Sequence record: OQ743992
DNA length: 64,000 nt
Reading direction: 5' to 3' (one strand)
Origin: Escherichia phage vB_EfeM_pEP20
In this document: positions 1-64,000 of the stretch, one piece after another
Layout of the letters: the number at the start of each line of letters is the position of its first letter
How positions within the stretch are numbered: position 1 is the first letter of the stretch
The notes under the pieces: model-generated
Database searches by the model: none
What the model saw: the letters and a program-made list of their open reading frames with translations, nothing else
What the model was told of the DNA's origin: nothing
Position numbers and translations under genes: made by a program

Positions 1-997
1 GATTAGCATTCTGCTCTTTATCAATTTCCATCTTCTTAATCATATACTTCAAAGGTGGTTCTTTAGGAGCTACAAAATCTCTGGGAATGCCAAACATATC
101 ATACAGTGTGGCAGCATTATAGTAAACCCACTCATGAAGAAGCTTTGTATTTAACCCAACTACAGCACGTCCTTCGGAGAAGATATAATACGACCATTTC
201 TCTTCACTTTCAACTACTTCATCTAAGATTACTTTAATCTCTGGAAGAATTTGTTGGAAAGCTTTTTGCCACTCATCATCTCTTAAAGTTTCTTTTAAAA
301 CTTCAATATCAATTTTAGTGTGAAGGATTTCGTCAAGCATAATCTTCTGGACAGCTTGAGCAATACCTTGAAATTTATCTTGAGCATCAAGTGCAAAAGT
401 ACATGCAAAGGATGCCATAAAAGAAATACCTTCAAGTGCAGTCACTGCAAATAGACCTTTTAGAATCACTTTATGGAAGTGCAAAGGGTCTTTATCCAGA
501 AGTGAGTCACGGACATAACTCAGTCGATAGTTTATACCTTCATCCAGCAATTCTTCAAGAACACGATTCACAGTTTTTAATCGGTCTTGTACAGCAATGT
601 TCTGGTTAATCTCATCTAAGATTGTTTCAGGATTTTTAATACACTGTCTTACAATCTCCGAGTAAGTAAGAGCATGTAGGTTTTCAATCTCAGACTGCTT
701 CATAATTGCAGTTGCATAAATGTCATCAGAGATGAATGGTGCAAAGGCAAACGCTAAGCTCTTAGCAACTTGGGTATCTGCTTCCCACTGCCACTTAAGA
801 ATCTCAAGCATTACACCTGACATTGATGCTGGTACACTCTCAAAATCAAGACGTGATTGTTCAAAAGGGAACTCATCTTCTGACCAGTCTTGTGCTTTTT
901 GTTGTTTATATAGCTCAAAGATTTTTGGGTAGTGCTTATTAAGTGAGTCGAATGTTTTTCTCTCACCACCTAAAAAGATTGGGTGTTGGTTAATCAT
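1..997 (-). CDS. nrdB: ribonucleotide reductase class Ia small subunit (NrdB); C-terminus cut by window edge
   Basis: Minus-strand translation from ATG at 997 (MINQHPIFLGG...) is open to position 1 and shows NrdB di-iron signatures (LHALTYSE, ALEGISFMASFACTFAL, DEILH). Start overlaps the upstream ORF stop (ATGA). Not in the ORF track because it is truncated. Confidence 0.85.
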   Translation of the reverse strand, partial: MINQHPIFLGGERKTFDSLNKHYPKIFELYKQQKAQDWSEDEFPFEQSRLDFESVPASMSGVMLEILKWQWEADTQVAKSLAFAFAPFISDDIYATAIMKQSEIENLHALTYSEIVRQCIKNPETILDEINQNIAVQDRLKTVNRVLEELLDEGINYRLSYVRDSLLDKDPLHFHKVILKGLFAVTALEGISFMASFACTFALDAQDKFQGIAQAVQKIMLDEILHTKIDIEVLKETLRDDEWQKAFQQILPEIKVILDEVVESEEKWSYYIFSEGRAVVGLNTKLLHEWVYYNAATLYDMFGIPRDFVAPKEPPLKYMIKKMEIDKEQNAN

Positions 998-1335
998 AGC
1001 GTGATTTCTCCTTTCTTTATCATCTCTAAGGCTTGTTTTCTGTCTAAAACTTCCCAATTTTCTTTGTTAAACATGTCATAAGGTCTTGCATAGATTTTAC
1101 CATCTGCTGTAGAGATGTAAGAGACACCATCGACCCATGAGTCATCATTTTGTTTTATCATCACATCTGTGCTACTTACATAGTACAGTGTTTTCCGAGG
1201 TTTGTGGAGCAAGTATATGGGTCTCTCATGTTTTTCTATTAAGTCTTTCATAGTTTCTCCAAAGTTAATTTTAGAGGGTCTTTTACGACCCTCATAGTTA
1301 TTAAAACTAAACACCACAACCCTCGCAATAAGCAT
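994..1335 (-). CDS. hypothetical protein (113 aa) between nrdA and nrdB
   Basis: Track ORF with start/stop overlaps to both neighbours; no recognisable motif. Confidence 0.5.
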   Translation of the reverse strand: MLIARVVVFSFNNYEGRKRPSKINFGETMKDLIEKHERPIYLLHKPRKTLYYVSSTDVMIKQNDDSWVDGVSYISTADGKIYARPYDMFNKENWEVLDRKQALEMIKKGEITL

Positions 1336-3541
1336 CTTGCAGTGCAGATTTACCTACACCAATGCGACTGTTAAGGTAGTACATGGTTTTCATACCTACT
1401 GAGTTGGCATAAATCATGTACTTCAAAGCTTGAGCTAATGATACCTTCTTAGCTTTTGCGTAGTCAACATAGAAATCTGAAGAGATAGCTTGACCAGTGA
1501 ACTTTTGAACAATTGCATAACAATCAATCAGGTCAAAGGTGTCAATATCCCAAGCAATTTCATAGACATACTTCAACTCTTCGTAATCTGGAACAATAAA
1601 TAGTACGTTACCAGTTGCAGACTTTTTAGTTAAAATAAAGTCACGAATTGGATACAAGCCGTTTGTCGTATTAGTTGCCAGTGAAGAACTCTCATTAGGC
1701 ATGTAAGCTTCTAATACAGAGTTACGGATTCCACCATTTTCTTTAATACGTTGTGCTAAGTCATCCCAATCATAACGAAGTTTTGCATCATGCTTCTCAT
1801 CAATCTTCCTGTTAGCTGTCTTCTGAGGAACCCAACCTTCAGGATACTTCGTGAACTGCATATACTCAGGTACACCACGCTCTTTAGCAAGTCTTAAAGA
1901 AGCTTCGTGTAAGTAGTAAGAGTGCATTTCAGCAAGTTCATGAAGCTTCGTCTTACCTGCTCTTGAAGAATAGTTCACGTAGTTTTTTGCAAGGTAATGA
2001 GCCACATTTGTAAGGCCAATCCCAACAGAGCGACGCTTCTGAACATGGTTGCGCATCGACGGATACGGATAATCCATAAGGTCAATAACGGAGTCAACCA
2101 TTGCAAGAGCATAATAAGCAACGTCAGCGTATTCATCTTCTGAAATTCTCCCTGCAACCAAACTAGCTAGGAAGCAAAGAGCTACCTCACCATCCTCTTT
2201 CACAGCATCATCTCTGTAAAGGTCTGTCTCTTTCTCAAAGCCATACACTGGCAACACAATTTCCATACAAAGATTTGACATCTTCAAAGGCTCTTTGAAT
2301 GGTGTATGTGTGTTTGCATTATTTGTGAAGAATGGATACACACGACCTGTTGCATAACGCTGCTGGATAAACAGTTTAGCAATTTCACGAGCCTTTACTC
2401 GTCTGTGCTTAACACCTGAATGTACTGCGTGACCAACTGCCATAGCAAACTCATCAGCAGATGCTGTGTAGAACATGTCATAGAGTCTTGGTGCATCCTT
2501 GTAAGAGAATAGCAACCAGTCTGTATCATATTGAACGCACTGCCAGAAATAATCATTTGTACCAAATGAGTAGTCCATCTCGTTAATACGTTTAGAAGGA
2601 ACCGTTGTAGGGTGCTTCAAACGCAGTAAATCTTCAATCTGCGGGTCTAGAGCAGTGTAGAAGTTGTTAGCTGAACCACCACGGCTCTTCTGTTTGTTTG
2701 CCTCTACAGATGAACGTACAAGCTTGTAATAAGGCAGTTTACCCATATGCTCAATAGTATTTTGACGGATACCATCACCAATAGTGCGAGTCTCCATCAG
2801 CATTCCAATACCAGCTTGCTTTGTGGTCATGTCATAGGCAACCTTTGCGGCAATACCTAGAGATTCAGCAGTATCATTCGCTTTAATCAAACAGCATGAC
2901 GCATAACCTGATTTAGTAGCTCTTAAACCATTCAGATAAGGCGTAGGAGCATTAATCTTCAGGTCAGATAGGTAAGTGTACAGCTTAATAACATCTTGTA
3001 GTCTACGGTGCTTTGGTTGCTTCTCAAAGGCTTTCATAGCCATACCCATAAACATAAACTGTGGTGACTCAAAAAGTCTTCCCGTTTTAATATCACGGAT
3101 ACCATACTTGTCTCTAAACTGTTTCAACACTGCATAGCCGTAAGATATATCTTTTGAGTGCACAATGTACCCTTGCAGATATTCAAGTTCTTCCTGAGAA
3201 TAGTCCATCTTCTCCCAAAGTCCTGCTCTCTCCATATTTTTAACGAAGGTAACCAGCGTAGGAACCTTAGTAAAGCCTCCAAAGGCTTCTTTGTAGATAA
3301 TACCCAGAAGTAGCCGTCCAGCCATGTCTGAGTACTCTTGGGTTTGTTTATCAACACAAACATCAATCATGGCTTGGTGCATCTCTTTTGTAGTGCAACC
3401 CTCGTAGACACGCTTCATGGCTTCCATAGTGACTTCTGACCAGATAATTCCACGCTTGTCTGCCCATGATGCCCACTTATTAAGTCTTTCTGGGTCAAAG
3501 CTTACTACTGTACCGTTTGATTTTTTAATTGTCTTAATCAT
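1307..3541 (-). CDS. nrdA: ribonucleotide reductase class Ia large subunit (NrdA)
   Basis: 744 aa ORF with the catalytic NLCMEIVLP motif and C-terminal CEGC tail typical of class I RNR alpha. Confidence 0.9.
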   Translation of the reverse strand: MIKTIKKSNGTVVSFDPERLNKWASWADKRGIIWSEVTMEAMKRVYEGCTTKEMHQAMIDVCVDKQTQEYSDMAGRLLLGIIYKEAFGGFTKVPTLVTFVKNMERAGLWEKMDYSQEELEYLQGYIVHSKDISYGYAVLKQFRDKYGIRDIKTGRLFESPQFMFMGMAMKAFEKQPKHRRLQDVIKLYTYLSDLKINAPTPYLNGLRATKSGYASCCLIKANDTAESLGIAAKVAYDMTTKQAGIGMLMETRTIGDGIRQNTIEHMGKLPYYKLVRSSVEANKQKSRGGSANNFYTALDPQIEDLLRLKHPTTVPSKRINEMDYSFGTNDYFWQCVQYDTDWLLFSYKDAPRLYDMFYTASADEFAMAVGHAVHSGVKHRRVKAREIAKLFIQQRYATGRVYPFFTNNANTHTPFKEPLKMSNLCMEIVLPVYGFEKETDLYRDDAVKEDGEVALCFLASLVAGRISEDEYADVAYYALAMVDSVIDLMDYPYPSMRNHVQKRRSVGIGLTNVAHYLAKNYVNYSSRAGKTKLHELAEMHSYYLHEASLRLAKERGVPEYMQFTKYPEGWVPQKTANRKIDEKHDAKLRYDWDDLAQRIKENGGIRNSVLEAYMPNESSSLATNTTNGLYPIRDFILTKKSATGNVLFIVPDYEELKYVYEIAWDIDTFDLIDCYAIVQKFTGQAISSDFYVDYAKAKKVSLAQALKYMIYANSVGMKTMYYLNSRIGVGKSALQDAYCEGCGV

Positions 3542-3557
3542 TTTTGAATCCTACAGG

Positions 3558-3581
3558 TGAAAAGAGCCTCCGAAGAGGCTC
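3558..3581 (-). terminator. rho-independent terminator/attenuator upstream of nrdA
   Basis: Minus-sense hairpin GAGCCTC-TTCG-GAGGCTC followed by TTTTCACC, then the nrdA RBS. Confidence 0.5.
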
Positions 3582-3587
3582 CCTAGT

Positions 3588-3962
3588 TTAAATCTTGAAA
3601 ATTTGCTCATTCTGCCACATATCGTAAAACTTATCACTTACTTTTGTGACTGAAGAAGTGTGCATACAATTCAGTAAGAACCATGAGGATGTATTATCCT
3701 CCATAAGTGTTTCAAGTTTTTGTGTGGCATTCACATCCATGTCTGAAACAACGTAATTACCTCGCATCTTGCAAACAATTCTTCCAAACAAGATTGCACT
3801 TCTACCTCTTCGGTCGTCACAGTACATAACTGTGTCTCCGTGCTTAACATCTTGTCCGATACTATCAACACCTAATTTAGCACCTGAGATAATGTCATCA
3901 TAAGATAACTTTTTTTGCTTTAGACACGGTATTTCTCCAAGTTTCTTTTTAGATATAGCCAA
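3588..3962 (-). CDS. hypothetical protein (124 aa)
   Basis: Track ORF in a same-strand gene string. Confidence 0.5.
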   Translation of the reverse strand: MAISKKKLGEIPCLKQKKLSYDDIISGAKLGVDSIGQDVKHGDTVMYCDDRRGRSAILFGRIVCKMRGNYVVSDMDVNATQKLETLMEDNTSSWFLLNCMHTSSVTKVSDKFYDMWQNEQIFKI

Positions 3963-4252
3963 CCATAGTCAGTTCTTTCTACACCCATGAAGAGTGGAGC
4001 CATTACAACTTTACCAAAAGTATTCCTGTGTTGACAGATTTCAAAAGAATACTCTTTCTCAATATCAATCCCGTATTTGTATAGGACTGCTTTTAAAACT
4101 TGTTCATTATCCAGAAGTGTATCTGGAGTCTCACCATACTTCTCAAGTAACGGGTCATTCATAAACACCGTCATAGAGATATTGTAGTTTGAGAAGTGGC
4201 TCTTCTGAGCCACACCTTCTTTATTAATGTTCTGTGAATCCATTATAACCAA
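3920..4252 (-). CDS. hypothetical protein (110 aa)
   Basis: Track ORF, tightly packed with neighbours. Confidence 0.5.
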   Translation of the reverse strand: MVIMDSQNINKEGVAQKSHFSNYNISMTVFMNDPLLEKYGETPDTLLDNEQVLKAVLYKYGIDIEKEYSFEICQHRNTFGKVVMAPLFMGVERTDYGWLYLKRNLEKYRV

Positions 4253-4979
4253 CCCCTTTTAACCAGCACTTCAGGTTATTAGCATCATAATTCAGTTTCG
4301 GGTATGAGGTTACATGGAACTGCTCACCATCATAGTAGACAATATCTGCAATCCATAGTCCGTTCTCTTTACAGAAATCTTTATCTGCTTTAGAGGTAAT
4401 TGGATTAACTTCTACAAAACCATCTACACCCAAATCCTTTAAGCTACATACAATACCTTTGCAGATAACGCATGTATCAGATACTACCACAAAAAGTTCT
4501 TGGCTTTCAAGTTCTACAATGTATTCACCAAGTTGAACTTTAGGGAGATTTGATTGCTTCATAATCTTCCCATCGGCTGCACGGGCAATCGCATACCACT
4601 CTTTACCATCAACTACTGACATTCTGATGATACACTCTTGACCAGTACGCTTCTCAATATCTGCAAGACGTTTTAAAGCTTCTTCATAGTCGTCTGTGTA
4701 CTTCAGGTCATTATTATGGCAAACAGCTTCCATAGCACCATTGTGGTCATGTTGTGACAGATAAATTAGACCGTCAAGAACATATTGCAAATCTGCCTGA
4801 GCATCCAGTGTCTCAATGGGGTCTTTCTCTTCAATTGCTTTTACAAGCTCTTTTGCTTCTTCAAGCATACACAGAGACTGGGATTTCAAAGATTCCCAAT
4901 ACTCATCACTGTAAGGTTGCTTTTGGGTGTTTCCGCAACGAAGATTCCAGTTTTTTACTGATTCTCTTGAGTTAAACAT
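4224..4979 (-). CDS. hypothetical protein with glutaredoxin/NrdH-like CxxC C-terminal region
   Basis: 251 aa; C-terminal VVVSDTCVICKGIVCSLKDLGVDGFVEV resembles a redoxin CxxC module; sits in the RNR neighbourhood. Confidence 0.45.
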   Translation of the reverse strand: MFNSRESVKNWNLRCGNTQKQPYSDEYWESLKSQSLCMLEEAKELVKAIEEKDPIETLDAQADLQYVLDGLIYLSQHDHNGAMEAVCHNNDLKYTDDYEEALKRLADIEKRTGQECIIRMSVVDGKEWYAIARAADGKIMKQSNLPKVQLGEYIVELESQELFVVVSDTCVICKGIVCSLKDLGVDGFVEVNPITSKADKDFCKENGLWIADIVYYDGEQFHVTSYPKLNYDANNLKCWLKGVGYNGFTEH

Positions 4980-5217
4980 TCGGACTCCTTAAAAATCTAT
5001 TAACTTTTAGCTCTCGTGTTTCAATATATTCCAGATGCTCACGTAACTCTTGACGTTTAAGCATTAGGTGCTGCATTTGAGATTCAACAGCTTCAACTTC
5101 TTTAATTATTGACTCTCTGGCATTTGCAAGAATGCGCTCAAGTTCTTCAATCTTGCTGTCAACCTTTGCTACATGGCTCACAGCTTTACTTTTGTTAAAC
5201 ATTTTATTCTCTCTCAA
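4972..5217 (-). CDS. hypothetical coiled-coil protein (81 aa)
   Basis: Track ORF rich in E/L/R/K heptad-like sequence. Confidence 0.45.
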   Translation of the reverse strand: MRENKMFNKSKAVSHVAKVDSKIEELERILANARESIIKEVEAVESQMQHLMLKRQELREHLEYIETRELKVNRFLRSPNV

Positions 5218-5223
5218 TAGTTA

Positions 5224-5721
5224 TCAAGCACAGTTTGATTTCATTACCTTATGGATTCTTTTTTCAGCATCTTCATAAGTTTCTTTAGTAATAAACTTAA
5301 TTGCTGCAATATTGGCATTGTAGAAGAGTCTGAGCTTAGAGTCAATCCTTTTTGTCATGACATCGAATTTATGTTGAAGGTTTGCTTCGCCATAAACTAG
5401 ACCACCTTTCGTGTAGTAGGTTTGGATAATGTAAAAGTCAAAAAATTCTTTTCCAAAGCTCTCAATATCCTTTTTAATATACTCAGAAGAAGTCTCATAA
5501 GTCATCCAATCACTCTCCTTAGTGACTACCTTCTTCCGAGTCTTACCAGCAACTTTTCTTTTGGTCACACTATTAAGCTGTTTCTTTCCGATATAATATT
5601 GTCCGGTTTTCTTACAGTGTACTAAATAGACAAAGCCAAAATGTTTAGTGGGGTCAACTTCCCCACATAAAGATACCCAATGACCATAGGTAGGACAATT
5701 GCCAAATCCTTTAATCTTCAT
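5224..5721 (-). CDS. putative GIY-YIG family endonuclease (free-standing homing-endonuclease-like)
   Basis: N-terminal FGFVYLVHCKKTGQYYIGKK fits the GIY-(10-11 aa)-YIG pattern, followed by a basic region. Confidence 0.5.
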   Translation of the reverse strand: MKIKGFGNCPTYGHWVSLCGEVDPTKHFGFVYLVHCKKTGQYYIGKKQLNSVTKRKVAGKTRKKVVTKESDWMTYETSSEYIKKDIESFGKEFFDFYIIQTYYTKGGLVYGEANLQHKFDVMTKRIDSKLRLFYNANIAAIKFITKETYEDAEKRIHKVMKSNCA

Positions 5722-6751
5722 TCATACACGGCTCCCAATTATATTTCTTAAAAGAGAAATTATCTTTTGGATTTCTCTCTTGATATGCTATCCAGAAATG
5801 CTGCTCCATTAACTCTAATGGTGTCTTTGTGATAGTCTGTCCATCCCATGATACATAGGTGTATGACTCTTTTTTAGCATAGAGTTCATAGATAGCATCA
5901 AGGCACTCTTTATAGGTCTCTTTACCATCTAAAGCATTCATCACAGCTACTTTACCAGCACCTTTAAGGCCGAAGTAGTTATCTGCATTATCCCCAGCAA
6001 CAGCCTGATAACACAAGAATTTAAAACCTACACCAACTGTTTTTGCAGCTTTTGGTTTTGATTTGATAGGACAATCCCAGATATCTCCAACATTATTGTC
6101 AGCAATAAAAATTAGTGGTGACTTCTCATAGGTCATATCAATACAATAAGTCCCTTCAGCTTGTCGAAGGTCTTTGTCAATACTCATAAGAGCAGCCTTC
6201 TTACCCATCTTTTCAGCTTTAGCAATTACGATGGAGTCGGCTTCGAAGCCTCCCTTTAAGAGCTTGAACTCTGGTCTTGACAGAAGATATTCACGACAAG
6301 CAACTAAGTGTGTTGGTGTGACAGCATCTTTACGGTTACCTTGATATTGGTGCTCAAGACCTTTCACGTCTTTATGTTTATGTACACCTTTCTCTGTTAA
6401 GTAACCTACCCAAGTTCTTTCTTTACCAACAACCTTAAGCCATTCCTGAAGAACCTGCTGAGTAGCCATGATAGCTTCTTTTTCACTCTTAGCTTCTTTC
6501 CAAGTCTGTCTTTCCCATTCATCTTCATCAAATGCTAGGCCAAGCTCTTCTACAAGGATTCTCTGGTCTGCTAACCATCTTGCAGCATCTTTTGCATTAT
6601 CAAATGGTTCAGATTCTTCTGCTGTGAGTTTATTGACATATTTATATTTTGCTTTCTCAACTACACAAGCACCTTTATAGGCAATACTATCAGAGTCAAT
6701 AAAGACATGTGTAACTGAATCGGGAAGTTTTGTTAGCGTATACTTCTCCAT
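5711..6751 (-). CDS. 5'-3' exonuclease / flap endonuclease (FEN family)
   Basis: 346 aa with acidic N-terminal cluster (HVFIDSDS) and H3TH-like CYQAVAGDNADNYFGLKGAGKVAVMNAL, as remembered for phage T5 D15-type exonuclease. Confidence 0.75.
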   Translation of the reverse strand: MEKYTLTKLPDSVTHVFIDSDSIAYKGACVVEKAKYKYVNKLTAEESEPFDNAKDAARWLADQRILVEELGLAFDEDEWERQTWKEAKSEKEAIMATQQVLQEWLKVVGKERTWVGYLTEKGVHKHKDVKGLEHQYQGNRKDAVTPTHLVACREYLLSRPEFKLLKGGFEADSIVIAKAEKMGKKAALMSIDKDLRQAEGTYCIDMTYEKSPLIFIADNNVGDIWDCPIKSKPKAAKTVGVGFKFLCYQAVAGDNADNYFGLKGAGKVAVMNALDGKETYKECLDAIYELYAKKESYTYVSWDGQTITKTPLELMEQHFWIAYQERNPKDNFSFKKYNWEPCMNED

Positions 6752-6813
6752 TGTGACTCTCCATATGAAAAAGCCCCATACTAAGTACAGGGCTTTAAAG
6801 TAACTTTTAGAGA

Positions 6814-7671
6814 TTAGTCTTCTGTATCGAAGTCTTCATCTCCTTCGTCATCTGGGTCTGGCAAGTCTTCGTCGTCACCATCATCAGAATCATTCGAAGG
6901 TTTGTGGTCTTTTGCGTCTTCTTCAGTGATTTCACCGTTATCTTCAACACCATCAAGACCAAGCATAGCCAGTTCGTCTTCATCCAGTTCAGGTTCGCCA
7001 TTAGCACCGTTACCACCAGTGTAAGGTACAAGGGTATCAATGATAAACTGTTCCTGAATAGGTTTTGTCAGAACATTGTTCTCAAAGGTGTAGAAGTGAG
7101 TAGAAAGAATCACACTACCAAAAGAACCATTACCAACTGCAATATCTGGATGAATTACATCATAGTTCTTGTCATCTTCATGCTTATCAGATGCTTGAGC
7201 TTTGATTTTCTTCATCGGCTGTTTAACAGCTACACGCTTACCATTTACTTCTTCAATCAGCATTACAGGGAATGACTGTTTAGCTGTCCACACAGCACCA
7301 TCTTTATAAGCTGCTGCACGACTTACTTTCAAGATGTAGTAAGTGTCTGCTTCAAAAGGTGGTTTGCAACCAAACTTCTCTTCGAAGTCATCTGCATCAA
7401 CTGCTTCAGTAGTAACTTTATCCCAACCTTCTGGGTTTTTCTTAGACTTAGTGAACTCTTTAAACAGCTTGTTACCATCTTCTGCCAGAATTGAAACACT
7501 ATAGTTGCAGTCTTTTCCTGGGAATTTCTTATCAATGGATTTACCTTTTCCCGGACGTGGTGAAGTGTTCAGGTAATAAAACCAAACATCTTTCAGCAGG
7601 TAACGCAGAGTTTGACGTTCAGTACCATTGTACTTCTCTACCGGAGCTTTCATTTTAACAACTTTAGACAT
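6814..7671 (-). CDS. single-stranded DNA-binding protein (putative)
   Basis: 285 aa ending in a strongly acidic tail (DDGDDEDLPDPDDEGDEDFDTED), the hallmark of phage/bacterial SSB C-termini; located among replication genes. Confidence 0.6.
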   Translation of the reverse strand: MSKVVKMKAPVEKYNGTERQTLRYLLKDVWFYYLNTSPRPGKGKSIDKKFPGKDCNYSVSILAEDGNKLFKEFTKSKKNPEGWDKVTTEAVDADDFEEKFGCKPPFEADTYYILKVSRAAAYKDGAVWTAKQSFPVMLIEEVNGKRVAVKQPMKKIKAQASDKHEDDKNYDVIHPDIAVGNGSFGSVILSTHFYTFENNVLTKPIQEQFIIDTLVPYTGGNGANGEPELDEDELAMLGLDGVEDNGEITEEDAKDHKPSNDSDDGDDEDLPDPDDEGDEDFDTED

Positions 7672-7743
7672 TATTTAAACCTCTATCTCAATTTATGAAG
7701 AGTACCAATTCTAATTTGTTGATACTCTATTGTCAAACATTAA

Positions 7744-7893
7744 TTACTGGAAGTTGTGCTTATCTTTAGAAGCTGCTTTACGTGCAGTTTTTCCAGTTCT
7801 TACACGCTTCTCTTCATAGTATTTTGCTGGTTTTCCAGCAGTGGCTTTTAAGGAATCCCCAAAAACTTTTTCAAATGCTTTAGAGTGTTTCAT
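7744..7893 (-). CDS. small basic hypothetical protein (49 aa)
   Basis: Hand-found ORF (MKHSKAFEKVFGDSLKATAGKPAKYYEEKRVRTGKTARKAASKDKHNFQ) below the track cut-off; start overlaps the next gene. Confidence 0.3.
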   Translation of the reverse strand: MKHSKAFEKVFGDSLKATAGKPAKYYEEKRVRTGKTARKAASKDKHNFQ

Positions 7894-8183
7894 GATATTC
7901 TCCGATATACTTGATATTCAAACACATTTTCTTTAATTATAAACAGCCAACCAATATTATGTCGAGGTATAGTAATAGTGACTGTTATTATACTGTGATG
8001 GAACTTTTCTTCTACCTCAACGCCTCCATCACATTTCATGTAGAGCATTCTATAGAACCTATCAACCTTTGTCAAACACTCTTCCTGAAATTCATTTAAA
8101 CTTTTTTCTTCAAAGAAGGGTATGAACCCCTCTCTTTTATAACTATCACTCAGTTTCGAATGGGCAGTCATCTGCATCCTCAC
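7890..8183 (-). CDS. hypothetical protein (97 aa)
   Basis: Track ORF. Confidence 0.4.
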   Translation of the reverse strand: MRMQMTAHSKLSDSYKREGFIPFFEEKSLNEFQEECLTKVDRFYRMLYMKCDGGVEVEEKFHHSIITVTITIPRHNIGWLFIIKENVFEYQVYRRIS

Positions 8184-10137
8184 TTAATACAGGTGGAATC
8201 GTTGAGCTTTGACGCTGCTCTTCAGTATAAACTTCACCAGTCTCACGGTCAAACACTTCATCCTCGTAATGAGGTAAGGAGTCATCATAATGGTCTTCAG
8301 CTTCACCAATACCAAACTGTTGACGAATATTCTCTGCTGCACCATCAATGTCAACACCACACCCAGAAGCTTTGATAAGACGTCCTGTGTCTGGATTGTA
8401 CCAAGTATGACCAGCGATACCTGTTGACTTACCATGACGACGACACTTAGTTAACTTGATTTTTGTCAAGTTTTTCTTAACAGGGTCTGGGTCAACCTTG
8501 TTACGCATTAACAGAATGTTGTTCATGGAAATCTGGAAGTATGCACCAGAACCCTTAATGTCCTCTTCAGAGATATCTCCACCTTCAGAGTTAGCTTTCT
8601 GACCACCTGCACTCTTACGAACGTGACAGACGTTAACCTGTGCATACTGATAGCGTTTGCAACGACGCAGTAGTTCAGACAAAACTTCCTCTTCATCAGT
8701 ATCAGAACGTGACAGAGCCAACGTAATAGGGTCAAGAATAATAATCTTACAGTCTAAACTGTTAACAAGATAGTCAACAAATTCCAGCAGGTTATCTTGG
8801 TCAATTGCCCCTTGATGGTCAACGATATGGATACGACGGCCTTTAGATAGTTCTGCGTGTGCTTCCTTCAATTCATCCCAATCACGTTCGTCATAAGGAA
8901 TCTCAGAAATCTGCTTGCTTAGGTGAATTGCACAGAGCATCTCCATCAACTCTTCATAGGTGTCTTCTACAGGAATTACACCGATATTGTAATCAGTTTC
9001 TTTCCAAGCTGAATAAATCATCTCACGAGTGTAAGCTGACTTACCTACTGAAGATGGTGCTGCAATAGTTGTAATCTCACCTAAACCATAACCACCATAA
9101 GTCAGCCTGTTCAAATCCCCGAAAGATTCTGGGAAAGGAATCAATGGAATCTGACCACGATTCTTCATTGCCTCAAAACCATCTGCAAAGTTCTTGATAC
9201 CAGCAGGACAGTAACGAGGTGCATTGTAGATACGCTGCTTAAATCCTTCCAGAACTGTGTCTTTCTCTTTATAGAACTTTGTCCACCATTCATTAAGGTC
9301 TTTTACACCTTCTGGATACTGGAACAAACGAACCTTCTCAATAGGTAAGATGCCAGCAGCCTCTTTTGTTGCTTTAGCACCTGCTTCATCGTTATCAAAG
9401 CACAAGTAAATCTCATCAAATGATGTGATGTACTGATAGTTGTCTTTGATAGACTTAATGTTTGCACCTGATGGAACAGATACGTGACAGTAATTCTTAC
9501 GACGAGACTTATCTTTAATTGCCAGAGAAGTCATGTAGATAGCTGTCGCACATTCCATCTCACCTTCCCAGATGAATAGTCGGTTCCCACCTTCTGGAGC
9601 AATCCATGAACCGAACATTGCCAGTTCACCTTTAATATCTCCAACACCACCTGAAAAGTCTTTTAACTTACCACGTAGGTGTTCTTTTGGATGGTCTTCT
9701 GGGTAACGGTGACGAACACGGTAACCAACATGTTCTAGCTTGCCATCTTCATTACGTTTGTAAGTCGGATAGAAATGTGCATCAATTTCACCGTCACTAT
9801 CAATGTCAACCTTAATACCTAAACGCTCAAGGACTTTTGCAGGAATCTTCCTGTCTTTCAAATCCATTGCTTCTAGGTTTTCTTTTACATCATCTAAATC
9901 CATTCCACGGAAAGTACGGTTTTTATTATCTGAACCAGTAGAATAAGTGCTCACGATTTGTCCTTTATCAAAATCCCACTCTGGGAAACCTTTGTTACAG
10001 CTAAAGCAAGTCATCGAATAAGAACCATCGTCATGATGGTAGATTGAACCCGCATCTGATGAACCACAACGTGGACATGCACAATGACCAATAAACTGAC
10101 CAGCCTCTTTCAATTTACGACCTTTAGACATTAGCAC
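8146..10137 (-). CDS. DNA primase-helicase (zinc ribbon + primase + DnaB-like helicase)
   Basis: 663 aa; N-terminal CPRCGSSD...CFSCNKG zinc ribbon, central primase-like region, C-terminal P-loop (APSSVGKSAYT) in a DnaB/gp4-like helicase region. Confidence 0.8.
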   Translation of the reverse strand: MLMSKGRKLKEAGQFIGHCACPRCGSSDAGSIYHHDDGSYSMTCFSCNKGFPEWDFDKGQIVSTYSTGSDNKNRTFRGMDLDDVKENLEAMDLKDRKIPAKVLERLGIKVDIDSDGEIDAHFYPTYKRNEDGKLEHVGYRVRHRYPEDHPKEHLRGKLKDFSGGVGDIKGELAMFGSWIAPEGGNRLFIWEGEMECATAIYMTSLAIKDKSRRKNYCHVSVPSGANIKSIKDNYQYITSFDEIYLCFDNDEAGAKATKEAAGILPIEKVRLFQYPEGVKDLNEWWTKFYKEKDTVLEGFKQRIYNAPRYCPAGIKNFADGFEAMKNRGQIPLIPFPESFGDLNRLTYGGYGLGEITTIAAPSSVGKSAYTREMIYSAWKETDYNIGVIPVEDTYEELMEMLCAIHLSKQISEIPYDERDWDELKEAHAELSKGRRIHIVDHQGAIDQDNLLEFVDYLVNSLDCKIIILDPITLALSRSDTDEEEVLSELLRRCKRYQYAQVNVCHVRKSAGGQKANSEGGDISEEDIKGSGAYFQISMNNILLMRNKVDPDPVKKNLTKIKLTKCRRHGKSTGIAGHTWYNPDTGRLIKASGCGVDIDGAAENIRQQFGIGEAEDHYDDSLPHYEDEVFDRETGEVYTEEQRQSSTIPPVLSEDADDCPFETE

Positions 10138-10324
10138 CTCTTCGTTGCAGTTCTGCCTTCAATCCATTTTCAATCTTGTCCAGTTCATGAATCTCATCTG
10201 CAATCTCTTTCCTTCGTGATTCAACTCTCTTAAGACGTTCAATCATTACCTCATTGGAAAGAGATGAGAGTTCCACTAAACGATGGTCAATAACCTTAAA
10301 ATTATCTTTTACTCTCATCTTCAT
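10124..10324 (-). CDS. hypothetical protein (66 aa)
   Basis: Track ORF, coiled-coil-like. Confidence 0.4.
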   Translation of the reverse strand: MKMRVKDNFKVIDHRLVELSSLSNEVMIERLKRVESRRKEIADEIHELDKIENGLKAELQRRGANV

Positions 10325-10332
10325 TCTCTCTT

Positions 10333-11076
10333 TTAAATTTTCAGGATAGCTCTTAGCTTACTTTCAAGGTCTGCAAGAGTACCATTATTATGGATAATGT
10401 CACGCGCATATTTGGTAGAAATTCCATTTTCTGAAACATGTGATGAAACCTTGTCCACATTGTCTCTTTTTACTTCAATAGTCTGGTGTGCAAATCTACT
10501 CAGCCACTCAGCTTCAGAGTCAAACCTTAAGTCACTGATTAAAACAACACCCTCTTGATTCATAAGTGAACAAGATTCAAAGAAGCGAGCCATTCGTTTT
10601 TCAAGGTCTTTAGCCCAGAATTTGTCACCCATAACTTTACGGATAACTTCGGTGCCCCAAATCTGTTGAATCTGTCTTGATGAGAATTTATACTTTTTAC
10701 TAAATCCAAGACGTGTTAATATGGTAGGTTTAGCAACCTTCTTCAGTTCCATAATTAATCGTCCTGTTAACTCTGACATAAGTTTGAAGTCCGTATGGTA
10801 ACGTTCGCCTCTGAAGGTAAACTCCATAGCTTCTGTAACTTTGAACAGGAGTTCAGAGTATGATAAATCAAAAACCTGTGGAATCTCTTTAGTTTCACCG
10901 TACAGGTCATTCCAAGTCAGGTCAAATATCTTTGATGCAGAGAGTTTAAGATTATCTGCATAGGCCATCACTTCAACATTGTAGCCGTACTCATCCTCTA
11001 AGATGTTCTTCACAATAGAACATGAAGTGTCTTTTCCAGAACGTGCCTTTCCAGTAAATGCAATAATATTACTCAT
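10333..11076 (-). CDS. deoxynucleoside monophosphate kinase (T4 gp1-like, putative)
   Basis: 247 aa; P-loop FTGKARSGKDT at N-terminus and overall layout resembling phage dNMP kinases (recalled). Confidence 0.65.
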   Translation of the reverse strand: MSNIIAFTGKARSGKDTSCSIVKNILEDEYGYNVEVMAYADNLKLSASKIFDLTWNDLYGETKEIPQVFDLSYSELLFKVTEAMEFTFRGERYHTDFKLMSELTGRLIMELKKVAKPTILTRLGFSKKYKFSSRQIQQIWGTEVIRKVMGDKFWAKDLEKRMARFFESCSLMNQEGVVLISDLRFDSEAEWLSRFAHQTIEVKRDNVDKVSSHVSENGISTKYARDIIHNNGTLADLESKLRAILKI

Positions 11077-11095
11077 TCTATCTCCCTTAATTACT

Positions 11096-11120
11096 AAAAA
11101 GCCCCCAACTAAGGAGGCTT
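11096..11120 (-). terminator. rho-independent terminator candidate (minus strand)
   Basis: Imperfect hairpin GCCCCC-AACTAA-GGAGGC, followed on the minus strand by TTTTT. Confidence 0.35.
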
Positions 11121-11137
11121 GTAAGATTTATAAAGAC

Positions 11138-11950
11138 TTAGTGCAGTTGGTCACTAGTAATCTGTGATTGCTCTTTTTCAGCCATAGCTGAGACTTGCTT
11201 CACAAAATCGTCACCAAAGTTAATGCGCAGTTTTTCTTCAATGATTGAAGCGCCAATGTTTACCAAAACATCATTGATTGCTTGCATACTGACACCACCA
11301 GTCATCTCCTCAACGAACTCAATGGTTACCCCCAACATCTGAGAAAGTTGGATTAGTGCAACGATATTCATCATTGTAGAGATAGCTGGAATCATCAGAG
11401 CAACCTTCACCTGTAGCGGTTCTACATCAGCTACAGAGTCATCTTTCACAGCTTCTGCTAAAGAGTCTTTAGTTTGCTGGATAATCTCTTTGATTCGTGG
11501 GTTTAACTCTTCTACACCCCAATCAAGTTTTTCATATCGTGACAGCTTCTCTTCCATTCGCTTCTCAAGAGCAGCCATAACAGCACTTGTTGACGAAATT
11601 AACAGGTCAACTAGCTCATCATAACCTAAGAGCAGTAGTGAGTCTTTTTCTTCAGAGGTCATGGCAATATAGTCATTTTTCTGCATCTCATAGAAAATGA
11701 ACTCTGCAAGAGCATCAACACCTACAACGATAGATGCTAAAGCAAGTGTTTTATCACACAGCATCATATTAACCTGTTCTGCAAAAGCACCGTTATCAGA
11801 CTTGTCTTTAGGCAAGTTATAGCTTGCAGGCATAAACTGTTCTGTGTAGTTGTTTCCACGAAGAATCATAGCCATGCTTTCTACGGCATTGATTAAGAAT
11901 GCTTCGCCAATACCTTTTTCTTCAAGCATCTGGTCTACAGTAGTGTTCAT
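11138..11950 (-). CDS. hypothetical protein (270 aa)
   Basis: Track ORF. Confidence 0.5.
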   Translation of the reverse strand: MNTTVDQMLEEKGIGEAFLINAVESMAMILRGNNYTEQFMPASYNLPKDKSDNGAFAEQVNMMLCDKTLALASIVVGVDALAEFIFYEMQKNDYIAMTSEEKDSLLLLGYDELVDLLISSTSAVMAALEKRMEEKLSRYEKLDWGVEELNPRIKEIIQQTKDSLAEAVKDDSVADVEPLQVKVALMIPAISTMMNIVALIQLSQMLGVTIEFVEEMTGGVSMQAINDVLVNIGASIIEEKLRINFGDDFVKQVSAMAEKEQSQITSDQLH

Positions 11951-11951
11951 A

Positions 11952-12374
11952 TTATTTCTCTCTCAGTTGGTTAAGTTTCTTTCTAGAACATTTTAAGTTT
12001 TCGGATGAAGAAAAGTCAAGTGTCTTTTCAGAACGTGGATAGTAATGTCTATCCCAAGAAGTTTCAACATCATTAATCAGTGACGCTAGATTACACAGGT
12101 CTGTACCACTTTGCAACCTCTTTTTAAGAGAATCTAGTAAAGCAACCGTGTCTTTAGCTTTACGTCTAGCTGTAGCAACATCTTTCATATGCTCAAATAC
12201 AGAGCATTTTAAGTCATCTTCGTAGTCTTCAGACAACTCTATTTCATGTTGTATATCAACCATTCTCCTGTGATGGTGAGCATATTCCCGTTGAGCAGCA
12301 ATGTCAAGTTCTTCCAACTTCTGCAAAGCCCTAACAAAGTCAGCTATGTCTGGGTGAACAAACATTTTCTGCAT
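11952..12374 (-). CDS. hypothetical protein (140 aa)
   Basis: Track ORF; first gene of the leftward block. Confidence 0.5.
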   Translation of the reverse strand: MQKMFVHPDIADFVRALQKLEELDIAAQREYAHHHRRMVDIQHEIELSEDYEDDLKCSVFEHMKDVATARRKAKDTVALLDSLKKRLQSGTDLCNLASLINDVETSWDRHYYPRSEKTLDFSSSENLKCSRKKLNQLREK

Positions 12375-12550
12375 GTAAGCCTCTTTTAAGTAACTATTAA
12401 GTTTTAATCTTTTATCTTAACGTATTCTATACGTTATACTTTAAAGCTTTTTAAAAGCTATTAAATAATCTTTTAAGAGTTTTAAAGTATCTGTATAGTT
12501 AAACTGTTAAGTAACCTTTTAAGTAAAAACCCACTTCGCAAAGATTAACA

Positions 12551-12572
12551 CCTTGTCAAGTACATTGTCAAC
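12551..12572. promoter_or_regulatory. conserved 22-mer CCTTGTCAAGTACATTGTCAAC (first copy) in divergent intergenic region upstream of DNA polymerase
   Basis: Tandem TTGTCAA half-sites 12 bp apart; TATAAT at 12581-12586. Confidence 0.45.
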
Positions 12573-12631
12573 TTGCTTTTTATAATTTTTTGCAGTAATG
12601 TATGAGGTTAATGATTTTAGAGGGAGTAAAA

Positions 12632-14815
12632 ATGGAAAACGTAGATTTTAAAAACTTACATTTAGTTGGTGATACAGAAACTGATGGTTTACTCCTTGAG
12701 TTCACTAAAGTACACGTAATGGCTTTCGCAGACTATAAATCTGACGATGAAGAGCCACCTGTATGGGTCTTTACAGATGAGCCTATCCTCGGTCACAAGT
12801 ATACCAAGTACATTAAGGGTGGTTTGCGTGAAGGTGTTGAGTTTGCGTTAAAGGCAAAACGGCTTTGCATCCATAATGGTCTGGGTTATGACTGGTGGGT
12901 TTTCAATCACATTGCACCTGATTTATGGAACTTTGATAATCCAAAGTGTAAGCCGTGGAGTAATTTCTTTCAGGATTCTCTTATCCAGTCTCGTGTTCAG
13001 TGGATGGATAGACCAACTCCAAAAGGCTATAAAGGTGCTCATGGCTTGGCAGCGTGGGGTGCTCGTGTTGGTGTTCGTAAACCAGAGATTGAACATTGGG
13101 GTGTGTGGAATGCAGAAATCTTCACTCGTGTTGTAGAAGATATCCGTATTAACGCCAAAACTAAACGTGCACTGGATAATGAATATCTCAAACTTAAGAA
13201 GTGTGGTATAGACACTTATGAAACCTATATGAGAGCTAAAGAAACATCTTTCTGGATGAGTCAACAAGCTATCAATGGTTGGAAAGCTGATAAAGAGCTT
13301 ATGGAGTTCCATGTAAAGGAACTTGACAAGTTGACTAATGAGCTTGCTTCAGAAGTTGAACCACATCTTCCTCCAACTATTAAGACCAAAGGTAAAGTCA
13401 CTGGAGAAGAGTTTGCAAAAGCTTGGAATGAATATGTTGAAACATTCGGTCATGCAGATGGACTGAAGAGAATTACAAAGTACCCTAAGACGAAGTATCG
13501 CCAACAGGTACGTAACGGTGAGATGCAGACATACGAAATCAAGCCATTTGGGAAGCCAACTACAAAGATTTTTAACATTGAAAAGCGGAATTGCTATACA
13601 CCAACCAACTCCGTAACTGGTGAAGAGTACAAGGAAGGTTTTGTAGCAATGAAGGATGCTCGTGCAATTTGCAATGAGTTGAATGCAAAGATTGGTAAGA
13701 AGTGCAAAGACTGGAAGCCAGTAAAAACAGTTAAAACTGTGAAGTACTATAACAGCCATGTTGTTAACCACTTTGAACTTGAGTCAAGTCGCTACACAGG
13801 TTTGATTGATGCACCATATACACCAATTGAGTTCGAAGTTTCTCGTATGACTCAGGTAGCAGTTGTTAAAGACTACTTGAAATCAGTTGGTTGGATTCCA
13901 GATGACTGGAACTACAAGAAAGACTCAGATGGTCGTCCTGTTAAGGTTTGTCGCTTCAAAGACAACAAAAAGATGATTACAAAACATCCTAAGTGGGATG
14001 AGATGGTGGAACGGTGTGGTTTGAGTTATGTTGAACACGAAGGTGTCCAGTACATTGAACATAACTGGTCTGTTAAGAAGTACACAGATTTGCTTGAGCC
14101 TTGCTTAATCCGTACTTCACCAAAACTTACTGAATCATCTTATGACACGATTGAAGGTGAGCTTGGACAGAAGATTGCGAAATACTATACTTTGATGCAC
14201 CGACGTAGAACTATTGAGAACTCAAAAGATGATGAAAAAGGTTGGTTGAACCAGATTCGTCCTGATGGTCGCCTTAGTGCTGGTGCAATGGTGTTTGGTA
14301 CTTCAACTGGACGTATGACACAATATGGTATTGTAAACGTGCCGTCTGGTGCTGCTGTCTATGGAGCACCTATGAGGGAGGTCTGGACTTGTGAAGAAGG
14401 TACTAATATTGTTTCAGCCGACATGAATAGCGCCCAACTTGTGCTACTGTGTAACTTTATGGGCGATAAAGATTTCACTAAAGCGGTGACAGAGGGTAAA
14501 GAAGAGGTTGAATTTGTCAAACAAGAGGATGGTAGATACTATTGCAAACATTTTGACCAGTATCTAAACCCAGCTATTGACAAGTATTTACATTATGATT
14601 CTGAAAATGACTTATACGTGGTGTACTCAGGGACTGATGCACACACTTTGAATAGTATCTACTTCAGTCTTAATAAAGAGGAAGACATCTTGACATGTCG
14701 AGCTACTCAGGATACAAGTCTTCTTCAAGAAATTAGTAAAGGTCGTAAGAAAGCCAAAAATGGCATCTATGCGTCAGTGGCGCATGTAAAACGTTGTGAA
14801 TTGCTGGAAGCCTAA
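12632..14815 (+). CDS. DNA polymerase (family A), N-terminal segment: 3'-5' exonuclease domain and polymerase domain up to the O-helix
   Basis: ATG at 12632 preceded by AGGGAG. Exo motifs (LVGDTETDGL, HNGLGYDWW). Ends in RKKAKNGIYA, the first half of the PolA O-helix; the reading frame then runs into a stop. Confidence 0.8.
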   Translation: MENVDFKNLHLVGDTETDGLLLEFTKVHVMAFADYKSDDEEPPVWVFTDEPILGHKYTKYIKGGLREGVEFALKAKRLCIHNGLGYDWWVFNHIAPDLWNFDNPKCKPWSNFFQDSLIQSRVQWMDRPTPKGYKGAHGLAAWGARVGVRKPEIEHWGVWNAEIFTRVVEDIRINAKTKRALDNEYLKLKKCGIDTYETYMRAKETSFWMSQQAINGWKADKELMEFHVKELDKLTNELASEVEPHLPPTIKTKGKVTGEEFAKAWNEYVETFGHADGLKRITKYPKTKYRQQVRNGEMQTYEIKPFGKPTTKIFNIEKRNCYTPTNSVTGEEYKEGFVAMKDARAICNELNAKIGKKCKDWKPVKTVKTVKYYNSHVVNHFELESSRYTGLIDAPYTPIEFEVSRMTQVAVVKDYLKSVGWIPDDWNYKKDSDGRPVKVCRFKDNKKMITKHPKWDEMVERCGLSYVEHEGVQYIEHNWSVKKYTDLLEPCLIRTSPKLTESSYDTIEGELGQKIAKYYTLMHRRRTIENSKDDEKGWLNQIRPDGRLSAGAMVFGTSTGRMTQYGIVNVPSGAAVYGAPMREVWTCEEGTNIVSADMNSAQLVLLCNFMGDKDFTKAVTEGKEEVEFVKQEDGRYYCKHFDQYLNPAIDKYLHYDSENDLYVVYSGTDAHTLNSIYFSLNKEEDILTCRATQDTSLLQEISKGRKKAKNGIYASVAHVKRCELLEA

Positions 14816-15575
14816 GTCTGTAAAGATATGGTAATCAGCAGCGAAGTCTCTGTTAGGACTCCTAAAACAAAGGAGAGAGACAATGGCAGGTTACGAAGAG
14901 AGATTATGCACTGAGTGTGGTACGGAGTTTAAACCATATCAATACAATCAGAAACGGTGCAGAAGTTGTGTATTAAAGTTTGACAGAAGGGCAGAACACA
15001 GGGTTCTTACTAAGAAATGCCCTAGTTGTGAGAAGGTGTTCATGCCGAGAACAGCAAGGCAAGTTTATTGTTCGTCACATTGCGGTGAGAAAGGTAGAGT
15101 TAAGAATTACTACCTAAGAACATATGGATTGGAAAGAGGAGAGGTTGAGGCTCTACTCCGTGACTGTGATTACAAATGTCAAATTTGTGGCGGTGAAGGT
15201 TTTATCATGAATGGTTCACGACACAAGGCTAAACTTGTTGTTGACCATGACCATAAAACCGGAAAGGTAAGAGGTATGTTATGCCACAATTGCAACAGAG
15301 CTTTGGGGTTGCTTGCAGATAGTGTTGATAACATGCAAAGAGCAATTGACTATCTAAGCAAATGATATAACTATAGAGATTCCTAACAGAGAAACGTTCA
15401 GAGACTATCGAAAAGCATACTTAACGTATGAACTGAGTAGAGTAGGGTGGTAAGCTAATGACCATTCCCAAGTGCAACGGTAGTATTACTACTACGTGAT
15501 ATAGTCCGACACTCCGTAGAAATGCGGAGAAGTTCATAAGAGAACTGGTACACCTTGCGAGTGTATTGACCAGAT
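14774..15575 (+). mobile_element. intervening sequence in the DNA polymerase gene carrying an HNH endonuclease ORF; probable self-splicing group I intron (boundaries approximate)
   Basis: O-helix is split: exon 1 ends ...KNGIYA, exon 2 resumes VLFGAGDEKFAK. The second part has no RBS or ATG. The inserted ORF has its own RBS. Confidence 0.55.
14883..15365 (+). CDS. HNH homing endonuclease
   Basis: 160 aa; cysteine-rich N-terminus and the HNH core VVDHDHKTGKVRGMLCHNCNRALG; RBS AAAGGAGAGAGA upstream. Confidence 0.8.
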   Translation: MAGYEERLCTECGTEFKPYQYNQKRCRSCVLKFDRRAEHRVLTKKCPSCEKVFMPRTARQVYCSSHCGEKGRVKNYYLRTYGLERGEVEALLRDCDYKCQICGGEGFIMNGSRHKAKLVVDHDHKTGKVRGMLCHNCNRALGLLADSVDNMQRAIDYLSK

Positions 15576-16133
15576 GTATTGTTCGGTGCAGGTGATGAGA
15601 AGTTTGCTAAGACGATTAAAGCATCTACAACTGAGGAAGGTGCTTTAACTAAGCAAACATACTTTGTACGTCTCCCTAAAATTAAGAAGCTGCTGGATAA
15701 TTTAGAAGCAGACTTCAAAGCCACTAAGAAGGCTCTTGAAGAGGTATTTGGTAAGACTGCCGCAATCTCTAAAGGGGGTTTTGTAAAGGTTGCTGGAGCT
15801 TGGTTGTGGTGTAAATCTCCACATAAGTTATTGAATTATTTGCTTATGGGTTCTGAAAGTCAGGTTCAGAATGAAGCCATCAACCTTGCTTGTAGAAGAA
15901 CTTGTGAAGAGGGTCTTACAAAGTTGAATGGTCGAAAACCAGCTATTGGCGCTAGATTGCTTTTAGCATATCACGATGAGAATAGTTGGGAGTGCCCAGA
16001 AGACATGACGCAGGATGTTAAAGCAGTAATTGACTGGATGTATGGTCAAGCGTCAAGAAATTTAGGGCTTAAGAAAGAAACGCTTGTTACGGGCACTGGT
16101 AAGGTTGGTAAAAGCTGGCTTGAAGTACACTAA
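15576..16133 (+). CDS. DNA polymerase (family A), C-terminal segment (second half of O-helix to motif C)
   Basis: Frame opens after a stop at 15567-15569 with VLFGAGDEKFAKTI and includes the motif C-like LLAYHDE; the track start at 15579 is a non-ATG codon. Confidence 0.75.
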   Translation, partial: VLFGAGDEKFAKTIKASTTEEGALTKQTYFVRLPKIKKLLDNLEADFKATKKALEEVFGKTAAISKGGFVKVAGAWLWCKSPHKLLNYLLMGSESQVQNEAINLACRRTCEEGLTKLNGRKPAIGARLLLAYHDENSWECPEDMTQDVKAVIDWMYGQASRNLGLKKETLVTGTGKVGKSWLEVH

Positions 16134-16194
16134 TTAGTATTGACAAGGTGCTCATGGAAGAGTACCTTATACAATATCTTGTATAGGAGGACAT

Positions 16195-16413
16195 ATGACA
16201 CTTTCAGAGATTGAAGTTCAGTTGCAATGTGCAGGTTATTCTCAAAAAGAGATTGAAGGGATGTTTATTGTTCTTTGCAGTAGCTGTAGGAATTTGAAGG
16301 TAAACCCTGAAGTTCTACGTAGAGTAGATATCTTTATTGCTGGAGGTAAAATCGCAAAAGATAAGACAGGCTACTTAAAAGGTGAGCGTGTAAATATTGA
16401 GAGTTTACTATGA
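16195..16413 (+). CDS. hypothetical small protein (72 aa), paralog of 16616-16828
   Basis: RBS AGGAGG then ATG; shares the C-terminal GKIAKDKTGYLKGERVNIE motif with the downstream paralog. Confidence 0.5.
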   Translation: MTLSEIEVQLQCAGYSQKEIEGMFIVLCSSCRNLKVNPEVLRRVDIFIAGGKIAKDKTGYLKGERVNIESLL

Positions 16414-16619
16414 GCCACCGTGGAAGAACCCATGCAGCAATGATGAAAGGTGCTTCAAAGGAAACTATCAAGAACCGTAAGCAGAAGTTGTTTGAGAGAA
16501 TGAACAGGCTAATTGACAATTCATCTCTTTCAGGTTCTGAGAAGGTTTTCTTGAAAGGTAATCTGAAAAGCATTGCACAAGAACTTATTGATATTGAATA
16601 TTGGAGACATCAAAAATGA
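16410..16619 (+). CDS. hypothetical protein (69 aa)
   Basis: Track ORF with ATGA overlap to the upstream gene. Confidence 0.45.
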   Translation: MSHRGRTHAAMMKGASKETIKNRKQKLFERMNRLIDNSSLSGSEKVFLKGNLKSIAQELIDIEYWRHQK

Positions 16620-16828
16620 CACTTGCAGACGTTATTCAGCAACTTCACGATAATTGCTACACTCCAGAGTTGATTCAAGAGATGCTTATTGTGGTGATGC
16701 CTAGTAAGTTCGTAAAAGGTTTTAATAGTGAATCTTTAAAGTCTGCGCATATCCTTATTGTTGACGGTAAGATTGCAAGAGACCGCACAGGAGTCCTTAA
16801 GGGTGAACGTATCAGTATTGACCTCTGA
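16616..16828 (+). CDS. hypothetical small protein (70 aa), paralog of 16195-16413
   Basis: ATG at 16616 after GGAGA; C-terminus GKIARDRTGVLKGERISID matches the paralog. Confidence 0.5.
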   Translation: MTLADVIQQLHDNCYTPELIQEMLIVVMPSKFVKGFNSESLKSAHILIVDGKIARDRTGVLKGERISIDL

Positions 16829-16845
16829 GTATTGGGAACACCAAA

Positions 16846-17001
16846 ATGAAACGCAAAGTAAAATTATTTAGTTTATATGGGAGAGTCGGTAAAGGTTTTG
16901 ATTGGCAACTGCTACGCTCAGATGTTAAAAGCAACGAATTAGCACAACTCATCATAAACTACCGGCGTACATACAGAGAAGTAGAACATCGTGAACAATA
17001 A
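16846..17001 (+). CDS. small basic hypothetical protein (51 aa)
   Basis: Hand-found ORF MKRKVKLFSLYGRVGKGF... below the track cut-off. Confidence 0.3.
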   Translation: MKRKVKLFSLYGRVGKGFDWQLLRSDVKSNELAQLIINYRRTYREVEHREQ

Positions 17002-17016
17002 AACAGGAGATGTGTT

Positions 17017-17253
17017 ATGTGGAAAGCAGTAATTACACTTGGTGTTATTTTTCTAACTGGCTGCAACCCTTCTTATGAAGATAAGAATGCTTCTTATAGC
17101 CTCCCACCAGAAATGCAAGATTGTAAGGTCTATAAGTTACATGGTGATGCCATAAGCAGAGATATTGTTGTTGTCAGATGTCCAAACTCTCAAACAACAA
17201 CATCTTATAGCTATGGCAAAAATGGTCAATCACACACTACTGTTATTGAGTGA
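17017..17253 (+). CDS. putative lipoprotein (78 aa)
   Basis: Signal peptide with lipobox (VIFLTGC); RBS AGGAGA upstream. Confidence 0.5.
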   Translation: MWKAVITLGVIFLTGCNPSYEDKNASYSLPPEMQDCKVYKLHGDAISRDIVVVRCPNSQTTTSYSYGKNGQSHTTVIE

Positions 17254-17263
17254 GGTTTTCAAG

Positions 17264-17470
17264 ATGGAAGTCCTAGTAAACTATATCTATTGTTATGATG
17301 TTGTTCACTCCACTACAACCGTAGCTCAACGTAATCCAATCGTCCCACGAGAAGGTGAGTTGGTTCGCATCGAGGGTTGGACTTACACTGTGGGAAGCAT
17401 CATTCATAAGTTTGATGTTGCTGGTGATGTTCAAGTTATCGACGTAGAGATTGGTGGTAAGAGAAAATGA
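17264..17470 (+). CDS. hypothetical protein (68 aa)
   Basis: ATG at 17264 chosen over the overlapping longer track ORF (17165). Confidence 0.45.
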   Translation: MEVLVNYIYCYDVVHSTTTVAQRNPIVPREGELVRIEGWTYTVGSIIHKFDVAGDVQVIDVEIGGKRK

Positions 17471-17658
17471 ACAAAGAAGACAAGCATAAAAATGCTGTAC
17501 GAACTCCTGATGGAAAGGTTCAATCCTTCATCCTGACAGTTGGTGGAAAGCCGTTTCGTTGCCACTGCGGAGCAAACTGTTTTCATAAACCAGATAAAAA
17601 TGACTTAGAGCTTTACGCATGTAATGCTTGCAATACTTGGTATCACTCAGAGGAATAA
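17467..17658 (+). CDS. hypothetical cysteine-rich (zinc-finger-like) protein
   Basis: 63 aa with CHCGANC...CNAC cysteine pairs. Confidence 0.45.
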   Translation: MNKEDKHKNAVRTPDGKVQSFILTVGGKPFRCHCGANCFHKPDKNDLELYACNACNTWYHSEE

Positions 17659-17659
17659 A

Positions 17660-18763
17660 ATGACAATACTGTACAAACAAAATAAAGACGGCTCTTTTAA
17701 CGTCTGGTCATGCGTTGCTGTAGGTGACAAAGTTATTACAACCTACGGTAAAGAAAATGGCAAGATGATGTTTGAAGAGTACACAGTAGAACCGAAAAAC
17801 ATCGGTAAAAAGAATGAGCGTAACGCTGAACAGCAAGCTCTCTTTGAAGTTGCTGCTAAGTATAAAAAGCAAGTTGACCGCAAAGGCTATGCTTACACAA
17901 AAGAGTCTGCACAGAATACTGAGAAGGTAGGTGTGCAGCTTGCTCATGATGCTGCAAAGGTTAGTCATGCAAAGTATTTGAAATTCCCTGCTGATGCTCA
18001 ACCGAAGCTTGATGGTGTCCGTTGTAGGATTTCGAGGCACTTAAGCATTGGTAGTGTATTTACAGCATACTCTCGTGAGAATACTGTTTATAAAATCCCT
18101 ACTGAACTAATACCTGACATTATGGCAATGTTAAGGCTCCACAAAGATGTTGATGAATTTGATGGAGAGATTTATGCTCATGGGTGGGACTTAGAAGATA
18201 TCGTCTCCATGATTAAAAATGAAGACAATCCTGACAGACACTTGCTCAAGTTTTACTGGTACGATATCTGTGACAGTACTAAGACGTGGCCTGAGCGTAG
18301 AGATATTATTGAGACTTCACCACTGAATGACTTTAGAGACGGCTGTAAAGTTGTTCCTGTTAAGTCTCGTCGTGTAAATTCTTGGGAAGAGTTTGATGAA
18401 GCTCATGATAAGTGGGTTGAAGCCAAGTTTGAAGGTGCAATGTACCGTTCAATCTCTGAAGACTCCTTCTATGAGTGTTGTCACCGTTCATACTTCTTGA
18501 TTAAGCACAAGAAGATGCACACTGAAGAGTTTAAAGTGACTGGTGTAAAGACTGATAAGCGTGGTCATGGCAAGTTCGTTGTAGAGACTCTTCCTAACGT
18601 CTTTGTAGATGTCTCATGGAAGACTACTCATGAGAAGAAACAGTATCTTGCTGAACATCCTGAAGAGTTTATCGGGAAACCTTTGACGGTTCAGTTCCAG
18701 AAGATGACTCGTAAAGGTTCTTTACAGTTCCCTGTTGGCCTCGTTATACGAGATTATGAATAA
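17660..18763 (+). CDS. ATP-dependent DNA ligase (putative)
   Basis: ATG at 17660 after GAGGAA; contains KLDGVR, matching the ligase adenylation motif KxDGxR; about 367 aa like small phage ligases. Confidence 0.65.
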   Translation: MTILYKQNKDGSFNVWSCVAVGDKVITTYGKENGKMMFEEYTVEPKNIGKKNERNAEQQALFEVAAKYKKQVDRKGYAYTKESAQNTEKVGVQLAHDAAKVSHAKYLKFPADAQPKLDGVRCRISRHLSIGSVFTAYSRENTVYKIPTELIPDIMAMLRLHKDVDEFDGEIYAHGWDLEDIVSMIKNEDNPDRHLLKFYWYDICDSTKTWPERRDIIETSPLNDFRDGCKVVPVKSRRVNSWEEFDEAHDKWVEAKFEGAMYRSISEDSFYECCHRSYFLIKHKKMHTEEFKVTGVKTDKRGHGKFVVETLPNVFVDVSWKTTHEKKQYLAEHPEEFIGKPLTVQFQKMTRKGSLQFPVGLVIRDYE

Positions 18764-18769
18764 AAGTTG

Positions 18770-18797
18770 TTGACATAGAAAATTTGGTGAGTATACT
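18770..18797 (+). promoter_or_regulatory. sigma70-like promoter candidate
   Basis: TTGACA (18770-18775), 16-nt spacer, TATACT (18792-18797), just downstream of the ligase stop. Confidence 0.45.
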
Positions 18798-18839
18798 GAG
18801 CAGCATAAACCAACTGGTACTCACCAGCATCACTTAAGA

Positions 18840-19140
18840 ATCTTTAAGAGGGGTTTTTAAGTGAGGTATGGTAAGGCGCGGTGAGGTCAGGTAATGTGAT
18901 GTTTGGTTTGGTGCGGTGATGTGCTGTCCGGTAATGTCCGGTGCGGTAAGGTATGGGTAGTTAGTCTCAGCTACATTAAAATGAAACTTACCTTTTTAAA
19001 AGGTCTTTAAGAGGGTTTTTTAATAAGGTCTGGTGTAGTAGGGTTGGGCATGGTATAGTCCGGTGTGGTGTGGCACGGTATGGGTGGATGGTAGTAGCCA
19101 CGTTAAAAATCTACCAAGTTTCTAAAGAGTCTTCTGTTGA
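18840..19140. repeat. GGT-periodic repeat block R1 with conserved flanking modules
   Basis: About 300 bp non-coding with GG spaced every 6-8 nt and conserved modules (AAGGTCTTTAAGAGGGTTTTT header, GGTATGGGTAGTTAGTCTCAGCTACATTAAAATGA tail) shared with R2. Confidence 0.6.
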
Positions 19141-19173
19141 GGGTTCTTTACAAACAACTTAACAATCAACTAA

Positions 19174-19779
<606 letters not shown>

Positions 19780-19781
19780 TT

Positions 19782-20222
19782 ATGAATACAAAAGCATTAG
19801 CAGCAAAGTTTAGTTACGGTGACACTGTATCACATTCTGAGATGGACACCTTCTTAGGTATTGTGAAGCCAACTTATCAAGGCGACATTGTTAAGTACGA
19901 AGATGAAATGAAGGCTTATGCACTTACACGTCTAAACCGACTTGAGAAGTTTATTGAGAAGCTTCTTAAAGAAGAGAAGATTTATCTGGTTGCTTCAATG
20001 GGTGTTGGTTATCGTGTGGTTGAACCTAAACATCAAGCAACTATTGCAAAACGTAAAATGTCTGGTAAGATTGGTCGAGCTTTAAAGCAAGCCACTCAAG
20101 CTATTGAGAATGTGAACACTATGGAACTTAGCCATCAAGAACGCTCACGACTGATTGAACAGCAAAACCACTTAGCTGCTATGAAAGCTAACATTAACAA
20201 GCAACGTAGAAAACCTTTCTAA
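19782..20222 (+). CDS. hypothetical protein (146 aa)
   Basis: Track ORF 3 nt after the upstream stop. Confidence 0.5.
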   Translation: MNTKALAAKFSYGDTVSHSEMDTFLGIVKPTYQGDIVKYEDEMKAYALTRLNRLEKFIEKLLKEEKIYLVASMGVGYRVVEPKHQATIAKRKMSGKIGRALKQATQAIENVNTMELSHQERSRLIEQQNHLAAMKANINKQRRKPF

Positions 20223-20230
20223 GTTGACTA

Positions 20231-20257
20231 GGTAGCCTCTTCGGAGGCTCCTTTTTA
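20231..20257 (+). terminator. rho-independent terminator
   Basis: Hairpin AGCCTC-TTCG-GAGGCT followed by CTTTTT. Confidence 0.6.
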
Positions 20258-20259
20258 AA

Positions 20260-20520
20260 AGGTCTTTAAACAGGGTCTTTTAATAAGGTGCGGTGCTGTC
20301 CTGTTCTGTAGTGTCTGGTAAGACCTAGTAATGTTCGGTCAGGTATGGGTAGTTAGTCTCAGCTACATTAAAATGAGACTTACATCACTTAAGAGTCTTT
20401 TAAGAGGGTTTTTAAGTGAGGTGTGGCACGGTAATGTTAGGTAGGGTCAGGTCAGGTCAGGTGAGGTAAGGTAAGGTAATGTATGGAAGGATGGCAGTAG
20501 CCTTATAAAAAATCTGCCAA
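20260..20520. repeat. GGT-periodic repeat block R2 (second copy of the R1 module family)
   Basis: Same headers and tails as R1 in swapped order, with GGTCAGGTCAGGTCAGGTGAGGTAAGGTAAGGTAATG. Confidence 0.6.
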
Positions 20521-20537
20521 ATAAGCTATAAAATCTG

Positions 20538-20566
20538 TTGACAAGTCAGGTGTTATAGCCTATTTT
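20538..20566 (+). promoter_or_regulatory. sigma70-like promoter candidate
   Basis: TTGACA (20538-20543), 17-nt spacer, TATTTT; precedes gene at 20611. Confidence 0.35.
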
Positions 20567-20610
20567 TATACTCAATGTAATACAAAATTTAATATAGCTT
20601 TGAGGTTATT

Positions 20611-20994
20611 ATGAAAAAGGTTTTATTAGCCGCTGCAATGGTTATGGCAATGAATTTACCAGTCAATGCAACAGAACTTCCAAATGTAGACTTATCAGGT
20701 GTTCCAGAAGACACTTGTCAGATTGTTAAAGGTGTTGCTTTGGCTAATGGTGAGTTACTTAAACCAATCTCTGAAGAGTCTTTAACAGAGATGACTGACA
20801 AGGTAACTGACTATCAGTATCGTGTTCTTGGAGAGTATTTCCTGCAATCTGCAAATATTAAAGAAAAGCACCATGATGATATTGATGTACAGACTATGCT
20901 TAATCATCGTATTCAGTTTAAAGAAGATTTGATGCAAAAAGCTATGTATGGTGTTGAGTATTTCTTAGAAAACAGAAGCTGCACAGGTATTTGA
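20611..20994 (+). CDS. hypothetical secreted protein (127 aa)
   Basis: N-terminal signal peptide MKKVLLAAAMVMAMNLPVNA. Confidence 0.5.
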   Translation: MKKVLLAAAMVMAMNLPVNATELPNVDLSGVPEDTCQIVKGVALANGELLKPISEESLTEMTDKVTDYQYRVLGEYFLQSANIKEKHHDDIDVQTMLNHRIQFKEDLMQKAMYGVEYFLENRSCTGI

Positions 20995-20995
20995 T

Positions 20996-21208
20996 ATGGC
21001 TCTTAAAAAGTTACATCCCAGAAGCGGTTATGGTAAGATAATTGATGATACAGATGGCTTTACAGTCTTTACAGTTATCTGTCAAGATGATTCACAGATT
21101 GAGAAGACTCTTGATGATTATCTTAACGATGTACGTGAAAAGGTTAGGGCTACAAACATAGATTCATTGATTGACACTTCACGTAAACGGAAGAAGAAAG
21201 ATGAATGA
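20996..21208 (+). CDS. hypothetical protein (70 aa)
   Basis: Track ORF. Confidence 0.4.
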   Translation: MALKKLHPRSGYGKIIDDTDGFTVFTVICQDDSQIEKTLDDYLNDVREKVRATNIDSLIDTSRKRKKKDE

Positions 21209-21500
21209 GGTTTTTGACCCTTATGCTCCACAAGATGGTTGGGAGGCTGACAGAGAGGCTGAAATGGAGAGTTATATTTGTCCAATGGATGTAGACGAAA
21301 TGAGAGATTTCGTTGCACATCGTTTTAAGAGAGAGATTAAATCCAGAGGTCTTTCTCAAGAGCAAGTTGCTAAAATTTGTGGTATCTCTCAGGCTCGTGT
21401 ATCCAACATAATTAATCTCACTGGTAATGTCTCTCTTGAGTTTATGTTGGAAGTATGTGAAAAATTTGGTGTTAATTTTAATTTAAGGCTGGCAGATTAA
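21201..21500 (+). CDS. putative helix-turn-helix DNA-binding protein
   Basis: ATG at 21201; LSQEQVAKICGISQARVSNIIN resembles an XRE-type HTH. Confidence 0.5.
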   Translation: MNEVFDPYAPQDGWEADREAEMESYICPMDVDEMRDFVAHRFKREIKSRGLSQEQVAKICGISQARVSNIINLTGNVSLEFMLEVCEKFGVNFNLRLAD

Positions 21501-21501
21501 T

Positions 21502-21861
21502 ATGAAACGTGAAAACATTATCCACTCTGAAAACTTCGCATTAGGTTTTTATGGTGTACCGACTCACCTTGAAAAGTATTATGGTGTGAAGATTCTTTCC
21601 AATCTCATTATGGCTTACAAAGATGGTAAGATTAAGCATACTGAGAAGAAACGTGTCATGGGTTATATGGCTGTAGGTTCAGCAATCTCTAACATTAAGC
21701 TGGAAACAACTAGCAGTCAGATTGTAAAAGACCACTTCATCAAAGAGCTTTACCAGAATCTTGATGGTGTAGATGTTCAGGCTGTTTGGCTGGATGTTGA
21801 TGGTCACAACTACACAAGTTTCGTTTTCAAAAACGATGACATTAAGTGTCTGTTCCCATAA
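21502..21861 (+). CDS. hypothetical protein (119 aa)
   Basis: Track ORF. Confidence 0.45.
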   Translation: MKRENIIHSENFALGFYGVPTHLEKYYGVKILSNLIMAYKDGKIKHTEKKRVMGYMAVGSAISNIKLETTSSQIVKDHFIKELYQNLDGVDVQAVWLDVDGHNYTSFVFKNDDIKCLFP

Positions 21862-21874
21862 TAGGTGATTAACT

Positions 21875-22390
21875 ATGATTGATATCTACTTACAAGATGC
21901 TCATGCAGATTTCCTTAAAGCGATGCTTAAAAAGTTTATGGCTTCACAGTATGAGAATGAAGCATCTTTTAAAATAGTTACATGTGGCGATGAAGCTGGT
22001 TTTGTTGAGATTGAACATGAAGGTTCTGGAAAGACTGTTTGTAAGTTACCGGATAGCATGTTCTCTAGCACATTCTTAACAAAGAATAGCATAAATGTTA
22101 AGCTTGTGCCTCAGATTGAAACATACTCTGGTACAGATTACCCTAAAGGTTTTAAGTCACTGATGAAGTACTTCTTAGATGTCTTTGTGAGTAATCTTCT
22201 GAGAGAGGTAAAAGAAAGTCGTACAGTGTTGACTGTAGAGAATATGGGAGGCACTATTAGGGTTACTTCTGACTGTTTTGTTATGAGCCTCTTCGACTTC
22301 GTTCCTAAGAACTTTGATGGTATTCTGGATGAAGAAGACGACTGTGTAGACTTTATATTGGTTCTTGAGCCAGTTTTTGAGGTTAAATAG
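21875..22390 (+). CDS. hypothetical protein (171 aa)
   Basis: Track ORF. Confidence 0.45.
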   Translation: MIDIYLQDAHADFLKAMLKKFMASQYENEASFKIVTCGDEAGFVEIEHEGSGKTVCKLPDSMFSSTFLTKNSINVKLVPQIETYSGTDYPKGFKSLMKYFLDVFVSNLLREVKESRTVLTVENMGGTIRVTSDCFVMSLFDFVPKNFDGILDEEDDCVDFILVLEPVFEVK

Positions 22391-22651
22391 ATGAAAATTG
22401 AACACTGCTATGAGTCTGATGGAACACCTATCCGTTGTCCACATTGTGGATGTACAGACTTGCAAGGTGAGGTAAGTGAAATAGTAAACGGTCATATCGC
22501 TGAAGAGAGTACAAGGTGTACAGGGTGTAATGAAATTATCGCTTTCTGGGCCTATGGTTCATACCAACCGTCTCCACATTTTATCTACCATCGTAGTAAA
22601 GCTGTGAAGATTGTTATCAACTGGTTTATTAAGAAAGGATTTACAAAATGA
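22391..22651 (+). CDS. hypothetical zinc-ribbon protein (86 aa)
   Basis: CPHCGC ... CTGCN cysteine pairs. Confidence 0.45.
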   Translation: MKIEHCYESDGTPIRCPHCGCTDLQGEVSEIVNGHIAEESTRCTGCNEIIAFWAYGSYQPSPHFIYHRSKAVKIVINWFIKKGFTK

Positions 22652-23193
22652 TTAAATTAATCTTTGCAAGTGGTGAAAATGGGGAGTTTGGTACTCCAAC
22701 TGGTATGCCGTGGCCTAGACATAAACAGGACATGCAAGAATTTAAGAGACTCACTAAAAACAACTTAGTGGTAATGGGTAATGAGACTTTTAAGACTCTG
22801 GGTAGTAAACCTTTACCAGAACGTGCAAACCTAATCTTAACAAACTCTGTACCATACTTAGGTATAGACTTTGGCAAAGATGATGTAATGTATGCTAAGA
22901 CCAGTAAAGAGTCTTTTGGAGCATTTTTGAAGTATCTTGACAGCTCTATTGATGAAGATGTCTTTGTAATTGGTGGTGCAGGTATCCTTGTCAATGCTTT
23001 ACCGTATGCTGATGTAGTGTTCCATACAGTTTTCCATAAAGTTACTGAAGAGGCCACTGTTCATTTACCTTTTGAAAACTTCTTTGAAAAGTTGTATGAT
23101 AACCGTGTATTTACAAAGGTACAGTCAAAACCATCAGAGGATGGTAAAGCAACTTTTGAAATTTATGTTCCACAAGTAAAAGGACACTTTTGA
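22648..23193 (+). CDS. dihydrofolate reductase
   Basis: 181 aa with DHFR signatures (GMPW, VVMGNETFKTL, VIGGAGIL). Confidence 0.8.
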   Translation: MIKLIFASGENGEFGTPTGMPWPRHKQDMQEFKRLTKNNLVVMGNETFKTLGSKPLPERANLILTNSVPYLGIDFGKDDVMYAKTSKESFGAFLKYLDSSIDEDVFVIGGAGILVNALPYADVVFHTVFHKVTEEATVHLPFENFFEKLYDNRVFTKVQSKPSEDGKATFEIYVPQVKGHF

Positions 23194-23194
23194 T

Positions 23195-24094
23195 ATGTCA
23201 CAAGCAGATTCAAGTTATAAAAATATCCTGAACCATGTTTTATCAGTTGGTGAACTGCGTACTACACGAACTGGAGATGTTATCTCTGCATTTGCTCCAC
23301 CTCAGTTTCGTTTTGATATGCGAACTGGTTTCCCGCTCTTAACATCTAAACAGGTGTTTACACGGCAAGTTATTGGGGAAGCTCTATGGTTCCTGAACGG
23401 TGAGAATAAGCTGGGTGAACTTCGTTACCGTACTTGGGGTGAAAATGACGGAGAACGCTGGACTATCTGGTCAGATGATTTTAAACGCTGGTTAAGCTCT
23501 AACTATTCTTCTGAACAAGATTGGTTAGAGGATGCAGGTGGAAGAATCTACGGAGTTCAGTGGAGAAACTTTGAAGGTCATAATGGTTGTGTTGTAGACC
23601 AGTTAGAGACCTTAGTAACGAAGATGAAGGGTGATATCACAGACCGTTACATGCTTGTTAATGCTTGGAATGCAGCAGATATTGCAGCAAACTTAATGGC
23701 TCTAGCACCTTGTCATGTTCTGTTTCAGATTTATATCACTAACGAGGGTGAAGTTGACTTACAATGGTATCAGCGTTCTGTAGACACCTTTTTAGGACTT
23801 CCGTTTAATATTGCATCTTATGGATTTATTCTGGAAGTTCTTTGTAAGATGACTGGATACACTCCACGGTACTTGATAGGTGTTTTTGGAGATACTCAGA
23901 TTTATCAGAATCATATGAAGCAGGTTTATGAACTGATGAACAATGAAGAGTTTCATGCACCGACTTTTGAGATTGGTTTACAGCTTAACACTTTAAGTGA
24001 CTTAAAACATCTCACTGCAAGTGACTTTATCGGTGGTATTAACAATTACCAACATGCAGGAAAGATTGAAGCACCTTTGTCAGTAGGTAAATAA
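23195..24094 (+). CDS. thyA: thymidylate synthase
   Basis: 299 aa with RTGDVISAF, ALAPCHVLFQIYI (active-site Cys) and DTFLGLPFNIASYG. Confidence 0.85.
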   Translation: MSQADSSYKNILNHVLSVGELRTTRTGDVISAFAPPQFRFDMRTGFPLLTSKQVFTRQVIGEALWFLNGENKLGELRYRTWGENDGERWTIWSDDFKRWLSSNYSSEQDWLEDAGGRIYGVQWRNFEGHNGCVVDQLETLVTKMKGDITDRYMLVNAWNAADIAANLMALAPCHVLFQIYITNEGEVDLQWYQRSVDTFLGLPFNIASYGFILEVLCKMTGYTPRYLIGVFGDTQIYQNHMKQVYELMNNEEFHAPTFEIGLQLNTLSDLKHLTASDFIGGINNYQHAGKIEAPLSVGK

Positions 24095-24096
24095 AA

Positions 24097-24132
24097 CAAA
24101 AAAAAAAAAAAGGCTCCCGTAAAAAGGAGCCT
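24097..24132. terminator. bidirectional rho-independent terminator between convergent blocks
   Basis: A14 run, then hairpin AGGCTCC-CGTAAAAA-GGAGCCT; read from the minus strand the hairpin is followed by a long T run. Confidence 0.65.
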
Positions 24133-24138
24133 TAAACT

Positions 24139-24510
24139 TTACTTTTCAGTATTCTTTGTGTTCTTTTCAGTAATAGCTTGGAGAGCTGATACTGATTGAG
24201 CCAGATTGTTCACACTATCAGAGAATTTATCAAGAGTCTTAGTAAGTTTTGCGTTCTCACCCTTAACATTCTCTAACTGAACTTTCTGGTTCTCCATCCC
24301 TAGCTGAAGCAGCCTCATATCAGACTGTAAATCACGAATAGCTGAATAATTACTTTTGGAATAATTATCTAACTGCTGTAACTTTGTTGTGATAGACACT
24401 TCTTGTTTACCATCCGAAACTTGCATGGTGGTATACATCCCAATAACACTAAAAATACCAACTACAATTGCACCAATATTATTTTTAAAAGCTTCCTCTA
24501 GCCACTTCAT
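24139..24510 (-). CDS. hypothetical membrane-anchored coiled-coil protein (123 aa)
   Basis: N-terminal hydrophobic segment then coiled coil; function not assignable. Confidence 0.45.
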   Translation of the reverse strand: MKWLEEAFKNNIGAIVVGIFSVIGMYTTMQVSDGKQEVSITTKLQQLDNYSKSNYSAIRDLQSDMRLLQLGMENQKVQLENVKGENAKLTKTLDKFSDSVNNLAQSVSALQAITEKNTKNTEK

Positions 24511-24704
24511 TTATTCTCCCCCTTAAAAGCTTTTTCTAAGTTATCTACGAACTCATCATCAATAGGTGTGTCTGTTTTACTAGCAAGATATCTTGCAAGC
24601 CTAAAGAACACTTTCTCAATCATGTATTCACTTAGAAGGGATAAAATGAGTTTCCAGAAGAAGCTACCTAGATTTTTTAGAAGAATTGCTAGGATTGTAG
24701 GCAT
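24507..24704 (-). CDS. hypothetical small membrane protein (65 aa)
   Basis: Hydrophobic N-terminal segment. Confidence 0.4.
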   Translation of the reverse strand: MPTILAILLKNLGSFFWKLILSLLSEYMIEKVFFRLARYLASKTDTPIDDEFVDNLEKAFKGENK

Positions 24705-24783
24705 TTAATCACCTCATCAGCCAAGATGGTGAGAATACCCATAAAGAATATTAACACCATCTTAACAATCAGTCAACAAGGGA

Positions 24784-27141
24784 TTAAGCAGTTCTTACCC
24801 AAGCCATTAACTTATAGAACTGGTTAGTAACACTAAATGCTGAACCAGAACCAGTACCACCTGTGTTACCGCTAACTGTGTGGCTGTGAGCACCAATACC
24901 AACAGTGTGCGCGTGGTTGCCAGTTGTGTTGGTTACACCTGTCCAAGTTCTTGACGCGTGGAAATCAGCAGCAGCACCGTAAGTGAAGTCAGAGCCTGTG
25001 AAGCCATGTGAAGCCTGAGCACTACCCATCTGAAACGCACCGCCCGCAGTGTAGAATGCACTGTTATCACTTCTGAACCAACCAACCACACCAGAAATCT
25101 CCATGTTACCTCTATCGTGAGCATGGTTGCCAGTCGTATTTGTCGCCTTAGTACCATAATCAAATGATGAAGTGGTAGAAGAGAAACTATGCGTGTGTGA
25201 AGGTAAGTTACCAACAGATAACGTTACAGAGTCTGAACCCCCAGTTGTAGCAACATCTGAACCGTTTGCTGCTGCAATTCTAATAGTTCTACCAACACCA
25301 TTATTCAGGTACGTCCAAGTTAGACCAGGAAGTGCTGTATTAGGGTTAACATTACTGTTAAACCACGTCACAATACCTACTGGATAGATTTTATTCAGGT
25401 CTGTAGAGTTACTAATTGCTTCTGCAATCTTCTGGTCAGTTTCAGCTTTAGTGTATGCACCAATCTCTGAAGGGGTAGGTTTCTGAGCTTCAGTGTAAAC
25501 CTTAGACCATTCAACCTCAAAGCCAAGTGTGTCTCTGGCTGACCTGTACCACATCCCACCATTTTTCGATTCAAATCTTAATTGTGCAGATGGTGTTAGA
25601 GCTTTCGCATTAGAGGCCATGTGCAAGACTAAACGGTTTTGCCCGCTAGATTTTGTCTCAAGATAGATTCCTGAGGGTTGGTCCCAAGCCACACCACCAG
25701 CAGCCTCGGTCTTCGAAGCTCTGAATGCTGACCAGAAATACTTTGAATCGGCTTCGGCTTTACCGTAATACCTTGCATCAAAGTTTGTGAAGTTGCTAGG
25801 TTGTACTTGACCACCAATTACTAAGTTTGCATTAATTGATACTTCGGAACCAATGCTTAGGCTTTTACCAGTTTTATAGTTATACAAACTAACAGTGTCA
25901 CTACCGTCGTCATTGCCAACATACCACCTATTCGTTCCATCATAATCCTTACCCCTAATGTAAAGTGCGGCGGTTGATTTTCCTTGTAACACGAGAGCTT
26001 CACCATTAGTGTTAATAACCTGCTTTGCAGTGAACGTGTTACTTCCATTAGTTCTTGCAATCGTACTTAATGTTGCTGCCGGAATATATCTAGAGTCGAT
26101 GTTAGCCCAATCTGAAGGTTGAACTTGACCAGTGATTCTGACATTTTTATTTGCTGATACTCCAGCAGCATCTAAGACCAAAGAGGTGTTAGTGGTGTAG
26201 TTGTAGATAGTTACACCATCACCTGAGCTACCTTTACCAAAATACCATAAGTTCCCGCCTTCATAATCTTTTGCAAGTAGATACAGGGATTCGTTTGCTG
26301 ATGCACATTGCAATGTGATAGCAGCAGCATTCGAGATAACACTCATAGTCCTAAATGTATTAGCACCTGTAAAAGTGTTATTACCAGCTAACTGTGCAAA
26401 TCTCTGATTAGCGACTGTCTGAGTAAAGTATCTAGCATCTAAGTTAGAGAAATCTGAAGGTTGGACTTGACCAGTGATTCTAAGTGACTTATTAAATGCT
26501 GCTGTTGCATCAAGGGTTAACATTGCACCAGTAGCATGATTGTACAAATATACATTAGTACTGTTTGCATTTCCCTGTCCAACATACCAAGTTTGCTGGT
26601 TATTAGAATCTCTACCTTGAATATATGAAGCACCTGCATTGGTTGCCTTCTTAAGAGTTAACTGCTCACCATCAGTTACGATTGCTTGCCTAATGCTGAA
26701 GTTATTTGTGACAGCAAGCCTTGCATATCTTGCATCATTCTCTTCATTAGTTCTCATACCAAGTTCATTAGGGCTTGGTTTATTCAAAGTATGATAAACA
26801 GTTGCCGACCTTGAAGCATCTGCAATAGTGAGTTTAAGACCATTTGAGTTAATTTTAAAAGTCTTTAAAATATCCCCAATAGTAATCTCAGAAGAATCTG
26901 TTGGGTCAAATACAGCCTTACCACCGTAAAGTAACTTGACAATACCTAAATCCCCCGTCATAGTGCTCCCAGCAATCTGAACAAACCTTTCTAGTTTGAA
27001 GGAAGCTAAGAAGTCTTGATAGGTCATTCTACGGTCTTCGTCGCCCAACATTTCAGGTCTTTTCTTAACTCTGATGTGCAATAGGTCTTCTGAACGAATT
27101 GTGTCGATTGAGTTTAATTGACTCAATTTGTAATCTGCCAT
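24784..27141 (-). CDS. tail fiber protein with three internal repeats and His-box C-terminal domain
   Basis: 785 aa; about 80-aa triplicated repeat (..LYNxxTGxxL...RITGQVQPSDxxNxDxRY); C-terminal GNHAH/GAHSH boxes. Confidence 0.7.
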   Translation of the reverse strand: MADYKLSQLNSIDTIRSEDLLHIRVKKRPEMLGDEDRRMTYQDFLASFKLERFVQIAGSTMTGDLGIVKLLYGGKAVFDPTDSSEITIGDILKTFKINSNGLKLTIADASRSATVYHTLNKPSPNELGMRTNEENDARYARLAVTNNFSIRQAIVTDGEQLTLKKATNAGASYIQGRDSNNQQTWYVGQGNANSTNVYLYNHATGAMLTLDATAAFNKSLRITGQVQPSDFSNLDARYFTQTVANQRFAQLAGNNTFTGANTFRTMSVISNAAAITLQCASANESLYLLAKDYEGGNLWYFGKGSSGDGVTIYNYTTNTSLVLDAAGVSANKNVRITGQVQPSDWANIDSRYIPAATLSTIARTNGSNTFTAKQVINTNGEALVLQGKSTAALYIRGKDYDGTNRWYVGNDDGSDTVSLYNYKTGKSLSIGSEVSINANLVIGGQVQPSNFTNFDARYYGKAEADSKYFWSAFRASKTEAAGGVAWDQPSGIYLETKSSGQNRLVLHMASNAKALTPSAQLRFESKNGGMWYRSARDTLGFEVEWSKVYTEAQKPTPSEIGAYTKAETDQKIAEAISNSTDLNKIYPVGIVTWFNSNVNPNTALPGLTWTYLNNGVGRTIRIAAANGSDVATTGGSDSVTLSVGNLPSHTHSFSSTTSSFDYGTKATNTTGNHAHDRGNMEISGVVGWFRSDNSAFYTAGGAFQMGSAQASHGFTGSDFTYGAAADFHASRTWTGVTNTTGNHAHTVGIGAHSHTVSGNTGGTGSGSAFSVTNQFYKLMAWVRTA

Positions 27142-27187
27142 TATAAATTTTCCTCTTAAAAGGGGCTACAAAGCCCCTGTAAAGAAA

Positions 27188-28363
27188 TTAAGCTGTTCTC
27201 TGCCATACATATACGACAAAAGATGGCTGCTCAACACTGAAAGCTTGACCACCACCCACAGAACCAGATGTCCCTGAGTGTGTATGTTCAGAGTTAGAGA
27301 CAGTAACAGTACCCGTATGACTGTGTGAACCAATATTAACAGTGTGGCTATGAGCACCAATTGCAACAGTATGGCTATGAGCACCAGATGATGCAGTTGT
27401 GCCTGAGAAGCTATGGGTGTGAGCACCTGCTAAATCAGTATAAATATTATTATCAATCCCAGCATAAGCAGATGCAGTAATAGCATTTGACCCACTTCTA
27501 TCATTACCCCTCAGTGGTACTCTATGGTTATGGTTACCATCATTACTTGTCGTGCCGCTAAACGTATGAGTGTGAGCACCAGCACTATTAGTCGTTTTTG
27601 TACCGTAATCAAAAGTTGATGTACTTTTTGAACCATAATCAAAACTAGAGATAGATACGCTTGCAGAGTGTGTGTGACCACCACCTGTTAGATAGATAGA
27701 GTGAGTATGTGCTGGTAAATTATTATTTGTTAATGCTACAGTCTGAGAACCAAACGTTGAACCAACAGGTCTAGAATCTGTATCATAACCAACTAGTGCT
27801 CTACCTTTAGAAACTAACTCCCAAGTACCTCCACAAAGCAAGTAAGTGGATGGGTTAGCAGAGTTAACAGATAGATGAATAGTCCCTACTGGATATGATG
27901 CTTGAATAGCTTTGTATAAATTATTCACTGCTCTCGCGGTAGCGTACTTATCAGCATCTTCGTTGTACAGGTTAGATGTTGTCCAGTTCTGAACATTACT
28001 TAAACCGACCTGTGCTTTAGTTGTATTGTGTGGGTTACTTTTGTCGTCAATATGCTGCTGAATTAAGTTATTCACTTCATCTGACGACATAATTTGTAGA
28101 TTAGCTCTTGCCTCAGCAACATTTACAATGTCTGACAAGTTATTAGCTGCAACTAATTGAAGAGAGTTAATAACATTATCAAGACCTACTTGTGATTTAG
28201 TTACACCATGAGGGTTATTCCTCAAAGATGCGTGAGGTGATAACAACTGTTCAAGCGTACATCTTTTATCCTCAACACCTTGCTTAAGATGGAAGATATC
28301 ACTCAAATCAATTGGTAAGGCCGCTTGTGGCAAGGCACTAATTTGAATTTCACCTACTGCCAT
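27188..28363 (-). CDS. tail fiber protein (paralogous His-box C-terminal domain)
   Basis: 391 aa; dense HTHS/HSHT boxes toward the C-terminus and the same terminal ...AFSV...RTA as the larger fiber. Confidence 0.7.
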   Translation of the reverse strand: MAVGEIQISALPQAALPIDLSDIFHLKQGVEDKRCTLEQLLSPHASLRNNPHGVTKSQVGLDNVINSLQLVAANNLSDIVNVAEARANLQIMSSDEVNNLIQQHIDDKSNPHNTTKAQVGLSNVQNWTTSNLYNEDADKYATARAVNNLYKAIQASYPVGTIHLSVNSANPSTYLLCGGTWELVSKGRALVGYDTDSRPVGSTFGSQTVALTNNNLPAHTHSIYLTGGGHTHSASVSISSFDYGSKSTSTFDYGTKTTNSAGAHTHTFSGTTSNDGNHNHRVPLRGNDRSGSNAITASAYAGIDNNIYTDLAGAHTHSFSGTTASSGAHSHTVAIGAHSHTVNIGSHSHTGTVTVSNSEHTHSGTSGSVGGGQAFSVEQPSFVVYVWQRTA

Positions 28364-28365
28364 TA

Positions 28366-28668
28366 TTAAGCTCCTACATATTCATATGTGTAAAGGTTTC
28401 TTGTACTTGTTGATGCAGTCCCAGTCTCAGACTTAATCAGATTCCAGCCATTAGCCACTAAATCTGGTTGCTCGGTTGCATATGAGCGAACTTCACCAAC
28501 AGTGCCATTTACTTTATTCAGCAGGTAGTTGATAATATAGTTGAACCACTGTCTACCCATAGGCTCACCCTTTAAAAGACCTGTCTCTTGAATTTCTGGT
28601 GGTGGTAAAACTTTTAACTGATTACCATCAGTATCCACTTCATTTGTAGACCAATTTAAAACTGCCAT
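28366..28668 (-). CDS. hypothetical tail protein (100 aa)
   Basis: Position in the tail module. Confidence 0.45.
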
Positions 28669-29522
28669 TAAGAATTTCCTTCTTGTTGTGATTTATCTTT
28701 TCTGCCTTTGACAATTTGTGCAACCTCAGCCATGATTCCATATGCACCACCTGCAACAGCTTCTTTACCAACGATGAAATATCCACTATTATTAGACCTA
28801 TCTACAGTCATGTAATCATCACTCTGTGAGTTTGCTGTTCTGTCAACCTTAAAGTAACCATCAATAACACCAGTATCTGCAAGACTACCTACTAAGTTAG
28901 ACTCCAGAGAGCCACCAGCGTTATTTGTGACAAGACCTCTGTTAGCATCAGTTACAAACCAGTTCTCTTTATCATCCACAATAGCAAGTGCTGAATCAGC
29001 AACCTCTACAGGTGTCCAAGCAGTCCCCTTTAAAGTAACATCTCTTAAGATAACAGCAGAACCAGTGGTTGTTGCAGAAATCTTTGATAGCGTATATGCA
29101 GCATCAAGAACGTTTTTTCTGGTGTTAATACGGATAACGATACCACCAGTCTTAGGAGTAATATGCTCAAAAATCTGAGAGAAAGTTGCACCATATAGCG
29201 TCATAATTGCTTTTTGCAAGAATGTTGGAGTAGTGTCAGAGCGTCTTAGGAAGATTTGGATATAAAGCATAGCTCTATATGTTTCATCATCAGCACCTAA
29301 AGGTCTAGGAACTTTAATCAGTGAGCCAATATTATCAAGTTGTTGGCCTACTGACGTCCTAATATTTCTCTCTGTGTGCATCTGCCAGCAAACATCCTCT
29401 AATGTTTGTAACTCATCAGTGATTGCTTTCAAGATACTTGTGTAGATAAACTTATCTTTAAACTGTGTTACAGTTCGTTCATCAAGTGTTTTGTAATAAA
29501 CACTATCAATCTTTTCAAACAT
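28668..29522 (-). CDS. hypothetical tail/baseplate protein (284 aa)
   Basis: Position in the tail module. Confidence 0.5.
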
Positions 29523-29524
29523 TA

Positions 29525-30993
29525 TTACTCCTTAGTGATGGTATACTGGCTACTTTCCCAAACAGTATATTGGTCACCGTCAACAGTAATTCTTGCTGTA
29601 GTATACTGCCCGTCACTAGGTGGAACTGATTGGTTATTTGATAATGCTACTTTAACTTCATTAATCTCAATACCTTTAATTACGTCATAGATATGTCCAT
29701 AGGTTCTGTTAGGGATAACATCATTACCAACCTTAAGAGTTCTTCCGTAGGCATTAATACCTTGTACAATGCTGTCTCTGATATCCTCTTCAGGGATTGT
29801 CAAGCTTTCTTCATCATATAAAGAGTAAGAGACTTTAACAAATGCGTATTTTGGTGTTGGTCTGCTGAAATAAATATTATGTGCCAAACCACCTAAATCA
29901 TGGGCTGTACCAAAAATTGAGCCATAAGCCCTAATACCAGCAGGTTTTGTATCCCAGATTGCTTGAGCTACATTATCATTTTGACCACCAACTACGACAA
30001 TCTTAAAAGATTTTGGTGGGAGACCTTCTGAGTTTGTCTCTTCAGTATCATTTTCAACACCTGAAGCATCTGAGACACCTTGAACTCTTTTAACAGCAGC
30101 TACAATTGCATCTAAAGTCCCTACACCAGTAACTGCTAAGGATTCTAAATATCTCTGTCTAAGTTCTGTGTCAGTTTCTTCGTTTCTACCAGTTGTTAAG
30201 TCATATCTGTTATAAATACTGTCAAGACCATCAACAGTTGTCTCAATCTCAATAAGCGTACCAGCCAAAGCAGGGGTAGCACCCACCTCTTCAGCTACTA
30301 CATCTGAAATAGTTGTAATTTTTGTAAAGGTCAGAAATGTTGTCGCAGTGACAACCATAGGGTTTGTTCTGGCAATGATATCACCCTCATCTTTATAGAC
30401 TCTCAATGATGCTCCATCATTAATGACTTCTGCCTTTGCTACAATACCACCATTAATAGCTTCTGCTAATTTTGTTAGAAGTGTGGTGATTGTGTCTGAT
30501 GAGGTTGGTTTATATGAGAAAATGACGTTATCAATAATAATAACATAATCTGCATCAGTTCGTAAAGAGTTAACTTCAAGGACAGCTTCAACACAATATG
30601 ATGGGGTTAGGGTAATGTTGTTAACTGGATAAAAGATATTTCCGGCAGTACTTCTTAATCTTGTTGTTGAAGGAATGGTAGCACCAGTCGTTCCAGTAAA
30701 CTCTACCTGACCTCTTGTTGCCTGTGCAACATATCTATATACAGCATTTAAAGCTGTAATATCATCAAGGTTAAAGCCTTCGGCCTTGTCAATTGTTCCA
30801 CCGTCATAGACTTCTGATAGAATCTCATGGGTATCTGCTAAAGACCTTGCAATTGAAGCTAGGAAGAGTCCTAATTGACTATCTTCAGAAACGTCAAGGT
30901 TTGGTGAAATATCTCTAAGAAGTCTTGATTTGATATTATCAAAAATCTCCTGATATCTTAGAGTTTGTAATCCTGTTGTAGTTAGTCCTGCCA

Positions 30994-30994
<1 letters not shown>
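29525..30994 (-). CDS. putative baseplate structural protein (489 aa)
   Basis: Size and position between baseplate-sized genes and fibers; no motif confirmed. Confidence 0.5.
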
Positions 30995-36378
<5,384 letters not shown>

Positions 36379-36379
<1 letters not shown>

Positions 36380-36618
36380 TACATTTTTCCTGCTCTTCTA
36401 AGTTCGTTGTAAGCAATTTCCTCTTTATACGACCTCTGAATTTCAAGAAATTGTCTCAATGATAATAAATCAGAGAATGTCATAGCAAAGAGTTGGTCAA
36501 GTGTTTCTTTACACCCTTCCATACCATAAATAGCAAGCACAAATTTCATCTCGTCTGCTTCTTCATAGGTTGCCTCTACAGCAGCATCAGTTAGTGGTGT
36601 CTGTAGAGTGTTACCCAT
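36379..36618 (-). CDS. putative tail assembly chaperone (79 aa)
   Basis: Small acidic ORF between chaperone-position gene and tape measure. Confidence 0.4.
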
Positions 36619-36620
36619 GT

Positions 36621-37019
36621 TTACTGAGAAGTTAGGCTTTTGAAAATGCTTGCTTCGAAAAAACTTCCGAAGTTTGCCTCCAGCGCAAATGCTAAGTAAT
36701 CAATAAATTCACCATAGTTTGCTTGGAAGTATGTATCAATATTAAGTGGGAAGTCATCAACAGTTGCCCCTTGAAATAGCAGGGTAGCCATTTCTTCAAG
36801 GTTAATTTCTTCAATTCTGTCAAAACAAGCCTCAACAAGTTCTTTAAATGGAACCATTGGAACTTCTTTCTTATCTTTATCAGTCAGACTTGATAGCATC
36901 TGTGCAAAAGTTGGAACAACAATTTTACCCAACTTCATAGACATCTTAATACCATCTCTTGCCCCAAGCAGAACGATATTTACTTTCTTACCATTAATTA
37001 CTCTAGCTTCTGTTTTCAT
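36621..37019 (-). CDS. putative tail assembly chaperone (132 aa)
   Basis: Position between tube and tape measure. Confidence 0.45.
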   Translation of the reverse strand: MKTEARVINGKKVNIVLLGARDGIKMSMKLGKIVVPTFAQMLSSLTDKDKKEVPMVPFKELVEACFDRIEEINLEEMATLLFQGATVDDFPLNIDTYFQANYGEFIDYLAFALEANFGSFFEASIFKSLTSQ

Positions 37020-37040
37020 TGTGATTCCTTAATACTTTTA

Positions 37041-37080
37041 AAAGAAACAAAAAAGGGGAAGACCTTTTAAAGTCTCCCCC
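37041..37080 (-). terminator. rho-independent terminator (minus strand)
   Basis: Imperfect GGGGAAGACC/GGTCTCCCCC hairpin; on the minus strand it is followed by a T-rich run. Confidence 0.45.
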
Positions 37081-37092
37081 TTATAGGATTTA

Positions 37093-37539
37093 TTAAACAC
37101 TTGACGCTGGAATTGTAGAAGTGTAGTCTAGCTTCTCACAACCAAAAATCCAAGTTTTAGAGTTCTGGTCACGACCAAGTTCAATCTGAGGTAGTTCCTG
37201 CAACCAAGCATTAATACCGGTTGCCAGAACAGAGCCTGATGGGTCGTAGATTACGAAGTTAGAAGAGATATCTTCTTCAAGTTCCATATTGTCTTGTTTA
37301 GCTTGAATTGCAGAAAGCATCTGATTAGAGAGAGAAGTCTGCATTAGCTCAATCTCAATAGTACCTGTCTTGTCTGCATTTCTTGTCAGAGCAACCTGAC
37401 CACCCGCACCTACAACTGGTGTGATAAGTGGTGATGTTCTCTGTAGACGTAAGAATGAATCTGGAGCAAAGCCTTCAATAGCAATGCCGTTCCAGCTACA
37501 TACAACGTCTTTAGGGGAATATTGCTGATACATAGCCAT
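37093..37539 (-). CDS. tail tube protein (putative)
   Basis: 148 aa directly downstream of the sheath gene. Confidence 0.55.
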   Translation of the reverse strand: MAMYQQYSPKDVVCSWNGIAIEGFAPDSFLRLQRTSPLITPVVGAGGQVALTRNADKTGTIEIELMQTSLSNQMLSAIQAKQDNMELEEDISSNFVIYDPSGSVLATGINAWLQELPQIELGRDQNSKTWIFGCEKLDYTSTIPASSV

Positions 37540-37554
37540 TCCAATTTACCTCTA

Positions 37555-38907
37555 TTATTCGTAAGCCACTGTACCTTTCAAGTCAACATCCAAGATAGCC
37601 CCTGCTAAGATACCTGAGAAGGTAACATCTTTCAGGATACGAGCTTTCTTGTCTGCTAAAGCAACTTGAGAGGCTTTAGGAACATTAACTGTGTAAGATG
37701 ACAGGAAGTTTCTGTTGACTGCTCTTTGTAGAGAGGTTTCAATGACTTGACGAATACGGGTAATACCAGTATCATCATAAGTAATCTTACCACCCTTCTG
37801 GTTAATTAGCAAGTCTCTCAGAGAAGTTTTCAGGTCTGATTCTAACCAGTCAACACCACGGATGATATCAATCCATTCCCCACCAGAAGTAATCCCTCTA
37901 CGAACCACTGGAACACCACCATCAAGGTCAATAAAGTTACAGTGACGTGCATCTAAAGCTGACTTCTGAATACTTGTCAGAGGTCTCTGATTAGATGGTT
38001 GTAGAGAAGCAGCTACACCAGTTAACTGTGCGTTACCCCAAGCAATTGAACCTGCATCATATGGAGCACCATAAGCAATGTATGCCATTTCTGGATAGTC
38101 TTCTGCTGCTGTGTGATGCCACAAGCAAACGGTACGAGTGTACTGACTCTTAGCAAGCTGTGCTGGAACATCATTTGAACTAGCTAATTCTGTACCTTGC
38201 AGTGCTGTTACATCAGAGTTAGCTGTAAAGAAAATCTTCTTACGAGCTTGAATCTCAGAAGCCATTGCTAAGACAAACTGTTGAGTTCTGTCTTCTGCTG
38301 CAATGAAATACCAGTCAGTTGAATAAGCTTCAATAGCTGCCAGAGCAGTCGATGCTGTGTCAGCAGTTGTACTTGCAATTGACACTGTTTGTGCTGTAGT
38401 AGTAACCTTCACGAAGTCGTTCACACCAGCTTTGGTGATTACCATTGTTGCTGAACCGCCAGCACCAGTTACATTGACAGTGACCTTATCTTTAATTGTT
38501 GGGTCAGCTTCAATCTGTGTTTTGAACTGCTGTAGCACTTTCTCAGCGGTATCTGATGTCTGTGCTGTATACTGGAATGGCTGGGAAACTCCACCGCTCA
38601 CAGCTACAGTTAAAGAATAATCTGTGCTCTCAGCAACCTCATCAGGAATTGATACAGTGTACTGCATAGCACGTCTACCAATATAAAGCTGGGTTACTTT
38701 AGGAGTCTGACTCCAAAGTTGTTTAGCAGCCTTATATGCAGCAGAGTTTTCATCGAAATCTTCAGCAACTTCAGTTAAGGAAGTGTAACCACGGACTCTT
38801 TCTTCAAAGTTATCTGTTGAAGCTAAAAATAGTGGTAGCCCAAAACCTTCTCTTGTAGTTCCTGCGGTGTTCAATGTAATATCTACATTAACAATTGGAT
38901 TCCACAT
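37555..38907 (-). CDS. tail sheath protein (putative)
   Basis: 450 aa, size and position canonical for a contractile-tail sheath. Confidence 0.65.
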   Translation of the reverse strand: MWNPIVNVDITLNTAGTTREGFGLPLFLASTDNFEERVRGYTSLTEVAEDFDENSAAYKAAKQLWSQTPKVTQLYIGRRAMQYTVSIPDEVAESTDYSLTVAVSGGVSQPFQYTAQTSDTAEKVLQQFKTQIEADPTIKDKVTVNVTGAGGSATMVITKAGVNDFVKVTTTAQTVSIASTTADTASTALAAIEAYSTDWYFIAAEDRTQQFVLAMASEIQARKKIFFTANSDVTALQGTELASSNDVPAQLAKSQYTRTVCLWHHTAAEDYPEMAYIAYGAPYDAGSIAWGNAQLTGVAASLQPSNQRPLTSIQKSALDARHCNFIDLDGGVPVVRRGITSGGEWIDIIRGVDWLESDLKTSLRDLLINQKGGKITYDDTGITRIRQVIETSLQRAVNRNFLSSYTVNVPKASQVALADKKARILKDVTFSGILAGAILDVDLKGTVAYE

Positions 38908-39507
38908 TTATTTTACCCCTTTGGAGTCTACATCTAGATGGATAGTGTATTCTGGTGGCTCTTGCCCTTCTTCGTAAGCTAATTCACCATCAACAATGAC
39001 ACGCTCAATAATACTTCCACGTTCATCCTTCAGGACTGAATTTTTTACAAGAGTTACAACAAGAGGCGCAGAATTTTCGAAATCTGTATTAAGATAAGTA
39101 TAGTCATTTGGGATAGCTCCAGTGTCTAAAACTGTAGCTCCCGTCTCTTCAAGAATTAAATCCCTGACTGAACTCATCTCTAATCGTTGTTTAAGCTCAA
39201 GCATGATGCTGTGAGCACCTTTACCATTCACCGTAATTAGTACAGGAATCTGAAAAGCAATTCTGTAGCAAACTACATCATCCTCAACAAACTTATCAAG
39301 AACCCAACCATAAGGTGTTGCAGCATCTTGACAATATACGGTAATAAATGGCTGGTCAGGTTTTAAACCTTTGTCATTTGAGTTATCAGAAGGGTAATCC
39401 CTAATTACATTTGGTCTATTATTTTTATCACGAGCTAGTCTGTGACCAATAACATCCACTAAGGTTCTAACTAGACCTTTTTCAAGTTCTGCTGTTTCTA
39501 ACTGCAT
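38908..39507 (-). CDS. hypothetical head-tail joining/tail completion protein (199 aa)
   Basis: Position between capsid and sheath genes. Confidence 0.45.
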   Translation of the reverse strand: MQLETAELEKGLVRTLVDVIGHRLARDKNNRPNVIRDYPSDNSNDKGLKPDQPFITVYCQDAATPYGWVLDKFVEDDVVCYRIAFQIPVLITVNGKGAHSIMLELKQRLEMSSVRDLILEETGATVLDTGAIPNDYTYLNTDFENSAPLVVTLVKNSVLKDERGSIIERVIVDGELAYEEGQEPPEYTIHLDVDSKGVK

Positions 39508-39883
39508 TCATTTTATCCCTTCTAATAATGATATATTCATAATGGGACGTATGGGCTAATTGCTGTGACCAATCCATAGTCATAAATACTTCATACTCAT
39601 GACCATCAATCATAACAATATCAGACTCATTCCACTCTACATCATCTGAAGTTCTAAGTTTATATGTAGTATACAGGATTCTTGTATCGGTAAGTCTAAT
39701 ACCTTCCGGTAAAGCAATCTGTGTACCATTCTTTACAGAACCTTTGATATATGGCTGGATATTACCTTTACAGTTAACCTCTACAATATCTTGTGAAGCT
39801 ACCCAATCACCATCATCATTGTAATAACCATCTTCAGAGGCTTTGCGCTTTACTACAAAGCTGTGTCTGTTTAAGAGTCTCAT
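39482..39883 (-). CDS. hypothetical head-tail protein (133 aa)
   Basis: Position. Confidence 0.45.
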   Translation of the reverse strand: MRLLNRHSFVVKRKASEDGYYNDDGDWVASQDIVEVNCKGNIQPYIKGSVKNGTQIALPEGIRLTDTRILYTTYKLRTSDDVEWNESDIVMIDGHEYEVFMTMDWSQQLAHTSHYEYIIIRRDKMNAVRNSRT

Positions 39884-40362
39884 TTTTTAATACCCTTCTT
39901 AGTAGAAATTTTATAAGCAAGGTTATCCCTTAAGTCACCTGTCTCAACAAGAGGTGCATTAAAGCCTTTTTTCTTGACTGTGGAAGGTGCGTTAGGAGGG
40001 AGGATAGCAGAATTACCAAAACCTCTTTTAATTGCCTTTTGAGCATTCTTTGCAAATGCTTCTAGGGTATTTGAAGGGTCTGTGTTGAGACTGCTAAGTT
40101 GCTTATATAGATTCTTCTTAGTCTGCTCTAACAAGGTCTGTCTGTTTAGCATCATAGTGATTTCAAACAACCTACGATATACTTTACCAGAAGCTGAGGG
40201 AACCCCAATAACTTCTTGCAAATACATTAAAGCAGGATAAGAAAAACCAGAGCTATGTTGACCTTGTTCTTGAAAATACCCAACTTGAGCATTAGCCGTT
40301 TGCAAGTTCTTCATAGCCCCGACTAATTTTGCTCTAGCGGGGTGAATAACCCTTTTAACCAT
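39880..40362 (-). CDS. hypothetical head-tail protein (160 aa)
   Basis: Position. Confidence 0.45.
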   Translation of the reverse strand: MVKRVIHPARAKLVGAMKNLQTANAQVGYFQEQGQHSSGFSYPALMYLQEVIGVPSASGKVYRRLFEITMMLNRQTLLEQTKKNLYKQLSSLNTDPSNTLEAFAKNAQKAIKRGFGNSAILPPNAPSTVKKKGFNAPLVETGDLRDNLAYKISTKKGIKK

Positions 40363-40811
40363 TATTCATCTCGCTCGATAATAAATACGCCATTAACACG
40401 GTTGCAGTAATCTCTGCCTTCGTATCTGGCAGCATCACCATATTCTGTGTATTTCTTGACAGAGCAAGGATTCTGACGACGCATATCAATATCGCACTGG
40501 TTAATACCACCTGCATAGGGTAGTCCTGAAACAGAGCTTTTAACAAGGTCGTCATAAACAGCTTTAAGAGATTTGAATCTGGAAGAGTTACGTAAATAAA
40601 CACCACCAACCTTCTCATCTCCCATCTTGGCTACTTGAAAGAGTAAATATTTAAGAGCTTTGATGGCTGCTTTCTTTTCATCCTTTCCAGATTCTAGATA
40701 GAACCACTCTAGCACAGACTGTTCAATAAGAATTTCATCATTATTGGTGTCTGTGCAGAGGATTCTTACTCTATCAAGAGGGTTATTGGCTGGGTCGCCT
40801 GTATAACACAT
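40362..40811 (-). CDS. hypothetical head completion/connector protein (149 aa)
   Basis: Position immediately after the major capsid gene. Confidence 0.45.
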   Translation of the reverse strand: MCYTGDPANNPLDRVRILCTDTNNDEILIEQSVLEWFYLESGKDEKKAAIKALKYLLFQVAKMGDEKVGGVYLRNSSRFKSLKAVYDDLVKSSVSGLPYAGGINQCDIDMRRQNPCSVKKYTEYGDAARYEGRDYCNRVNGVFIIERDE

Positions 40812-40832
40812 TCATAACCCTCCTTAAGAATA

Positions 40833-41939
40833 TTAGTCTGGTTTAGCGTCAGAACGAACGTCTACCAGCAACTGAGGACGTGTGCAGTATGGTAGCATGT
40901 AAGAGTGAGCTTCAAAGTCAATACCTTCGTCACGGTCTTTTTCGTATTCGAATACGTACAGTTCCTGACCAAGTGTATTTGCATAACCCATCTTAGGACA
41001 TGGACCATATGCCACTTCGAAGATGTTGTTTGCTTCACCCAACATAGAGACGTTAGGGAAAGCATGACCTACACCAACAGTTGCTGCTACGCTGTCAATG
41101 CTCACCAGAGTGTGAACCTTACCACGCTTGTCTTTGAACTTACCGTTGTACTGGACAAACTTAACACCACCGTAGTAGAAAGTGTTCATGTGAGCCTGAA
41201 CGCCGTCAGTACCACCAGTTCTCAGAGAACCAGTAATCTGTTGCCAAGCCAGCGGAGTCTGCTGTGCAAGATAAGCGTCACGAATCTTAGGATGCTTAAC
41301 CAGTTTGCTGAAGAATAAACGGTCAACAACTACGTGAATTTCTTCACCGTTGATTACAGTGCCAGTCTTAGCTTCGTCTTCCATGTGCATACGCAGTTCT
41401 TCAATAGAAGCGTCGATGTCAGCATTAGGGTTGTCAAGGTCGAAGTAAACAGTCTTCTTCTCAACGTCGAACTGCTTGTACAGGTCAGCATACAGAGTAC
41501 CACGAGCATCAACAACTTTACCCTTCAGAGCTTGCATAAACAGGAACTCACGAGTAATATCGAACTTGGTACGAATCTTCATCAGCTTCTTAGCACGTAC
41601 TACAGCTTCAGTAGTCAGTTCGTTTGCAGTGCCTGGCTGACGTACACCCTGAATTTCATCAGGAGTAATGCTTTCAACTTCTTTGAAGTACATCATTGGG
41701 AAGCTGATTTGACGAACACGCTCAGGTGCGCTAGTCTCTGCTTTACGGCTATCACGGTCTACCGCATCAAGCAAGCTAACATCCCAATCAGTCAAATCCA
41801 TAAGGAAAGTAGTTTGGGTGATTGGTGCTGAACGGAACAGACCTAAGTTGGAAATATACCCATAAGTATTTGGGATAGACTGGACTTCACCAGTCAGGTC
41901 AGCAAGGAAAAATCTGCTTTTTTCAGAATTAGTCAACAT
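40833..41939 (-). CDS. major capsid protein (lambda gpE-like)
   Basis: 368 aa following protease and decoration genes; C-terminal ...MLPYCTRPQLLVDV recalls the lambda E C-terminus. Confidence 0.7.
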   Translation of the reverse strand: MLTNSEKSRFFLADLTGEVQSIPNTYGYISNLGLFRSAPITQTTFLMDLTDWDVSLLDAVDRDSRKAETSAPERVRQISFPMMYFKEVESITPDEIQGVRQPGTANELTTEAVVRAKKLMKIRTKFDITREFLFMQALKGKVVDARGTLYADLYKQFDVEKKTVYFDLDNPNADIDASIEELRMHMEDEAKTGTVINGEEIHVVVDRLFFSKLVKHPKIRDAYLAQQTPLAWQQITGSLRTGGTDGVQAHMNTFYYGGVKFVQYNGKFKDKRGKVHTLVSIDSVAATVGVGHAFPNVSMLGEANNIFEVAYGPCPKMGYANTLGQELYVFEYEKDRDEGIDFEAHSYMLPYCTRPQLLVDVRSDAKPD

Positions 41940-41972
41940 TGTAAAATTCTCCAGAATGTCTTATTATTGTTA

Positions 41973-42350
41973 TTACAGGCCAGTTGGTACGAAATCGATA
42001 CCTTTAGCAGCCAGAGCTGTCTTGACTGCGGCAGCATCAACACCTGACTCAAGAGTAAGCAGGTCTTTTAGTTCTGCGTCGCGGTAAATACCAACAACTT
42101 TCAACTGACCGTGGTAAGACAGTTGCAGGTCTGCATAGAAGTTAACGATACATACCGAATCAGCCTGAGCTTCTTGCCCTGCTGTAACTTTAGTACCGTC
42201 TGCCTTCAGAACCTCACCTACACGATATTCTGTAGATGCCTGTGGGGTGTACTCTTTACGAGAGTGGCCTGTTGGGGTAACCTGTTCCCAAAGAATGATA
42301 TCATTCAGAGGTTCTCTTTTACCTAACTTAGTAAAACCTTGATATGCCAT
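41973..42350 (-). CDS. putative head decoration protein
   Basis: 125 aa between protease/scaffold and major capsid genes. Confidence 0.45.
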   Translation of the reverse strand: MAYQGFTKLGKREPLNDIILWEQVTPTGHSRKEYTPQASTEYRVGEVLKADGTKVTAGQEAQADSVCIVNFYADLQLSYHGQLKVVGIYRDAELKDLLTLESGVDAAAVKTALAAKGIDFVPTGL

Positions 42351-42361
42351 TATTGTGTTCC

Positions 42362-43708
42362 TTATTTGATAAGAGATTTTAGAGCATTCTGGAGAGCCAG
42401 TTTGCGTTGTTCAGCGGTGTCTTCGGAAGCATTCTTAGCTGGTTCTTTTTCTTCTTCAACTAAATCAGCTTCGCCGTCATTACCCACTTCTTCCATAGCG
42501 TTGGAATGTTCAAGAACAGCACCAGCAGTTTCTTTCAGCTTGGTAATTTCTGATTCTTTTTCTTCCATTGCAGAAGCATGGGACGCGATAGTTTCATTAA
42601 GTTTCTGGTTAGCACCTTCCATAGCATTCATAAACAGAACACTCAGAGGGTTATCAAGACCAGCACCTAAAATAGTCGTTGCAGCTTCTTTTGCATCAAA
42701 TCCAAAAGCTTCAGCAGAAGCAGAAATCTTATTAGTCAAATCTGACAAAGCAGCTTCCTGTTCTTTAGCTTTCATTTGAGCAACCTGAAGACGCAAAGCT
42801 TCTAGTTCTTGCTTTTCTTGTTCAGTCATTTCTTCACCTGAATTGTTAACGTTTAAACTTACAGGAGCCTCTTCAGAACCTTGTAAGTAATTTAAGAAAT
42901 CATCTTGAGACATGATTGAGTTAATTAAACCAAGTTCAAGAGCTTCCTGAGCAGAATAAACATTCGCCTCAGTATTCTTTACAGCTTCTTCAGAGAGATT
43001 ACGAGATTCAGCTACAAAACCTGTAAAGGTTGCGTAGGTATCATTAATTCTCTTTTGAAGTCTTTCTTTGCTTTCTTCTGAAAGTGCTTGGAATGGTGAA
43101 CCCATACCTTTAAACTCACCAGCTTTGATGACGTTAATTGTTACGCCATTCTTTTCAAATGCCTTAGTTAATTCCTGATGAACCATGATTACACCAATAG
43201 AACCAACATCTGCATCTGGTGATGCAATAATTTCTTCAGCAGAAGATGCAAGAGCATATGCAGCGGAACAAGCGAACTCATCTACATAAGCAATAATTTT
43301 CTTTTGGCCTCTTGAAGCCATAATGTGACGTGCTAATTCAAAGCAACCTGAAGCTTCACCACCACCAGAATCAATGTGCAGAACAATAGTCTTGATTGAC
43401 TCATCTGCTAAAGCTTCGTCAAAGCCTCTGCGTAAACCTTCATAAGAGCTTAAACCACCTGTGCACATTGCATCAATGAATGTCATACGATGAGTTAAAC
43501 CACCCATAATAGGGATAATGGCAATATCATCTTTTACTTTTAAAAGACTTCTTGCTTCACCTTTGGGTTTATCAAAGTTTACTGCTGCTTGGACATCACC
43601 CAGCAATCTGTTATTCACATAAGTTGCTGCTGAGTGAGCTAATGATTCAGTGGCTAGTAAAGGTTGGTTGAATAATCTATCAGCAAGTCTGAAGATATTC
43701 GAACTCAT
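42362..43708 (-). CDS. prohead protease (S49/ClpP-like) fused to scaffold-like coiled-coil domain
   Basis: 448 aa; ...HIDSGGGEASG... and ...DEFACSAAYALASSA... resemble S49 peptidase motifs; C-terminal half is E/K/A-rich coiled coil. Confidence 0.7.
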   Translation of the reverse strand: MSSNIFRLADRLFNQPLLATESLAHSAATYVNNRLLGDVQAAVNFDKPKGEARSLLKVKDDIAIIPIMGGLTHRMTFIDAMCTGGLSSYEGLRRGFDEALADESIKTIVLHIDSGGGEASGCFELARHIMASRGQKKIIAYVDEFACSAAYALASSAEEIIASPDADVGSIGVIMVHQELTKAFEKNGVTINVIKAGEFKGMGSPFQALSEESKERLQKRINDTYATFTGFVAESRNLSEEAVKNTEANVYSAQEALELGLINSIMSQDDFLNYLQGSEEAPVSLNVNNSGEEMTEQEKQELEALRLQVAQMKAKEQEAALSDLTNKISASAEAFGFDAKEAATTILGAGLDNPLSVLFMNAMEGANQKLNETIASHASAMEEKESEITKLKETAGAVLEHSNAMEEVGNDGEADLVEEEKEPAKNASEDTAEQRKLALQNALKSLIK

Positions 43709-43719
43709 TTTTACTCACC

Positions 43720-44052
43720 CTATTTGTTTAAATCTACAGAGACTGAAGAGATAACATAGATACCTTCTTCAGCAAAGAATTGAGGTTTGCTAAGAGCACC
43801 AGTTGCCACGCATTTATCGTTAGCATCCCACAAGCTATAGTGTGAGACCGTTGCAGAAGCTGGAACAGTAATGTTAACTGTGTCTTCTGAGGCAATTAAG
43901 CCATTATCCGGTTCAGAAAAATAAATAGCCACTGGCTGAGTAACCTTATTTGCTGTAGGGTCTGCCGTTGGGTCTACATTGTGTAAAATAATAGTCGTTG
44001 GGGTTAGCGTGGCGAGGATTTTATTCTTACCATCAATAGTTAATGTTCCCAT
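43720..44052 (-). CDS. hypothetical protein (110 aa)
   Basis: Track ORF in head module. Confidence 0.45.
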   Translation of the reverse strand: MGTLTIDGKNKILATLTPTTIILHNVDPTADPTANKVTQPVAIYFSEPDNGLIASEDTVNITVPASATVSHYSLWDANDKCVATGALSKPQFFAEEGIYVISSVSVDLNK

Positions 44053-44552
44053 TAATTAAACCTTACTTTTTGTTTAAGGACTGTTGAATGGTTACCAGAT
44101 TCATCTACCACATTTACAATCATATCATATACTTTACCTTTGACAAGTACTTTGTAATCATTTTGTGAAAAAATGTATTCAAGTCTGTTTGTTTCTTTAT
44201 TAACTGTCATTGGAGATTGAAATGCAGTGTCGAGGGTAATGAAAGCGGCTTCAATGCTATTAACATTGATACGTTTATTCTCGCAGTTATATAACTTTAC
44301 ACCCAAAAGGCATGAACTGTCAAATGGAATTTTAACAATTTCACTACAATTTCCTGAAATAAACGGTTTACCACTCATTGGTGCATCAAGTAACCTACAA
44401 ATAGTGAAAACGTCAGAGATTCCACCATCACTAACATAACCTGAAAGGCTGACCCTTGAGCCAGCCTCTACAGATAACTTATCAGTAATGATAAGGACAC
44501 CCCTATACGAATGCACTCGTGTAGCATTTGAAATAGAGATAACTTCAGCCAT
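44052..44552 (-). CDS. hypothetical protein (166 aa)
   Basis: Track ORF in head module. Confidence 0.45.
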   Translation of the reverse strand: MAEVISISNATRVHSYRGVLIITDKLSVEAGSRVSLSGYVSDGGISDVFTICRLLDAPMSGKPFISGNCSEIVKIPFDSSCLLGVKLYNCENKRINVNSIEAAFITLDTAFQSPMTVNKETNRLEYIFSQNDYKVLVKGKVYDMIVNVVDESGNHSTVLKQKVRFN

Positions 44553-46027
44553 TATTTATTTGCCTTATTTGCTGTGCTTGGGTCTTTCGCTGAAGGTGTC
44601 TTTGCAGTACCTTCTCCAGCGGTCTTATAACCATCTCCTGAACGGCTTTGGCTATTTGGAGAAAGCTTTTCAGATACTGGCTGAGACTCATCAGCAGGAG
44701 GAAGACCAATATGCTCTCTAAGTTTGTTAGATAGCTCTTTGTCAACTTCCAAAGCACCTACTGCAACAGTCTTCTGAATATAAGAACCAATTGCTTCAAG
44801 GTCTGGAGTTTCGATATCATCATATGTGATTTGTACATGTTCTTCATCATCCCACATATTAAGAGCATAAGTCTGTGCAACTAAATCACGGTTAATTACG
44901 TTCTTAATTTGCTTCAGCAGAATATCTACTGACATGGCTAATAGGCTTGTCTTAGAATCTGCAAGAGAGAATGAACCATATTTTGACTGACCCATAGCAA
45001 GAACATCTGACATGAATGCCATCATAATCTGCTTGGAATATCTATCAATAATAGAACCTGTATCATATGCTTTAGCACCCTGTCTAGAAACTAATGAGAA
45101 CTCAAAGATATCCTCTTTAGTATCTGGGTCGATATATCTAGGCCAGATTAAACCTGCTCTGTCATTAGCAATCATATCATTAACAACAGTTTTGCAGTAT
45201 TGTACGAAAGCTTTCTTTTCAGGTTCTGCATTTTCATCCAGATAATCTGGAGGTAAACCAATCTTTGGCATACCCACTAAGTCTCTTGAAACACCAACAG
45301 CTTCATACTCTTCAATCTGTACCTTATACTTCCACGGTACATAAGCGTTAAGCAATGGTGAACGACCTTCTGGGTTACCATACTCATCGTCATACTTAAA
45401 CAGCATGAATTTAGCTCGTGGAAGTTTTCTTGTTAGTGGTCTTTCTCCAAGATTAATTGCTCCAGCAATATGTGAAACATTTCTCAGATTTTGTCTGACA
45501 CCAGTAACTTTTCTAAAGTCTTCGTCAAAATACCACTTATCAAGTGTTGACTGGTTTCTGATTGGTAATTTAGCCCACCCAATTAGACCATCATCAAATT
45601 TTGACTGGTACTTTCCTTTTTTACCCTGACGTTTCTTATAAACCTTTTCGTTAACACAGAACCCATAAGTGCAGAATGACATTACAGAGTTAATAAAATC
45701 TGCCCAATCATGCTCCATGTCATCCATTAAAGAATTAAAGAAGTCTGCTCTTTCAAGCATTTTAGGGTCTTGCTCTTTTCCCTTTGGAGGTACGAATCTC
45801 CAGTTGACTTTTCTGACAAACATCTTAATAATATTTACAGATGCTGCTACAGCAGGGTCACGCATCATTAATTGGAAAGTTTTAATACTTTCGGGGAACC
45901 TTAGTGCCTGACGAGGTTCTTCATAGATTCTACCATTCTTAACCTTCAGACCCAAAGAACCTACTTCACCCATTCTAAATGGTGGTAAGCTTTCTTGTGT
46001 TTCTGTAATTTCTGCCATTCTTCTCAC
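44552..46027 (-). CDS. portal protein (putative)
   Basis: 491 aa immediately downstream of large terminase. Confidence 0.65.
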   Translation of the reverse strand: MRRMAEITETQESLPPFRMGEVGSLGLKVKNGRIYEEPRQALRFPESIKTFQLMMRDPAVAASVNIIKMFVRKVNWRFVPPKGKEQDPKMLERADFFNSLMDDMEHDWADFINSVMSFCTYGFCVNEKVYKKRQGKKGKYQSKFDDGLIGWAKLPIRNQSTLDKWYFDEDFRKVTGVRQNLRNVSHIAGAINLGERPLTRKLPRAKFMLFKYDDEYGNPEGRSPLLNAYVPWKYKVQIEEYEAVGVSRDLVGMPKIGLPPDYLDENAEPEKKAFVQYCKTVVNDMIANDRAGLIWPRYIDPDTKEDIFEFSLVSRQGAKAYDTGSIIDRYSKQIMMAFMSDVLAMGQSKYGSFSLADSKTSLLAMSVDILLKQIKNVINRDLVAQTYALNMWDDEEHVQITYDDIETPDLEAIGSYIQKTVAVGALEVDKELSNKLREHIGLPPADESQPVSEKLSPNSQSRSGDGYKTAGEGTAKTPSAKDPSTANKANK

Positions 46028-46034
46028 CTAGCTA

Positions 46035-47651
46035 TCAACGTCTAAGCCCCTCATATGGGTTTCCTCTCACTAAGTCTGTGTGAGCACCCATTGATGGTGG
46101 CTTGAATAATTTAACTTCATTAAGACTGTTGAAAGCATCACTGGTAGCATCCACTTGGTCATCTTTAGTTTTACCATCACCACAAAAACCTTCAAGTTCT
46201 TGGAAATAAGCTTCGTTCCAACTACCTCTCAAGACTTTTACAAGTCCAGCTTCAGAAGCAGCAGAAAACCCCGCAAAGCGGGTAACTTTATCTTTATTTG
46301 TTGGTTTAGCTCTTGCGCGATAACCTTTCTCGGCAAGTTTCCTGATGAGGGATGTTGCATAGGATTTACCAGCAGCGCCTGGGTCTTGAGGGATAAAAAT
46401 ACCAGTTCGCTTACCGTCACTTTCAGCAGTCAAATTAATTTGTGTTTCGACTCCAGAGGGTCTATCTCTAAATCTTACTACATCAATGATATAATAGCAA
46501 CCGTCTTTTTTAGATTTACCCATCTTAACACCCGCTGTCCAGTCTGGGTTAGGGTTAATTTCAGATGGTAAAGTCGCTGCTAAGTCCCATGCTCTGACAT
46601 CAAATACGTCTTCTGGGAGTGAATCAACAATCTCACACCACTGTCTTTGCCAATAGTTTGAACCTTCTGCACGAGCCTTCCAGTTACCGAAACGAAGTCT
46701 TGCAACGTTTACAGGTGTGTTGTTTTCCAACTTACCACGATATTTAGGTTCTAAGAAGTCAAGAATTGGGTTATCATCAATCGTACCAGAGATGAAGGTG
46801 TATGTTTGAGGAATCTCAAGAGGGAACATTTCAAGAATCTTGTCTCTCTCCCAATCAGAAACCATCACACCATCATTCATAACATACCAACGAATACGAC
46901 CGCACTTCTCAGGGTCTGGGTAACCTTCTTCATCTAAGAAAGGCTCTACCCAATCATAAATGAAGTGGTCTCTATCTGGGTTCATAGAAATCTTCATGTA
47001 TGAGTCACTTTCAGCACCAGAACGTAGACGAGTCTGTAGGTATGAAATCTGTGAAGCAGAGAAGTGTGTACCTTCGTCAAAGTAGATAGCTGAGTATTCA
47101 ATACCCTGATGACCTTCAGCGTGCTTTTCAAGTTCTAGGTAGGTAAACTTGATAGTTGCCCCAGAAGGGAATGTGATAGTCATCTTCTGCTCATGAGGAA
47201 CCCCACCAAACTTACCAAATAGTTTCTTTGCAGCAGGCCATAAACCACCTTGTAACTGTGTTGTATTTTGACGGAAATATACAGCATTATAGTTAGGGTC
47301 TTCAATAAACCTTAAAGAGTCCATTAATAATGCAGCAGTTTTACCAGCACCAGCAGCACCACCATAGAGAACCAAGTCAGCATTAGTATTTAAAAAGACC
47401 TCTTGAGAACCCGGCTGAGGGGCTACATAGTTCTTATCAGTCATCAATTTGAAGATAAGTCTAACTTGGTCTGGTGTGTATCTTAATAAAGTCAGAATTT
47501 GAGTTGGAAGGAATTTAGAGGGGTCTTTACCGTATGATTTGATAATTTCTTTTACTTCATCAGGAAGCCCCAACTCTCCAGCTAGGACTTTCCTAACATC
47601 TTCCACTCGCTTCTGCTTAATAGCATTTAAGTCCATTAAGCACCTCCGCAA
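46035..47651 (-). CDS. terminase large subunit
   Basis: 538 aa; Walker A LYGGAAGAGKT, Walker B-like AIYFDEGTH, C-terminal nuclease-like acidic motifs. Confidence 0.85.
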   Translation of the reverse strand: MRRCLMDLNAIKQKRVEDVRKVLAGELGLPDEVKEIIKSYGKDPSKFLPTQILTLLRYTPDQVRLIFKLMTDKNYVAPQPGSQEVFLNTNADLVLYGGAAGAGKTAALLMDSLRFIEDPNYNAVYFRQNTTQLQGGLWPAAKKLFGKFGGVPHEQKMTITFPSGATIKFTYLELEKHAEGHQGIEYSAIYFDEGTHFSASQISYLQTRLRSGAESDSYMKISMNPDRDHFIYDWVEPFLDEEGYPDPEKCGRIRWYVMNDGVMVSDWERDKILEMFPLEIPQTYTFISGTIDDNPILDFLEPKYRGKLENNTPVNVARLRFGNWKARAEGSNYWQRQWCEIVDSLPEDVFDVRAWDLAATLPSEINPNPDWTAGVKMGKSKKDGCYYIIDVVRFRDRPSGVETQINLTAESDGKRTGIFIPQDPGAAGKSYATSLIRKLAEKGYRARAKPTNKDKVTRFAGFSAASEAGLVKVLRGSWNEAYFQELEGFCGDGKTKDDQVDATSDAFNSLNEVKLFKPPSMGAHTDLVRGNPYEGLRR

Positions 47652-47657
47652 ATAGAA

Positions 47658-47858
47658 TTATTCAGAGTCTGTAGCAGTCTCTTCTTTCTTAACTTCGAAC
47701 TTTGCATCAACAGCGTCAAGAAGTGCATCCATAGAGGCTTCTTTGATATCAATACCTGTTGCTACAGATAATCTGTCTGCAATTGCCATGATAGTGTTCT
47801 GCATAAATTCTAGCTTTTTGTTAGCTTCATAAAGTTCTTTATAAACGGTCTCGCTCAT
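47658..47858 (-). CDS. hypothetical small protein upstream of terminase (66 aa)
   Basis: RBS GGAGAAAA then ATG; too small to call terminase small subunit. Confidence 0.45.
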   Translation of the reverse strand: MSETVYKELYEANKKLEFMQNTIMAIADRLSVATGIDIKEASMDALLDAVDAKFEVKKEETATDSE

Positions 47859-47894
47859 TATGTTTTCTCCAAATAATTAACCATGTTTCTCCTT

Positions 47895-47918
47895 AAAAAA
47901 GACGGTACAGAGACCGTC
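47895..47918 (-). terminator. rho-independent terminator (minus strand) between tRNA array and structural block
   Basis: Hairpin GACGGT-ACAGAG-ACCGTC, followed on the minus strand by TTTTTT. Confidence 0.5.
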
Positions 47919-48080
47919 AAGGAGAAACCACAATGTACGTCAGAGACATACTGTATAAGTCTTCTTATAAAGTATAACTCTGTAAAAAAGCCCTGTCTAA
48001 AAATACTCTTCGGTAGCGAAAGGAAGAATACTTATAGCAGGGCATTATTATTATTTTAATTGAGAGAGAGTAAAATAACT

Positions 48081-48156
48081 TGGAGAATCCGAAGGGACTC
48101 GAACCCTTATAAACCTGTTTTGCAGACAGGCACATAGCCATTTCTGTCACGGATTC
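48081..48156 (-). tRNA. tRNA-Cys (anticodon GCA)
   Basis: Hand-folded: perfect 7-bp acceptor, anticodon loop CTGCAAA, T-arm AAGGG-TTCGAGT-CCCTT, discriminator U, CCA encoded. Confidence 0.75.
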
Positions 48157-48160
48157 AAAT

Positions 48161-48253
48161 TGGAGGAAGATACCAGACTTGAACTGATACACCGATTTCT
48201 CAGCTACTGGCAGTTTAGCAAACTGCTCCCTTACCTTTTAGGGTTAATCTTCC
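48161..48253 (-). tRNA. tRNA-Ser (anticodon GCT), class II
   Basis: Perfect acceptor GGAAGAT/ATCTTCC, anticodon loop TTGCTAA, about 20-nt variable arm, T-loop TTCAAGT. Confidence 0.75.
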
Positions 48254-48254
48254 A

Positions 48255-48989
48255 TTATTTCTGTAATGCGTTCTTCATTTCTGGTGTTGCAATAGTGTCA
48301 ATTACACCAGTTTTACAAGCATCATCAAACCAGTCTGGTAAGATACCTGCTAAGAACCCATTGATATTCGTTTTAAGGTACTCTGCAATAAGGGCAGCTT
48401 CTTCTTCAATCATCTGCACAACTTCATCTGCATAAGCTGTAATCTTTGAGATACCTTCATTAATCTTGCTAACAGCTTGGTTAGCTAAATCAGAAATAGT
48501 ATCAAGACCTTTATCAATAGCATCTTGTAAGTCACTTAATACATCGTTAACACCGTCTAGTGCACTGTTAATTGTGTCAATAGCTTTTTGACCATATTCT
48601 GTAGCAACACCCATAATACCACTAAATGGTGTACAACCAACTTGCTCTCCTGCTGCACCCATAACATTGGAATATCCTTTTGCTACCTGCATACGTGATG
48701 AAAACTCATCAATGGACTTTTGACCGTAATCTGTCAGTGTCTTAGTGGTTGATGTAGTGCTTGTCAGACTCGTTGTAAAGCTGTTAAGCAGAACTGTTGT
48801 AAGTCCAGCGGCAACAAGTTTATCCTTTATTGTAGGGTCTGTTACAGAGCTAATAGAGCTTACAAGTGATGTAGAGGCAGCTACGGTTCCACCGAGAACT
48901 GCTGCACCAGTAATAAGGGGATTAGAAAACCCTCTACCGGTTTTTAAGAGACCAAAAATCTCCTTACCTTGTTCTGTCATCTCTTTCAT
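48255..48989 (-). CDS. hypothetical protein with hydrophobic segment and coiled-coil region, embedded in the tRNA array
   Basis: Start taken at ATG 48989 (MKEMTEQ...) behind AAAGGTG; the longer track start would overlap a tRNA-like gene. Confidence 0.45.
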   Translation of the reverse strand: MKEMTEQGKEIFGLLKTGRGFSNPLITGAAVLGGTVAASTSLVSSISSVTDPTIKDKLVAAGLTTVLLNSFTTSLTSTTSTTKTLTDYGQKSIDEFSSRMQVAKGYSNVMGAAGEQVGCTPFSGIMGVATEYGQKAIDTINSALDGVNDVLSDLQDAIDKGLDTISDLANQAVSKINEGISKITAYADEVVQMIEEEAALIAEYLKTNINGFLAGILPDWFDDACKTGVIDTIATPEMKNALQK

Positions 48990-49005
48990 TAAGCACCTTT
49001 GAAAT

Positions 49006-49080
49006 TGGTAGTTCAGTGGGATTTGAACCCTCTTCTCATGTTTTTCAGACACGCGCTTTAACCATATAAGCTACTTGGAC
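49006..49080 (-). tRNA. tRNA-like gene with Phe-type anticodon arm (GAA); acceptor stem does not pair, possible pseudo-tRNA
   Basis: Good D-arm (GCTT/AAGC) and anticodon arm (loop CTGAAAA), T-loop TTCAAAT, but 5' GTCCAAG cannot pair with 3' TGAACTA. Confidence 0.35.
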
Positions 49081-49087
49081 TATAAAT

Positions 49088-49163
49088 TGGGGTGACCTAC
49101 GGGATTTGAACCCGTATAGACCATGTTCACAGCATGGGTCATTACCATTTATGATAAGGCCAC
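49088..49163 (-). tRNA. tRNA-His (anticodon GTG)
   Basis: Acceptor GTGGCCT/AGGTCAC, D-stem TCAT/ATGA, anticodon loop CTGTGAA, T-arm ACGGG-TTCAAAT-CCCGT. Confidence 0.7.
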
Positions 49164-49194
49164 ATTTAAGGACTCTCGTAAGAATCCTTAGAAG

Positions 49195-49270
49195 TGGCAG
49201 CGGCATAAGGATTTGAACCTTAATAAGACAGCTTCAGAGACTGCTGCATTGCCAGTTATGCTATACCGCT
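49195..49270 (-). tRNA. tRNA-Gln (anticodon CTG)
   Basis: Acceptor AGCGGTA/TGCCGCT, D-stem GCAT/ATGC, anticodon loop CTCTGAA. Confidence 0.6.
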
Positions 49271-49275
49271 AAATT

Positions 49276-49354
49276 TGGTACTCCATATCGGATTCGAACC
49301 GATACATAACACAGATTTTAAGTCTGGCCTCTCTGCCAATTGGAGTAATGGAGC
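49276..49354 (-). tRNA. tRNA with Leu-type anticodon TAA but short variable arm (atypical)
   Basis: Acceptor GCTCCAT/ATGGAGT, perfect T-arm ATCGG-TTCGAAT-CCGAT, Leu-like D-loop AATTGGCAGAG, anticodon loop CTTAAAA, discriminator A, variable region only about 7 nt. Confidence 0.5.
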
Positions 49355-49356
49355 AT

Positions 49357-49432
49357 TGGCGGGGGATGCTGGAATTGAACCAGCTTCTTCGATTTCAAAG
49401 ACCGAGGTTTTAACCTTGTAAACTAATCCCCT
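49357..49432 (-). tRNA. tRNA-Gln (anticodon TTG)
   Basis: D-stem GTTT/AAAC, anticodon arm TCGGT-CTTTGAA-ATCGA, T-arm GCTGG-TTCAATT-CCAGC; first acceptor pair mismatched. Confidence 0.6.
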
Positions 49433-49440
49433 TTAAATCT

Positions 49441-49998
49441 TTACTTTCTTAGTGGATGAATAAAGAATGCCAACATAACTCTTTCCCTTGAGAATGCTCT
49501 TTCTTCTGGGACAACACTTTTTAGTTTCCATCCAATATAAATTCTCCAGTAAAACTGTTTACCAAAGACTTTAATTGATGGGATAAAAGCGAATAATCCC
49601 CAAGCATTACTGTTCCACATTAGGAGATAACCAGTCTGATTATCTTCAGGGTCAGAACTTACGTTGATATTACCTTTCCACTTAGTAACATCTTTTACAT
49701 CTCTTCCTAATACATGGTAAGAGAAGTTATAAGCTTTGTTTCTCCAGAGCCATCCAACTCTCTGCATATAAACACCAAGCTTACCAATCTTTCTAATCTT
49801 AGCCCATCTCTCAACGTGGCCTTTGTCACCATCAATCGGGTTGTCATAGGTCTCCATCCATCTGAATCCAAAAGGTAGATGCCCTTTCTTCTCGCTGTAG
49901 AATGGAACCACAAATGGTGCTAAGATTACTGCTAAGATTGCTGCAAATGGTTCTAGCAAAGCTAGGAAAATCCATGAAGCATATTTTAAATATCTCAT
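49441..49998 (-). CDS. hypothetical membrane protein (185 aa) inside tRNA array
   Basis: N-terminal hydrophobic helices (IFLALLEPFAAILAVILAPFVVPF). Confidence 0.45.
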   Translation of the reverse strand: MRYLKYASWIFLALLEPFAAILAVILAPFVVPFYSEKKGHLPFGFRWMETYDNPIDGDKGHVERWAKIRKIGKLGVYMQRVGWLWRNKAYNFSYHVLGRDVKDVTKWKGNINVSSDPEDNQTGYLLMWNSNAWGLFAFIPSIKVFGKQFYWRIYIGWKLKSVVPEERAFSRERVMLAFFIHPLRK

Positions 49999-50237
49999 CG
50001 TCTAATCCTTGTAAGGAGATAAGTGTTATTATTTGTTTCTGAGTTTTCTGGTAACATTGTCTCAAAATTGACACTTTTAAGTTGTCTTCCACCAAAGTAA
50101 TGACCAATAAATTTTTCTACTCTTATTGGGTCGCATTCCCAGCCGACTTTCAAGAAAATGTGGGTATCTATAGTGGGAACCCTTACAAACTCAACACTAT
50201 TGGAATTTTCATGTTCAACGACTATTAATGTTTGCAT
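49995..50237 (-). CDS. hypothetical protein (80 aa) inside tRNA array
   Basis: Track ORF with overlap to downstream gene. Confidence 0.4.
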   Translation of the reverse strand: MQTLIVVEHENSNSVEFVRVPTIDTHIFLKVGWECDPIRVEKFIGHYFGGRQLKSVNFETMLPENSETNNNTYLLTRIRR

Positions 50238-50245
50238 AAATCCCT

Positions 50246-50321
50246 CTTACTTAATTGGCGCAGGATAAGGGATTCGAACCCCTATTAACAGCTTCGTAGA
50301 CTGTTGCTCTATCCATTTGAA
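50246..50321 (-). tRNA. tRNA-Arg (anticodon ACG)
   Basis: Perfect acceptor GCAGGAT/ATCCTGC, anticodon loop CTACGAA, T-loop TTCGAAT. Confidence 0.7.
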
Positions 50322-50326
50322 CTAAT

Positions 50327-50404
50327 CCTGCAAAATTGGTGTTCCAAGACGGATTCGAACCGTCACTAGTACAAGGTTTGAGCTTGCATCCTCTGCCAAT
50401 TGGG
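50327..50404 (-). tRNA. tRNA with Leu-type anticodon CAA but short variable arm (atypical)
   Basis: Acceptor GTTCCAG/TTGGAAC, Leu-like D-loop AATTGGCAGAG, anticodon arm GCAAG-CTCAAAC-CTTGT, perfect T-arm GACGG-TTCGAAT-CCGTC, discriminator A, 6-nt variable region. Confidence 0.5.
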
Positions 50405-50405
50405 A

Positions 50406-50480
50406 TACTGGAACATGGTACTCACTAAAGGACTTGAACCTTTTTCTTCATCTTGTAAGGGTGATGTTTTACCATATAAA
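50406..50480 (-). tRNA. tRNA-Val (anticodon TAC)
   Basis: Acceptor ACTCGCT/AGTGAGT, D-stem GTTT/AAAC, anticodon loop CTTACAA, T-arm AAAGG-TTCAAGT-CCTTT. Confidence 0.65.
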
Positions 50481-50577
50481 CTAAGCGAGTGTGAAAAGAG
50501 GTCTGAAGTTGTGCCGCTAACTCAACTCCGTGGAATTTGTTACGGTCTTCAGTTGACTCAAAGCGGTCTTTCACTTG

Positions 50578-50653
50578 ACCTCTAAATTGGTGCTCCCACA
50601 AGGATTCGAACCCTGATAAGTTGCTTACAAGGCAACCGTAATAGCCAATTATA
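50578..50653 (-). tRNA. tRNA-Thr (anticodon TGT)
   Basis: Acceptor GCTCCTA/TGGGAGC, anticodon arm GTTGC-CTTGTAA-GCAAC, T-loop TTCGAAT. Confidence 0.65.
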
Positions 50654-50660
50654 CGATAGG

Positions 50661-50735
50661 AGCATTAATTTGGAGCATCCAGAGGGAATCGAACCCTCAA
50701 CCTCAGTTTGGAAGACTGTAATTTTCCCGTTTAAA
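50661..50735 (-). tRNA. tRNA-Gly (anticodon TCC)
   Basis: Perfect acceptor GCATCCA/TGGATGC, anticodon loop CTTCCAA, T-arm GAGGG-TTCGATT-CCCTC. Confidence 0.7.
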
Positions 50736-50741
50736 CTATGG

Positions 50742-50817
50742 ATGCACTAATTGGTGGAGTCACTGAGAATTGAACTCAGTTCCCAAGTTTGCAAAACTCG
50801 AATTTTAACCATATAAA
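50742..50817 (-). tRNA. tRNA-Ala (anticodon TGC)
   Basis: Acceptor GGGGTCA/TGACTCC with the G3-U70 pair, anticodon loop TTTGCAA, T-arm CTGAG-TTCAATT-CTCAG. Confidence 0.75.
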
Positions 50818-50824
50818 CTATGAC

Positions 50825-50900
50825 CCCCATTGTTTGGTACAGGTGGATGGAATTGAACCCATCGTCTTACTGATTAAGAGTCAGCCGCATAACCATTTTG
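50825..50900 (-). tRNA. tRNA-Lys (anticodon CTT)
   Basis: Acceptor GCAGGTG/CACCTGT, anticodon arm GCTGA-CTCTTAA-TCAGT, T-stem GATGG/CCATC. Confidence 0.6.
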
Positions 50901-50907
50901 CTACACC

Positions 50908-50984
50908 TGCATTAATTTGGTACACCTAGAGAGATTCGAACTCACACTGAGCAGATTCTAAGTCTGCTGCCTCTACCAGTTGGG
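50908..50984 (-). tRNA. tRNA with Leu-type anticodon TAG but short variable arm (atypical)
   Basis: Acceptor GCACCTA/TAGGTGT, Leu-like D-loop CAACTGGTAGAG, perfect anticodon arm GCAGA-CTTAGAA-TCTGC, T-loop TTCGAAT, discriminator A, 5-nt variable region. Confidence 0.5.
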
Positions 50985-51249
50985 CTATAGGTGCATTAAA
51001 TCTTTTTAGAGAACTTCTAAGAACCTAAGCAACAAGGTTCCACAACAAGCTGTAATAACCTTAGAAGCCCTCTAAAAAGACCTAAATAGGTCTTTGCATA
51101 GTCTTGTTTAATCCGGTGACTAGAACCTTTGGAGAGCTTGATATTATCTCTTCTCCGTGACACCTACTAGGTGCTTTATCAGTGTGTACGACAATACACG
51201 AGGGATAAACCGAAAATGCGAGCAAGCATGGACGGTATAAATCTTATTA

Positions 51250-51339
51250 GGCGGTAAGTAAAGGAGTCGAACCCTCACCGTATCTCTACAGTGGCAACTG
51301 TTTTCAAGACAGTTTGGCTACCATTAGCCGCTACCTACC
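51250..51339 (-). tRNA. tRNA-Ser (anticodon TGA), class II
   Basis: Acceptor GGTAGGT/ACTTACC, perfect anticodon arm ACTGT-CTTGAAA-ACAGT, 20-nt variable arm, T-loop TTCGACT; CCA not fully encoded. Confidence 0.65.
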
Positions 51340-51352
51340 CCTAATAAGACTT

Positions 51353-51435
51353 TGGCATGGGACGGAGGAGTTGAACCACTTTGAAACGGTTTTGGAGGCC
51401 GTTGCTCATGCCTTAGAGTCTTAACATCGTCCCAT
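51353..51435 (-). tRNA. tRNA-like gene with Trp-type anticodon loop (CCA) and expanded 5' D region (atypical)
   Basis: Perfect 7-bp acceptor ATGGGAC/GTCCCAT with discriminator G and CCA; loop CTCCAAA on stem ACGG/CCGT; about 8 extra nt before the D-arm and a weak T-stem. Confidence 0.4.
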
Positions 51436-51587
51436 ACTTTAATTCGAAGCTTACCGTATTTTCGCAACACTGTAAAGCCCCTTCTCAGATTATTTACATG
51501 TTCTGGAAAACATGAGATACAGACCACCTCCTTACACGGAGACCCGATAAGGTCGTCTAAGCAATCTGCTAACTATTTGGCACACCC

Positions 51588-51664
51588 TACAGGATTCGAA
51601 CCTGTAACTAACGATTTAGAAGACCGTTGCTCTATCCAATTGAACTAAGGGTGCATTAATCTTT
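51588..51664 (-). tRNA. tRNA-Arg (anticodon TCT)
   Basis: Acceptor GCACCCT/AGGGTGT, D-stem GTTC/GAGC, anticodon arm ACGGT-CTTCTAA-ATCGT, T-arm ACAGG-TTCGAAT-CCTGT. Confidence 0.7.
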
Positions 51665-51991
51665 AAAGACTCTCTTAGAAAGCCCTTAAAGATGCCCACC
51701 TTATTAATCATACCGTGGGCTAGTACGCCAAATTCTTTGATGAGGGATTGGAAGACCTCACTGGTGTTTAGCCTATCAAGCTACTGCCAGAAAAACATTG
51801 TCGTTTGCATTTATTTTAAATTTGCAAAATAGACGCTACGCAACGAAAACTATTCAGAATATGTACAACAAATTTCCCCACATTGTGTTACGTCTAACGC
51901 TCATGTATTGGTGTTTGAATTATACATATTATGAATCATTTTTAGTTACTATAAAGCGGTCACATCTCAATGTCAACAACTTTATTGAAAT

Positions 51992-52067
51992 TGGTGCTGG
52001 TAGGTGGAATCGAACCACCGATATTCCCTTATCAGGGGAGTGTTATAACCTTCTTAACTATACCAGC
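51992..52067 (-). tRNA. tRNA-Ile (anticodon GAT)
   Basis: Perfect acceptor GCTGGTA/TACCAGC, D-stem GTTA/TAAC, anticodon loop CTGATAA, T-arm GGTGG-TTCGATT-CCACC. Confidence 0.7.
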
Positions 52068-52068
52068 T

Positions 52069-52145
52069 TGGAGGTTCAGATGGGAATCGAACCCACATTC
52101 ATAGGGCTTATGAAACCCCTGCATTACCTTATCTGCGACTGAACC
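52069..52145 (-). tRNA. tRNA-Met (anticodon CAT)
   Basis: Acceptor GGTTCAG/CTGAACC, anticodon arm with three consecutive G-C pairs and loop TTCATAA, T-arm GTGGG-TTCGATT-CCCAT. Confidence 0.65.
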
Positions 52146-52149
52146 ATAT

Positions 52150-52225
52150 TGGTAGAAGTAGAGGGATTCGAACCCATCGCCTGTCAGATTAAAAGTCTGC
52201 CGCATCACCATTCTGCTACACTTCC
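52150..52225 (-). tRNA. tRNA-Lys (anticodon TTT)
   Basis: Acceptor GGAAGTG/TACTTCT (two G-U pairs), anticodon loop CTTTTAA, T-loop TTCGAAT with a weak stem. Confidence 0.55.
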
Positions 52226-52229
52226 ATTA

Positions 52230-52373
52230 AATTATCTTTGTAGATAAGCTACCCAGACTTGCTTAAGGTCTGTAGCGATGTGCCTTTTTGGGTTTAAATC
52301 TAGAATTTACCCTTTCACCCTTTGTGGTCGCATACTCACAGGTAAGCTTAATAACTTATCTACAAAGATAATT
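52230..52373. repeat. 19-bp perfect inverted repeat (AATTATCTTTGTAGATAAG) enclosing about 106 bp
   Basis: Arms at 52230-52248 and 52355-52373 are exact reverse complements; the enclosed sequence holds hairpin CCCAGAC-TTGCTTAAG-GTCTG. Confidence 0.6.
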
Positions 52374-52374
52374 A

Positions 52375-52506
52375 CCAGACCGTTGTTTATCATCTTAAGT
52401 GCTACCATTACACCAACTCGACATCTGCCGAGTGAAGGAATCGAACCTTCGCCTTTTCTTTACCGGAGAAATAGATTGTTTAAAGTTTGCTGTAAACGGT
52501 CTTCTG
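52375..52506 (-). ncRNA. candidate Y-RNA-like ncRNA U1 with embedded tRNA-like module (YrlA-like architecture)
   Basis: Minus-sense 5' CAGAAGACCGUUUACAGCAAAC ... ACGGUCUGG 3' with termini pairing (AGACCGU/ACGGUCU); interior has hairpin UUUCU-CCGGUAA-AGAAA, T-arm GAAGG-UUCGAUU-CCUUC, closed acceptor-like hairpin ACUCGGC-AGAU-GUCGAGU, D-arm GUG-UAAUGGUAG-CAC. Confidence 0.5.
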
Positions 52507-52519
52507 TAAATTTGTTGAG

Positions 52520-52604
52520 CCAGACCAAGTTTTAAATTTTTCAAAATTAAATTGGCTTGAAATTTTAAGTAACTTGCTGAATTTGGTCTTCTGCTCCTTT
52601 AAAG
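52520..52604 (-). ncRNA. candidate Y-RNA-like ncRNA U2
   Basis: Minus-sense 5' CAGAAGACCAAAUUCAGCAAG ... UUGGUCUGG 3'; terminal stem AGACCAA/UUGGUCU covaries with U1/U3. Confidence 0.45.
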
Positions 52605-52690
52605 AATACTCGTAAGAACTCTTTAAGGGAGGGGCTAAATAGCCCTCTCAAACATCATTTTGAAATACTTATTATAATTTGGCGGTTACG

Positions 52691-52768
52691 AAGGGATTCG
52701 AACCCTCATCATCTCCCGTGACAGGGGAGTATTTTAACCAGATTAAACTACATAACCTTCATTTGGTG
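52691..52768 (-). tRNA. tRNA-Asp (anticodon GTC)
   Basis: Acceptor GGTTATG/CGTAACC, perfect anticodon arm CTCCC-CTGTCAC-GGGAG, T-loop TTCGAAT. Confidence 0.7.
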
Positions 52769-52774
52769 TGCCGT

Positions 52775-52862
52775 GTAGGAGTCGAACCTACCGAGTCTTA
52801 ATGACAAGGGATTTACAGTCCCCACCGCTACCATCTACGGGATAACGACACATTTAAATTTG
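52775..52862 (-). tRNA. tRNA-Tyr (anticodon GTA), class II
   Basis: Acceptor GTGTCGT/ACGGCAC, anticodon loop CTGTAAA, long variable arm, T-arm GTAGG-TTCGACT-CCTAC. Confidence 0.65.
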
Positions 52863-52871
52863 GCGGTTAGT

Positions 52872-52948
52872 CAGGGATTCGAACCCTGTGCCATTCGCTT
52901 AACAGGCGACCGCACATACCTTATGTGCTTCCTAACCTTAATACATTG
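52872..52948 (-). tRNA. tRNA-Asn (anticodon GTT)
   Basis: D-stem GCAC/GTGC, anticodon loop CTGTTAA, T-arm CAGGG-TTCGAAT-CCCTG; last acceptor pair mismatched. Confidence 0.65.
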
Positions 52949-52959
52949 CCAGACCGTGT

Positions 52960-53020
52960 TTTTTCTTTTATCCACAAAAAAGTAGTTTGTTGCTGAATAC
53001 GGTCTTCTGCAAAATTGGAG
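52960..53020 (-). ncRNA. candidate Y-RNA-like ncRNA U3
   Basis: Minus-sense 5' CAGAAGACCGUAUUCAGCAAC ... CACGGUCUGG 3'; internal hairpin CUUUUUU-GUGGAU-AAAAGA. Confidence 0.45.
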
Positions 53021-53026
53021 GCGGGT

Positions 53027-53103
53027 GCAGGAGTCGAACCTGCCGATACCATGCTAATGAGACATGTGAGACGCCCTTTCTCTATACCCGCAATTCTTAA
53101 TGA
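53027..53103 (-). tRNA. tRNA with anticodon CAT (second Met, or Ile2 if lysidine-modified)
   Basis: Anticodon arm CATGT-CTCATTA-GCATG, T-arm GCAGG-TTCGACT-CCTGC; first acceptor pair mismatched. Confidence 0.6.
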
Positions 53104-53114
53104 CCAGACCAAAT

Positions 53115-53187
53115 CTCTTCTTTGTCCGATTTCGTGTCAGATGAATAAGCTTAAGTTTGCTGTAATTGGTCTTCTGTCAAAACTGGC
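53115..53187 (-). ncRNA. candidate Y-RNA-like ncRNA U4
   Basis: Minus-sense 5' CAGAAGACCAAUUACAGCAAAC ... UUGGUCUGG 3'; same conserved 5' core and covarying terminal stem as U2. Confidence 0.45.
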
Positions 53188-53194
53188 GTTCCAG

Positions 53195-53272
53195 AAGGGA
53201 TTTGAACCCTCAAATATCCACTTTGAAAGAGTGGTGACTTTACCATTTTGTCTACTGGAACATTAATTTGGT
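53195..53272 (-). tRNA. tRNA-Glu (anticodon TTC)
   Basis: Perfect acceptor GTTCCAG/CTGGAAC, perfect anticodon arm CCACT-CTTTCAA-AGTGG, T-loop TTCAAAT. Confidence 0.7.
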
Positions 53273-53279
53273 CTCTGTT

Positions 53280-53356
53280 GGAGGACTTGAACCTCCGGCC
53301 TTACCGCCCCAAACGGAACGCTCTACCAAGCTGAGCTAAACAGAGATAAACTTTTC
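53280..53356 (-). tRNA. tRNA-Pro (anticodon TGG)
   Basis: Perfect acceptor CTCTGTT/AACAGAG, D-stem GCTC/GAGC, anticodon loop TTTGGGG, T-arm GGAGG-TTCAAGT-CCTCC. Confidence 0.7.
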
Positions 53357-53475
53357 AAACTCTATGTAACCACTTTAACATTATTTTTTAGTGGTTGTCA
53401 AGAACTTTTTTTAAAATATTTTTCAGTATCTTAGAAAAGCTCTCATTTCGTTTCTATGTAGAACATATTAAAGGG

Positions 53476-53501
53476 TATTAAACACATTGTCAATACCCTT
53501 T
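53476..53501 (-). terminator. hairpin downstream of the Ro60-like gene (terminator or promoter-overlapping operator)
   Basis: Minus-sense GGGTATT-GACAATGTGTTT-AATACCC followed by TTTAATAT; the same stretch contains TTGACA, so it may be a promoter for the tRNA array instead. Confidence 0.35.
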
Positions 53502-53511
53502 TTAAAACTTT

Positions 53512-54927
53512 TTACCAGATGTAACGGTCAATCATTACTGCTTTGAGCATTACGCTGATTGGGTCAAACTTCTCACCACCGAGCAGAGCTTTTAAAGTGG
53601 CTGGAGAGAACCCTGATACCATTGCTACACCGTTATCCTTAACAGACACTTCGCAAGTACCATTACGGTTTGCTAAGTACCAGAATACCAGTTGTGGCAT
53701 TTCGTATCCAGCTTTTTTGTACTTACTACGAATTGCTTCAAAGTTTGTACGACCATTTGCACCATCAACCTGATTGAACTCCATATCAGAGAAGATGATA
53801 AGCTTACTTGGCATATCTTTCTGAGTCAAGTTGTTTCTCTTACCTGTCTCAAGAATACGGTCAAAAGCTGCTTGTAAGTTAGTTGAGCCATATTCAACAT
53901 GACGCATCACCTGACGATGACGGTTTTTCAAATCACCACTCAGTTCGATGAAATGAGGGTTTGTTGAATAAACCATTAACTCATTCTTAAAGCAACCCGT
54001 ATTGCGTTCTGCTACATACAAGGCAAGGGATACACCAATATCAAGGGCAGTGATTGAACCAAGATTCACCCAAGACATTGAGCTTGAAACATCAGTCATA
54101 CACAGGATGTTCTCACCTTCTGCCATCCAGTTTGGTAGTGCTTTCCACTGCTCATTAGCCACATCTGCATTACCATACTTAATAGATTTAATCACATCGT
54201 ATGGGTAAACAGCACCAGCGTTAATCTTAACCTCACCCTTTGAGAGTGACTCGATGTAAGCTTTGTAACGTTCCCCATCTTTACGGTTAAAGAGTTTTTG
54301 GTAACGTGCAGTAGCGAGTGAAGGAATCTTGCTGTAGTCAATCTTACCAAACTCATTAGCAGAGATTTTTTGCTCAACCGTATCAGACAGTGCAGATAAC
54401 AGTGTGCGATACTCCTTCTCACTTAAGTTTGCAAACTTACAGAAACGTTTTACAAACTGTTTGTGGCGTGGTTTTACTCGTGGTAACCACTTAGCCGCTA
54501 AACCTGCTGTTGCAGGGTCTAGTAATGCTGCTTCTAAATGTTTGAAGGCATCTGTCTCAAAACGAGTGCCTACGAAGATTTTGAAGTCATCAAAACGACC
54601 AAGTTCTGCAATCTTATCCATAATGCGAAGAACCTGTGTAGGTTCTAAAACTTTATCTTCAATCGCTTGAAGTAAAACAGTTCGGAAAGCTTTACGCTCA
54701 CCCATACCTTCTCGTACATCTCGCATATGCAGTAAAATACGAACTGCAACATCAACATCCTCACGCAAAGCTTTGTAGAACAGGTCTGGTAAGATTTCTA
54801 CATTGCTACGGCTTGAGCCAGCGGCTTTGTAAAAGTCTACCAGAGCAGACATTGATGAAGTATGGTTTACAGCACCATTTTCAGTTCGACCTGCATGAAG
54901 GTGCGCATGTTTAAATAACTCGCTCAT
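53512..54927 (-). CDS. Ro60-like protein (TROVE-like helical N-terminal region + von Willebrand A domain with MIDAS motif)
   Basis: 471 aa; helical N-terminal 260 aa, then DVSSSM MIDAS motif and a C-terminal region that aligns from memory with the Ro60 vWA domain (DVSASM...LGSI, GSTN vs GGTD, IFSDME vs VFTDNE). Confidence 0.5.
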   Translation of the reverse strand: MSELFKHAHLHAGRTENGAVNHTSSMSALVDFYKAAGSSRSNVEILPDLFYKALREDVDVAVRILLHMRDVREGMGERKAFRTVLLQAIEDKVLEPTQVLRIMDKIAELGRFDDFKIFVGTRFETDAFKHLEAALLDPATAGLAAKWLPRVKPRHKQFVKRFCKFANLSEKEYRTLLSALSDTVEQKISANEFGKIDYSKIPSLATARYQKLFNRKDGERYKAYIESLSKGEVKINAGAVYPYDVIKSIKYGNADVANEQWKALPNWMAEGENILCMTDVSSSMSWVNLGSITALDIGVSLALYVAERNTGCFKNELMVYSTNPHFIELSGDLKNRHRQVMRHVEYGSTNLQAAFDRILETGKRNNLTQKDMPSKLIIFSDMEFNQVDGANGRTNFEAIRSKYKKAGYEMPQLVFWYLANRNGTCEVSVKDNGVAMVSGFSPATLKALLGGEKFDPISVMLKAVMIDRYIW

Positions 54928-55007
54928 ATTTTACTCTCTTCTCTCATTGTTGTTTGATGTGACAGACTTTAGAGCAACTTTGTAGAGTCTGTCAACACCT
55001 TTTAAAA

Positions 55008-55379
55008 TTATTTTTTAAGAGTCGCTACAGCAGAGAACGTTGGTTTGTTATCTGTCTGAGGCTGACCACCATTATCAGGGGTCTTCTTAGTGTCTGCTGC
55101 AATTGCTTTCATCTCACCTGCTGAGTGTGTCATGATAGTTTTACCAGCTTCCATCATCGACTTTAGGTTTACATCGTCAGTCGTCAAACCAAACTCTGCA
55201 AGCTTAGCAGCATCCCTTGTAACAATCGCCTCAAACAACTTTGCAGCAAACTCAGCAGAATTATCAATGGTCAGTTGAGCTTTTACGAGAGAGCTTTTGT
55301 TACGTGAGCCTTTCGGTCTTCCAGATGGGTTTCCGGACTGGCCTTTTTTAAACTGGCCTTTGTTTGTTCTGTTTTTCAT
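55008..55379 (-). CDS. hypothetical basic protein (123 aa)
   Basis: Track ORF with Gly/Lys-rich N-terminus (GNPSGRPKGSRNK). Confidence 0.45.
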   Translation of the reverse strand: MKNRTNKGQFKKGQSGNPSGRPKGSRNKSSLVKAQLTIDNSAEFAAKLFEAIVTRDAAKLAEFGLTTDDVNLKSMMEAGKTIMTHSAGEMKAIAADTKKTPDNGGQPQTDNKPTFSAVATLKK

Positions 55380-55508
55380 TGGTATGCCTCTTATAAGACC
55401 TCTTAAAAGGCTTTTAAGATAAAAGATAGATATCCAGAAAGATATCTGTTTAAATAGCCTTTTTAGAGGAACCTTTTAAGTTATCTTCTAAGTATTTATA
55501 AGCCTACA

Positions 55509-55530
55509 CCTTGTCAAGTACTTTGTCAAC
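55509..55530. promoter_or_regulatory. conserved 22-mer CCTTGTCAAGTACTTTGTCAAC (second copy) in divergent intergenic region
   Basis: Matches 12551-12572 at 21 of 22 positions; reverse complement carries two TTGACA boxes. Confidence 0.45.
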
Positions 55531-55620
55531 AACTTTTTTAACTTGCAATAGTTCTTGACTTGTTGTATGGATTACTGTACCATCTTACTTAAAGCTGTAG
55601 GTCTGCCTTGTTCTACAAAG

Positions 55621-55790
55621 GAGACTTAATGAGAAAATCAAATAAACCGAAGAAAGGTAAGAATACCAATCACTGCAAGGAATCAAAAAGGGTAGAGTTA
55701 ATCTACTATTCATCCTCTGAAATTGGTCTGTACCTGTTCTTTCAAAATTACAGAAGACAAGAGGATTATCTATGTGTAGTTCCCAATTAG
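55621..55790 (+). CDS. hypothetical small basic protein
   Basis: ATG at 55621 after AAGGAGA; shorter than the track ORF. Confidence 0.3.
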
Positions 55791-56005
55791 AAATCGCAGA
55801 TATTATAGATTTATATCAAACTGCAAAGAGTCATGGCTATATAACCTCAATTGGAAAGAATAGTCACTATGATGCTTTGACTGGAATGTATTTCAGGGCA
55901 ATGGCTCAATCTAGTGAACAACACTTAATGGTTTCTTCCAGTGAGTTTACTTCGTTTCTCTATTGCAGCAAAATTATAAATCGCAGGAGAACTGAAAAAT
56001 GTTAA
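55772..56005 (+). CDS. hypothetical protein (77 aa)
   Basis: Track ORF. Confidence 0.4.
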   Translation: MCSSQLEIADIIDLYQTAKSHGYITSIGKNSHYDALTGMYFRAMAQSSEQHLMVSSSEFTSFLYCSKIINRRRTEKC

Positions 56006-56589
56006 CAGTAAGTTTTAATTACAATAGTGATGGTTCTGTATCAATTAATTCACCATATGCAAATGACCTACTTAAAGAGCTAGTCAACCAGTGTGATAGA
56101 GGTCTTCACTATGTTCAAAATTCTTTTAAACAGAAGACTATTGCTAATAACTTGATGCGTGTAACAGTGACGACATCGAATCCAAATTATGACTTTGATA
56201 GTGAAAGTCCGTACTCATTAGTTGCACTTGGAGAGAGCAGCCAATTCAAACTTGTTTGCCACGACTCAGAAACATTCCTTAAGGTATTTTCCAACCTTAT
56301 CCATAATAATAAGTATAGTTACGTTGATGGTAGTGTAAACTTCTATCCAGCAAACTATACATGTTTGTTGGTTGATAATATGAGGAAAAGTAAGCAAGAG
56401 CCTACAGAAATTTCATTTGATGTGAACTCTAGTCCAGACGCAGAAACAAGTAAGAACTTTGATATGAGTTACGCATTGTCACTCAGTAAGAAATCCGAGT
56501 TCATTGATTATGTCAATGGATTTGGTTTTAAGTTTGATGAGAGTATGAATCTTAAAAAACTTAAGAACCTACTTAAGACCAAAGCTTAA
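55999..56589 (+). CDS. hypothetical protein (196 aa)
   Basis: Track ORF followed by a terminator-like hairpin. Confidence 0.5.
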   Translation: MLTVSFNYNSDGSVSINSPYANDLLKELVNQCDRGLHYVQNSFKQKTIANNLMRVTVTTSNPNYDFDSESPYSLVALGESSQFKLVCHDSETFLKVFSNLIHNNKYSYVDGSVNFYPANYTCLLVDNMRKSKQEPTEISFDVNSSPDAETSKNFDMSYALSLSKKSEFIDYVNGFGFKFDESMNLKKLKNLLKTKA

Positions 56590-56597
56590 GTGTGAAT

Positions 56598-56620
56598 AGG
56601 GGCTGATGCCCCTTTAACTA
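56598..56620 (+). terminator. rho-independent terminator candidate
   Basis: Hairpin AGGGGC-TGAT-GCCCCT followed by TTAACTATTT. Confidence 0.45.
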
Positions 56621-56636
56621 TTTATAAGGATATTTA

Positions 56637-57008
56637 ATGAAAGCTAAGAGTGCAAAAGACTTTTATTGCTTCCTACAATCCTATATCAATTCCGTGCAAA
56701 ATGGTGAAAGGTACAACCTTAATGATGTTATCCCAACACCTTTGACATGGAGACTCAGTAAATGGCCTGAAGAAGATATTACACCAACAAGCGAACAACG
56801 TACCTACAAACCTGAAATCAATATTCCAGATTCTGAGAATCTATTATATCCAATGTTCCATATTGTTGGTCTTGGAAGATTCCTTATGGATATCCAGTAT
56901 GTAATTGGTAAAGGTTATAAGGTTAAAGGCGTTGTTGTTGGTGATGTATCTCCGCATCACAAAGGTTATTTTAGACTAAACGCACATTTAGAGGCTAAAA
57001 AGAAATGA
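56637..57008 (+). CDS. hypothetical protein (123 aa), paralog of the N-terminal domain of the next gene
   Basis: Shares layout and motifs with residues 1-120 of the 57005-58138 product. Confidence 0.5.
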   Translation: MKAKSAKDFYCFLQSYINSVQNGERYNLNDVIPTPLTWRLSKWPEEDITPTSEQRTYKPEINIPDSENLLYPMFHIVGLGRFLMDIQYVIGKGYKVKGVVVGDVSPHHKGYFRLNAHLEAKKK

Positions 57009-58138
57009 TTAAAGCAAAGACTTACCCAGACTTCAAAGAGTTTGTGAAGGGCTTCATTGCAAATGTAAAGGCTGGTAAGAGATATGATTTTAGAACATAT
57101 CAAGAGGCTATTTTACCACTCACCTATAGTTCGTATTGGCCTGAAGCTGATATTGCAGAAGTTAAGAAGTTTGACTACAACCCAGACTATAAAGTCCCAT
57201 TTAGTGATGAGTTGCTTTACAGTGTTGGTGCTCAAATGAGAACTTCTGACTTCTTCATGGACTTACAATATGCAATTATCAATGGTAAAGACGTTGATAC
57301 AGTTTATTGTGAATGGCTGGCAAGAGTTAAACCATTCTCAATGTTGAATGCTAAGTTGAAGGATGCTATCAAGCCACCAGCAATTACTCAGCAACCAACA
57401 GGTCAAACAGTCAATGAGGGTGGCACACTTACTCTAAGCATTCTAGCAACTAACGCCACTGGATATCAGTGGAAAAAGGATGGTGAGGACATCCCTAGTG
57501 CCAATTCTGCAACTTATACAAAACAGTCAGTAGCACCTTCTGACGCTGGTGCATACACTTGTGTTGTATCTGGAGAGGGTGGAACAAGTGTTACCTCAGA
57601 TGCAGCAACAGTGACTGTGAACGCACTACCTGTGATTACCAAGCAACCTTCTAACCAGACTATTAATGAAGGTGGAAACATCAACTTAGCAGTTACTGCA
57701 ACTGGTGCAACTGGCTACCAATGGAAGAAAGATGGTTCTGACATTCCTTCAGCTACAAATGCTACCTATAGCAAGTCTGGTGCTCTGCCAGTAGATGCAG
57801 GTTCATACACTTGCGTTGTAACAGGTGCAGGTGGCTCTGTAACGTCTAACGCTGCAACAGTTACTGTGAATGCACTTCCAGTAATCACTCAACAGCCAAC
57901 CAATCAAGAAATCAATGAAGGTGAGACCTTAACACTGAATGTTGTGGCAACAGGTGCAACGGGTTACCAGTGGAAGAAAGGTGAGGAAGATATCCTCGAT
58001 GCAACCGCTGCAACTTACACTAAAGAAGGTGCAACCGCTGCTGATTCGGGAAGCTACACCTGTGTAGTTACTGGTGCAGGTGGCTCTGTCACATCTAACG
58101 CAGCAACAGTTACAGTTAGTCCAGTAGGAGGGGCATAA
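57005..58138 (+). CDS. protein with three tandem immunoglobulin-like (I-set-like) repeats
   Basis: Three copies of about 85 aa each containing ATGYQWKKDG ... D(A/S)G(A/S)YTCVV(T/S)GAGG ... ATVTV. Confidence 0.6.
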   Translation: MIKAKTYPDFKEFVKGFIANVKAGKRYDFRTYQEAILPLTYSSYWPEADIAEVKKFDYNPDYKVPFSDELLYSVGAQMRTSDFFMDLQYAIINGKDVDTVYCEWLARVKPFSMLNAKLKDAIKPPAITQQPTGQTVNEGGTLTLSILATNATGYQWKKDGEDIPSANSATYTKQSVAPSDAGAYTCVVSGEGGTSVTSDAATVTVNALPVITKQPSNQTINEGGNINLAVTATGATGYQWKKDGSDIPSATNATYSKSGALPVDAGSYTCVVTGAGGSVTSNAATVTVNALPVITQQPTNQEINEGETLTLNVVATGATGYQWKKGEEDILDATAATYTKEGATAADSGSYTCVVTGAGGSVTSNAATVTVSPVGGA

Positions 58139-58602
58139 TGCAACTCTCAAGAAAAGGTTTAGATGCTATTAAGTTCTTCGAGGGTCTGGAGTTAGAGGCT
58201 TACGAAGATTCTGCCGGAATCCCAACAATCGGGTATGGGACAATCCGTATTGACGGAAAACCTGTTAAGATGGGTATGAAGATTACCGCTGAACAAGCTG
58301 AACAGTATCTTCTCGCAGATGTTGAAAAGTTCGTTGCAGCAGTGAACAAAGCCATCAAGGTTCCAACTTCTCAGAACGAGTTTGATGCACTTGTAAGTGA
58401 AACATACAACATTGGCATTACAGCTATGCAGGACTCTACATTTATCAAGCGCCACAATGATGGTAATAAGGTAGGTTGTGCAGAAGCTATGCAATGGTGG
58501 AACAAGGTTACAGTCAAAGGTAAGAAGGTCACTTCAAACGGCCTGAAAAACAGACGTAGAATGGAAGCTGACATTTATCTTGACAGCGTATATCCAAAGT
58601 AA
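58138..58602 (+). CDS. endolysin (GH24 lysozyme family)
   Basis: 154 aa; FEGLELEAYEDSAGIPTIGYGT matches the T4/lambda-type lysozyme catalytic E-D-T region; RBS GGAGGGG. Confidence 0.8.
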   Translation: MQLSRKGLDAIKFFEGLELEAYEDSAGIPTIGYGTIRIDGKPVKMGMKITAEQAEQYLLADVEKFVAAVNKAIKVPTSQNEFDALVSETYNIGITAMQDSTFIKRHNDGNKVGCAEAMQWWNKVTVKGKKVTSNGLKNRRRMEADIYLDSVYPK

Positions 58603-58612
58603 TATCTTCATA

Positions 58613-58645
58613 GGCTCCTTCTGGAGCCTTTTTTTTTTTTTTTTT
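58613..58645 (+). terminator. strong rho-independent terminator
   Basis: Hairpin GGCTCC-TTCT-GGAGCC followed by a long uninterrupted T run. Confidence 0.8.
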
Positions 58646-58664
58646 ATTTTCTAAGGAGAAAACT

Positions 58665-59063
58665 ATGAAACTTTGGGCTGATGACGTTGGGACTTTTAAG
58701 TACACTCGCAATGGCTCAATGGTGAGAATCATTGGGAGTAACATTGTTACAATTGGTGATAGAGTGCACACAATGTTCACTGTTGAGTTAGCTGAACTCT
58801 CACCTATTGAATCTGCTAACAACGGCCTGTTCAAGTTTGAGACTTACCATGTAAATGAACACGGGCAGTTTAATACTCTAGGGGAAAGTGGCCTTGATAT
58901 TATTTCAGAACACCCCTTGACAAGAGAGCAGCTTGCGAGTTACTATAAAACAGTTCTTGAAAGGACTTTGGCAACACATGAGCATGAGGCCAGATACCAC
59001 ATAGAACGATGTGAAGTTTTAAGAGCAAAAATCGAACAAGCAGAGAGAGGTTTTTATGAATAA
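58665..59063 (+). CDS. hypothetical protein (132 aa)
   Basis: Track ORF after RBS AAGGAGA. Confidence 0.5.
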   Translation: MKLWADDVGTFKYTRNGSMVRIIGSNIVTIGDRVHTMFTVELAELSPIESANNGLFKFETYHVNEHGQFNTLGESGLDIISEHPLTREQLASYYKTVLERTLATHEHEARYHIERCEVLRAKIEQAERGFYE

Positions 59064-59451
59064 TAATAGTCATATCCACGTTAAAGTTGATGTCAGTCGT
59101 TACAGCGAAAATGAAGAATTAGACCTGCAAGATGCTCTTCTCTTTGAGAAGAATGGTAATCCCCATTTGCATTTTGAAGGTACAAACACATATCTCCACA
59201 GATGCCGAGATGATGCAGATGGTTGCCCTGTTTTTGCTTGGTATAATTTAGAGTTTCCACTTTATGCCATCCACTACCCAGATGGTGGAGAAGACTGGAC
59301 AACTCAATCAATCTTTGATGAGCTTAACGGTATTCCAGTTGAGCAAGAAGAGCAGGAGCCTATTGAGCTGACCTTCACCTTCGTCAAAGAAGAGGCGGTT
59401 GGTGATTTGTCAGTAACTGAAGCTATTCAGGTAACACAGGTCATTCGTTAA
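59056..59451 (+). CDS. hypothetical protein (131 aa)
   Basis: Track ORF. Confidence 0.5.
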   Translation: MNNNSHIHVKVDVSRYSENEELDLQDALLFEKNGNPHLHFEGTNTYLHRCRDDADGCPVFAWYNLEFPLYAIHYPDGGEDWTTQSIFDELNGIPVEQEEQEPIELTFTFVKEEAVGDLSVTEAIQVTQVIR

Positions 59452-59744
59452 TGAGTAAAGTGCAGGTTGTTTTCCCTATTTGTGACTTCTCACTAGAGCG
59501 TGAACTTGACCTGTACGAAGAAATTACTGACGAAATTATCTGGTCTGTTGTAGAAGAGGCTATCAAGAAACTGTATGGTGGCCTCTTAAATCCATCAAGT
59601 AAAAAGCTCAACACTAAACAAGTAGCTGATACGTACACTTCATATGATGCCTACAACAAACCTTTTGAGAATACCTGCTTTGACCTTATGGTAGGTAATA
59701 ATAAAGTCAACTATTTCTTCGTCAGAGAGTTTAACGATGAGTAA
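59451..59744 (+). CDS. hypothetical protein (97 aa)
   Basis: Track ORF. Confidence 0.45.
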   Translation: MSKVQVVFPICDFSLERELDLYEEITDEIIWSVVEEAIKKLYGGLLNPSSKKLNTKQVADTYTSYDAYNKPFENTCFDLMVGNNKVNYFFVREFNDE

Positions 59745-60081
59745 GCTCAATGTCACAGTGTACAAAAACTTCTCAGACATCAAAGAGTCTTTAACCAATA
59801 AGCTTGACATGCAACGGAAAAGACTCTTTTTAATGTATGACATTGATAACTACAACCACCCTAAAGAGTTTAATTACAAAGATGGTACAAAGGTTGTTGA
59901 ATTTGAAGATTCTGTAACGGTGTATGTCAAACATGACTTACCAGCAAAGTACATAGGGATGTTAGAGTACTATATATTCAAGCATACAGGTATGCGTGGT
60001 GAGTCTGTCAAGATATCTTCTATAGAAGTTTTTGAGAAACCTAACACACAACTTAAAAAGTATTTAATGAGGAAACTGTAA
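59737..60081 (+). CDS. hypothetical protein (114 aa)
   Basis: Track ORF. Confidence 0.45.
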   Translation: MSKLNVTVYKNFSDIKESLTNKLDMQRKRLFLMYDIDNYNHPKEFNYKDGTKVVEFEDSVTVYVKHDLPAKYIGMLEYYIFKHTGMRGESVKISSIEVFEKPNTQLKKYLMRKL

Positions 60082-60662
60082 TGTCAGAAGAACATGAGCA
60101 TATCCAACCAGAAGTTACATTAGTCAAACATTTCGGGAATGTAGAAGGCTGTGTAGCACTTTTTCAGACCAACATCAATTCCCCAGTCAAACTGTGCAAA
60201 TTGACGATAAACACCAACAATATCAGTGTATGTGTGAATGAAGAAGTCCAATACTTCAAATTCAATGATAAAGAGGTTGATGCTGCACTATTAAAATATA
60301 GAGCAAATCTTGAAAAAGATATTGACCATAAAGAGGTGGTAAGTCTCTTTGCAGACCTTCATAAGCTTCTTGATAAGGTTGAAAAAAGAACATACTACAT
60401 GAATAATGGCTCTATCATTACCACTATGATTTCACCATGTATCTCTGAGCCAATCTTCACAGATGATGGTGCTTACTACATCGTAGCTTCGGCAGTATCT
60501 GATTGGTGGTTAAAGAACAATGCCCTGAAAACAGTGATTGAGGCTATCAGAGAGCACATCCCTACATTCAGTCCGTGGAAAGGGAAAGGTGATGAATTTA
60601 TCGCACTATTGAGTGAAGAGAGTAACAAGCGTAGCGCATTACTGCCTAAAAAATACTCTTGA
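60081..60662 (+). CDS. hypothetical protein (193 aa)
   Basis: Track ORF. Confidence 0.5.
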   Translation: MSEEHEHIQPEVTLVKHFGNVEGCVALFQTNINSPVKLCKLTINTNNISVCVNEEVQYFKFNDKEVDAALLKYRANLEKDIDHKEVVSLFADLHKLLDKVEKRTYYMNNGSIITTMISPCISEPIFTDDGAYYIVASAVSDWWLKNNALKTVIEAIREHIPTFSPWKGKGDEFIALLSEESNKRSALLPKKYS

Positions 60663-60734
60663 CCGAATATACAATATTAACTATGATGGGAGCTATCGAG
60701 AGGTAGTTCCCTTTTTAGTTTCTGGAGAATAGAT

Positions 60735-61280
60735 ATGCCTAAAGTGAAAGAACACGATAAAATTATTTTGTATGTTAAACAGAACCCTTCAAAGAGTGTG
60801 GAGGCTGTTGTAACACATGTCTCGCACACTGGCACAGTTTATTTTCGACCACTGAAGAACTTAGACTTTGACATAACACAAAGCTACACATTTAGTACCT
60901 CTGCAAGACTGTGCGCAGGAACTGTTTACTCAACTGCTGAGATTGAGTCTTTAGCTTTCACAGGTGCTTACAAGGACTTTATCGGGATTGCTTTAAAGGG
61001 CTCTGAGGAATCTTTTAAATTTTTCATGGATGCTGCTAATGGTGGTCGTAGATATACCATTCCAGTCTTTAAGAAAGTTGATACAGAGATTGTCAACAAG
61101 TGCGAAGAAATTAGCAGTGACCTGAAGGAACTTAAAACATCTGTGCAGAATGCAATTTACATTATTGAAAAGAATCACTTAGAAGTTCTTTTCAGAGATA
61201 TGCTGAAAGCAGGGTTTACTCCAGACGAAATTACAAGAGAAACTCAACGTCAGTTCAGAAATGCTATGGTAAAAGAATGA
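60735..61280 (+). CDS. hypothetical protein (181 aa)
   Basis: Track ORF. Confidence 0.5.
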   Translation: MPKVKEHDKIILYVKQNPSKSVEAVVTHVSHTGTVYFRPLKNLDFDITQSYTFSTSARLCAGTVYSTAEIESLAFTGAYKDFIGIALKGSEESFKFFMDAANGGRRYTIPVFKKVDTEIVNKCEEISSDLKELKTSVQNAIYIIEKNHLEVLFRDMLKAGFTPDEITRETQRQFRNAMVKE

Positions 61281-61495
61281 AAAAACTAACTACAGTTGAA
61301 GACTACTACAAACTATCCCTGTTAGAACAGTATCGTAGAAGCCAGAATATCAGGAAATGCTACGGTAAACACGCTGAAGGTGACTTTTACCGTTGCTATG
61401 ATGCAGATTTAAAAGGTGTAACACCTAGAGGGAAAGTCCTGCAAAGACTTGTTGACCTTGAGTGGAACAAACGATTGAGAGGTGTTGGAAAATGA
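61277..61495 (+). CDS. hypothetical protein (72 aa)
   Basis: Track ORF. Confidence 0.45.
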   Translation: MKKLTTVEDYYKLSLLEQYRRSQNIRKCYGKHAEGDFYRCYDADLKGVTPRGKVLQRLVDLEWNKRLRGVGK

Positions 61496-61995
61496 TTTAC
61501 GAAGAAAGATACAAGATAGATTTTCAGGATACTCGCCATCAGACTTCTTTAAGAGTGACGAAACCAAATGGAGATACTGGTATCATAGCTCATTTTGGTG
61601 GTGATTATTGGTACGGTACAGGTTGCTTTGAAGGCTACAATAAAGAATATTTGAAAGCTTTCTACAGAGACTTTACAAATGACTACAACAGGGTTGTTGA
61701 CGAAAAGAATAAGTGTATTAAGCATGAATACCATGCCAGAGGTTGTCTGAATATTGCTATGATACTGGTTTTCTTCTTAGCAACATTACTAGCCGTCTCA
61801 GCAATCAGCTACATAGCTCAAGACTCGACTATTACACAGATTACTGCAAAGGTACATGCTATTTGGTACTTGTACGCTGTTCCTTTAGCTGGTATCATCA
61901 TCTCACTACTAAGATTCAGAGTTCATAAGAAACGACTTAAGGACTCTGAGGTTAAACTTGAAGAGGTAAGTAAAGAATGCAACCTACAATTATAG
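61492..61995 (+). CDS. hypothetical membrane protein
   Basis: ATG at 61492 after GAGGTG; two hydrophobic helices in the C-terminal half. Confidence 0.45.
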   Translation: MIYEERYKIDFQDTRHQTSLRVTKPNGDTGIIAHFGGDYWYGTGCFEGYNKEYLKAFYRDFTNDYNRVVDEKNKCIKHEYHARGCLNIAMILVFFLATLLAVSAISYIAQDSTITQITAKVHAIWYLYAVPLAGIIISLLRFRVHKKRLKDSEVKLEEVSKECNLQL

Positions 61996-62071
61996 CTGTA
62001 TGTGTTCGTTTTGCAATCGCTGAAATGATTAACAAGGCAATCTTGAAAGATGCTTATGGAGAAACTAAGTA

Positions 62072-62296
62072 ATGATTAAGACACCTGTACCAATTTTTGG
62101 ATTTCCTTCTATTGAAGAGTTCAAAGTTTATCTTGATAAAAACTTCTACAATGAGCAGCCTGTTACTCTGCTGAAGAGTGACTTATCAGAGCTTCTTGAT
62201 ATGGTTATCAAGGCAACTTCTGAGAAGGAACCTGAACAGAAAGCTGAGAAGAAGACTAGTAAGAAATCCGATAAGAAGGCTGAAAAGTCTGAGTAA
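62072..62296 (+). CDS. hypothetical protein (74 aa) with lysine-rich C-terminus
   Basis: Track ORF. Confidence 0.45.
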   Translation: MIKTPVPIFGFPSIEEFKVYLDKNFYNEQPVTLLKSDLSELLDMVIKATSEKEPEQKAEKKTSKKSDKKAEKSE

Positions 62297-62349
62297 TAAC
62301 TTGAGGGGTTACTTGATAGCCCCTTTGTAGAAACTTAGAAGGTAGCGAA

Positions 62350-62814
62350 ATGAAAATTAAAGAAGTCGTTCAAAAAGCCATGCTTAACAATTCAACTAAA
62401 CATGAAATGTACATAGAGATTTGTGATAAACTGAATTGTTCAAGACATGCTGCTAAGGTTCTTGTAAGTTGCTTTATCTGGGAATGCTCAGAGGCTTACA
62501 TGCAATATGTAGCGTTTGAAAGTTCTCACTTACTAGGTGATGTAGAAGTTGGTGAGAAGCTAAAAGAACCTGAGATGAAAACAGTTCCTAAAGTTGGTAA
62601 TGTATACCCTCTTAAAGACTTCAAGACTGGAAAGATTGTTGCAAAAGGTGTAGTAGAATCTGTTTATCACGATGGTAAATACTTACTTAAAATATTTGAG
62701 TATGATAGCCACTACACACACTTATGTGGGATTACATTCTTAGTAACAGAAGAAGACCTCATTAAGAACAACGGCAATAAGTTTGCAGTTCCAGCTTACC
62801 AAGTTTTACGATAA
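62350..62814 (+). CDS. hypothetical protein (154 aa)
   Basis: Track ORF. Confidence 0.5.
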   Translation: MKIKEVVQKAMLNNSTKHEMYIEICDKLNCSRHAAKVLVSCFIWECSEAYMQYVAFESSHLLGDVEVGEKLKEPEMKTVPKVGNVYPLKDFKTGKIVAKGVVESVYHDGKYLLKIFEYDSHYTHLCGITFLVTEEDLIKNNGNKFAVPAYQVLR

Positions 62815-62818
62815 TGGT

Positions 62819-63376
62819 ATGATAGATATGGAAAAAGATAACTTAAAAGAAGTTGAAGGCAACTACCTAGTCCTTGATTGGAGTGATGTGCAAGAAGCTC
62901 TCTCCAAAGAGAGTCTTAGCATACTAGAGCAACTTATCTTCTCAGTAAGGCATATCAGAGAAGTTAAAAATGGTAAAGAGCCATTAGAAGGAATCTTTGT
63001 AGAGAAGTCTTATCCGTTCTATGAAGACACTTTGCAGAAAGTTAAGATGTACTTTAAACAGAAGAATCGTAAAGCGGTCACTATGGTATCTCTTGGTGGA
63101 CAGAGCATGTCTGTGATGGAAGATATCAACCCTAAGAGACCGAGTAAAGGTGTTTGTATAAAAATCACAGGTCATGAAGAGTATATCTCAGTGGATGACT
63201 TTAGTTTATTCTGCAATGGTTCTTGTGTCTTTAATGGTTTTCACTATGATATCCGAGTGTACCCAATCAAGGGAGATGATATCATGATGCAGGTATTCGA
63301 TAATAACAATGGATTTACTCATTTTTATCAGACAACCAAGTCATCATTGAAAACAGTTCTGGAAACACTGATTTAA
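62819..63376 (+). CDS. hypothetical protein (about 185 aa)
   Basis: ATG at 62819 chosen; the track start at 62783 overlaps the upstream gene. Confidence 0.45.
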   Translation: MIDMEKDNLKEVEGNYLVLDWSDVQEALSKESLSILEQLIFSVRHIREVKNGKEPLEGIFVEKSYPFYEDTLQKVKMYFKQKNRKAVTMVSLGGQSMSVMEDINPKRPSKGVCIKITGHEEYISVDDFSLFCNGSCVFNGFHYDIRVYPIKGDDIMMQVFDNNNGFTHFYQTTKSSLKTVLETLI

Positions 63377-63385
63377 AATATCTTA

Positions 63386-63412
63386 AGAGCCTCCTTAATT
63401 GGGGGCTTTTTA
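63386..63412 (+). terminator. rho-independent terminator candidate
   Basis: Hairpin GAGCCTCC-TTAATT-GGGGGCT followed by TTTTTAATTTTT. Confidence 0.5.
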
Positions 63413-63479
63413 ATTTTTATAAAATTTTATCGGTTGTCCCAACCTCTGGGTCACCATCATATGTGAATAAAATATCTAT

Positions 63480-63760
63480 CCTTCTTAACAGCCTTCTTAA
63501 TCTTACTCTCTATATAGTTATATAGTACTATATAGTATCTTAGTAACTATCTAGTGGTCTTAATAGCCCCTCTGTATAACCCTTCTAAATAGCCTTCTAA
63601 CAAGCCCTCTAATAAGCCTTCTAAACAACCTATACAATCACCTTAACCACCTCTCTATAGCCTCTTAGAAGCCCCTATACACCTCTTAATCTCTATGTCA
63701 GCTATGTTACCCTCTATAGGTGTTCACTAGGTGTTACTAAGCCTCTATATAGACTGTTTT
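63480..63760. repeat. cluster of short direct repeats (iteron-like) in non-coding right edge
   Basis: CCTTCTTAA x2, TATATAGT x3, (A)GCC(T/C)TCTAA(N)A x4, CTCTATAG x3, followed by an AT-rich stretch. Confidence 0.55.
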
Positions 63761-64000
63761 AACAAACTTAACAGGAATATCTTTACAGACCTTATCTCAC
63801 AAGGTCTAACACGGTACTAACAAGGTATCTTATAAGCCTGTTTATACCTGTATTTTTAAAAGGCTGTATAGGTAATTATTCAGAATTTTAAAATTTTTAT
63901 AAAATAGGACTATCAAGTCATTTTTTAGGGTCTTTGAAGGAACTGAAAAATATCTGTAGAGTTGATTCGGTAGAATCTACCTCATGATGTATATCTGCTT

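What the first reader, a model, noticed from the sequence alone, without database searches (positions are those of the whole stretch)
53512..54927. Ro60-like (TROVE-like + vWA/MIDAS) protein encoded immediately upstream of the tRNA / Y-like RNA array
The 471-aa product has a helical N-terminal region and a C-terminal von Willebrand A domain with a DVSSSM MIDAS motif. Several segments line up with my recollection of the Ro60 vWA domain. Ro60 orthologs bind Y RNAs and act in RNA quality control, and here the gene sits next to the candidate Y-like RNAs and on the same strand. I did not see an RtcB-like ligase in this window.
Basis: partly seen in the sequence, partly recalled or inferred. Interest (0 to 1): 0.7.

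Follow-up and report, generated by a model that had tools for sequence, protein, structure and literature searches.

The report
Phage Ro60-like protein and Y-like RNAs
This Felix O1-like phage gene encodes a highly diverged relative of the RNA-binding ring protein Ro60; a preprint already showed that its near-identical ortholog disarms a bacterial defence nuclease, and here it turns out to be genomically tied, across very different phages, to a family of small structured RNAs that is not in Rfam 15 and was not found in the papers I searched.

Summary
Window 53512-54927 (minus strand) encodes a 471-aa protein with a helical N-terminal half, a C-terminal vWA domain with an invariant MIDAS motif, and a 26-tRNA array directly downstream on the same strand.

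This is prior art. The protein is 98% identical to Bas63 gp130, which the PhageMaP preprint (2024) called Ro60-like, noted as lying upstream of the tRNAs, and showed to counter the Ppl defence nuclease.

What I did not find described:
- Four paralogous Y-like RNAs sit inside the array. One is a YrlA-like permuted tRNA mimic.
- Their core (helix, CAGCAA, closing G) recurs next to homologous genes in diverse phages: 93 on the gene strand, 3 opposite, 0-5 in shuffles.
- A hold-out set of unseen phages confirmed it.

Most likely this is a Ro60-type RNP. How it blocks Ppl is unknown; capture of single-stranded 3' ends is my inference.

The parts
53512..54927 (-). Gene for the 471-aa Ro60-like protein (DUF2828+DUF7788 family, PHROG 850). 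It is the ortholog of Bas63 gp130.
   Evidence: ORF. Pfam and PHROG assignments. 462/471 residues identical to bas63_0130. Fold matches Ro60.
54133..54927 (-). N-terminal half, residues 1-265: short N-terminal beta strands carrying the invariant T15-x-N17-G18, then about 15 helices. This is the HEAT-ring (TROVE-like) part. Net charge is +8.
54196..54222 (-). Junction motif NAGAVYPYD (residues 236-244), which aligns with Ro60's RGRIHPxD.
   Evidence: hhalign of the family profile against a canonical Ro60 profile: 89.6% probability, E 1.9e-6, starting at this motif. N236 and P242 are invariant; A237, A239, Y241 and Y243 are at least 90% conserved.
53515..54132 (-). C-terminal vWA domain, residues 266-471 (Pfam DUF7788).
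54079..54093 (-). MIDAS DxSxS (D279-V-S281-S-S283). T349 and D381 complete the site.
   Evidence: All five residues are invariant in 44 homologs.
54966..54995 (-). Sigma-70-like promoter (TTGACA-18-TAAAGT, 10/12 matches) in the 80-nt gap upstream of the gene.
   Evidence: Consensus scan only. The total number of promoter-like sites in the region is not above the shuffle expectation.
53372..53501 (-). A 12-bp hairpin directly after the stop codon, plus two sigma-70-like promoters (10/12 each) ahead of tRNA-Pro. They suggest the array is a separate, co-oriented transcription unit.
   Evidence: Consensus scan. This is inference, not evidence of function.
53101..53179 (-). Y-like RNA element A (short form), between tRNA-Glu and tRNA-Met. 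Layout: outer stem TGAC/GTCA, AGA/G internal loop, inner helix AGACCAA/UUGGUCU, then ACAGCAA.
52946..53012 (-). Y-like RNA element B (short form), between tRNA-Met and tRNA-Asn.
   Evidence: The outer stem is TTGC/GCAA here and TTAC/GTAA in Bas63, a compensatory change.
52517..52596 (-). Y-like RNA element C (short form).
52372..52509 (-). Y-like RNA element D (long form). The same basal module encloses a V-like hairpin, a T arm (GAAGGUUCGAUUCCUUC), a closed acceptor-like hairpin and a D arm. This is a YrlA-like permuted tRNA mimic.
   Evidence: Three pairs of the acceptor-like hairpin show compensatory changes among Ounavirinae. Rfam's tRNA model scores 24.7 bits at 52426-52490, below threshold.
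48081..53345 (-). Array of 26 tRNA genes. It also contains three probable protein-coding ORFs and several structured gaps.
   Evidence: ARAGORN, Rfam, ORF list, fold z-scores of the gaps.

Best explanation
The gene encodes the Felixounavirus ortholog of Bas63 gp130. It is a strongly diverged member of the Ro60 structural family: a ring of HEAT-like helices closed by a C-terminal vWA domain with an intact MIDAS site. At sequence level it belongs to the DUF2828+DUF7788 family.

Shown here:
- the Ro60-like fold;
- the family assignment;
- the near-identity to gp130;
- a genomic linkage, across many phage lineages, to small structured RNAs on the same strand.

Shown by others, for the 98%-identical ortholog:
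- knock-outs are neutral on the S17, MG1655, TerY-P and AVAST type 4 hosts and strongly depleted only on the Ppl host;
- the protein alone rescues T7 on a Ppl host.

Inferred:
1. Like Ro60 with Y RNAs, the protein binds the phage's own Y-like RNAs. There are four in this window. Their shared helix-CAGCAA-G module would be the protein-binding site. The tRNA-like top of element D would recruit tRNA-handling or RNA-decay enzymes.
2. The RNA-free ring captures single-stranded 3' ends in its central hole, as Ro60 does. This would mask the 3'-OH ends that the Ppl 3'-5' exonuclease needs. The Y-like RNAs would then gate or retarget the protein rather than being required for the anti-Ppl effect.

My rough confidence by step: Ro60-fold homolog about 0.9; RNA partnership about 0.65; 3'-end capture as the anti-Ppl step about 0.35.
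For: Fold:
- AlphaFold2 model with pLDDT 90.3 and pTM 0.90.
- Foldseek's top 12 hits are all full-length Ro60.

Sequence:
- hhalign gives 89.6% probability, E 1.9e-6, to canonical Ro60 over the vWA domain and the RIHP-like junction helix.
- The MIDAS residues are invariant.

Ortholog data:
- 98% identity to Bas63 gp130.
- Screen scores for gene 130 are -2.9 to -3.7 on ppl, against +0.6 to +1.1 on four other hosts.
- gp130 alone rescues T7 on ppl.
- Ppl is a 3'-5' ssDNA exonuclease that senses 3'-OH ends.

RNA linkage in the window:
- Four elements against 0.22 expected by chance.
- The basal module is 100% paired over 176 cells, 5 of 11 pairs change on both sides, and the covariation score is 0.49 against 0.18 in shuffles, 0 of 500 reaching it.
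- Element D has the V-T-AS-D order that defines YrlA, with compensatory changes.

RNA linkage across lineages:
- 18 permuted tRNA-like modules on the gene strand, 0 on the opposite strand, about 0.15 in shuffles.
- 93 helix-CAGCAA-G elements on the gene strand, 3 opposite, 0-5 in shuffles. 46 of 78 loci have one within 1 kb of the gene, and 49 of 93 lie within 300 nt of its ends.
- Hold-out set of 8 unseen phages: 4 on the gene strand, 0 opposite, about 0.1 in shuffles.
- 199 tRNA/tmRNA genes in 31 of 75 loci, all co-oriented with the gene.

RNA-repair neighbours elsewhere:
- RtcB-like ligase in Listeria phage LP-083-2.
- RNA ligase and a CCA-adding/2',3'-cyclic phosphodiesterase enzyme in Serratia phage BF.
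Against: - No Pfam TROVE match.
- The N-terminal half has no significant profile similarity to TROVE: probability 0.1%, E 0.53.
- HMM searches of PDB sequences do not reach Ro60.
- No Rfam Y-RNA family matches, and the published YrlA 5' motif GNCGAAN0-1G is absent from the basal module.
- RNA binding has not been shown for any member of this family.
- Insertions in Bas63 'gene 137', which lies inside elements C and D, do not reduce fitness on ppl: +0.55 to +0.73. gp130 also works in T7, which lacks these RNAs. At least element D is therefore dispensable for the one known phenotype.
- The RNA descriptor was designed after seeing the data. It misses 26 of 78 loci and finds nothing in 6 of the 8 hold-out loci.
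- The outer helix seen in this window is not general: 21% of elements have at least 4 bp, against 27.5% for permuted partners.
- Whether a Ro60-type cavity accepts DNA 3' ends is unknown.
Confidence: 0.6

Rival explanations
1. Direct protein inhibitor of Ppl. The vWA/MIDAS face binds an acidic residue of Ppl, as integrin I-domains and midasin bind their ligands, and blocks or sequesters the nuclease. Under this reading the Ro60-like ring and the neighbouring RNAs serve a different function or none.
For: - gp130 alone is enough to rescue T7 on ppl, from a plasmid or from the T7 genome.
- Disrupting element D has no effect on ppl.
- The MIDAS residues are invariant across the family.
Against: - The family occurs in phages of Mycobacterium, Listeria, Campylobacter, Vibrio and many environmental hosts. 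A single host protein target is unlikely to explain conservation of the whole ring.
- It does not explain the tight, strand-specific linkage to structured RNAs.
Confidence: 0.25
2. RNA and tRNA quality-control or repair factor for the phage's own tRNA array. The ring binds pre-tRNA, damaged tRNA or tRNA-like RNAs and hands them to host exoribonucleases or phage repair enzymes. The anti-Ppl effect would be indirect, for example through RNA turnover and nucleotide pools, since Ppl is held off by bound NTPs.
For: - The gene is co-oriented with and adjacent to tRNA arrays in many lineages.
- RtcB, RNA ligase, CCA-adding enzyme and macro-domain genes are neighbours in other phages.
- Some helix-CAGCAA modules wrap ordinary tRNA-like units.
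- Thermus phage phiRo60 forms complexes with host PNPase and lowers its activity.
- Ppl is inhibited by bound NTPs.
Against: - Gene 130 knock-outs show no fitness cost on four hosts.
- T7, which has no tRNAs, is rescued by the protein alone.
- No RNA ligase is annotated in Bas63.
- 44 of 75 loci have no tRNA within 6 kb.
Confidence: 0.2
3. The linked RNA elements are cis-regulatory parts of the gene's own mRNA (leader, terminator or stability elements), not trans-acting partners. The protein would be a vWA protein whose Ro60-like ring binds something other than RNA.
For: - Many elements lie within 25-60 nt of the start or stop codon.
- A hairpin follows the stop codon in the window.
Against: - In this window the elements lie 330-1140 nt downstream, separated from the gene by promoters and tRNA genes.
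- Elements occur on either side of the gene and in up to 6 copies per locus.
- Some carry complete tRNA-like domains with T and D loops.
- This pattern is what is described for Y RNA genes next to Ro60.
Confidence: 0.08
4. Virion or assembly protein: a structural vWA protein, or a vWA cochaperone of the MoxR type.
For: - The homolog in Salmonella phage 7t3 is annotated 'structural protein'.
- The gene lies between a DUF5681 gene (possibly the small terminase) and the large terminase. In Staphylococcus phage 6ec it lies between TerS and TerL.
Against: - Knock-outs are neutral on four hosts, whereas structural genes are strongly depleted.
- No AAA+ MoxR partner is nearby.
- The fold match covers the whole Ro60 architecture, not only the vWA domain.
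Confidence: 0.04

Closest known systems
Bas63 (Escherichia phage JohannRWettstein) gp130, PhageMaP preprint 10.1101/2024.10.10.617714
   Same: - 462 of 471 residues identical.
- Same position: DUF5681 gene, then gp130, then the tRNA array.
- Already described as structurally similar to Ro60 and as lying directly upstream of the tRNAs.
- Shown to counter the Ppl defence and to be transferable to T7.
   Different: Nothing substantive at the protein level. The preprint only speculated that 'some tRNA genes are possibly Y RNAs'. The actual elements are non-tRNA sequences in the gaps, and in Bas63 they are partly covered by the annotated ORFs bas63_0137 and bas63_0138 on the opposite strand.
Ro60/Rsr with Y RNAs (Xenopus Ro60 1yvp; Deinococcus Rsr 2nvo; Salmonella and Mycobacterium Rsr with YrlA/YrlB; Chen et al. 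2014, PMC4201824)
   Same: - Helical ring plus C-terminal vWA with MIDAS, in the same order and arrangement.
- Partner-like RNAs encoded within a few kb on the same strand.
- One long RNA with a permuted tRNA-like domain (V, T, closed acceptor, D arms) and shorter RNAs without it, like YrlA and YrlB.
- RtcB or RNA-ligase neighbours in some genomes.
   Different: - About 12% sequence identity.
- Pfam DUF2828+DUF7788 instead of TROVE+PF25045.
- About 65 residues shorter.
- The conserved RNA module is helix-N2-4-CAGCAA...helix'-G, not GNCGAAN0-1G or GGUCCGA.
- No RNA binding has been shown.
phiRo60 of Thermus phage phiLo (PDB 9KOP, 9L5Y; PMC12135203)
   Different: - phiRo60 is deposited in the PDB as a 'TROVE domain-containing protein' and binds Yrl1 and Yrl2, which were found through CGAA motifs.
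- It forms complexes with host PNPase.
- No anti-defence phenotype has been shown for it.
'Ro-like RNA binding protein' of actinobacteriophages (for example Snenia gp54, Krypton555 gp56); PHROG 850 'RNA-binding protein'
   Same: Same sequence family: tblastn E about 1e-72 at 34% identity; PHROG 850 E 1e-183. The Krypton555 locus carries a YrlA-like module and helix-CAGCAA elements directly after the gene.
   Different: These are annotation labels only. I found no published RNA partner or mechanism. LeBron gp53 carries the same label and is reported as moderately toxic on overexpression. I did not verify its membership by sequence.

Membership tests
Ro60 / TROVE family (Pfam PF05731 TROVE + PF25045) | Significant match to the TROVE sequence model | tested here: not met
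   - Pfam at E<=1 lists only DUF7788 and DUF2828.
- phmmer and hmmsearch against PDB sequences do not reach Ro60.
- hhalign of the N-terminal halves: probability 0.1%, E 0.53.
Ro60 / TROVE family (Pfam PF05731 TROVE + PF25045) | Helical (HEAT-like) ring followed by a C-terminal vWA domain, with the Ro60 overall fold | tested here: met
   - Model pLDDT 90.3, pTM 0.90.
- Foldseek's top 12 hits are all Ro60, TM-score 0.44-0.65.
- This rests on a predicted structure.
Ro60 / TROVE family (Pfam PF05731 TROVE + PF25045) | Sequence-profile relationship of the vWA domain and junction helix to the Ro60 vWA domain | tested here: met
   hhalign of A1 against A4: 89.6% probability, E 1.9e-6, 200 columns. 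Residues 233-454 align to Ro60 309-534, and NAGAVYPYD sits opposite RGRIHPxD.
Ro60 / TROVE family (Pfam PF05731 TROVE + PF25045) | Complete MIDAS site (DxSxS, T, D) | tested here: met
   D279, S281, S283, T349 and D381 are invariant in 44 homologs.
Ro60 / TROVE family (Pfam PF05731 TROVE + PF25045) | Binds Y RNA on the outer surface and single-stranded 3' ends in the central cavity | not testable with these tools
   Only indirect evidence: invariant basic residues in the N-terminal half, net charge +8, and genomic linkage to structured RNAs.
Ro60 / TROVE family (Pfam PF05731 TROVE + PF25045) | Y-RNA-like genes within a few kb on the same strand | tested here: met
   - Four elements lie 330-1140 nt downstream on the same strand.
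- Across lineages there are 93 on the gene strand, 3 opposite and 0-5 in shuffles.
- The hold-out set gave 4, 0 and about 0.1.
Ro60 / TROVE family (Pfam PF05731 TROVE + PF25045) | Operon or neighbourhood link to RNA repair (RtcB) or to PNPase | tested here: inconclusive
   - Not in this genome type: the Bas63 product list has no RtcB or RNA ligase.
- Present in other phages: RtcB-like ligase in LP-083-2, RNA ligase and CCA-adding enzyme in Serratia phage BF.
DUF2828 + DUF7788 family (PF11443 + PF25043; PHROG 850) | Both Pfam models above their curated cut-offs, and a full-length PHROG match | tested here: met
   - DUF7788: 147.6 bits against a cut-off of 27.1.
- DUF2828: 101 bits against a cut-off of 29.
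- PHROG 850: E 1.1e-183 over residues 1-471.
Anti-Ppl counter-defence protein (Bas63 gp130) | Orthology to the tested protein | tested here: met
   98% identity over the full length, with the same flanking genes.
Anti-Ppl counter-defence protein (Bas63 gp130) | Relieves Ppl restriction | not testable with these tools
   Taken from the preprint and its supplement. Not tested for this phage.
YrlA-type bacterial Y RNA (Chen et al. 2014), applied to element D | T arm, closed acceptor-like (AS) hairpin and D arm in that order, with an upstream V hairpin | tested here: met
   RNAalifold consensus on 7 Ounavirinae sequences. Three AS pairs show changes on both sides. The T loop is UUCGAUU and the D loop contains GG.
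YrlA-type bacterial Y RNA (Chen et al. 2014), applied to element D | GNCGAAN0-1G motif near the 5' end (the putative Ro60 site) | tested here: not met
   - The 5' module reads C-AGA-AGACC...ACAGCAA.
- The only GNCGAAG-like string lies in the T stem and is not conserved: GGAGAAGG in L008 and SUSP1.
YrlA-type bacterial Y RNA (Chen et al. 2014), applied to element D | Match to a curated Y-RNA covariance model | tested here: not met
   Rfam 15 gives only a sub-threshold tRNA hit, 24.7 bits against a cut-off of 29. No Y-RNA family appears even at E<=10. I do not know whether a YrlA model is in Rfam 15.
Phage structural vWA protein / MoxR-vWA chaperone pair | Needed for virion production, or paired with a MoxR AAA+ ATPase | tested here: not met
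   Gene 130 insertions are neutral on four hosts. No AAA+ gene is among the neighbours.

The most novel reading that the evidence does not exclude
DUF2828/DUF7788 proteins and the helix-CAGCAA-G RNAs together form a second, phage-centred branch of the Ro60-Y RNA world. This would be a widespread RNP, seen here in over 700 phage records from Proteobacteria, Firmicutes, Actinobacteria and Campylobacter. Its RNA partners would range from 55-nt hairpins to permuted or ordinary tRNA mimics. Its protein ring would disarm end-sensing defence nucleases such as Ppl by capturing single-stranded 3' ends, with the RNAs gating or retargeting that activity.
Probability: 0.35. Interest if true: 0.85.

Novelty: new variant of a known kind. 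Interest (0 to 1): 0.6.

Why it matters
The function of Ro60 and Y RNAs outside animals is still poorly understood, and no clean loss-of-function phenotype exists for a phage Ro60.

Here a Ro60-fold protein has a sharp, transferable phenotype (anti-Ppl) in a tractable E. coli phage. It now also has candidate RNA partners with a short conserved module that can be mutated. Three questions become directly testable:
- Does the ring bind RNA?
- What do the RNAs do?
- How is an end-sensing nuclease neutralised?

The work also gives a functional lead for a large domain-of-unknown-function family (DUF2828) that the literature I searched mentions mostly in plants. It flags unannotated RNA genes inside the tRNA regions of phages used for typing and therapy.

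One point must stay clear. The protein-level identification itself is prior art (PhageMaP preprint, actinobacteriophage 'Ro-like RNA binding protein' annotation labels, PHROG 850). Only the RNA linkage and its breadth appear new.

Tried and rejected
- Sequence routes to Ro60 failed. These were Pfam TROVE, NCBIfam, phmmer and profile hmmsearch against PDB sequences, and hhalign restricted to the N-terminal halves under three settings. Only the vWA domain and junction helix aligned.
- Rfam gave no Y-RNA or other non-tRNA family, at gathering threshold or at E<=10, in the window or in 10 other loci.
- The exact Ounavirinae RNA motif (CAGAAGACC...GGTCTGG) is absent outside Ounavirinae, so it was relaxed.
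- The first relaxed descriptor had a high background: 203 on the gene strand, 91 opposite, about 67 in shuffles. It was replaced by a stricter one.
- The GNCGAAG string inside element D is a coincidence of the T stem and is not conserved.
- I tested whether the outer helix of the window's elements is general. It is not: 21% against 27.5% for permuted partners.
- I did not build a covariance model, because spacing and apical length vary too much for a clean MAFFT alignment.
- PHROG scans of five neighbouring ORFs gave only families of unknown function or weak matches.
- A DUF2828 literature search returned only plant and tardigrade mentions.
- I could not find the primary paper on the Ppl mechanism in the library. 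The mechanism is cited from a review.
Full report
**1. The observation**

The ORF at 53512-54927 on the minus strand starts with ATG and encodes 471 aa. DVSSSM occupies residues 279-284. ARAGORN finds 26 tRNA genes at 48081-53345, all on the minus strand. The first, tRNA-Pro, begins 166 nt after the stop codon, and Rfam confirms 24 of them at gathering threshold.

Megablast identifies the window as a Felix O1-like phage (Felixounavirus). The gene region matches 251 phage records at more than 80% coverage. There the gene is annotated 'hypothetical protein', 'RNA-binding protein' or 'vWFA protein'.

**2. What the protein is by sequence**

Pfam gives DUF7788 (residues 275-455, E 4e-43) and DUF2828 (E 9e-29). 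It does not give TROVE. PHROGs gives family 850, 'RNA-binding protein', over the full length (E 1e-183). NCBIfam gives nothing. Neither the single sequence nor a 44-sequence profile reaches Ro60 among PDB sequences.

The family is large. 2342 database proteins scored E<=1e-3. tblastn finds it in 709 phage records. These include Felixounavirus, Vibrio and Aeromonas T4-like phages, Mycobacterium phages (annotated 'Ro-like RNA binding protein'), Listeria, Staphylococcus, Enterococcus, Bacillus and Campylobacter phages, rhizobiophages, jumbo phages and a Lak phage.

In an alignment down to 42% identity, the invariant residues include a full MIDAS set (D279, S281, S283, T349, D381). They also include many basic residues in the N-terminal half: R40, R69, R72, R78, R111 and K146.

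**3. What it is by structure**

The AlphaFold2 model built on that alignment is confident (pLDDT 90.3, pTM 0.90). It shows short N-terminal strands, about 15 helices up to residue 263, then a vWA fold.

- Foldseek against the PDB returns 12 hits at E<=1e-3. All are full-length Ro60: Thermus phage phiRo60, Xenopus and human Ro60, and Deinococcus Rsr (E 5e-8 to 1e-6, TM 0.44-0.65). The next hits are vWA domains only.

**4. Sequence-level test of Ro60 membership**

I retrieved real Ro60 sequences. With Rsr I collected canonical bacterial Ro60 proteins, which all carry PF05731 TROVE plus PF25045.

Profile-profile comparison of the two families gives 89.6% probability (E 1.9e-6) over residues 233-454. 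This covers the vWA domain and the preceding helix, where the invariant NAGAVYPYD aligns with Ro60's RGRIHPxD.

The N-terminal halves alone are not significantly similar (probability 0.1%, E 0.53). A low-confidence collinear alignment does place family-invariant motifs opposite each other: TENGAV with NNAGGYV, and IPELGRWDD with LPEVARTGT.

I therefore file the protein as a Ro60-fold homolog of the DUF2828/DUF7788 family, not as a TROVE-family member by sequence.

**5. Prior art**

The PhageMaP preprint (10.1101/2024.10.10.617714) studied Bas63, a Felixounavirus. It reports four things about gp130:
[quoted passage not shown] - it is needed for normal plaques on a host carrying the Ppl defence gene;
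- on its own, it restores T7 plaquing on that host.

bas63_0130 is 462/471 identical to the window protein and has the same neighbours.

The supplement gives these scores for gene 130:

| Host | Scores |
|---|---|
| ppl | -2.87, -3.35, -3.65 |
| S17, MG1655, TerY-P, AVAST type 4 | +0.6 to +1.1 |

So the protein is dispensable except against Ppl. A 2026 review describes Ppl as a single-gene 3'-5' ssDNA exonuclease. It is activated by nucleotide depletion together with 3'-OH ends made by phage homing endonucleases.

The central interpretation of the finding is thus correct but already published.

**6. The Y-like RNAs in the window**

Folding the non-coding gaps of the array revealed a recurring element. 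The pattern CAGAAGACCNWWTHCAGCAA occurs four times, all on the tRNA strand, against 0.22 expected.

Each copy folds the same way: a 4-bp outer stem, a 5'-AGA/3'-G internal loop, a 7-8 bp inner helix AGACCNN/NNGGUCU, then NUNCAGCAA and a variable top. Window coordinates on the minus strand:

| Element | Coordinates |
|---|---|
| A | 53179-53101 |
| B | 53012-52946 |
| C | 52596-52517 |
| D | 52509-52372 |

All four are conserved in Felixounavirus, Mooglevirus and Suspvirus. On 16 distinct basal modules:
- every one of 176 cells is paired;
- 5 of 11 pairs change on both sides;
- the covariation score is 0.49 against 0.18 for shuffles, with 0 of 500 reaching it;
- slid controls pair at 46% or less.

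The G-U wobbles that occur work only on this strand. One caveat applies: inner-helix pairing was a search criterion, but outer-stem pairing was not.

Element D encloses a V-like hairpin, a T arm (GAAGGUUCGAUUCCUUC), a closed acceptor-like hairpin and a D arm. The acceptor-like hairpin keeps pairing through ACTCG/CGAGT, ACACG/CGTGT and ACCCTTC/GAAGGGT. This V-T-AS-D order is exactly how Chen et al. define YrlA, the tRNA-mimicking Y RNA of bacteria, whose genes lie within 4 kb of Ro60 on the same strand.

The published 5' motif GNCGAAN0-1G is not present, and no Rfam family matches.

**7. The RNA linkage is general**

I fetched 80 viral contigs that encode relatives. In the 75 that are not Felixounavirus, 31 have tRNA or tmRNA genes within 6 kb. 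All 199 such genes are on the gene's strand, and arrays often start directly after or end directly before the gene. The same holds in Klebsiella phage FBKp34.

*Permuted tRNA-like modules.* I scanned for a T arm, a closed acceptor hairpin of at least 7 bp and a D arm. The result was 18 on the gene strand, 0 opposite and about 0.15 per shuffle over 973 kb. None overlaps a called tRNA. They occur directly beside the gene in mycobacteriophage Krypton555, in FBKp34 and in many environmental contigs.

*The basal module.* The flanks of these modules carry the same module as in the window: a helix whose 5' arm starts [A/U]-G-R, then 2-4 nt, then CAGCAA. Downstream, the complementary arm is followed by an unpaired G. 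A strict descriptor of this module gives:
- 93 hits on the gene strand, 3 on the opposite strand, and 0-5 in ten shuffles;
- at least one hit in 52 of 78 loci, and one within 1 kb of the gene in 46;
- 49 of the 93 hits within 300 nt of the gene's ends;
- hits in loci that have no tRNAs at all.

In the window, the four array elements are the only hits with a helix of at least 7 bp.

*Hold-out test.* Because the descriptor was written after seeing the data, I tested it on eight phages I had not looked at, at 28-42% identity. It gave 4 hits on the gene strand, 0 opposite and about 0.1 per shuffle. Three are tandem copies 74-336 nt upstream of the Listeria phage LP-083-2 gene. One lies 21 nt upstream of the Campylobacter phage CP30A gene.

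*Limits.* The tops of the elements vary: small hairpins, permuted tRNA mimics or ordinary-orientation tRNA-like units. The outer helix is not general: 21% of elements have at least 4 bp, against 27.5% for permuted partners.

**8. Other context**

- RNA-repair genes neighbour the gene in other phages: an RtcB-like ligase in LP-083-2, an RNA ligase and a CCA-adding/2',3'-cyclic phosphodiesterase enzyme in Serratia phage BF, and an Appr-1-p processing enzyme in phiM19.
- None is annotated in Bas63, which does have a polynucleotide kinase and a phosphatase.
- In the window, consensus scans suggest the gene has its own promoter. They also show a hairpin after the stop codon and two further promoters before tRNA-Pro. 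The gene and the array are therefore probably adjacent, co-oriented units. This is inference only.

**9. How it most likely works**

*Shown:* the Ro60 fold, the invariant MIDAS site, orthology to an anti-Ppl protein, and strand-specific linkage to conserved structured RNAs.

*Inferred:* the protein forms Ro60-type RNPs with these RNAs. The helix-CAGCAA-G module would be the binding site, and the tRNA-like tops would be handles for tRNA-handling or RNA-decay enzymes.

For the anti-Ppl step, three facts constrain the model:
- the protein works alone in T7;
- insertions in Bas63 'gene 137', which lies inside elements C and D, are harmless on ppl (+0.55 to +0.73);
- Ppl needs free single-stranded 3'-OH ends.

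Ro60's best-established protein-only activity is threading single-stranded 3' ends through its hole, and Y RNA regulates access to that hole. I therefore favour capture of 3' ends by the RNA-free ring, with the RNAs gating or retargeting it. I put this step at roughly 35%. Direct MIDAS-mediated binding of Ppl is a close rival.

**10. Verdict**

The protein-level claim is already in the literature, so on its own it would rate as known.

What appears not to have been described is the identity of the Y-like RNAs and the breadth of their linkage to this protein family. They are not mis-annotated tRNAs. They are four gap elements, one of them YrlA-like.

I rate the system as a new variant of the Ro60-Y RNA kind, with moderate-to-high interest.

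Noticed in passing
L003-L005, L011-L085, L089-L096 (for example L004 6462-6719, L005 6620-6813, L075 7386-8110, L089 3623-3885, L092 3937-4016): A conserved RNA module (helix starting [A/U]GR, 2-4 nt, CAGCAA, variable top, complementary arm, unpaired G) lies next to DUF2828-family genes in very different phages. It often occurs in tandem copies. It is not in Rfam 15.
   Followed up: yes
L002 (Bas63) 22748-23022; corresponds to window about 52260-52530: The annotated Bas63 ORFs bas63_0137 and bas63_0138 lie on the strand opposite to Y-like elements C and D and overlap them. They are probably spurious protein calls over RNA genes. Their PhageMaP scores are neutral on ppl.
   Followed up: partly
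window 55008-55379 (-) and 46035-47651 (-); L090 (Staphylococcus phage 6ec) 3347-8105: The Ro60-like gene and the tRNAs sit between a DUF5681 gene and the large terminase. The DUF5681 gene is depleted on every host whose rows I read in PhageMaP, so it is possibly the small terminase. Staphylococcus phage 6ec has the same order: TerS, Ro60-like, tRNA-Pro, TerL. The recurrence in unrelated phages is unexplained.
   Followed up: partly
window 47859-48080, 50995-51249, 51655-51991, 52226-52371 (-): Other non-coding gaps of the tRNA array fold much more stably than shuffles (z -3.8 to -6.0) and lack the CAGCAA module. Weak sub-threshold Rfam hits fall here or nearby: tmRNA at 51655-51844, permuted tmRNA at 51776-52050, and tRNA-Sec-like at 51359-51433. 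They may be further ncRNAs, terminators or decayed tRNAs.
   Followed up: no
window 48255-49052, 49441-49998, 49995-50237 (-): Three ORFs embedded in the tRNA array are conserved as PHROG families 2114, 2143 and 14202. The 265-aa ORF weakly resembles tape-measure and 'GTP-binding domain' families. The Sf13 record notes its counterpart as a 'predicted receptor recognition protein', and PhageMaP calls the Bas63 counterparts 'membrane protein*' and 'holin*'. Their function is unclear.
   Followed up: partly
L086 (Michonne) 3352-3804; L088 (SUSP1) 3627-4031; corresponds to window gap 50995-51249: Related Ounavirinae carry an HNH endonuclease gene inserted in the tRNA array at or near the position of this gap, where the window has no annotated gene. 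This is relevant because Ppl is said to sense 3'-OH ends made by phage homing endonucleases.
   Followed up: no
window 57005-58138 (+): A 377-aa protein with three near-identical tandem repeats of about 80 aa. Its position corresponds to the Bas63 gene annotated 'immunoglobulin-like domain protein', just upstream of the endolysin gene.
   Followed up: no
L085 9091-9167; L074 11627-11704; L094 7593-7668: Unusual tRNAs occur near homologous genes in other phages. There is a CUA-anticodon (amber suppressor, called 'Pyl') tRNA, a tRNA with an 8-nt anticodon loop (anticodon 'catt'), and a 'tRNA-TERM' in phiM19.
   Followed up: no

Follow-up and report, generated by a model that had tools for sequence, protein, structure and literature searches.

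Strong phage early promoters such as T7 A1-A3 are of the canonical E. coli sigma-70 -35/-10 type. The Pho box and sites of the OmpR/PhoB type are built from direct repeats with a fixed period of 11 bp. At late promoters of the lambda PR' type, a second -35-like element is read by sigma region 4 within a sigma-dependent paused complex. Such sigma-dependent pausing is the subject of PMC3326312. The nearest described relative of the locus studied here belongs to Salmonella phage Felix O1, the genome of which comprises four transcription units with divergent junctions at genes 40/41 and 96/97 (PMC3185647). A promoter, P41, was predicted there as TTGACA(N15)TATAGG at 21515-21541 (Whichard et al. 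2010, PMC3185647), and nothing homologous to it was found in the 96-97 region (PMC3185647). Felix O1 encodes no RNA polymerase, and the start of its transcription and the temporal control were stated as not understood (PMC3185647). Furthermore, the genomes of Felix O1 and VpaE1 give infectious phage in E. coli cell-free TXTL (PMC10933291). Since phage is produced in TXTL and no phage RNA polymerase is encoded, the host sigma-70 holoenzyme must recognise the first promoters. No transcription start site, transcriptome, RNA polymerase footprint or reporter data for Felix O1-like phages were found in the searchable literature.

Here, a stretch of 64,000 nucleotides from Escherichia phage vB_EfeM_pEP20 (record OQ743992), referred to below as the window, was analysed computationally. 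It belongs to a Felixounavirus: many genomes of this genus share 97-99% identity with it, about 250 phage records matching, and after reverse complementation the window runs collinear with Salmonella phage Felix O1. Felix O1-like sequence of 98-99% identity over the queried regions is also present in GU169904 (Staphylococcus phage SA1) and MG065664 (Campylobacter phage A132), both of which bear the names of unrelated hosts and are probably chimeric or contaminated entries.

The repeated element and the two divergent regions

On the + strand, positions 55509-55530 of the window read CCTTGTCAAGTACTTTGTCAAC. When the whole window was scanned for this 22-mer with up to three mismatches, two matches were obtained, namely 55509-55530 itself (0 mismatches; copy 2) and 12551-12572 (1 mismatch; copy 1), compared with a mean of 0.00 in 100 dinucleotide-preserving shuffles. 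The single difference between copy 1 and copy 2 is A for T at position 14. Identity of the copies runs three nucleotides further to the left (ACA), giving a shared 25-mer from 55506 and from 12548, ACACCTTGTCAAGTAC[T/A]TTGTCAAC, for which only two matching sites, in the 40/41 and 96/97 regions, exist in the whole Felix O1 genome. A motif relative with three mismatches, TTGACAAGTACTTTGTAATC, is located at 44140-44159 (+) within the ORF of a structural gene and is most likely a chance match.

According to the ORF and tRNA maps, both copies lie on the + strand in divergent intergenic regions, 12375-12632 and 55380-55628, which are the only two such regions of the window. The former separates a 140-aa ORF on its left from the DNA polymerase gene on its right, the latter a basic 123-aa gene on its left from small genes on its right. 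On the minus strand the 22-mer comprises two perfect TTGACA hexamers, box A and box B, 12 bp apart from start to start, and the arrangement TTGACA-N6-TTGACA occurs within the window only at the two copies. Perfect tandem TTGACA boxes with gaps of N4-7 number 2 in the window versus 0.185 in shuffles, of which 4/200 reach 2. An earlier note on this DNA had described a 22-mer at 55509-55530, one base removed from 12551-12572, placed it in the divergent region between the basic-protein gene and the small-gene block, and read two TTGACA boxes on its minus strand; the repeat (0 matches expected by chance), the intergenic location and the boxes, both of them perfect hexamers, were all confirmed.

The P41 prediction of Felix O1 maps exactly onto the 22-mer on the minus strand of the window (GTTGACAAAGCACTTGACAAGGTATAGG), and the 96/97 region of Felix O1 carries the twin-box element after all (GTTGACAATGCACTTGACAAGGTGT). 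Moreover, host-type promoters are annotated at both copies in the GenBank record of AYO145A (NC_028825). The present element agrees with Felix O1 P41 and the AYO145A annotation in the DNA element itself, its genomic position (the gene 40/41 divergent region), its strand and its -35 hexamer. The agreement ends at the -10 hexamer: the one given in the Felix O1 paper, TATAGG at 15 nt, is not conserved (TGTAGG in the window), whereas the conserved -10 found here is TAGGCT at 17 nt. The N17 assignment is better than N15 because the N15 hexamer has A at -11 in Felix O1 only, and comparison of the sequences suggests that the published -10 of P41 was probably mis-assigned. Both predictions were made in silico, and in neither PMC3185647 nor the AYO145A record are the second TTGACA and its conservation remarked upon.

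Proposed leftward promoters, leaders and first genes

The 22-mer of copy 2 reads GTTGACAAAGTACTTGACAAGG on the minus strand and would provide the -35 hexamer together with the upstream two thirds of the spacer of a leftward promoter. In the direction of transcription, the proposed order is an A-tract, box A, a 17-nt spacer holding box B, the -10 TAGGCT and a start near 55494. The A-tract, TTAAAAAAGTTG on the minus strand (55531-55546), is UP-element-like; at -40 to -46 a run of four to six A is kept while the flanking bases vary, and the tract may be taken as an UP element. Box A (55524-55529), the proposed -35, matches TTGACA at 6/6 positions and is separated by 17 nt from the proposed -10 (55501-55506). 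Box B, TTGACA extended to TTGACAA (55512-55517), occupies the spacer at about -23 to -18. Standard sigma-70 geometry predicts that transcription would begin at 55493-55495, 6-8 nt past the -10. From this start a structured leader of ~115 nt would lead to the first gene, with the Ro60-like gene and the tRNA array beyond.

Copy 1 (12551-12572, minus strand) would be the core of a paralogous promoter, its spacer 18 nt long and its -10 of the extended type, directed leftward to the 140-aa ORF, which is the homologue of Felix O1 ORF97, the dNMP kinase gene and the primase/helicase block. Its box A (12566-12571), again the -35, is located 18 nt from TAATCT, and box B (12554-12559) lies in the spacer; each is invariant in 27/27 sequences. 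The extended -10, TGt-TAATCT (12542-12550), is formed by the TGn at 12548-12550 and the hexamer at 12542-12547. In Mooglevirus it becomes TGgTAGTCT or TGtTAGTCT, in which TG and TAnnnT are kept and other bases change.

At both copies box A offers the full -35 consensus, and a hexamer with T-12, A-11 and T-7 follows after 17 nt in copy 2 and after 18 nt in copy 1. The elements are intergenic, 115-160 nt upstream of the first gene at copy 2 and of the ORF97 homologue at copy 1, and face these genes. The weak point is the -10, where TAGGCT and TAATCT match the consensus at just 3/6 positions. In a sigma-70 PWM scan of the window with 3131 candidate sites, the copy 2 promoter (P41) ranked 13th and the copy 1 promoter (P97) 36th. 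Canonical sigma-70 promoters are alike in the perfect TTGACA, the 17-18 nt spacer, TAnnnT, the optional TGn and the upstream A-tract; the leftward promoters differ from them in the extra invariant TTGACA at about -23 to -18 and in a -10 that is weak outside its three key positions. Like promoters of the T7 A1-A3 type, they are predicted to be read by the unmodified host polymerase when infection begins.

For comparison across relatives, copy 2 regions were collected from 28 IMG/VR contigs, and copy 1 regions from 21 contigs together with phiSUSP1, Michonne, Sf14 and AYO145A. On the minus strand TTGACA-N6-TTGACA was kept in all 27 available loci of copy 2 and all 25 of copy 1, in addition to the window and Felix O1. 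It can be observed in the alignments and the per-position table that among Felixouna-, Susp- and Mooglevirus relatives box A, box B (TTGACAA) and the upstream A run are invariant, whereas between the boxes 4 to 5 of 6 bases vary (TAC, TCC, TGC, TCA, AGG, CCC). The hexamer 17 nt from box A at copy 2 appears as TAGGCT, TAGCCT, TAAGTT or TAGTGT, with T-12, A-11 and T-7 fixed and the middle three bases free; that 18 nt from box A at copy 1 is either TAATCT or TAGTCT and follows directly on TGt or TGg. Functional positions are invariant over three genera with about 15-30% DNA divergence. Fixed boxes and a fixed T-12/A-11/T-7, combined with free variation in the gap separating the boxes and at the centre of the -10, are the signature of a leftward sigma-70 promoter. 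Overall, the 22-mer is likely, with a probability of about 0.75, to be the core of a leftward sigma-70 promoter used by unmodified host RNA polymerase. An IMG/VR scan for TTGACA-N6-TTGACAA-N2-TGT returned at least 120 matching contigs, mostly unrelated, and was uninformative.

RNA polymerase would start at both copies, and both leftward promoters appear to be of the early class. By end-point RT-PCR, ORFs 41, 42, 96 and 97 are maximal at 25 min, not 5 min, so a simple 'early' label is a poor fit.

Each copy would be paired, back to back, with a rightward promoter distinct from it, and these pairs would make up the two divergent control regions of the genome. For the small-gene block, the promoter scan gave TTGACT-N17-TACCAT at 55555-55583 (+), which ranks 17th in the sigma-70 PWM scan and is invariant in 8/8 aligned lineages. 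For the DNA polymerase gene, TTGCTT-N17-TAATGT at 12573-12601 (+) lies back to back with box A of copy 1 and is kept in Mooglevirus as TTGCTT-N17-TAGGGT. Because these conserved rightward promoters lie outside the 22-mer, the 22-mer is assigned to the leftward promoter. The TATAAT at 12581-12586 was discarded as a -10; it is wrongly spaced (10 or 22 nt from the TTGTCA boxes) and not conserved, the position reading GAAACT, GAAGAT or GAAGAA in other genera.

The first gene downstream of copy 2 (55008-55379, minus strand) encodes the basic 123-aa protein, a DUF5681 member (Pfam PF18932, E = 7e-14) corresponding to Felix O1 ORF41. phiEa21-4, Zyzzx and P778 have homologues in the corresponding place, and the gene is the conserved first gene after the leftward promoter in all Ounavirinae examined. 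Further promoter-like sites are located downstream of it at 54995, 53493 and 53401, and a terminator-like hairpin (53470-53501, minus strand), the counterpart of t42/t43 in the Felix O1 paper, follows the Ro60-like gene. The loop and stem of this hairpin hold the -35 TTGACA of a promoter for the tRNA array (TTGACA-N17-TAATAT), so that 53470-53501 looks like an overlapping terminator and promoter. Because they have promoter-like sites of their own, the Ro60-like gene and the tRNA array need not rely on the leftward promoter alone. The earlier note's suggestion that the 22-mer could also serve leftward transcription toward the Ro60-like gene and tRNA array is supported in part. Its minus-strand reading is backed by the comparative data and by P41, which makes transcription to the left, into the DUF5681 gene and on toward the Ro60-like gene and tRNA array, the likely function. 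Box A has a conserved -10 at proper spacing, but box B has none, and the intervening promoter-like sites and terminator-like hairpin qualify how far transcription from copy 2 would account for these genes. The rightward or two-way role that the note had implied for the 22-mer is not supported, given the conserved rightward promoters outside it.

Similarity between the two copies continues, with gaps, into paralogous leaders. In the ~115-nt leader of copy 2, a long hairpin at 55390-55480 (minus strand) has arms formed by CTTAAAAG/CTTTTAAG boxes and stops directly ahead of the DUF5681 Shine-Dalgarno sequence. Its MFE is -28.4 kcal/mol (z = -2.43), the consensus contains 33 pairs, one of them compensatory, and the leader is 87-90% identical to those of other genera. 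The AT-rich leader of copy 1, ~160 nt in length (12375-12536, minus strand; z = -2.05), has boxes of the CTTAAAAG type, and within it a small hairpin at 12418-12436 shows two compensatory pairs in Mooglevirus. Leader boxes amount to 18 copies versus 5.5 +/- 2.5 in shuffles and are clustered within the window only in the two leaders. Conservation of the intergenic regions, 81-90%, is equal to or higher than the 68-86% of flanking coding DNA. A search against Rfam returned tRNAs only and nothing at the leaders. Such leaders may act as a translational operator, an RNase III-type site or an unwinding element.

Clusters of the leader box (CT[TA]AA[AC]AG) were also observed in a gene-less region of 1.2-1.6 kb at the convergent junction of several Ounavirinae, at whole-genome coordinates 12584-13332 in Felix O1, 17164-17404 in phiEa21-4, 17484-17564 in Arno18 and 49626-49664 in Zyzzx. 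About 63100-64000 of the window forms part of this region, which may be a non-coding RNA locus or an origin. Elsewhere in the window, two intergenic cassettes of about 100-200 nt, at 18828-19100 and 20253-20490 (+), are repeated 1.4-1.5 kb apart and contain arrays of GGT-rich 6-7-nt units (GGTAAGGTCAGGTAATGT and similar) with flanking hairpins from CTTTAAGAGGGTTTTT boxes.

Alternative readings and the second TTGACA

The repeat itself might be a neutral relic of recent duplication or gene conversion, as the sharing of 24/25 bases within Felixounavirus, including the flanks GGTGT that are dispensable for promoter function, would suggest. Key positions are, however, invariant across three genera and in Zyzzx, where the neighbouring gene product has fallen to 58% protein identity, and the spacer variants differ between the two copies of one genome (GTAC/GCAC, GGAC/GTAC, GTAC/GCGC and others). 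Because these variants are not shared within one genome, no conversion between the copies is ongoing, and a functionless relic is extremely improbable. Concerted evolution of the copies, which GCAC in both copies of Felix O1 and GTAC in both copies of the window might have indicated, was rejected in the same comparison, in which other genomes mix GTAC, GCAC, GGAC and GCGC. A role on the + strand, with TTGTCA as a -35 or with the 22-mer supplying the rightward genes (the small-gene block and the DNA polymerase gene) with an UP or activator site, draws on the 5/6 match of TTGTCA to the consensus, on TTGTCA-N18-(TGc)AATAGT detected by the promoter scan in copy 2, and on the location of the copy 1 boxes at about -42 and -52 of the rightward TTGCTT promoter. 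It is nevertheless quite improbable, for neither TTGTCA of copy 1 has a TAnnnT at 16-18 nt, the offset from the rightward promoters changes from about -42/-52 at copy 1 to about -63/-75 at copy 2, and the better-conserved rightward promoters are found outside the 22-mer. Promoter and AT-rich leader could also form a transcription-primed replication origin in which the 22-mer is the origin promoter. In T4 oriF/oriG and the T7 primary origin a promoter is followed by an AT-rich unwinding element, and the leaders here are AT-rich and at least as conserved as the flanking genes; copy 1 is flanked by the DNA polymerase and primase/helicase blocks, the sign of the GC skew switches at exactly 12.4 kb and 55.4 kb, and the box clusters recur in gene-less regions of relatives. 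The skew is uninformative on this point because its switches coincide with those of transcription direction, and a conserved leader hairpin ending at a ribosome-binding site fits the role of a structured 5'UTR equally well, which makes the origin unlikely.

With the leftward sigma-70 promoter as the preferred reading, the behaviour of box B is left to be accounted for. It is invariant although the spacer position it occupies is normally sequence-tolerant, and in the alignments it is clearly under purifying selection. An invariant TTGACA in the spacer goes beyond what ordinary promoter function explains. The arrangement TTGACA-N4..7-TTGACA with TAnnnT 17-18 nt from the first box recurs in Zyzzx, Felix O1 and phiEa21-4. 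Hafnia phage Zyzzx, the DUF5681 protein of which is 58% identical to that of the window, has perfect twin boxes at both homologous promoters, with gaps of N4 and N5 and TAnnnT 17 nt from the first box. A third twin-box promoter-leader cassette is found in Felix O1 at 11269-11460, upstream of ORF22 and outside the window, in which TTGACA-N7-TTGACA is followed by TAACTT 17 nt from the first box. In phiEa21-4, two twin-box sites (N6) occupy non-homologous places, one before rIIB and one facing the gene-less region. Against dinucleotide shuffles, perfect tandem boxes number 3 versus 0.215 in Felix O1 and 3 versus 0.23 in phiEa21-4 (0/200 shuffles reach 3 in each case), and 2 versus 0.185 in Zyzzx (1/200 shuffles reaches 2). 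Whole-genome scans of Arno18 and P778 gave single boxes at the homologous promoters, P778 having two TTGACA as an inverted pair that serves the two divergent promoters. Because these two phages have single boxes, box B is dispensable for promoter activity as such.

Two explanations of box B compete with a second contact for the polymerase. Tandem leftward promoters, with box B as the -35 of the second and a start ~12 bp further downstream, would make use of its perfect TTGACA and of a TATAAA found downstream in Felix O1-type genomes, and TTGACA...TATAAA is indeed annotated as a promoter in the AYO145A record. This TATAAA, however, is separated from box B by 11 nt and from box A by 23 nt, has no T at -7, and is replaced by TAATAA in other genera. 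At eight sites examined, no conserved TAnnnT was found 16-18 nt downstream of box B, the hexamers there being TACTTA, AAGTGG, ACATGG, TTGTAG, GATGGT, AGGGTT and GGGGGT. Box B was rejected as the -35 of a second promoter for want of a conserved -10, and tandem promoters are accordingly regarded as very improbable. The twin boxes could instead be an operator, besides or in place of a promoter element, which is compatible with the promoter reading: a phage or host protein would bind TTGACA twice, occlude the -35 and spacer, and switch off the paralogous promoters (P41, P97 and P22 of Felix O1) after the early phase. Such a model would give a purpose to an invariant box B that plays no part in standard sigma-70 recognition and lacks a matching -10. 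It also suits the restriction of the element to a small set of paralogous promoter-leader cassettes and the unexplained temporal control of Felix O1 (PMC3185647), and an XRE-type HTH protein is encoded in the window. Two copies of the recognition unit, TTGACA(A), are present and both are invariant, but the spacing expected of a direct-repeat operator is not fixed: gaps are N4, N5, N6 and N7 among Zyzzx, the window, Felix O1 and phiEa21-4, and start-to-start distances of 10, 11, 12 and 13 bp among orthologous and paralogous sites are unusual for a fixed dimeric operator. Moreover, conservation is confined to TTGACA without its flanks, which is what sigma region 4 reads. The search for a binder gave none. 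The sole HTH protein recognised in the window, of 109 aa and XRE-type (HTH_3; 21171-21500, +), has its counterpart in Felix O1 ORF85, which carries the annotation 'transcriptional regulator'. It is absent from P778 and without a homologue in the twin-box phages phiEa21-4 and Zyzzx; for lack of co-occurrence with the twin boxes it was set aside as the box binder. DUF5681 is found in all Ounavirinae examined, including P778 with its single boxes. It was considered as binder and as small terminase and set aside, with no PDB sequence match and a low-confidence single-sequence AlphaFold model of pLDDT 60.5; the small terminase subunit of Felix O1 was not identified in the Felix O1 paper (PMC3185647). 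Overall, an operator is a possible but tentative reading.

Comparison with known systems bears on the same question. As at lambda PR', a second TTGAC(A/T) downstream of the true -35 could be contacted by sigma region 4 once polymerase has advanced, but for that mechanism a -10-like pause element is needed in the initially transcribed region, whereas the hexamers N16-18 from box B have no conserved A-11/T-7. In common with Pho box and OmpR/PhoB-type sites, the + strand shows a direct repeat of TGTCA overlapping the -35 region; the period differs, being 12 bp here and 10-13 at related sites, the unit is exactly TTGACA and the flanks are unconserved. A T4 MotA-dependent middle promoter (MotA box TGCTTtA centred at -30) was rejected, the -35 here being a perfect TTGACA and TGCTT occurring on the opposite strand only, within the rightward TTGCTT hexamer. 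IHF, Pho-box, sigma-32, sigma-54, MotA-box and lambda PR'-type readings were compared with the sequences by eye and none fitted.

A second TTGACA-specific contact at box B is favoured on sequence grounds, because just the hexamer of sigma region 4 is conserved and nothing around it. Unconserved flanks and a box period of 10 to 13 bp argue for a sigma region-4-like contact over a rigid dimeric operator, although a flexible repressor covering the -35 and spacer might also act there. Box B could offer sigma region 4 an alternative place to dock or, together with box A, form the target of a shut-off factor. A more speculative and rather doubtful proposal is that twin boxes and structured AT-rich leaders constitute a dedicated Felix O1-like regulatory cassette, with box B as an early shut-off handle for a phage factor, or with the cassettes doubling as transcription-primed origins. 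If the shut-off reading is true, the switch would be aimed at twin-box promoters only, of which Felix O1 has three paralogous cassettes; if the origin reading is true, origins would be located at the two divergent junctions of the genome.

Significance for Felix O1-like phages

The host-type promoter at copy 2 is already known as the predicted P41, and the finding is in that respect an ordinary one. What the sequence comparison adds is the N17 assignment of the -10, the presence of the cassette at both divergent junctions and at a third site in Felix O1, and the strictly conserved second TTGACA. Felix O1 is the classic Salmonella typing and biocontrol phage, and the likely core of both leftward promoters at the divergent control regions of its genome has now been located. 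The conserved duplicated -35 hexamer and the paralogous leaders provide concrete targets for mapping of transcription start sites and for mutagenesis. For phage engineering and cell-free rebooting, both leftward promoters are the ones most likely to launch the programme.

Follow-up and report, generated by a model that had tools for sequence, protein, structure and literature searches.

Three plus-strand genes lie end to end at the locus, within the 64,000-nucleotide stretch of DNA that was analysed (hereafter the window): one encodes a short stand-alone protein, one a protein with three immunoglobulin-like (Ig) repeats, and one an endolysin. The genes adjoin by overlapping codons, the paralog stop and the start of the Ig gene sharing ATGA and the stop of the Ig gene and the endolysin start sharing TAATG, and all three are bracketed by a hairpin at 56599–56615 on one side and a strong terminator behind the lysin gene on the other. 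The features, together with a candidate partner gene elsewhere in the window, are:

56599–56615, plus strand: GC hairpin GGGGCTGATGCCCC followed by TTT, 5′ of the paralog gene (read from the sequence)
56637–57008, plus strand: 123-aa protein without Ig domains, paralogous to the capsid-binding domain, phrog_4463 (ORF, PHROG, alignment and AF2)
57005–58138, plus strand: capsid hexamer decoration protein, very probably of the Hex-Dec/gp20 type (ORF; PDB sequence matches)
57005–57370, plus strand: N-terminal domain of this protein (residue-for-residue alignment with the portions of 9ncf_S and 9c2d_S that were modelled)
57374–57625, plus strand: Ig repeat 1, aa 124–207 (Pfam Ig_3, best stretch aa 124–189)
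57626–57874, plus strand: Ig repeat 2, aa 208–290, the variable middle repeat (Pfam Ig_2, aa 209–288)
57875–58123, plus strand: Ig repeat 3, aa 291–373, the conserved terminal repeat (Pfam I-set, aa 292–366)
58138–58602, plus strand: endolysin, a GH24 phage lysozyme (Pfam PF00959 Phage_lysozyme, E 2e-40)
58612–58639, plus strand: intrinsic terminator after the endolysin gene, a 7-bp stem with 5 GC pairs, then T10 (terminator scan)
40833–41939, minus strand: major capsid protein (MCP), 368 aa, putative binding partner with Asp at 221 (translation and position check)

Identity and genomic setting of the Ig gene

The Ig gene was confirmed as an open reading frame with an ATG start (57005–58138, plus strand), and its 377-aa product consists of an N-terminal domain of ~120 aa followed by three repeats of 83–84 aa. 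The product is identical to the NCBI protein P0101 of Escherichia phage vB_EfeM_pEP20, which carries the label ‘tail protein’. When searched against the PDB with phmmer, it returned near-full-length matches from residue 1 onwards to 9ncf_S (“Immunoglobulin-like domain protein”, E 5e-278) and to chain S of 9c2d/9c3a (“Tail protein”, E 1.6e-169). A search with the 4-kb stretch around the gene found 252 matching phage records, with identities of up to 95–96%; nearly all of them belong to Felixounavirus or Mooglevirus, their hosts are Escherichia, Salmonella, Shigella and Citrobacter, and the gene order is kept. The window comes from a myophage of the Felix O1 type, genus Felixounavirus. Together, the PDB matches and the shared gene order in these Felixounavirus and Mooglevirus genomes point to Hex-Dec/gp20 as the identity of the protein. 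Taken as a whole, the evidence is best explained if 57005–58138 encodes a decoration protein of capsid hexamer centres, orthologous to Bas63 Hex-Dec and Sf14 gp20, and we put the probability of this reading at roughly 93%. The decoration protein itself is already known: it has been solved and named, and both its odd gene position and its variable number of Ig domains have been published.

A first-pass annotation made from the sequence alone had placed the gene beside the endolysin gene and outside the structural block, and this placement holds. The endolysin gene follows at 58138–58602, and the structural module closes with the terminase and portal genes, which run to about 47650, some 9–10 kb from Hex-Dec. 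The position directly upstream of the endolysin gene and outside the structural module is conserved in relatives. For Felix O1, the 2010 genome paper already described a “tail protein” gene lying well apart from the morphogenesis genes (PMC3185647), and the Bas63 paper, which counts one to four Ig domains in relatives, puts the Hex-Dec gene >10 kb away from the structural module (PMC12609058).

Published expression data suggest when the gene is active. By RT-PCR in Felix O1, ORF36 and ORF37, the counterparts of the Ig gene and of the paralog, peak at 60 min, whereas the lysin peaks at 25 min; the 60-min peak of ORF37 coincides with those of ORF36, a candidate portal gene and the tail-fibre genes (PMC3185647). 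Such timing does not fit a simple single-transcript picture well. The Hex-Dec gene would be expressed late, in a short unit with the upstream paralog and the endolysin gene. The upstream hairpin is listed as a rho-independent terminator for Felix O1 (table in PMC3185647); our terminator scan did not call it at 56599–56615, where the T-run is short. A sigma-70 promoter scan gave 7 hits versus 11.3 in shuffled sequence, and we therefore claim no promoter. A T4-type late promoter at TATTTATA in front of the paralog gene was rejected as well, given that its consensus TATAAATA would lie on the opposite strand.

Ig repeats and capsid anchor

The repeats had been read at first pass as three tandem Ig domains of eukaryote type, and both domain searches and structure prediction bear this out. 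All three fall within the Pfam Ig clan: Ig_3 (PF13927), Ig_2 and I-set (PF07679) each matched the protein in three stretches, at 110.7, 93.8 and 86.7 bits against curated gathering thresholds of 30, 27 and 23.7, respectively. AF2 modelled aa 123–372 as three beta-sandwiches with a pLDDT of about 95, and the top Foldseek matches of this model are animal strings of I-set type (LRIG1, Robo1/2, titin I67–I69, PTPdelta, Sidekick and contactins; E 1e-15 to 3e-21). In the sequence, GYQWKK recurs at aa 153, 237 and 320 and YTCVV at aa 184, 268 and 351, spaced by 84 and then 83 aa, and each repeat retains the C-strand Trp (YQW) and a D-x-G-x-Y-x-C motif. “Eukaryote-type I-set” is a fair description of these repeats. 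The Cys of that motif is the only one in each repeat (the whole protein has four), so that a classical B–F disulfide is impossible; the missing disulfide is compatible with folding in the bacterial cytoplasm. The fibre formed by the repeats is predicted to be acidic, with a pI of about 4.4.

An artefact of low-complexity sequence or DNA repeats, which would have undercut the Ig assignment, was rejected. Tandem Repeats Finder reported no DNA tandem repeat in the Ig gene, and the repeats are 65–74% identical to one another as protein and about 55–65% identical as DNA, which argues for old, diverged domains rather than low-complexity sequence. The repeats score as genuine Ig domains.

Comparison with positional orthologs shows that the repeats differ in how well they are conserved. 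Repeat 1 is 98% identical to its counterpart in ASO1A, 90% in Felix O1 and 89% in AN17P8. Repeat 3 is 96% identical to repeat 2 of ASO1A and 94% identical to repeat 4 of AN17P8, and repeat 2 is 89% identical to repeat 2 of AN17P8 and has no counterpart in the two-Ig form of ASO1A. Across phages, the first and last repeats are conserved and the middle ones are gained or lost. Repeat 2 of Felix O1 is a chimera of window repeats 2 and 3 with its junction near the GYQWKK core, and the single repeat of a 210-aa, one-Ig protein (P0052) is also chimeric and joined near this core. These junctions indicate that Ig copy number changes by in-register recombination; the number of Ig domains, one to four in relatives, would shift through such exchange between repeats. 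The cargo of the N-terminal anchor domain varies in kind too. It consists of one to four I-set domains in Felixounavirus and Mooglevirus, of one Big_2 domain in the Erwinia Kolesnikvirus group and, in one metagenomic protein, of a Lys-rich tail; the stand-alone paralog has none at all. The anchor domain is a module whose cargo can be exchanged, and with this range of natural cargoes (I-set ×1–4, Big_2, a Lys-rich tail or nothing) it could serve phage-display engineering on T=9 heads.

How the anchor is seated is known from orthologs. Bas63 Hex-Dec and Sf14 gp20 are monomeric, Hoc-like decoration proteins, and in cryo-EM maps of both phages the ~120-aa N-terminal domain sits at the centre of those hexamers of the T=9 capsid that adjoin pentamers; the true-threefold hexamers are empty, and the Ig domains are disordered in both maps (PMC12609058, PMC11821841). 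Sf14 gp20 is anchored through Arg79 and Arg107, which form a pair of salt bridges with Asp221 in three capsid subunits (MCP gp34), and it was detected in virions by mass spectrometry (MS; PMC11821841). Shotgun MS of Felix O1 virions likewise recovered gp36 (31.6 kDa, 44% coverage), labelled “tail protein” at the time (PMC3185647, 2010). Particle association has thus been shown for orthologs, by MS in Felix O1 (PMC3185647) and by cryo-EM in Sf14 and Bas63 (PMC11821841, PMC12609058), and the ortholog data place the protein on the head, not on the tail.

Both sides of this contact recur in the window. R79 and R107 are present in the window protein and invariant in the alignments of its relatives, and the protein encoded at 40833–41939, the putative partner, has Asp at position 221; its assignment as MCP rests on its size, its position in the module and the 41.6-kDa gp58 of Felix O1. 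From the ~95% identity to orthologs and the conservation of both contact sides, we infer the same location and binding mode for the protein studied here. In the full-length AF2 model, the capsid-binding domain is poorly modelled (pLDDT below 50), and its fold here is therefore taken from the homologous solved chains; the Sf14 authors also state that their own AlphaFold model of the capsid-binding domain does not reflect the density (PMC11821841). One copy of the N-terminal domain would plug the centre of each of the 60 hexamers next to pentamers in the T=9 head, Arg79 and Arg107 would anchor it to Asp221 of the MCP, and the three I-set-type Ig domains would extend away from the capsid as a fibre that is flexible and acidic. 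If T4 Hoc is a guide, this fibre may adhere weakly and multivalently to glycans or surfaces, or it may control aggregation, and either activity might keep virions near their hosts.

Two other identities for the product of 57005–58138 have to be weighed against a decoration protein. The ‘tail protein’ label appears on P0101, on phrog_3995 and on most GenBank records, and the sequence does match major-tail-protein PHROGs (phrog_158 at 9e-38, phrog_853 and phrog_3575). However, these matches are confined to the Ig region (aa 96–207 or 119–207), and Ig domains are promiscuous among phage proteins. Outside the Ig domains we found no tail homology, the N-terminal domain matching only phrog_3995, phrog_4463 and capsid-bound PDB chains. 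The orthologs sit on the capsid by cryo-EM, and the Bas63 paper calls the tail annotation inaccurate (PMC12609058). Ortholog cryo-EM and MS rule out a tail protein, to which we assign next to no probability, and the label on most records and on PHROG 3995 should read “capsid decoration protein”. The same data dispose of a non-structural, lysis-associated function, such as that of a cell-wall-binding partner of the endolysin, which the TAATG translational coupling to the endolysin gene and the distance of about 10 kb from the structural module might suggest. The ortholog is present in purified Felix O1 and Sf14 virions by MS and on capsids by cryo-EM, which rules out a lysis accessory; moreover, no signal peptide or membrane segment was seen by eye in the sequence, and the Erwinia relatives keep the adjacency to the lysin gene with a Big_2 domain instead. 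We regard this function, too, as extremely improbable.

The stand-alone paralog

The relationship between the N-terminal domain and the neighbouring gene at 56637–57008, also proposed at first pass, stands. The two align with 41 identities in 116 positions (35%, against Hex-Dec residues 1–119), and the alignment score of 135 compares with 27 ± 5 for 500 shuffles, about 22 SD above. The PHROG families of the paralog and of the N-terminal domain cross-match (E 3e-16 and 7e-15), and 25 core positions are invariant among 30 members of the paralog and Hex-Dec lineages. AF2 modelled the paralog with moderate confidence (pLDDT 72, pTM 0.72). Searched with Foldseek against the whole PDB, this model retrieved only 9c2d_S and 9ncf_S (TM 0.65, probability 1.00), the next match having an E above 1.

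The paralog is present in about 232 of the 252 related genomes, and in both Sf14 (FDI99_gp021) and Bas63 (bas63_0125) it immediately precedes the decoration gene. It is missing in Kolesnikvirus, which dates the duplication to the ancestor that Felixounavirus and Mooglevirus share. Its dN/dS is 0.09–0.20 in well-diverged pairs, versus 0.02–0.09 for the Hex-Dec anchor domain, and the paralog is under purifying selection. In REP10, SP116 and Z31, which form one sublineage, the paralog has become a pseudogene that has lost its ATG and about 225 bp; Hex-Dec is intact in REP10 and SP116 despite this loss. The paralogs of Felixounavirus and Mooglevirus lack the Arg anchors, with Gly in place of R79 and His or Gln in place of R107; the divergent P0217 has, in a by-eye alignment, Gly at the R79 position and Arg at the R107 position. 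The gene at 56637–57008 is a copy of the capsid-binding domain without Ig domains, dates from the Felixounavirus/Mooglevirus common ancestor and would be a functional late gene.

Our literature search found no discussion of the paralog, including in the two cryo-EM papers (PMC11821841, PMC12609058), both of which overlooked this stand-alone copy of the capsid-binding domain next to the gene that they describe. The terms “paralog”, “gp21” and “gp19” do not occur in the main text of the Sf14 paper (PMC11821841). The paralog is not reported from the virion in the Sf14 or the Bas63 study (PMC11821841, PMC12609058), and ORF37 does not figure among the 17 virion proteins listed for Felix O1 (PMC3185647). 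In VpaE1, ORF40 carries the label “hypothetical protein”, and the MS of the wV8 paper covers the tail fibre only. Family searches are similarly sparse. The paralog has no Pfam match, and PHROG 4463 is a family without known function. The anchor-domain family as a whole is tiny: a profile search of 1.84 billion proteins returned 13 cluster representatives, with almost no relatives outside Ounavirinae-like phages. With the search for distant relatives nearly empty, no function can be transferred to the paralog.

We lean towards the paralog being a late, non-virion protein that retains the fold and has taken on another role. It could act as a transient assembly factor or as a placeholder in procapsid hexamers, or it could be the partner of a non-capsid target. 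A non-virion protein fits four observations together: the Arg anchors are lost, virion data do not include the paralog, selection on it is purifying, and it is dispensable in the laboratory. The empty Pfam search, the functionless label of PHROG 4463 and a family of only 13 representatives point to none of the roles just named in particular. We are doubtful that the paralog has instead remained an Ig-less capsid binder, whether seated on the 20 true-threefold hexamers or competing with Hex-Dec in a way that tunes fibre density. Its predicted fold does match the capsid-binding domain only (TM 0.65, probability 1.00), the 25 core positions are invariant in both lineages, and late co-transcription with Hex-Dec, the ATGA overlap and purifying selection would all agree with such a function. 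Yet the paralogs of Felixounavirus and Mooglevirus carry Gly and His/Gln where Hex-Dec has its Arg anchors, whereas even the distant Erwinia homolog of Hex-Dec retains Arg and Lys. The 17 virion proteins of Felix O1 do not include the paralog, Sf14 and Bas63 encode it but no density is reported on their other hexamers, and REP10, SP116 and Z31 carry it as a pseudogene. Less probable again is that the paralog is an unrecognised player in head decoration, either a blank plug or transient placeholder that competes with Hex-Dec for hexamer centres or a marker of the 20 threefold hexamers. If this were true, the competing paralog would set the number of Ig fibres per capsid.

Comparison with known systems

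The closest known counterpart is the Hex-Dec of Bas63 (Escherichia phage JohannRWettstein; 9NCF chain S), which is the same gene in a phage of the same genus. Its capsid-binding domain is near-identical, it has the same type of Ig domain, R79 and R107 are present, and the order of paralog, Hex-Dec and endolysin genes is shared. The Bas63 protein differs in having four Ig domains (460 aa) rather than three, the extra repeat lying between window repeats 2 and 3. Shigella phage Sf14 gp20 (9C2D and 9C3A, chain S) is an ortholog with three Ig domains (372 aa) that has been detected by MS; its capsid-binding domain lies in the N-terminal 118 aa, and the paralog FDI99_gp021 adjoins. Sf14 belongs to a different genus, Mooglevirus, and its Ig repeats are more diverged, while its capsid-binding domain is about 88% identical, as measured on the near-identical Sf13 and Sf17. 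Felix O1 gp36 (ORF36) is the ortholog in the type phage, a late gene that adjoins both the lysin gene gp35 and the paralog ORF37; the synteny with gp35 confirms the correspondence. It differs in having two Ig domains and a length of 294 aa.

At a greater distance, gp37 of the Erwinia Kolesnikvirus (phiEa21-4 group, for example SunLIRen) has a homologous capsid-binding domain that keeps R79 and K107, and its gene also lies directly upstream of the endolysin gene. In contrast to the window protein, it carries a single Big_2 domain rather than I-set domains, and the stand-alone paralog is missing from these phages.

T4 Hoc, which is non-essential, resembles Hex-Dec in design: it too binds as a monomer in the middle of hexamers through a small capsid-binding domain, and its Ig-like domains line up into an acidic fibre. 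The capsid-binding domain of Hoc is C-terminal and topologically distinct, however, whereas that of Hex-Dec is N-terminal (PMC12609058), and Hoc occupies every hexamer on the T4 head while the Hex-Dec family binds only edge hexamers. The ‘Hoc-like’ PHROG matches of the window protein (phrog_2973, 4069 and 3945) cover only aa 120–370, that is, the Ig region. Hex-Dec is an analogue of Hoc rather than a member of the Hoc family, and the two proteins hold the capsid by non-homologous anchors.

Annotation of the capsid decoration gene

Misannotation of the Hex-Dec capsid decoration gene (window 57005-58138; P0101 among the compared proteins; phrog_3995) is systematic. UniRef, PHROG 3995 and most of the listed GenBank records label its product a 'tail protein', and in UniRef even the Ig-less paralog of its capsid-binding domain is called 'Tail protein'; only a few records carry the minority labels 'capsid decoration protein' or 'immunoglobulin I-set domain protein'. 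In the virion of Escherichia phage Bas63, 22 of 23 gene products have been modelled, and one unidentified C3 density is left in the baseplate at the tip of the hub PA domain (PMC12609058). At least one small virion protein in the genus is therefore still without an assignment.

The decoration-lysis unit and decay of the paralog

The genes for the paralog, Hex-Dec and the endolysin are packed into one compact unit: their stop and start codons overlap (ATGA, TAATG), and the unit is bordered by a hairpin on one side and a terminator on the other. Despite this compactness, RT-PCR in Felix O1 placed the lysin peak at 25 min, before the ORF36/37 (Hex-Dec and paralog) peak at 60 min. Nearby, a tRNA cluster adjoins two divergently transcribed genes.

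Window 53512-54927 (-): DUF2828 and DUF7788 protein of 471 aa, to which the RefSeq record of Felix O1 gives the label 'RNA-binding protein'
Window 55008-55379 (-): 123-aa DUF5681 protein
Window 56599-56615: GC hairpin, one border of the unit
Window 58612-58639: strong terminator, other border of the unit

In three related phages the paralog persists as a 192-bp pseudogene remnant that lacks a start codon and carries an internal deletion of about 225 bp. Hex-Dec is intact in REP10 and SP116 despite this decay; in Z31 it is truncated too, to 134 aa.

L010:1309-1500: paralog remnant, REP10
L009:1309-1500: paralog remnant, SP116
L003:2309-2500: paralog remnant, Z31

Variation in Ig repeats and displayed domains

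We compared the repeats of the window (57374-58123; r1 to r3) with those of three related loci (L002, L001, L005) and of P0052, a one-Ig form. Across phages, the repeats at the first and last position are positional orthologs. Repeat 2 of Felix O1 is an r2/r3 chimera and the single repeat of P0052 an r1/r2 chimera, each with its junction near the conserved GYQWKK core. The repeat count (1-4) shifts through in-register recombination.

The comparison of cargo other than I-set domains took in SunLIRen gp37, P0223, P0221 and P0222. In Erwinia Kolesnikvirus the capsid-binding domain is joined to one Big_2 domain (PF02368, 76 bits), as in the following gene.

L004:2941-3555: Erwinia phage SunLIRen gp37, capsid-binding domain plus Big_2

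P0223 instead carries a disordered Lys-rich tail, and further metagenomic members of the family bear other Ig-like domains. Since the displayed domains differ between lineages, the anchor is modular and its cargo swappable.

Within the PDB, the top non-phage sequence match to the Ig repeats (window 57500-58100) is 9flp_A (E 1.3e-79, 16 matched stretches), which is GhpA, the grappling-hook protein of the predatory bacterium Aureispira; this I-set-like repeat type thus also serves in long bacterial surface fibres.

What the first reader, a model, noticed from the sequence alone, without database searches (positions are those of the whole stretch)
63480..63760. Iteron-rich non-coding region at the right edge of the window
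Several families of short direct repeats (CCTTCTTAA, TATATAGT x3, GCCTTCTAA-like x4, CTCTATAG x3) are packed into about 300 bp after a terminator and followed by an AT-rich stretch. This looks like a replication origin or another protein-binding array. The window ends soon after, so the full extent is unknown.
Basis: seen in the sequence. Interest (0 to 1): 0.5.

Follow-up and report, generated by a model that had tools for sequence, protein, structure and literature searches.

The report
Repeat array beside phage genome end
The repeat-packed stretch is real, but it is the conserved gene-free DNA lying just inside one physical end (the terminal repeat) of a Felix O1-type phage genome, so it is more likely a signal for cutting and packaging the genome than a replication origin.

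Summary
Window 63480-63760 is the densest short-repeat spot in the 64 kb (8-mer repeat score 23, against 3.9±2.7 in shuffles). It carries 11 copies of a CYTCT(A/T/G)(A/T) box, all on one strand, and it follows a terminator at 63385-63410.

The window is a Felixounavirus. The array lies in a ~1.65 kb gene-free gap between convergent gene blocks. In relatives this gap contains the 580-618 bp direct terminal repeat (DTR). The window's last base is the last unique base before that repeat, so the array sits 240-520 bp from a physical genome end.

Across three genera the gap is 75-85% identical. Flanking genes reach only 60-65%, and their four-fold degenerate sites 51-53%. An Erwinia phage that cannot be aligned at the DNA level uses the same box types (TTCTAA, CTTAACA) around its own DTR at 11-13 bp spacing.

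Evidence for an origin is weak. There is no initiator-like neighbour and no DnaA-box excess, the site is a terminus-like skew maximum, and the replication genes flank a different, divergent gap at 12.4 kb. No RNA family or conserved ORF was found.

Best reading: a cis-acting sub-terminal array of the kind seen beside the T7 terminal repeat. Its function is inferred, not shown, and it is undescribed for this subfamily. Interest is modest.

The parts
62828..63376 (+). Last protein-coding gene before the genome end (182 aa, function unknown)
   Evidence: ORF listed. It matches PHROG 4330 (unknown function) at E=1e-107 and has no Pfam hit. Orthologues hold the same position in Felixounavirus, Suspvirus and Mooglevirus.
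63385..63410 (+). Intrinsic-terminator-like hairpin ending the rightward gene block
   Evidence: One search finds a 10-pair stem followed by a T-run. The GGGGCTTTTT part is invariant across genera.
63412..63425 (+). First copy of the 14-mer AATTTTTATAAAAT
   Evidence: There are only two exact copies in the 64 kb, both in this gap. It is invariant across three genera.
63449..63477 (+). Conserved block GGGTCACCAT..TGTGAATAAAATATC
   Evidence: Nearly invariant in the 10- and 33-sequence alignments. It contains one DnaA-box-like 9-mer that is not kept in Suspvirus or Mooglevirus.
63480..63500 (+). Two CCTTCTTAA boxes 12 bp apart
   Evidence: At the equivalent position after the terminator, the Erwinia phage has four (T)CTTAAC(A) boxes at 12-13 bp spacing.
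63508..63537 (.). Three palindromic (C)TATATAG(T) units
   Evidence: All three CTATATAG copies in the window lie in this gap. The block is almost invariant in 33 relatives.
63579..63626 (+). Four tandem 12-bp units AGCCYTCTAAnn
   Evidence: One search gives period 12 and 3.8 copies. Copy number varies between relatives, and this is the least conserved part of the region. It is annotated as repeat_region in phage fjerdesal.
63649..63757 (+). Further same-strand boxes: CTCTATAG at 63653 and 63712, CTCTATATAG at 63743, an inverted TTCTAA copy within GCCTCTTAGAAGC (63660-63672), CTCTTAA at 63683, and the nearly invariant block ACTAAGCCTCTATATAGACTGTT (63735-63757)
63758..63955 (+). Segment next to the terminal repeat. 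It carries TAACA(A/G) boxes at 63760, 63769 and 63818, the largely invariant block 63797-63842, and the AT-rich stretch holding the second AATTTTTATAAAAT copy (63892-63905)
   Evidence: This segment resembles positions 52-213 of the terminal repeat itself (Smith-Waterman z=7.9).
63956..63985 (+). Variable ~30-bp insert GTAGAGTTGATTCGGTAGAATCTACCTCAT
   Evidence: It is present in only some relatives. Related copies sit at other places and in other orientations inside the same gap, including terminator loops.
63986..64000 (+). Last unique bases (GATGTATATCTGCTT) before the direct terminal repeat, which in relatives begins GGTAGCCCTTAACA
   Evidence: The boundary agrees in Ro111lw (613-bp repeat at both record ends), D4 (581 bp at both ends) and the start of H12. 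The annotated DTR of UAB_69 is within 2 nt. It is invariant in 33 relatives.

Best explanation
The array is part of the conserved, gene-free sub-terminal region of a Felix O1-type (Ounavirinae) phage genome. These phages package a linear genome with an exact direct terminal repeat (DTR) of about 0.6 kb.

In replicating concatemers, the last genes of two convergent blocks are separated by about 1.65 kb of silent DNA bounded by terminators. This DNA runs: flank, DTR, flank. The finding is the outer part of the flank on the endolysin side.

I infer that the same-strand boxes, spaced about one helical turn apart (CYTCTWW here, TAACA(A/G) closer to and inside the repeat), are binding sites. The binding protein would be a phage packaging or terminus-recognition protein. 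These phages have no recognisable small terminase. A DNA-bending helper protein is an alternative.

That protein would position the large terminase to nick at the two invariant repeat edges. The edges resemble each other as inverted copies: TGCTT|GGTAGCCCTTAACA and, on the other strand, TGCTA|GCCCCCTTAACA. The repeat could then be duplicated by strand displacement and a unit genome packaged.

Shown: the repeats, their strand bias, the position next to the DTR, the strong conservation, and the recurrence of the box types in a non-alignable relative. Inferred: protein binding, the packaging role, and the nick-and-displace step.
For: Identity and location:
- The window is a Felixounavirus; 248 phage records match at 91-97% identity.
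- The region lies in a 1.6-1.7 kb gap between convergent genes in Felixounavirus, Suspvirus and Mooglevirus.
- The DTR edges agree in four independent records. A 608-bp DTR was shown experimentally for UAB_Phi87 by Bal31 digestion and run-off sequencing (PMC4837284). PhageTerm reported DTRs for D4 and H12 (PMC11737134).
- The window ends one base before the repeat.

Selection:
- The junction is 75-85% identical between genera. Flanking coding DNA is 60-65% identical and its four-fold degenerate sites 51-53%.

Box structure:
- 11 boxes lie on the + strand and 1 on the - strand.
- In 33 unique relatives the counts are 4-12 on the + strand and 0-2 on the - strand.
- The TAACA(A/G) boxes in the repeat are mostly spaced 11 bp or a near multiple (9, 10, 20, 31).
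- Three inverted TGTTAAG copies sit at the far edge of the repeat, so both edges look alike from outside.

Independent recurrence:
- Erwinia phage vEam_S_24 (Kolesnikvirus) has TTCTAA x11 and CTTAACA/TGTTAAG arrays around its ~442-bp DTR.

Analogy checked in sequence:
- T7 has CCTAAAG boxes at 13-bp spacing at 175-341, just inside its 160-bp repeat.

Other readings weakened:
- No recognised small terminase lies upstream of terL at 46035-47651 (PMC4837284).
- No ORF of 30 aa or more, no Rfam hit and only weak consensus folding on both strands argue against a gene or RNA.
Against: - No binding or packaging experiment exists for this phage group. The function is inferred only from position, conservation and analogy.
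- Box columns are not more conserved than the columns between them (0.872 vs 0.878, p=0.47). The 12-bp tandem array is the most variable part. The constraint is therefore spread over a mosaic of blocks rather than focused on the 'iterons'.
- In the Erwinia phage the large TTCTAA array lies on the other flank of the repeat. Only the box types are conserved, not their arrangement.
- In T7, insertions at most loci near the genome ends were tolerated (bioRxiv 10.1101/2024.10.10.617714). The analogous arrays may therefore be dispensable.
- Related boxes (CTTTTAAG, CTGTTAAG, AGCCTCTT..) also occur upstream of two divergent promoter regions. This hints at a role not specific to packaging.
- The DTR of this particular genome is not in the window; its edges are taken from relatives.
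Confidence: 0.5

Rival explanations
1. Replication origin. The repeated boxes would be iterons for an initiator, and the AT-rich stretch at about 63875-63906 would be the unwinding element.
For: - Direct repeats spaced about one helical turn apart lie next to an AT-rich segment.
- The DNA is strongly conserved and non-coding.
- One DnaA-box-like 9-mer lies at 63462-63470.
- No origin has been mapped in this phage group, so nothing contradicts this directly.
- From general knowledge, not tested here: T7 has secondary origins near its ends.
Against: - The site lies between convergent gene blocks, at a cumulative GC-skew maximum. The skew minima are at about 12 kb and 55-56 kb.
- It is 240-520 bp from a physical end.
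- No initiator-like gene is nearby.
- DnaA boxes are not enriched (15 found vs 12.2 expected), and the single perfect one is not conserved in other genera.
- The boxes are 7-12 bp and of mixed types, whereas typical iterons are uniform units of 17-22 bp.
- The replication genes flank the divergent gap at 12375-12601.
Confidence: 0.15
2. Binding field for a host nucleoid-associated protein or a phage transcription regulator. The same factor would also act at the early divergent promoter regions, and the sites here would shape or silence the genome ends.
For: - Related boxes (AGCCTCTTTTAAG, CCTCTTAAAAGGCTTTTAAG, CTGTTAAG, TCTTCTAAG) lie upstream of the two divergent promoter regions at 12375-12545 and 55380-55500.
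- Bins covering those regions are the next-highest for the combined motif count. PWM hits fall at 12377, 55384 and 55396.
- The gap is bracketed by terminators and has no promoter excess.
Against: - The motif sharing is loose. Counts at the promoter regions are small (4-5 per 250 bp, against 13 here).
- No specific factor can be named from the sequence.
- This reading does not explain the invariant repeat edges or the inverted arrangement at the two edges.
Confidence: 0.15
3. Control of DNA entry or protection of the genome end. Sub-terminal sites would be bound on ejection to pause entry or to shield the end from exonucleases.
For: - The array lies next to a physical end.
- The boxes are strand-asymmetric.
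- From general knowledge, not tested here: T5 has a repeat-rich injection stop region in its terminal repeat.
Against: - It is not known which end enters the cell first.
- Nothing in the sequence is specific to this role.
- Both flanks and the repeat itself carry arrays. That fits a role at the concatemer junction better than a role at one end.
Confidence: 0.08
4. Functionless spacer in which replication slippage creates and removes short repeats.
For: The 12-bp array varies in copy number between close relatives, and it is the least conserved segment.
Against: - The region as a whole is 75-83% identical across genera, where neutral sites are about 52% identical.
- About half of its columns are invariant in 33 relatives.
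- The strand bias of the boxes is universal.
- The box types recur in a lineage that cannot be aligned.
Confidence: 0.05

Closest known systems
Short-repeat arrays flanking the T7 terminal repeat (the SRL/SRR arrays of Dunn and Studier; names from my own knowledge)
   Same: - Both are non-coding arrays of 7-8 bp boxes, all on one strand.
- Both are spaced about one helical turn apart: 13 bp in T7 and 12 bp here.
- Both lie directly inside an exact direct terminal repeat of a non-permuted linear genome.
- In both cases the function is not firmly established.
   Different: - There is no sequence homology (CCTAAAG versus CYTCTWW, TAACAR and CTNTATAG).
- This phage is a myovirus that uses host RNA polymerase.
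- The repeat is 580-618 bp rather than 160 bp, and is itself packed with about 25 boxes.
- The flank is a mosaic of several box families plus invariant unique blocks.
- The two flanks carry different, partly inverted motifs.
Terminase recognition sites built from repeated short boxes (P1 pac hexamers, lambda cosB R sites, SPP1 pacL/pacR; from general knowledge)
   Same: Several short boxes lie on either side of a terminase cut site. Helical phasing suggests cooperative binding or wrapping. The cut-site sequences are invariant.
   Different: - Those systems have identified small terminases and footprints. Here no small terminase is recognisable and no binding data exist.
- The array extends over more than 1.6 kb.
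- The product is an exact terminal repeat rather than cohesive or headful ends.
Iteron-type replication origins (lambda ori, plasmid iterons)
   Same: Direct repeats lie next to an AT-rich stretch in conserved non-coding DNA.
   Different: There is no cognate initiator gene nearby. The boxes are shorter and of mixed types. The location is convergent and terminal. There is no DnaA-box excess.

Membership tests
Sub-terminal repeat arrays of phages with exact direct terminal repeats (T7-type) | The genome has an exact, non-permuted direct terminal repeat with fixed ends | tested here: met
   Identical 613-bp (Ro111lw) and 581-bp (D4) sequences occur at both record ends. The same edges are seen in H12 and, within 2 nt, in UAB_69. 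A 608-bp repeat was shown experimentally for UAB_Phi87 (PMC4837284). This was shown in close relatives, not in the window's own genome.
Sub-terminal repeat arrays of phages with exact direct terminal repeats (T7-type) | The array lies in non-coding DNA directly internal to the repeat | tested here: met
   The gene-free stretch 63377-64000 ends at the repeat edge. No ORF of 30 aa or more is present. The finding lies 240-520 bp from the edge, and TAACA-type boxes fill the rest.
Sub-terminal repeat arrays of phages with exact direct terminal repeats (T7-type) | Short boxes on one strand, spaced about one helical turn apart | tested here: met
   There are 11 boxes on the + strand and 1 on the - strand. 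The period is 12 bp. For comparison, T7 shows 13-bp spacing of CCTAAAG at 175-341.
Sub-terminal repeat arrays of phages with exact direct terminal repeats (T7-type) | Sequence or evolutionary relatedness to the T7 arrays | tested here: not met
   The box sequences differ and the phages belong to unrelated families. The resemblance is in architecture only.
Terminase recognition (pac/cos-type) site | Repeated boxes flank an invariant cleavage site | tested here: met
   The edges GTATATCTGCTT|GGTAGCCC and AAGGGGGC|TAGC are invariant or nearly so, and boxes lie on both sides of each.
Terminase recognition (pac/cos-type) site | Bound by the phage's small terminase or recognition subunit, and required for packaging | not testable with these tools
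   No small terminase is recognisable near terL. Footprinting and packaging assays are needed.
Iteron-type replication origin | Several near-identical direct repeats (typically 17-22 bp) that bind an initiator | tested here: inconclusive
   Repeats are present, but they are 7-12 bp, belong to several families, and vary in copy number.
Iteron-type replication origin | A cognate initiator gene lies adjacent to or overlaps the repeats | tested here: not met
   All ten neighbouring proteins match only unknown-function PHROGs, and none passes a Pfam cut-off.
Iteron-type replication origin | An AT-rich unwinding element lies next to the repeats | tested here: met
   An AT-rich stretch lies at about 63875-63906 and contains the invariant AAAATTTTTATAAAATAG. 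This is composition only; unwinding was not tested.
Iteron-type replication origin | Origin-like genomic position (skew minimum or divergent replication module), or host DnaA boxes | tested here: not met
   The site is a cumulative-skew maximum between convergent genes, while the minima lie at about 12 kb and 55-56 kb. DnaA-like boxes number 15 against 12.2 expected.
Iteron-type replication origin | Replication initiation mapped to the site | not testable with these tools
   No mapping was found in the literature.
Structured non-coding RNA | Match to a known RNA family, or a conserved secondary structure on one strand | tested here: not met
   No Rfam match reaches its gathering score. Consensus folding energies are only -7 to -19 kcal/mol for 150-230 nt and are similar on both strands.

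The most novel reading that the evidence does not exclude
The TTCTAA, CTNTATAG and TAACA(A/G) box arrays in and around the terminal repeat may form a subfamily-wide recognition code. The reader of that code would be an as-yet unidentified terminus- or packaging-recognition protein of Felix O1-type phages, which have no recognisable small terminase. The two repeat edges, which are inverted copies of each other, would direct symmetric nicks that generate the ~0.6 kb repeat by strand displacement. The same factor might also act at the two early divergent promoter regions, linking early transcription to genome-end recognition.
Probability: 0.3. Interest if true: 0.55.

Novelty: new member of a known kind. 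Interest (0 to 1): 0.35.

Why it matters
Felix O1-type phages are widely used for Salmonella and E. coli typing, biocontrol and therapy. It is still not known how they recognise and cut their genome ends, and no small terminase or origin has been identified.

This work gives a concrete map of the concatemer junction: the invariant cut sites, the box families, and which parts vary. That map provides targets for packaging assays and for protein pull-downs.

It also supports safer genome engineering, since it shows where cargo can and cannot be inserted, and it helps to orient assemblies correctly.

In general terms, it is another example of a known architecture, namely repeat arrays beside a terminal repeat, rather than a new principle.

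Tried and rejected
- **Rfam scan of the whole junction:** only sub-threshold hits over the terminator.
- **Consensus RNA folding on both strands:** weak and symmetric, explained by DNA palindromes (a first attempt timed out).
- **Sigma-70 promoter scan:** one hit in the window part, against 3.1 expected. In the full junction there were 11 against 6.3±2.4, several of them caused by the TTAACA boxes mimicking a -35 hexamer.
- **DnaA boxes:** no excess.
- **Neighbouring proteins for an initiator or DNA-binding domain:** none found.
- **Genes upstream of terL for a small terminase:** none recognised.
- **Large-scale inverted repeat between the two flanks:** not significant (z about 1.2).
- **Whether box columns are more conserved than spacer columns:** they are not (p=0.47).
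- **Positional equivalence with the Erwinia phage:** I first read its 11x TTCTAA array as equivalent to the finding. The edge motifs and endolysin synteny show it lies on the opposite flank, so I withdrew that claim.
- **UAB_Phi87 record:** it is not opened at its terminal repeat, so its experimentally determined edges could not be read from the record.
- **Literature searches:** no description of these repeats, or of an origin, was found for this phage group. The Bas63 essentiality study, in the sections read, reports gene-level scores only and nothing for this gap.

Full report
**1.
- CCTTCTTAA occurs at 63480 and 63492.
- TATATAGT occurs at 63511, 63519 and 63529.
- CCNTCTAA occurs at 63581, 63593, 63605 and 63617.
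- CTCTATAG occurs at 63653 and 63712, with CTCTATATAG variants at 63508 and 63743.

Tandem Repeats Finder reports a 12-bp unit in 3.8 copies at 63581-63625. A terminator-like hairpin precedes the region at 63385-63410, and an AT-rich stretch follows it.

The count of repeated 8-mers is 23, against 3.9±2.7 in 1000 dinucleotide-preserving shuffles. This is the highest of any 281-bp stretch in the window.

The families share a core, C[CT]TCT[ATG][AT]. It occurs 11 times on the + strand and once on the - strand within 262 bp. The whole 64 kb has 117 copies on the + strand. The + strand here is 26.7% C and 10% G.

**2. Where the region sits.**
The window is a Felixounavirus, a Felix O1-type myovirus. 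248 phage records match at mostly 90-97% identity.

In complete relatives the region belongs to a 1.6-1.7 kb gene-free gap between two convergent gene blocks. This holds in fjerdesal and JH2, and in Suspvirus and Mooglevirus.

The records of phages Ro111lw and D4 carry identical sequences of 613 bp and 581 bp at both ends. H12 starts at the same nucleotide. UAB_69 carries an annotated DTR whose edges fall within 2 nt of these.

A 608-bp direct terminal repeat was demonstrated by Bal31 digestion and run-off sequencing for the relative UAB_Phi87 (PMC4837284). PhageTerm gave direct terminal repeats for D4 and H12 (PMC11737134). The original Felix O1 paper inferred short terminal repeats (PMC3185647).

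In window orientation the repeat begins GGTAGCCCTTAACA. The window ends ...GATGTATATCTGCTT, which is exactly the last unique base. The finding is therefore 240-520 bp inside one physical end of the genome.

**3. Anatomy of the whole junction (from relatives).**
The order is: flank (about 600 bp, the window part), then the repeat (570-618 bp), then a second flank (about 470 bp).

The repeat holds about 20 of the junction's 25 same-strand TAACA(A/G) boxes, mostly spaced 11 bp or a near multiple (9, 10, 20, 31). TAACAAG occurs 13 times in the junction against 0.2 expected.

At the far edge of the repeat there are three inverted TGTTAAG copies. As a result, both edges look alike when read from outside:
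- TGCTT|GGTAGCCCTTAACA
- TGCTA|GCCCCCTTAACA (other strand).

The part of the window flank nearest the repeat (about 63757-63924) resembles positions 52-213 of the repeat (z=7.9). The two flanks are not inverted copies of each other overall (z about 1.2). However, CTCTATA-type boxes on the window side are matched by TATAGAG on the other side.

**4. Conservation.**
Between Felixounavirus and Suspvirus or Mooglevirus, the junction is 75-85% identical in aligned columns. The finding itself is 75-83% identical. Five flanking genes are 60-65% identical at the nucleotide level, and only 51-53% at four-fold degenerate sites (n=123-140). The gap is therefore under stronger constraint than the proteins beside it.

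In 33 unique relatives, about half of the columns in 63478-63760 are invariant. These include relatives found by scanning viral contigs for the edge sequence.

The most conserved blocks are:
- the TATATAG triple (63508-63536);
- 63735-63757;
- 63797-63842;
- the second AATTTTTATAAAAT copy and its AT-rich surroundings (about 63889-63906);
- the edge (63986-64000).

The 12-bp tandem array is the most variable part and changes copy number.

Box columns are not more conserved than the columns between them (0.872 vs 0.878, p=0.47). This is a mosaic cis-element, not a simple iteron array. The strand bias is universal: 4-12 boxes on the + strand against 0-2 on the - strand.

**5. Recurrence in a relative that cannot be aligned.**
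Erwinia phage vEam_S_24 (Kolesnikvirus) matches only about 86 bp of the repeat by blastn. Its junction nonetheless has the same design:
- a repeat of about 442 bp, with TAACA boxes in one half and TGTTAAG in the other, at about 11-bp spacing;
- eleven same-strand TTCTAA boxes in one flank;
- CTTAACA, CTGAGAAG and TCTTAAC arrays in the other flank.

Edge motifs (GTATATCT) and endolysin synteny show that the flank equivalent to the finding is the one that opens, after its terminator, with four (T)CTTAAC(A) boxes at 12-13 bp spacing. The large TTCTAA array lies on the other side, though it also reads towards the repeat. So the box types are conserved across the subfamily, but their arrangement is not.

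**6. What the region is not.**
- It contains no ORF of 30 aa or more, and the small ORFs annotated in relatives disagree with each other.
- No Rfam family matches, and consensus folding is weak and strand-symmetric.
- There is no promoter excess.

For the origin reading:
- The neighbours are all of unknown function.
- DnaA boxes are at chance level, and the one perfect copy is not conserved.
- Cumulative GC skew peaks here, which is terminus-like. Its minima are at about 12 kb and 55-56 kb, although skew in this phage simply follows gene direction.
- Primase/helicase (8146-10137, - strand) and DNA polymerase (12602-14815, + strand) flank the divergent gap at 12375-12601. The Felix O1 paper places the presumed early divergent promoters between replication genes (PMC3185647).
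- No origin has been mapped in this group.

**7. Most likely mechanism.**
The closest architecture is the short-repeat arrays beside the T7 terminal repeat. I checked this in sequence: T7 has CCTAAAG boxes at 13-bp spacing from 175 to 341, just inside its 160-bp repeat.

Terminase recognition sites built from repeated short boxes (P1 pac, lambda cosB, SPP1 pac; general knowledge) work in a comparable way.

I infer that the phased, one-strand boxes bind a packaging or terminus-recognition protein. The alternative is a DNA-bending helper protein. That protein would position the large terminase (terL at 46035-47651) at the two invariant, mutually inverted edges. Staggered nicks there, followed by strand displacement, would duplicate the repeat. 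No small terminase is recognisable (PMC4837284).

This is inference from position, constraint and analogy. In T7, most insertions near the ends were tolerated, except at positions 142 and 162 (bioRxiv 10.1101/2024.10.10.617714). The arrays may therefore tune the process rather than being essential.

**8. A complication.**
Related boxes lie upstream of both divergent promoter regions, at 12375-12545 and 55380-55500. Examples are AGCCTCTTTTAAG, CCTCTTAAAAGGCTTTTAAG, CTGTTAAG and TCTTCTAAG. This keeps open a shared DNA-binding factor, from host or phage, that is not specific to packaging.

**9. Verdict.**
The 'protein-binding array' reading is plausible, and the 'origin' reading is unlikely but not excluded.

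The feature is a new, uncharacterised example of a known architecture: sub-terminal repeat arrays beside a direct terminal repeat. Some GenBank records mark parts of it as repeat_region, but I found no published description or functional test. Interest is modest (0.35).

Noticed in passing
window 63956-63985; also L001 5899-5912, L002 4987-5000, L007 5049-5062, L008 3423-3436, L009 4058-4071, L011 3989-4002, L017 617-630, L018 1094-1107 and 1186-1199: A ~25-30 bp element with consensus (G)TTGATTCG(G/A)TAGAATCTA(C/T)CTCAT is present or absent between close relatives. It sits at different positions and in both orientations, but always inside the terminal gene-free gap, sometimes in the loop of a terminator hairpin. 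It occurs only once in this window. It looks like a tiny mobile or recombining palindromic insert.
   Followed up: partly
window 63412-63425 and 63892-63905: The 14-mer AATTTTTATAAAAT occurs exactly twice in 64 kb. The two copies bracket the repeat-rich flank 480 bp apart, and both are invariant across three genera. Function unknown.
   Followed up: partly
window 12375-12601 and 55380-55629: The two divergent intergenic regions share a near-identical 25-mer, ACACCTTGTCAAGTAC(A/T)TTGTCAAC (about 12548-12572 and 55507-55531). This is probably an early promoter element. Upstream of it are CTTTTAAG, CTGTTAAG and AGCCTCTT boxes that resemble those of the terminal region. The first gap lies between the primase/helicase side and the DNA polymerase gene, and is a more conventional place to look for an origin.
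   Followed up: partly
window 64000 (end of window): The window stops exactly at the last unique base before the terminal repeat. The source record was probably opened at the physical terminus and carries the repeat only at its other end.
   Followed up: yes
L001 4977-5567 (the terminal repeat in phage fjerdesal; outside the window): The terminal repeat is itself a dense array: about 20 TAACA(A/G) boxes mostly spaced 11 bp or a near multiple, plus three inverted TGTTAAG copies at the far edge. Its two edges are inverted copies of each other.
   Followed up: yes
window 57005-58138: This ORF has three tandem ~90-aa Ig-like repeats (the motif ATGYQWKKDG..D recurs). They cause one of the other repeat-dense signals in the window. 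The endolysin gene follows at 58138-58602.
   Followed up: no
window ~20200-20450, ~27200-27400, ~52650: These are other stretches with a high repeated-8-mer score in the window-wide scan. They were not examined.
   Followed up: no
window 46035-50237: The large terminase (46035-47651, - strand) and portal (44552-46027, - strand) genes are present. The four ORFs upstream of terL match only unknown-function PHROGs, so no small terminase is recognisable.
   Followed up: partly
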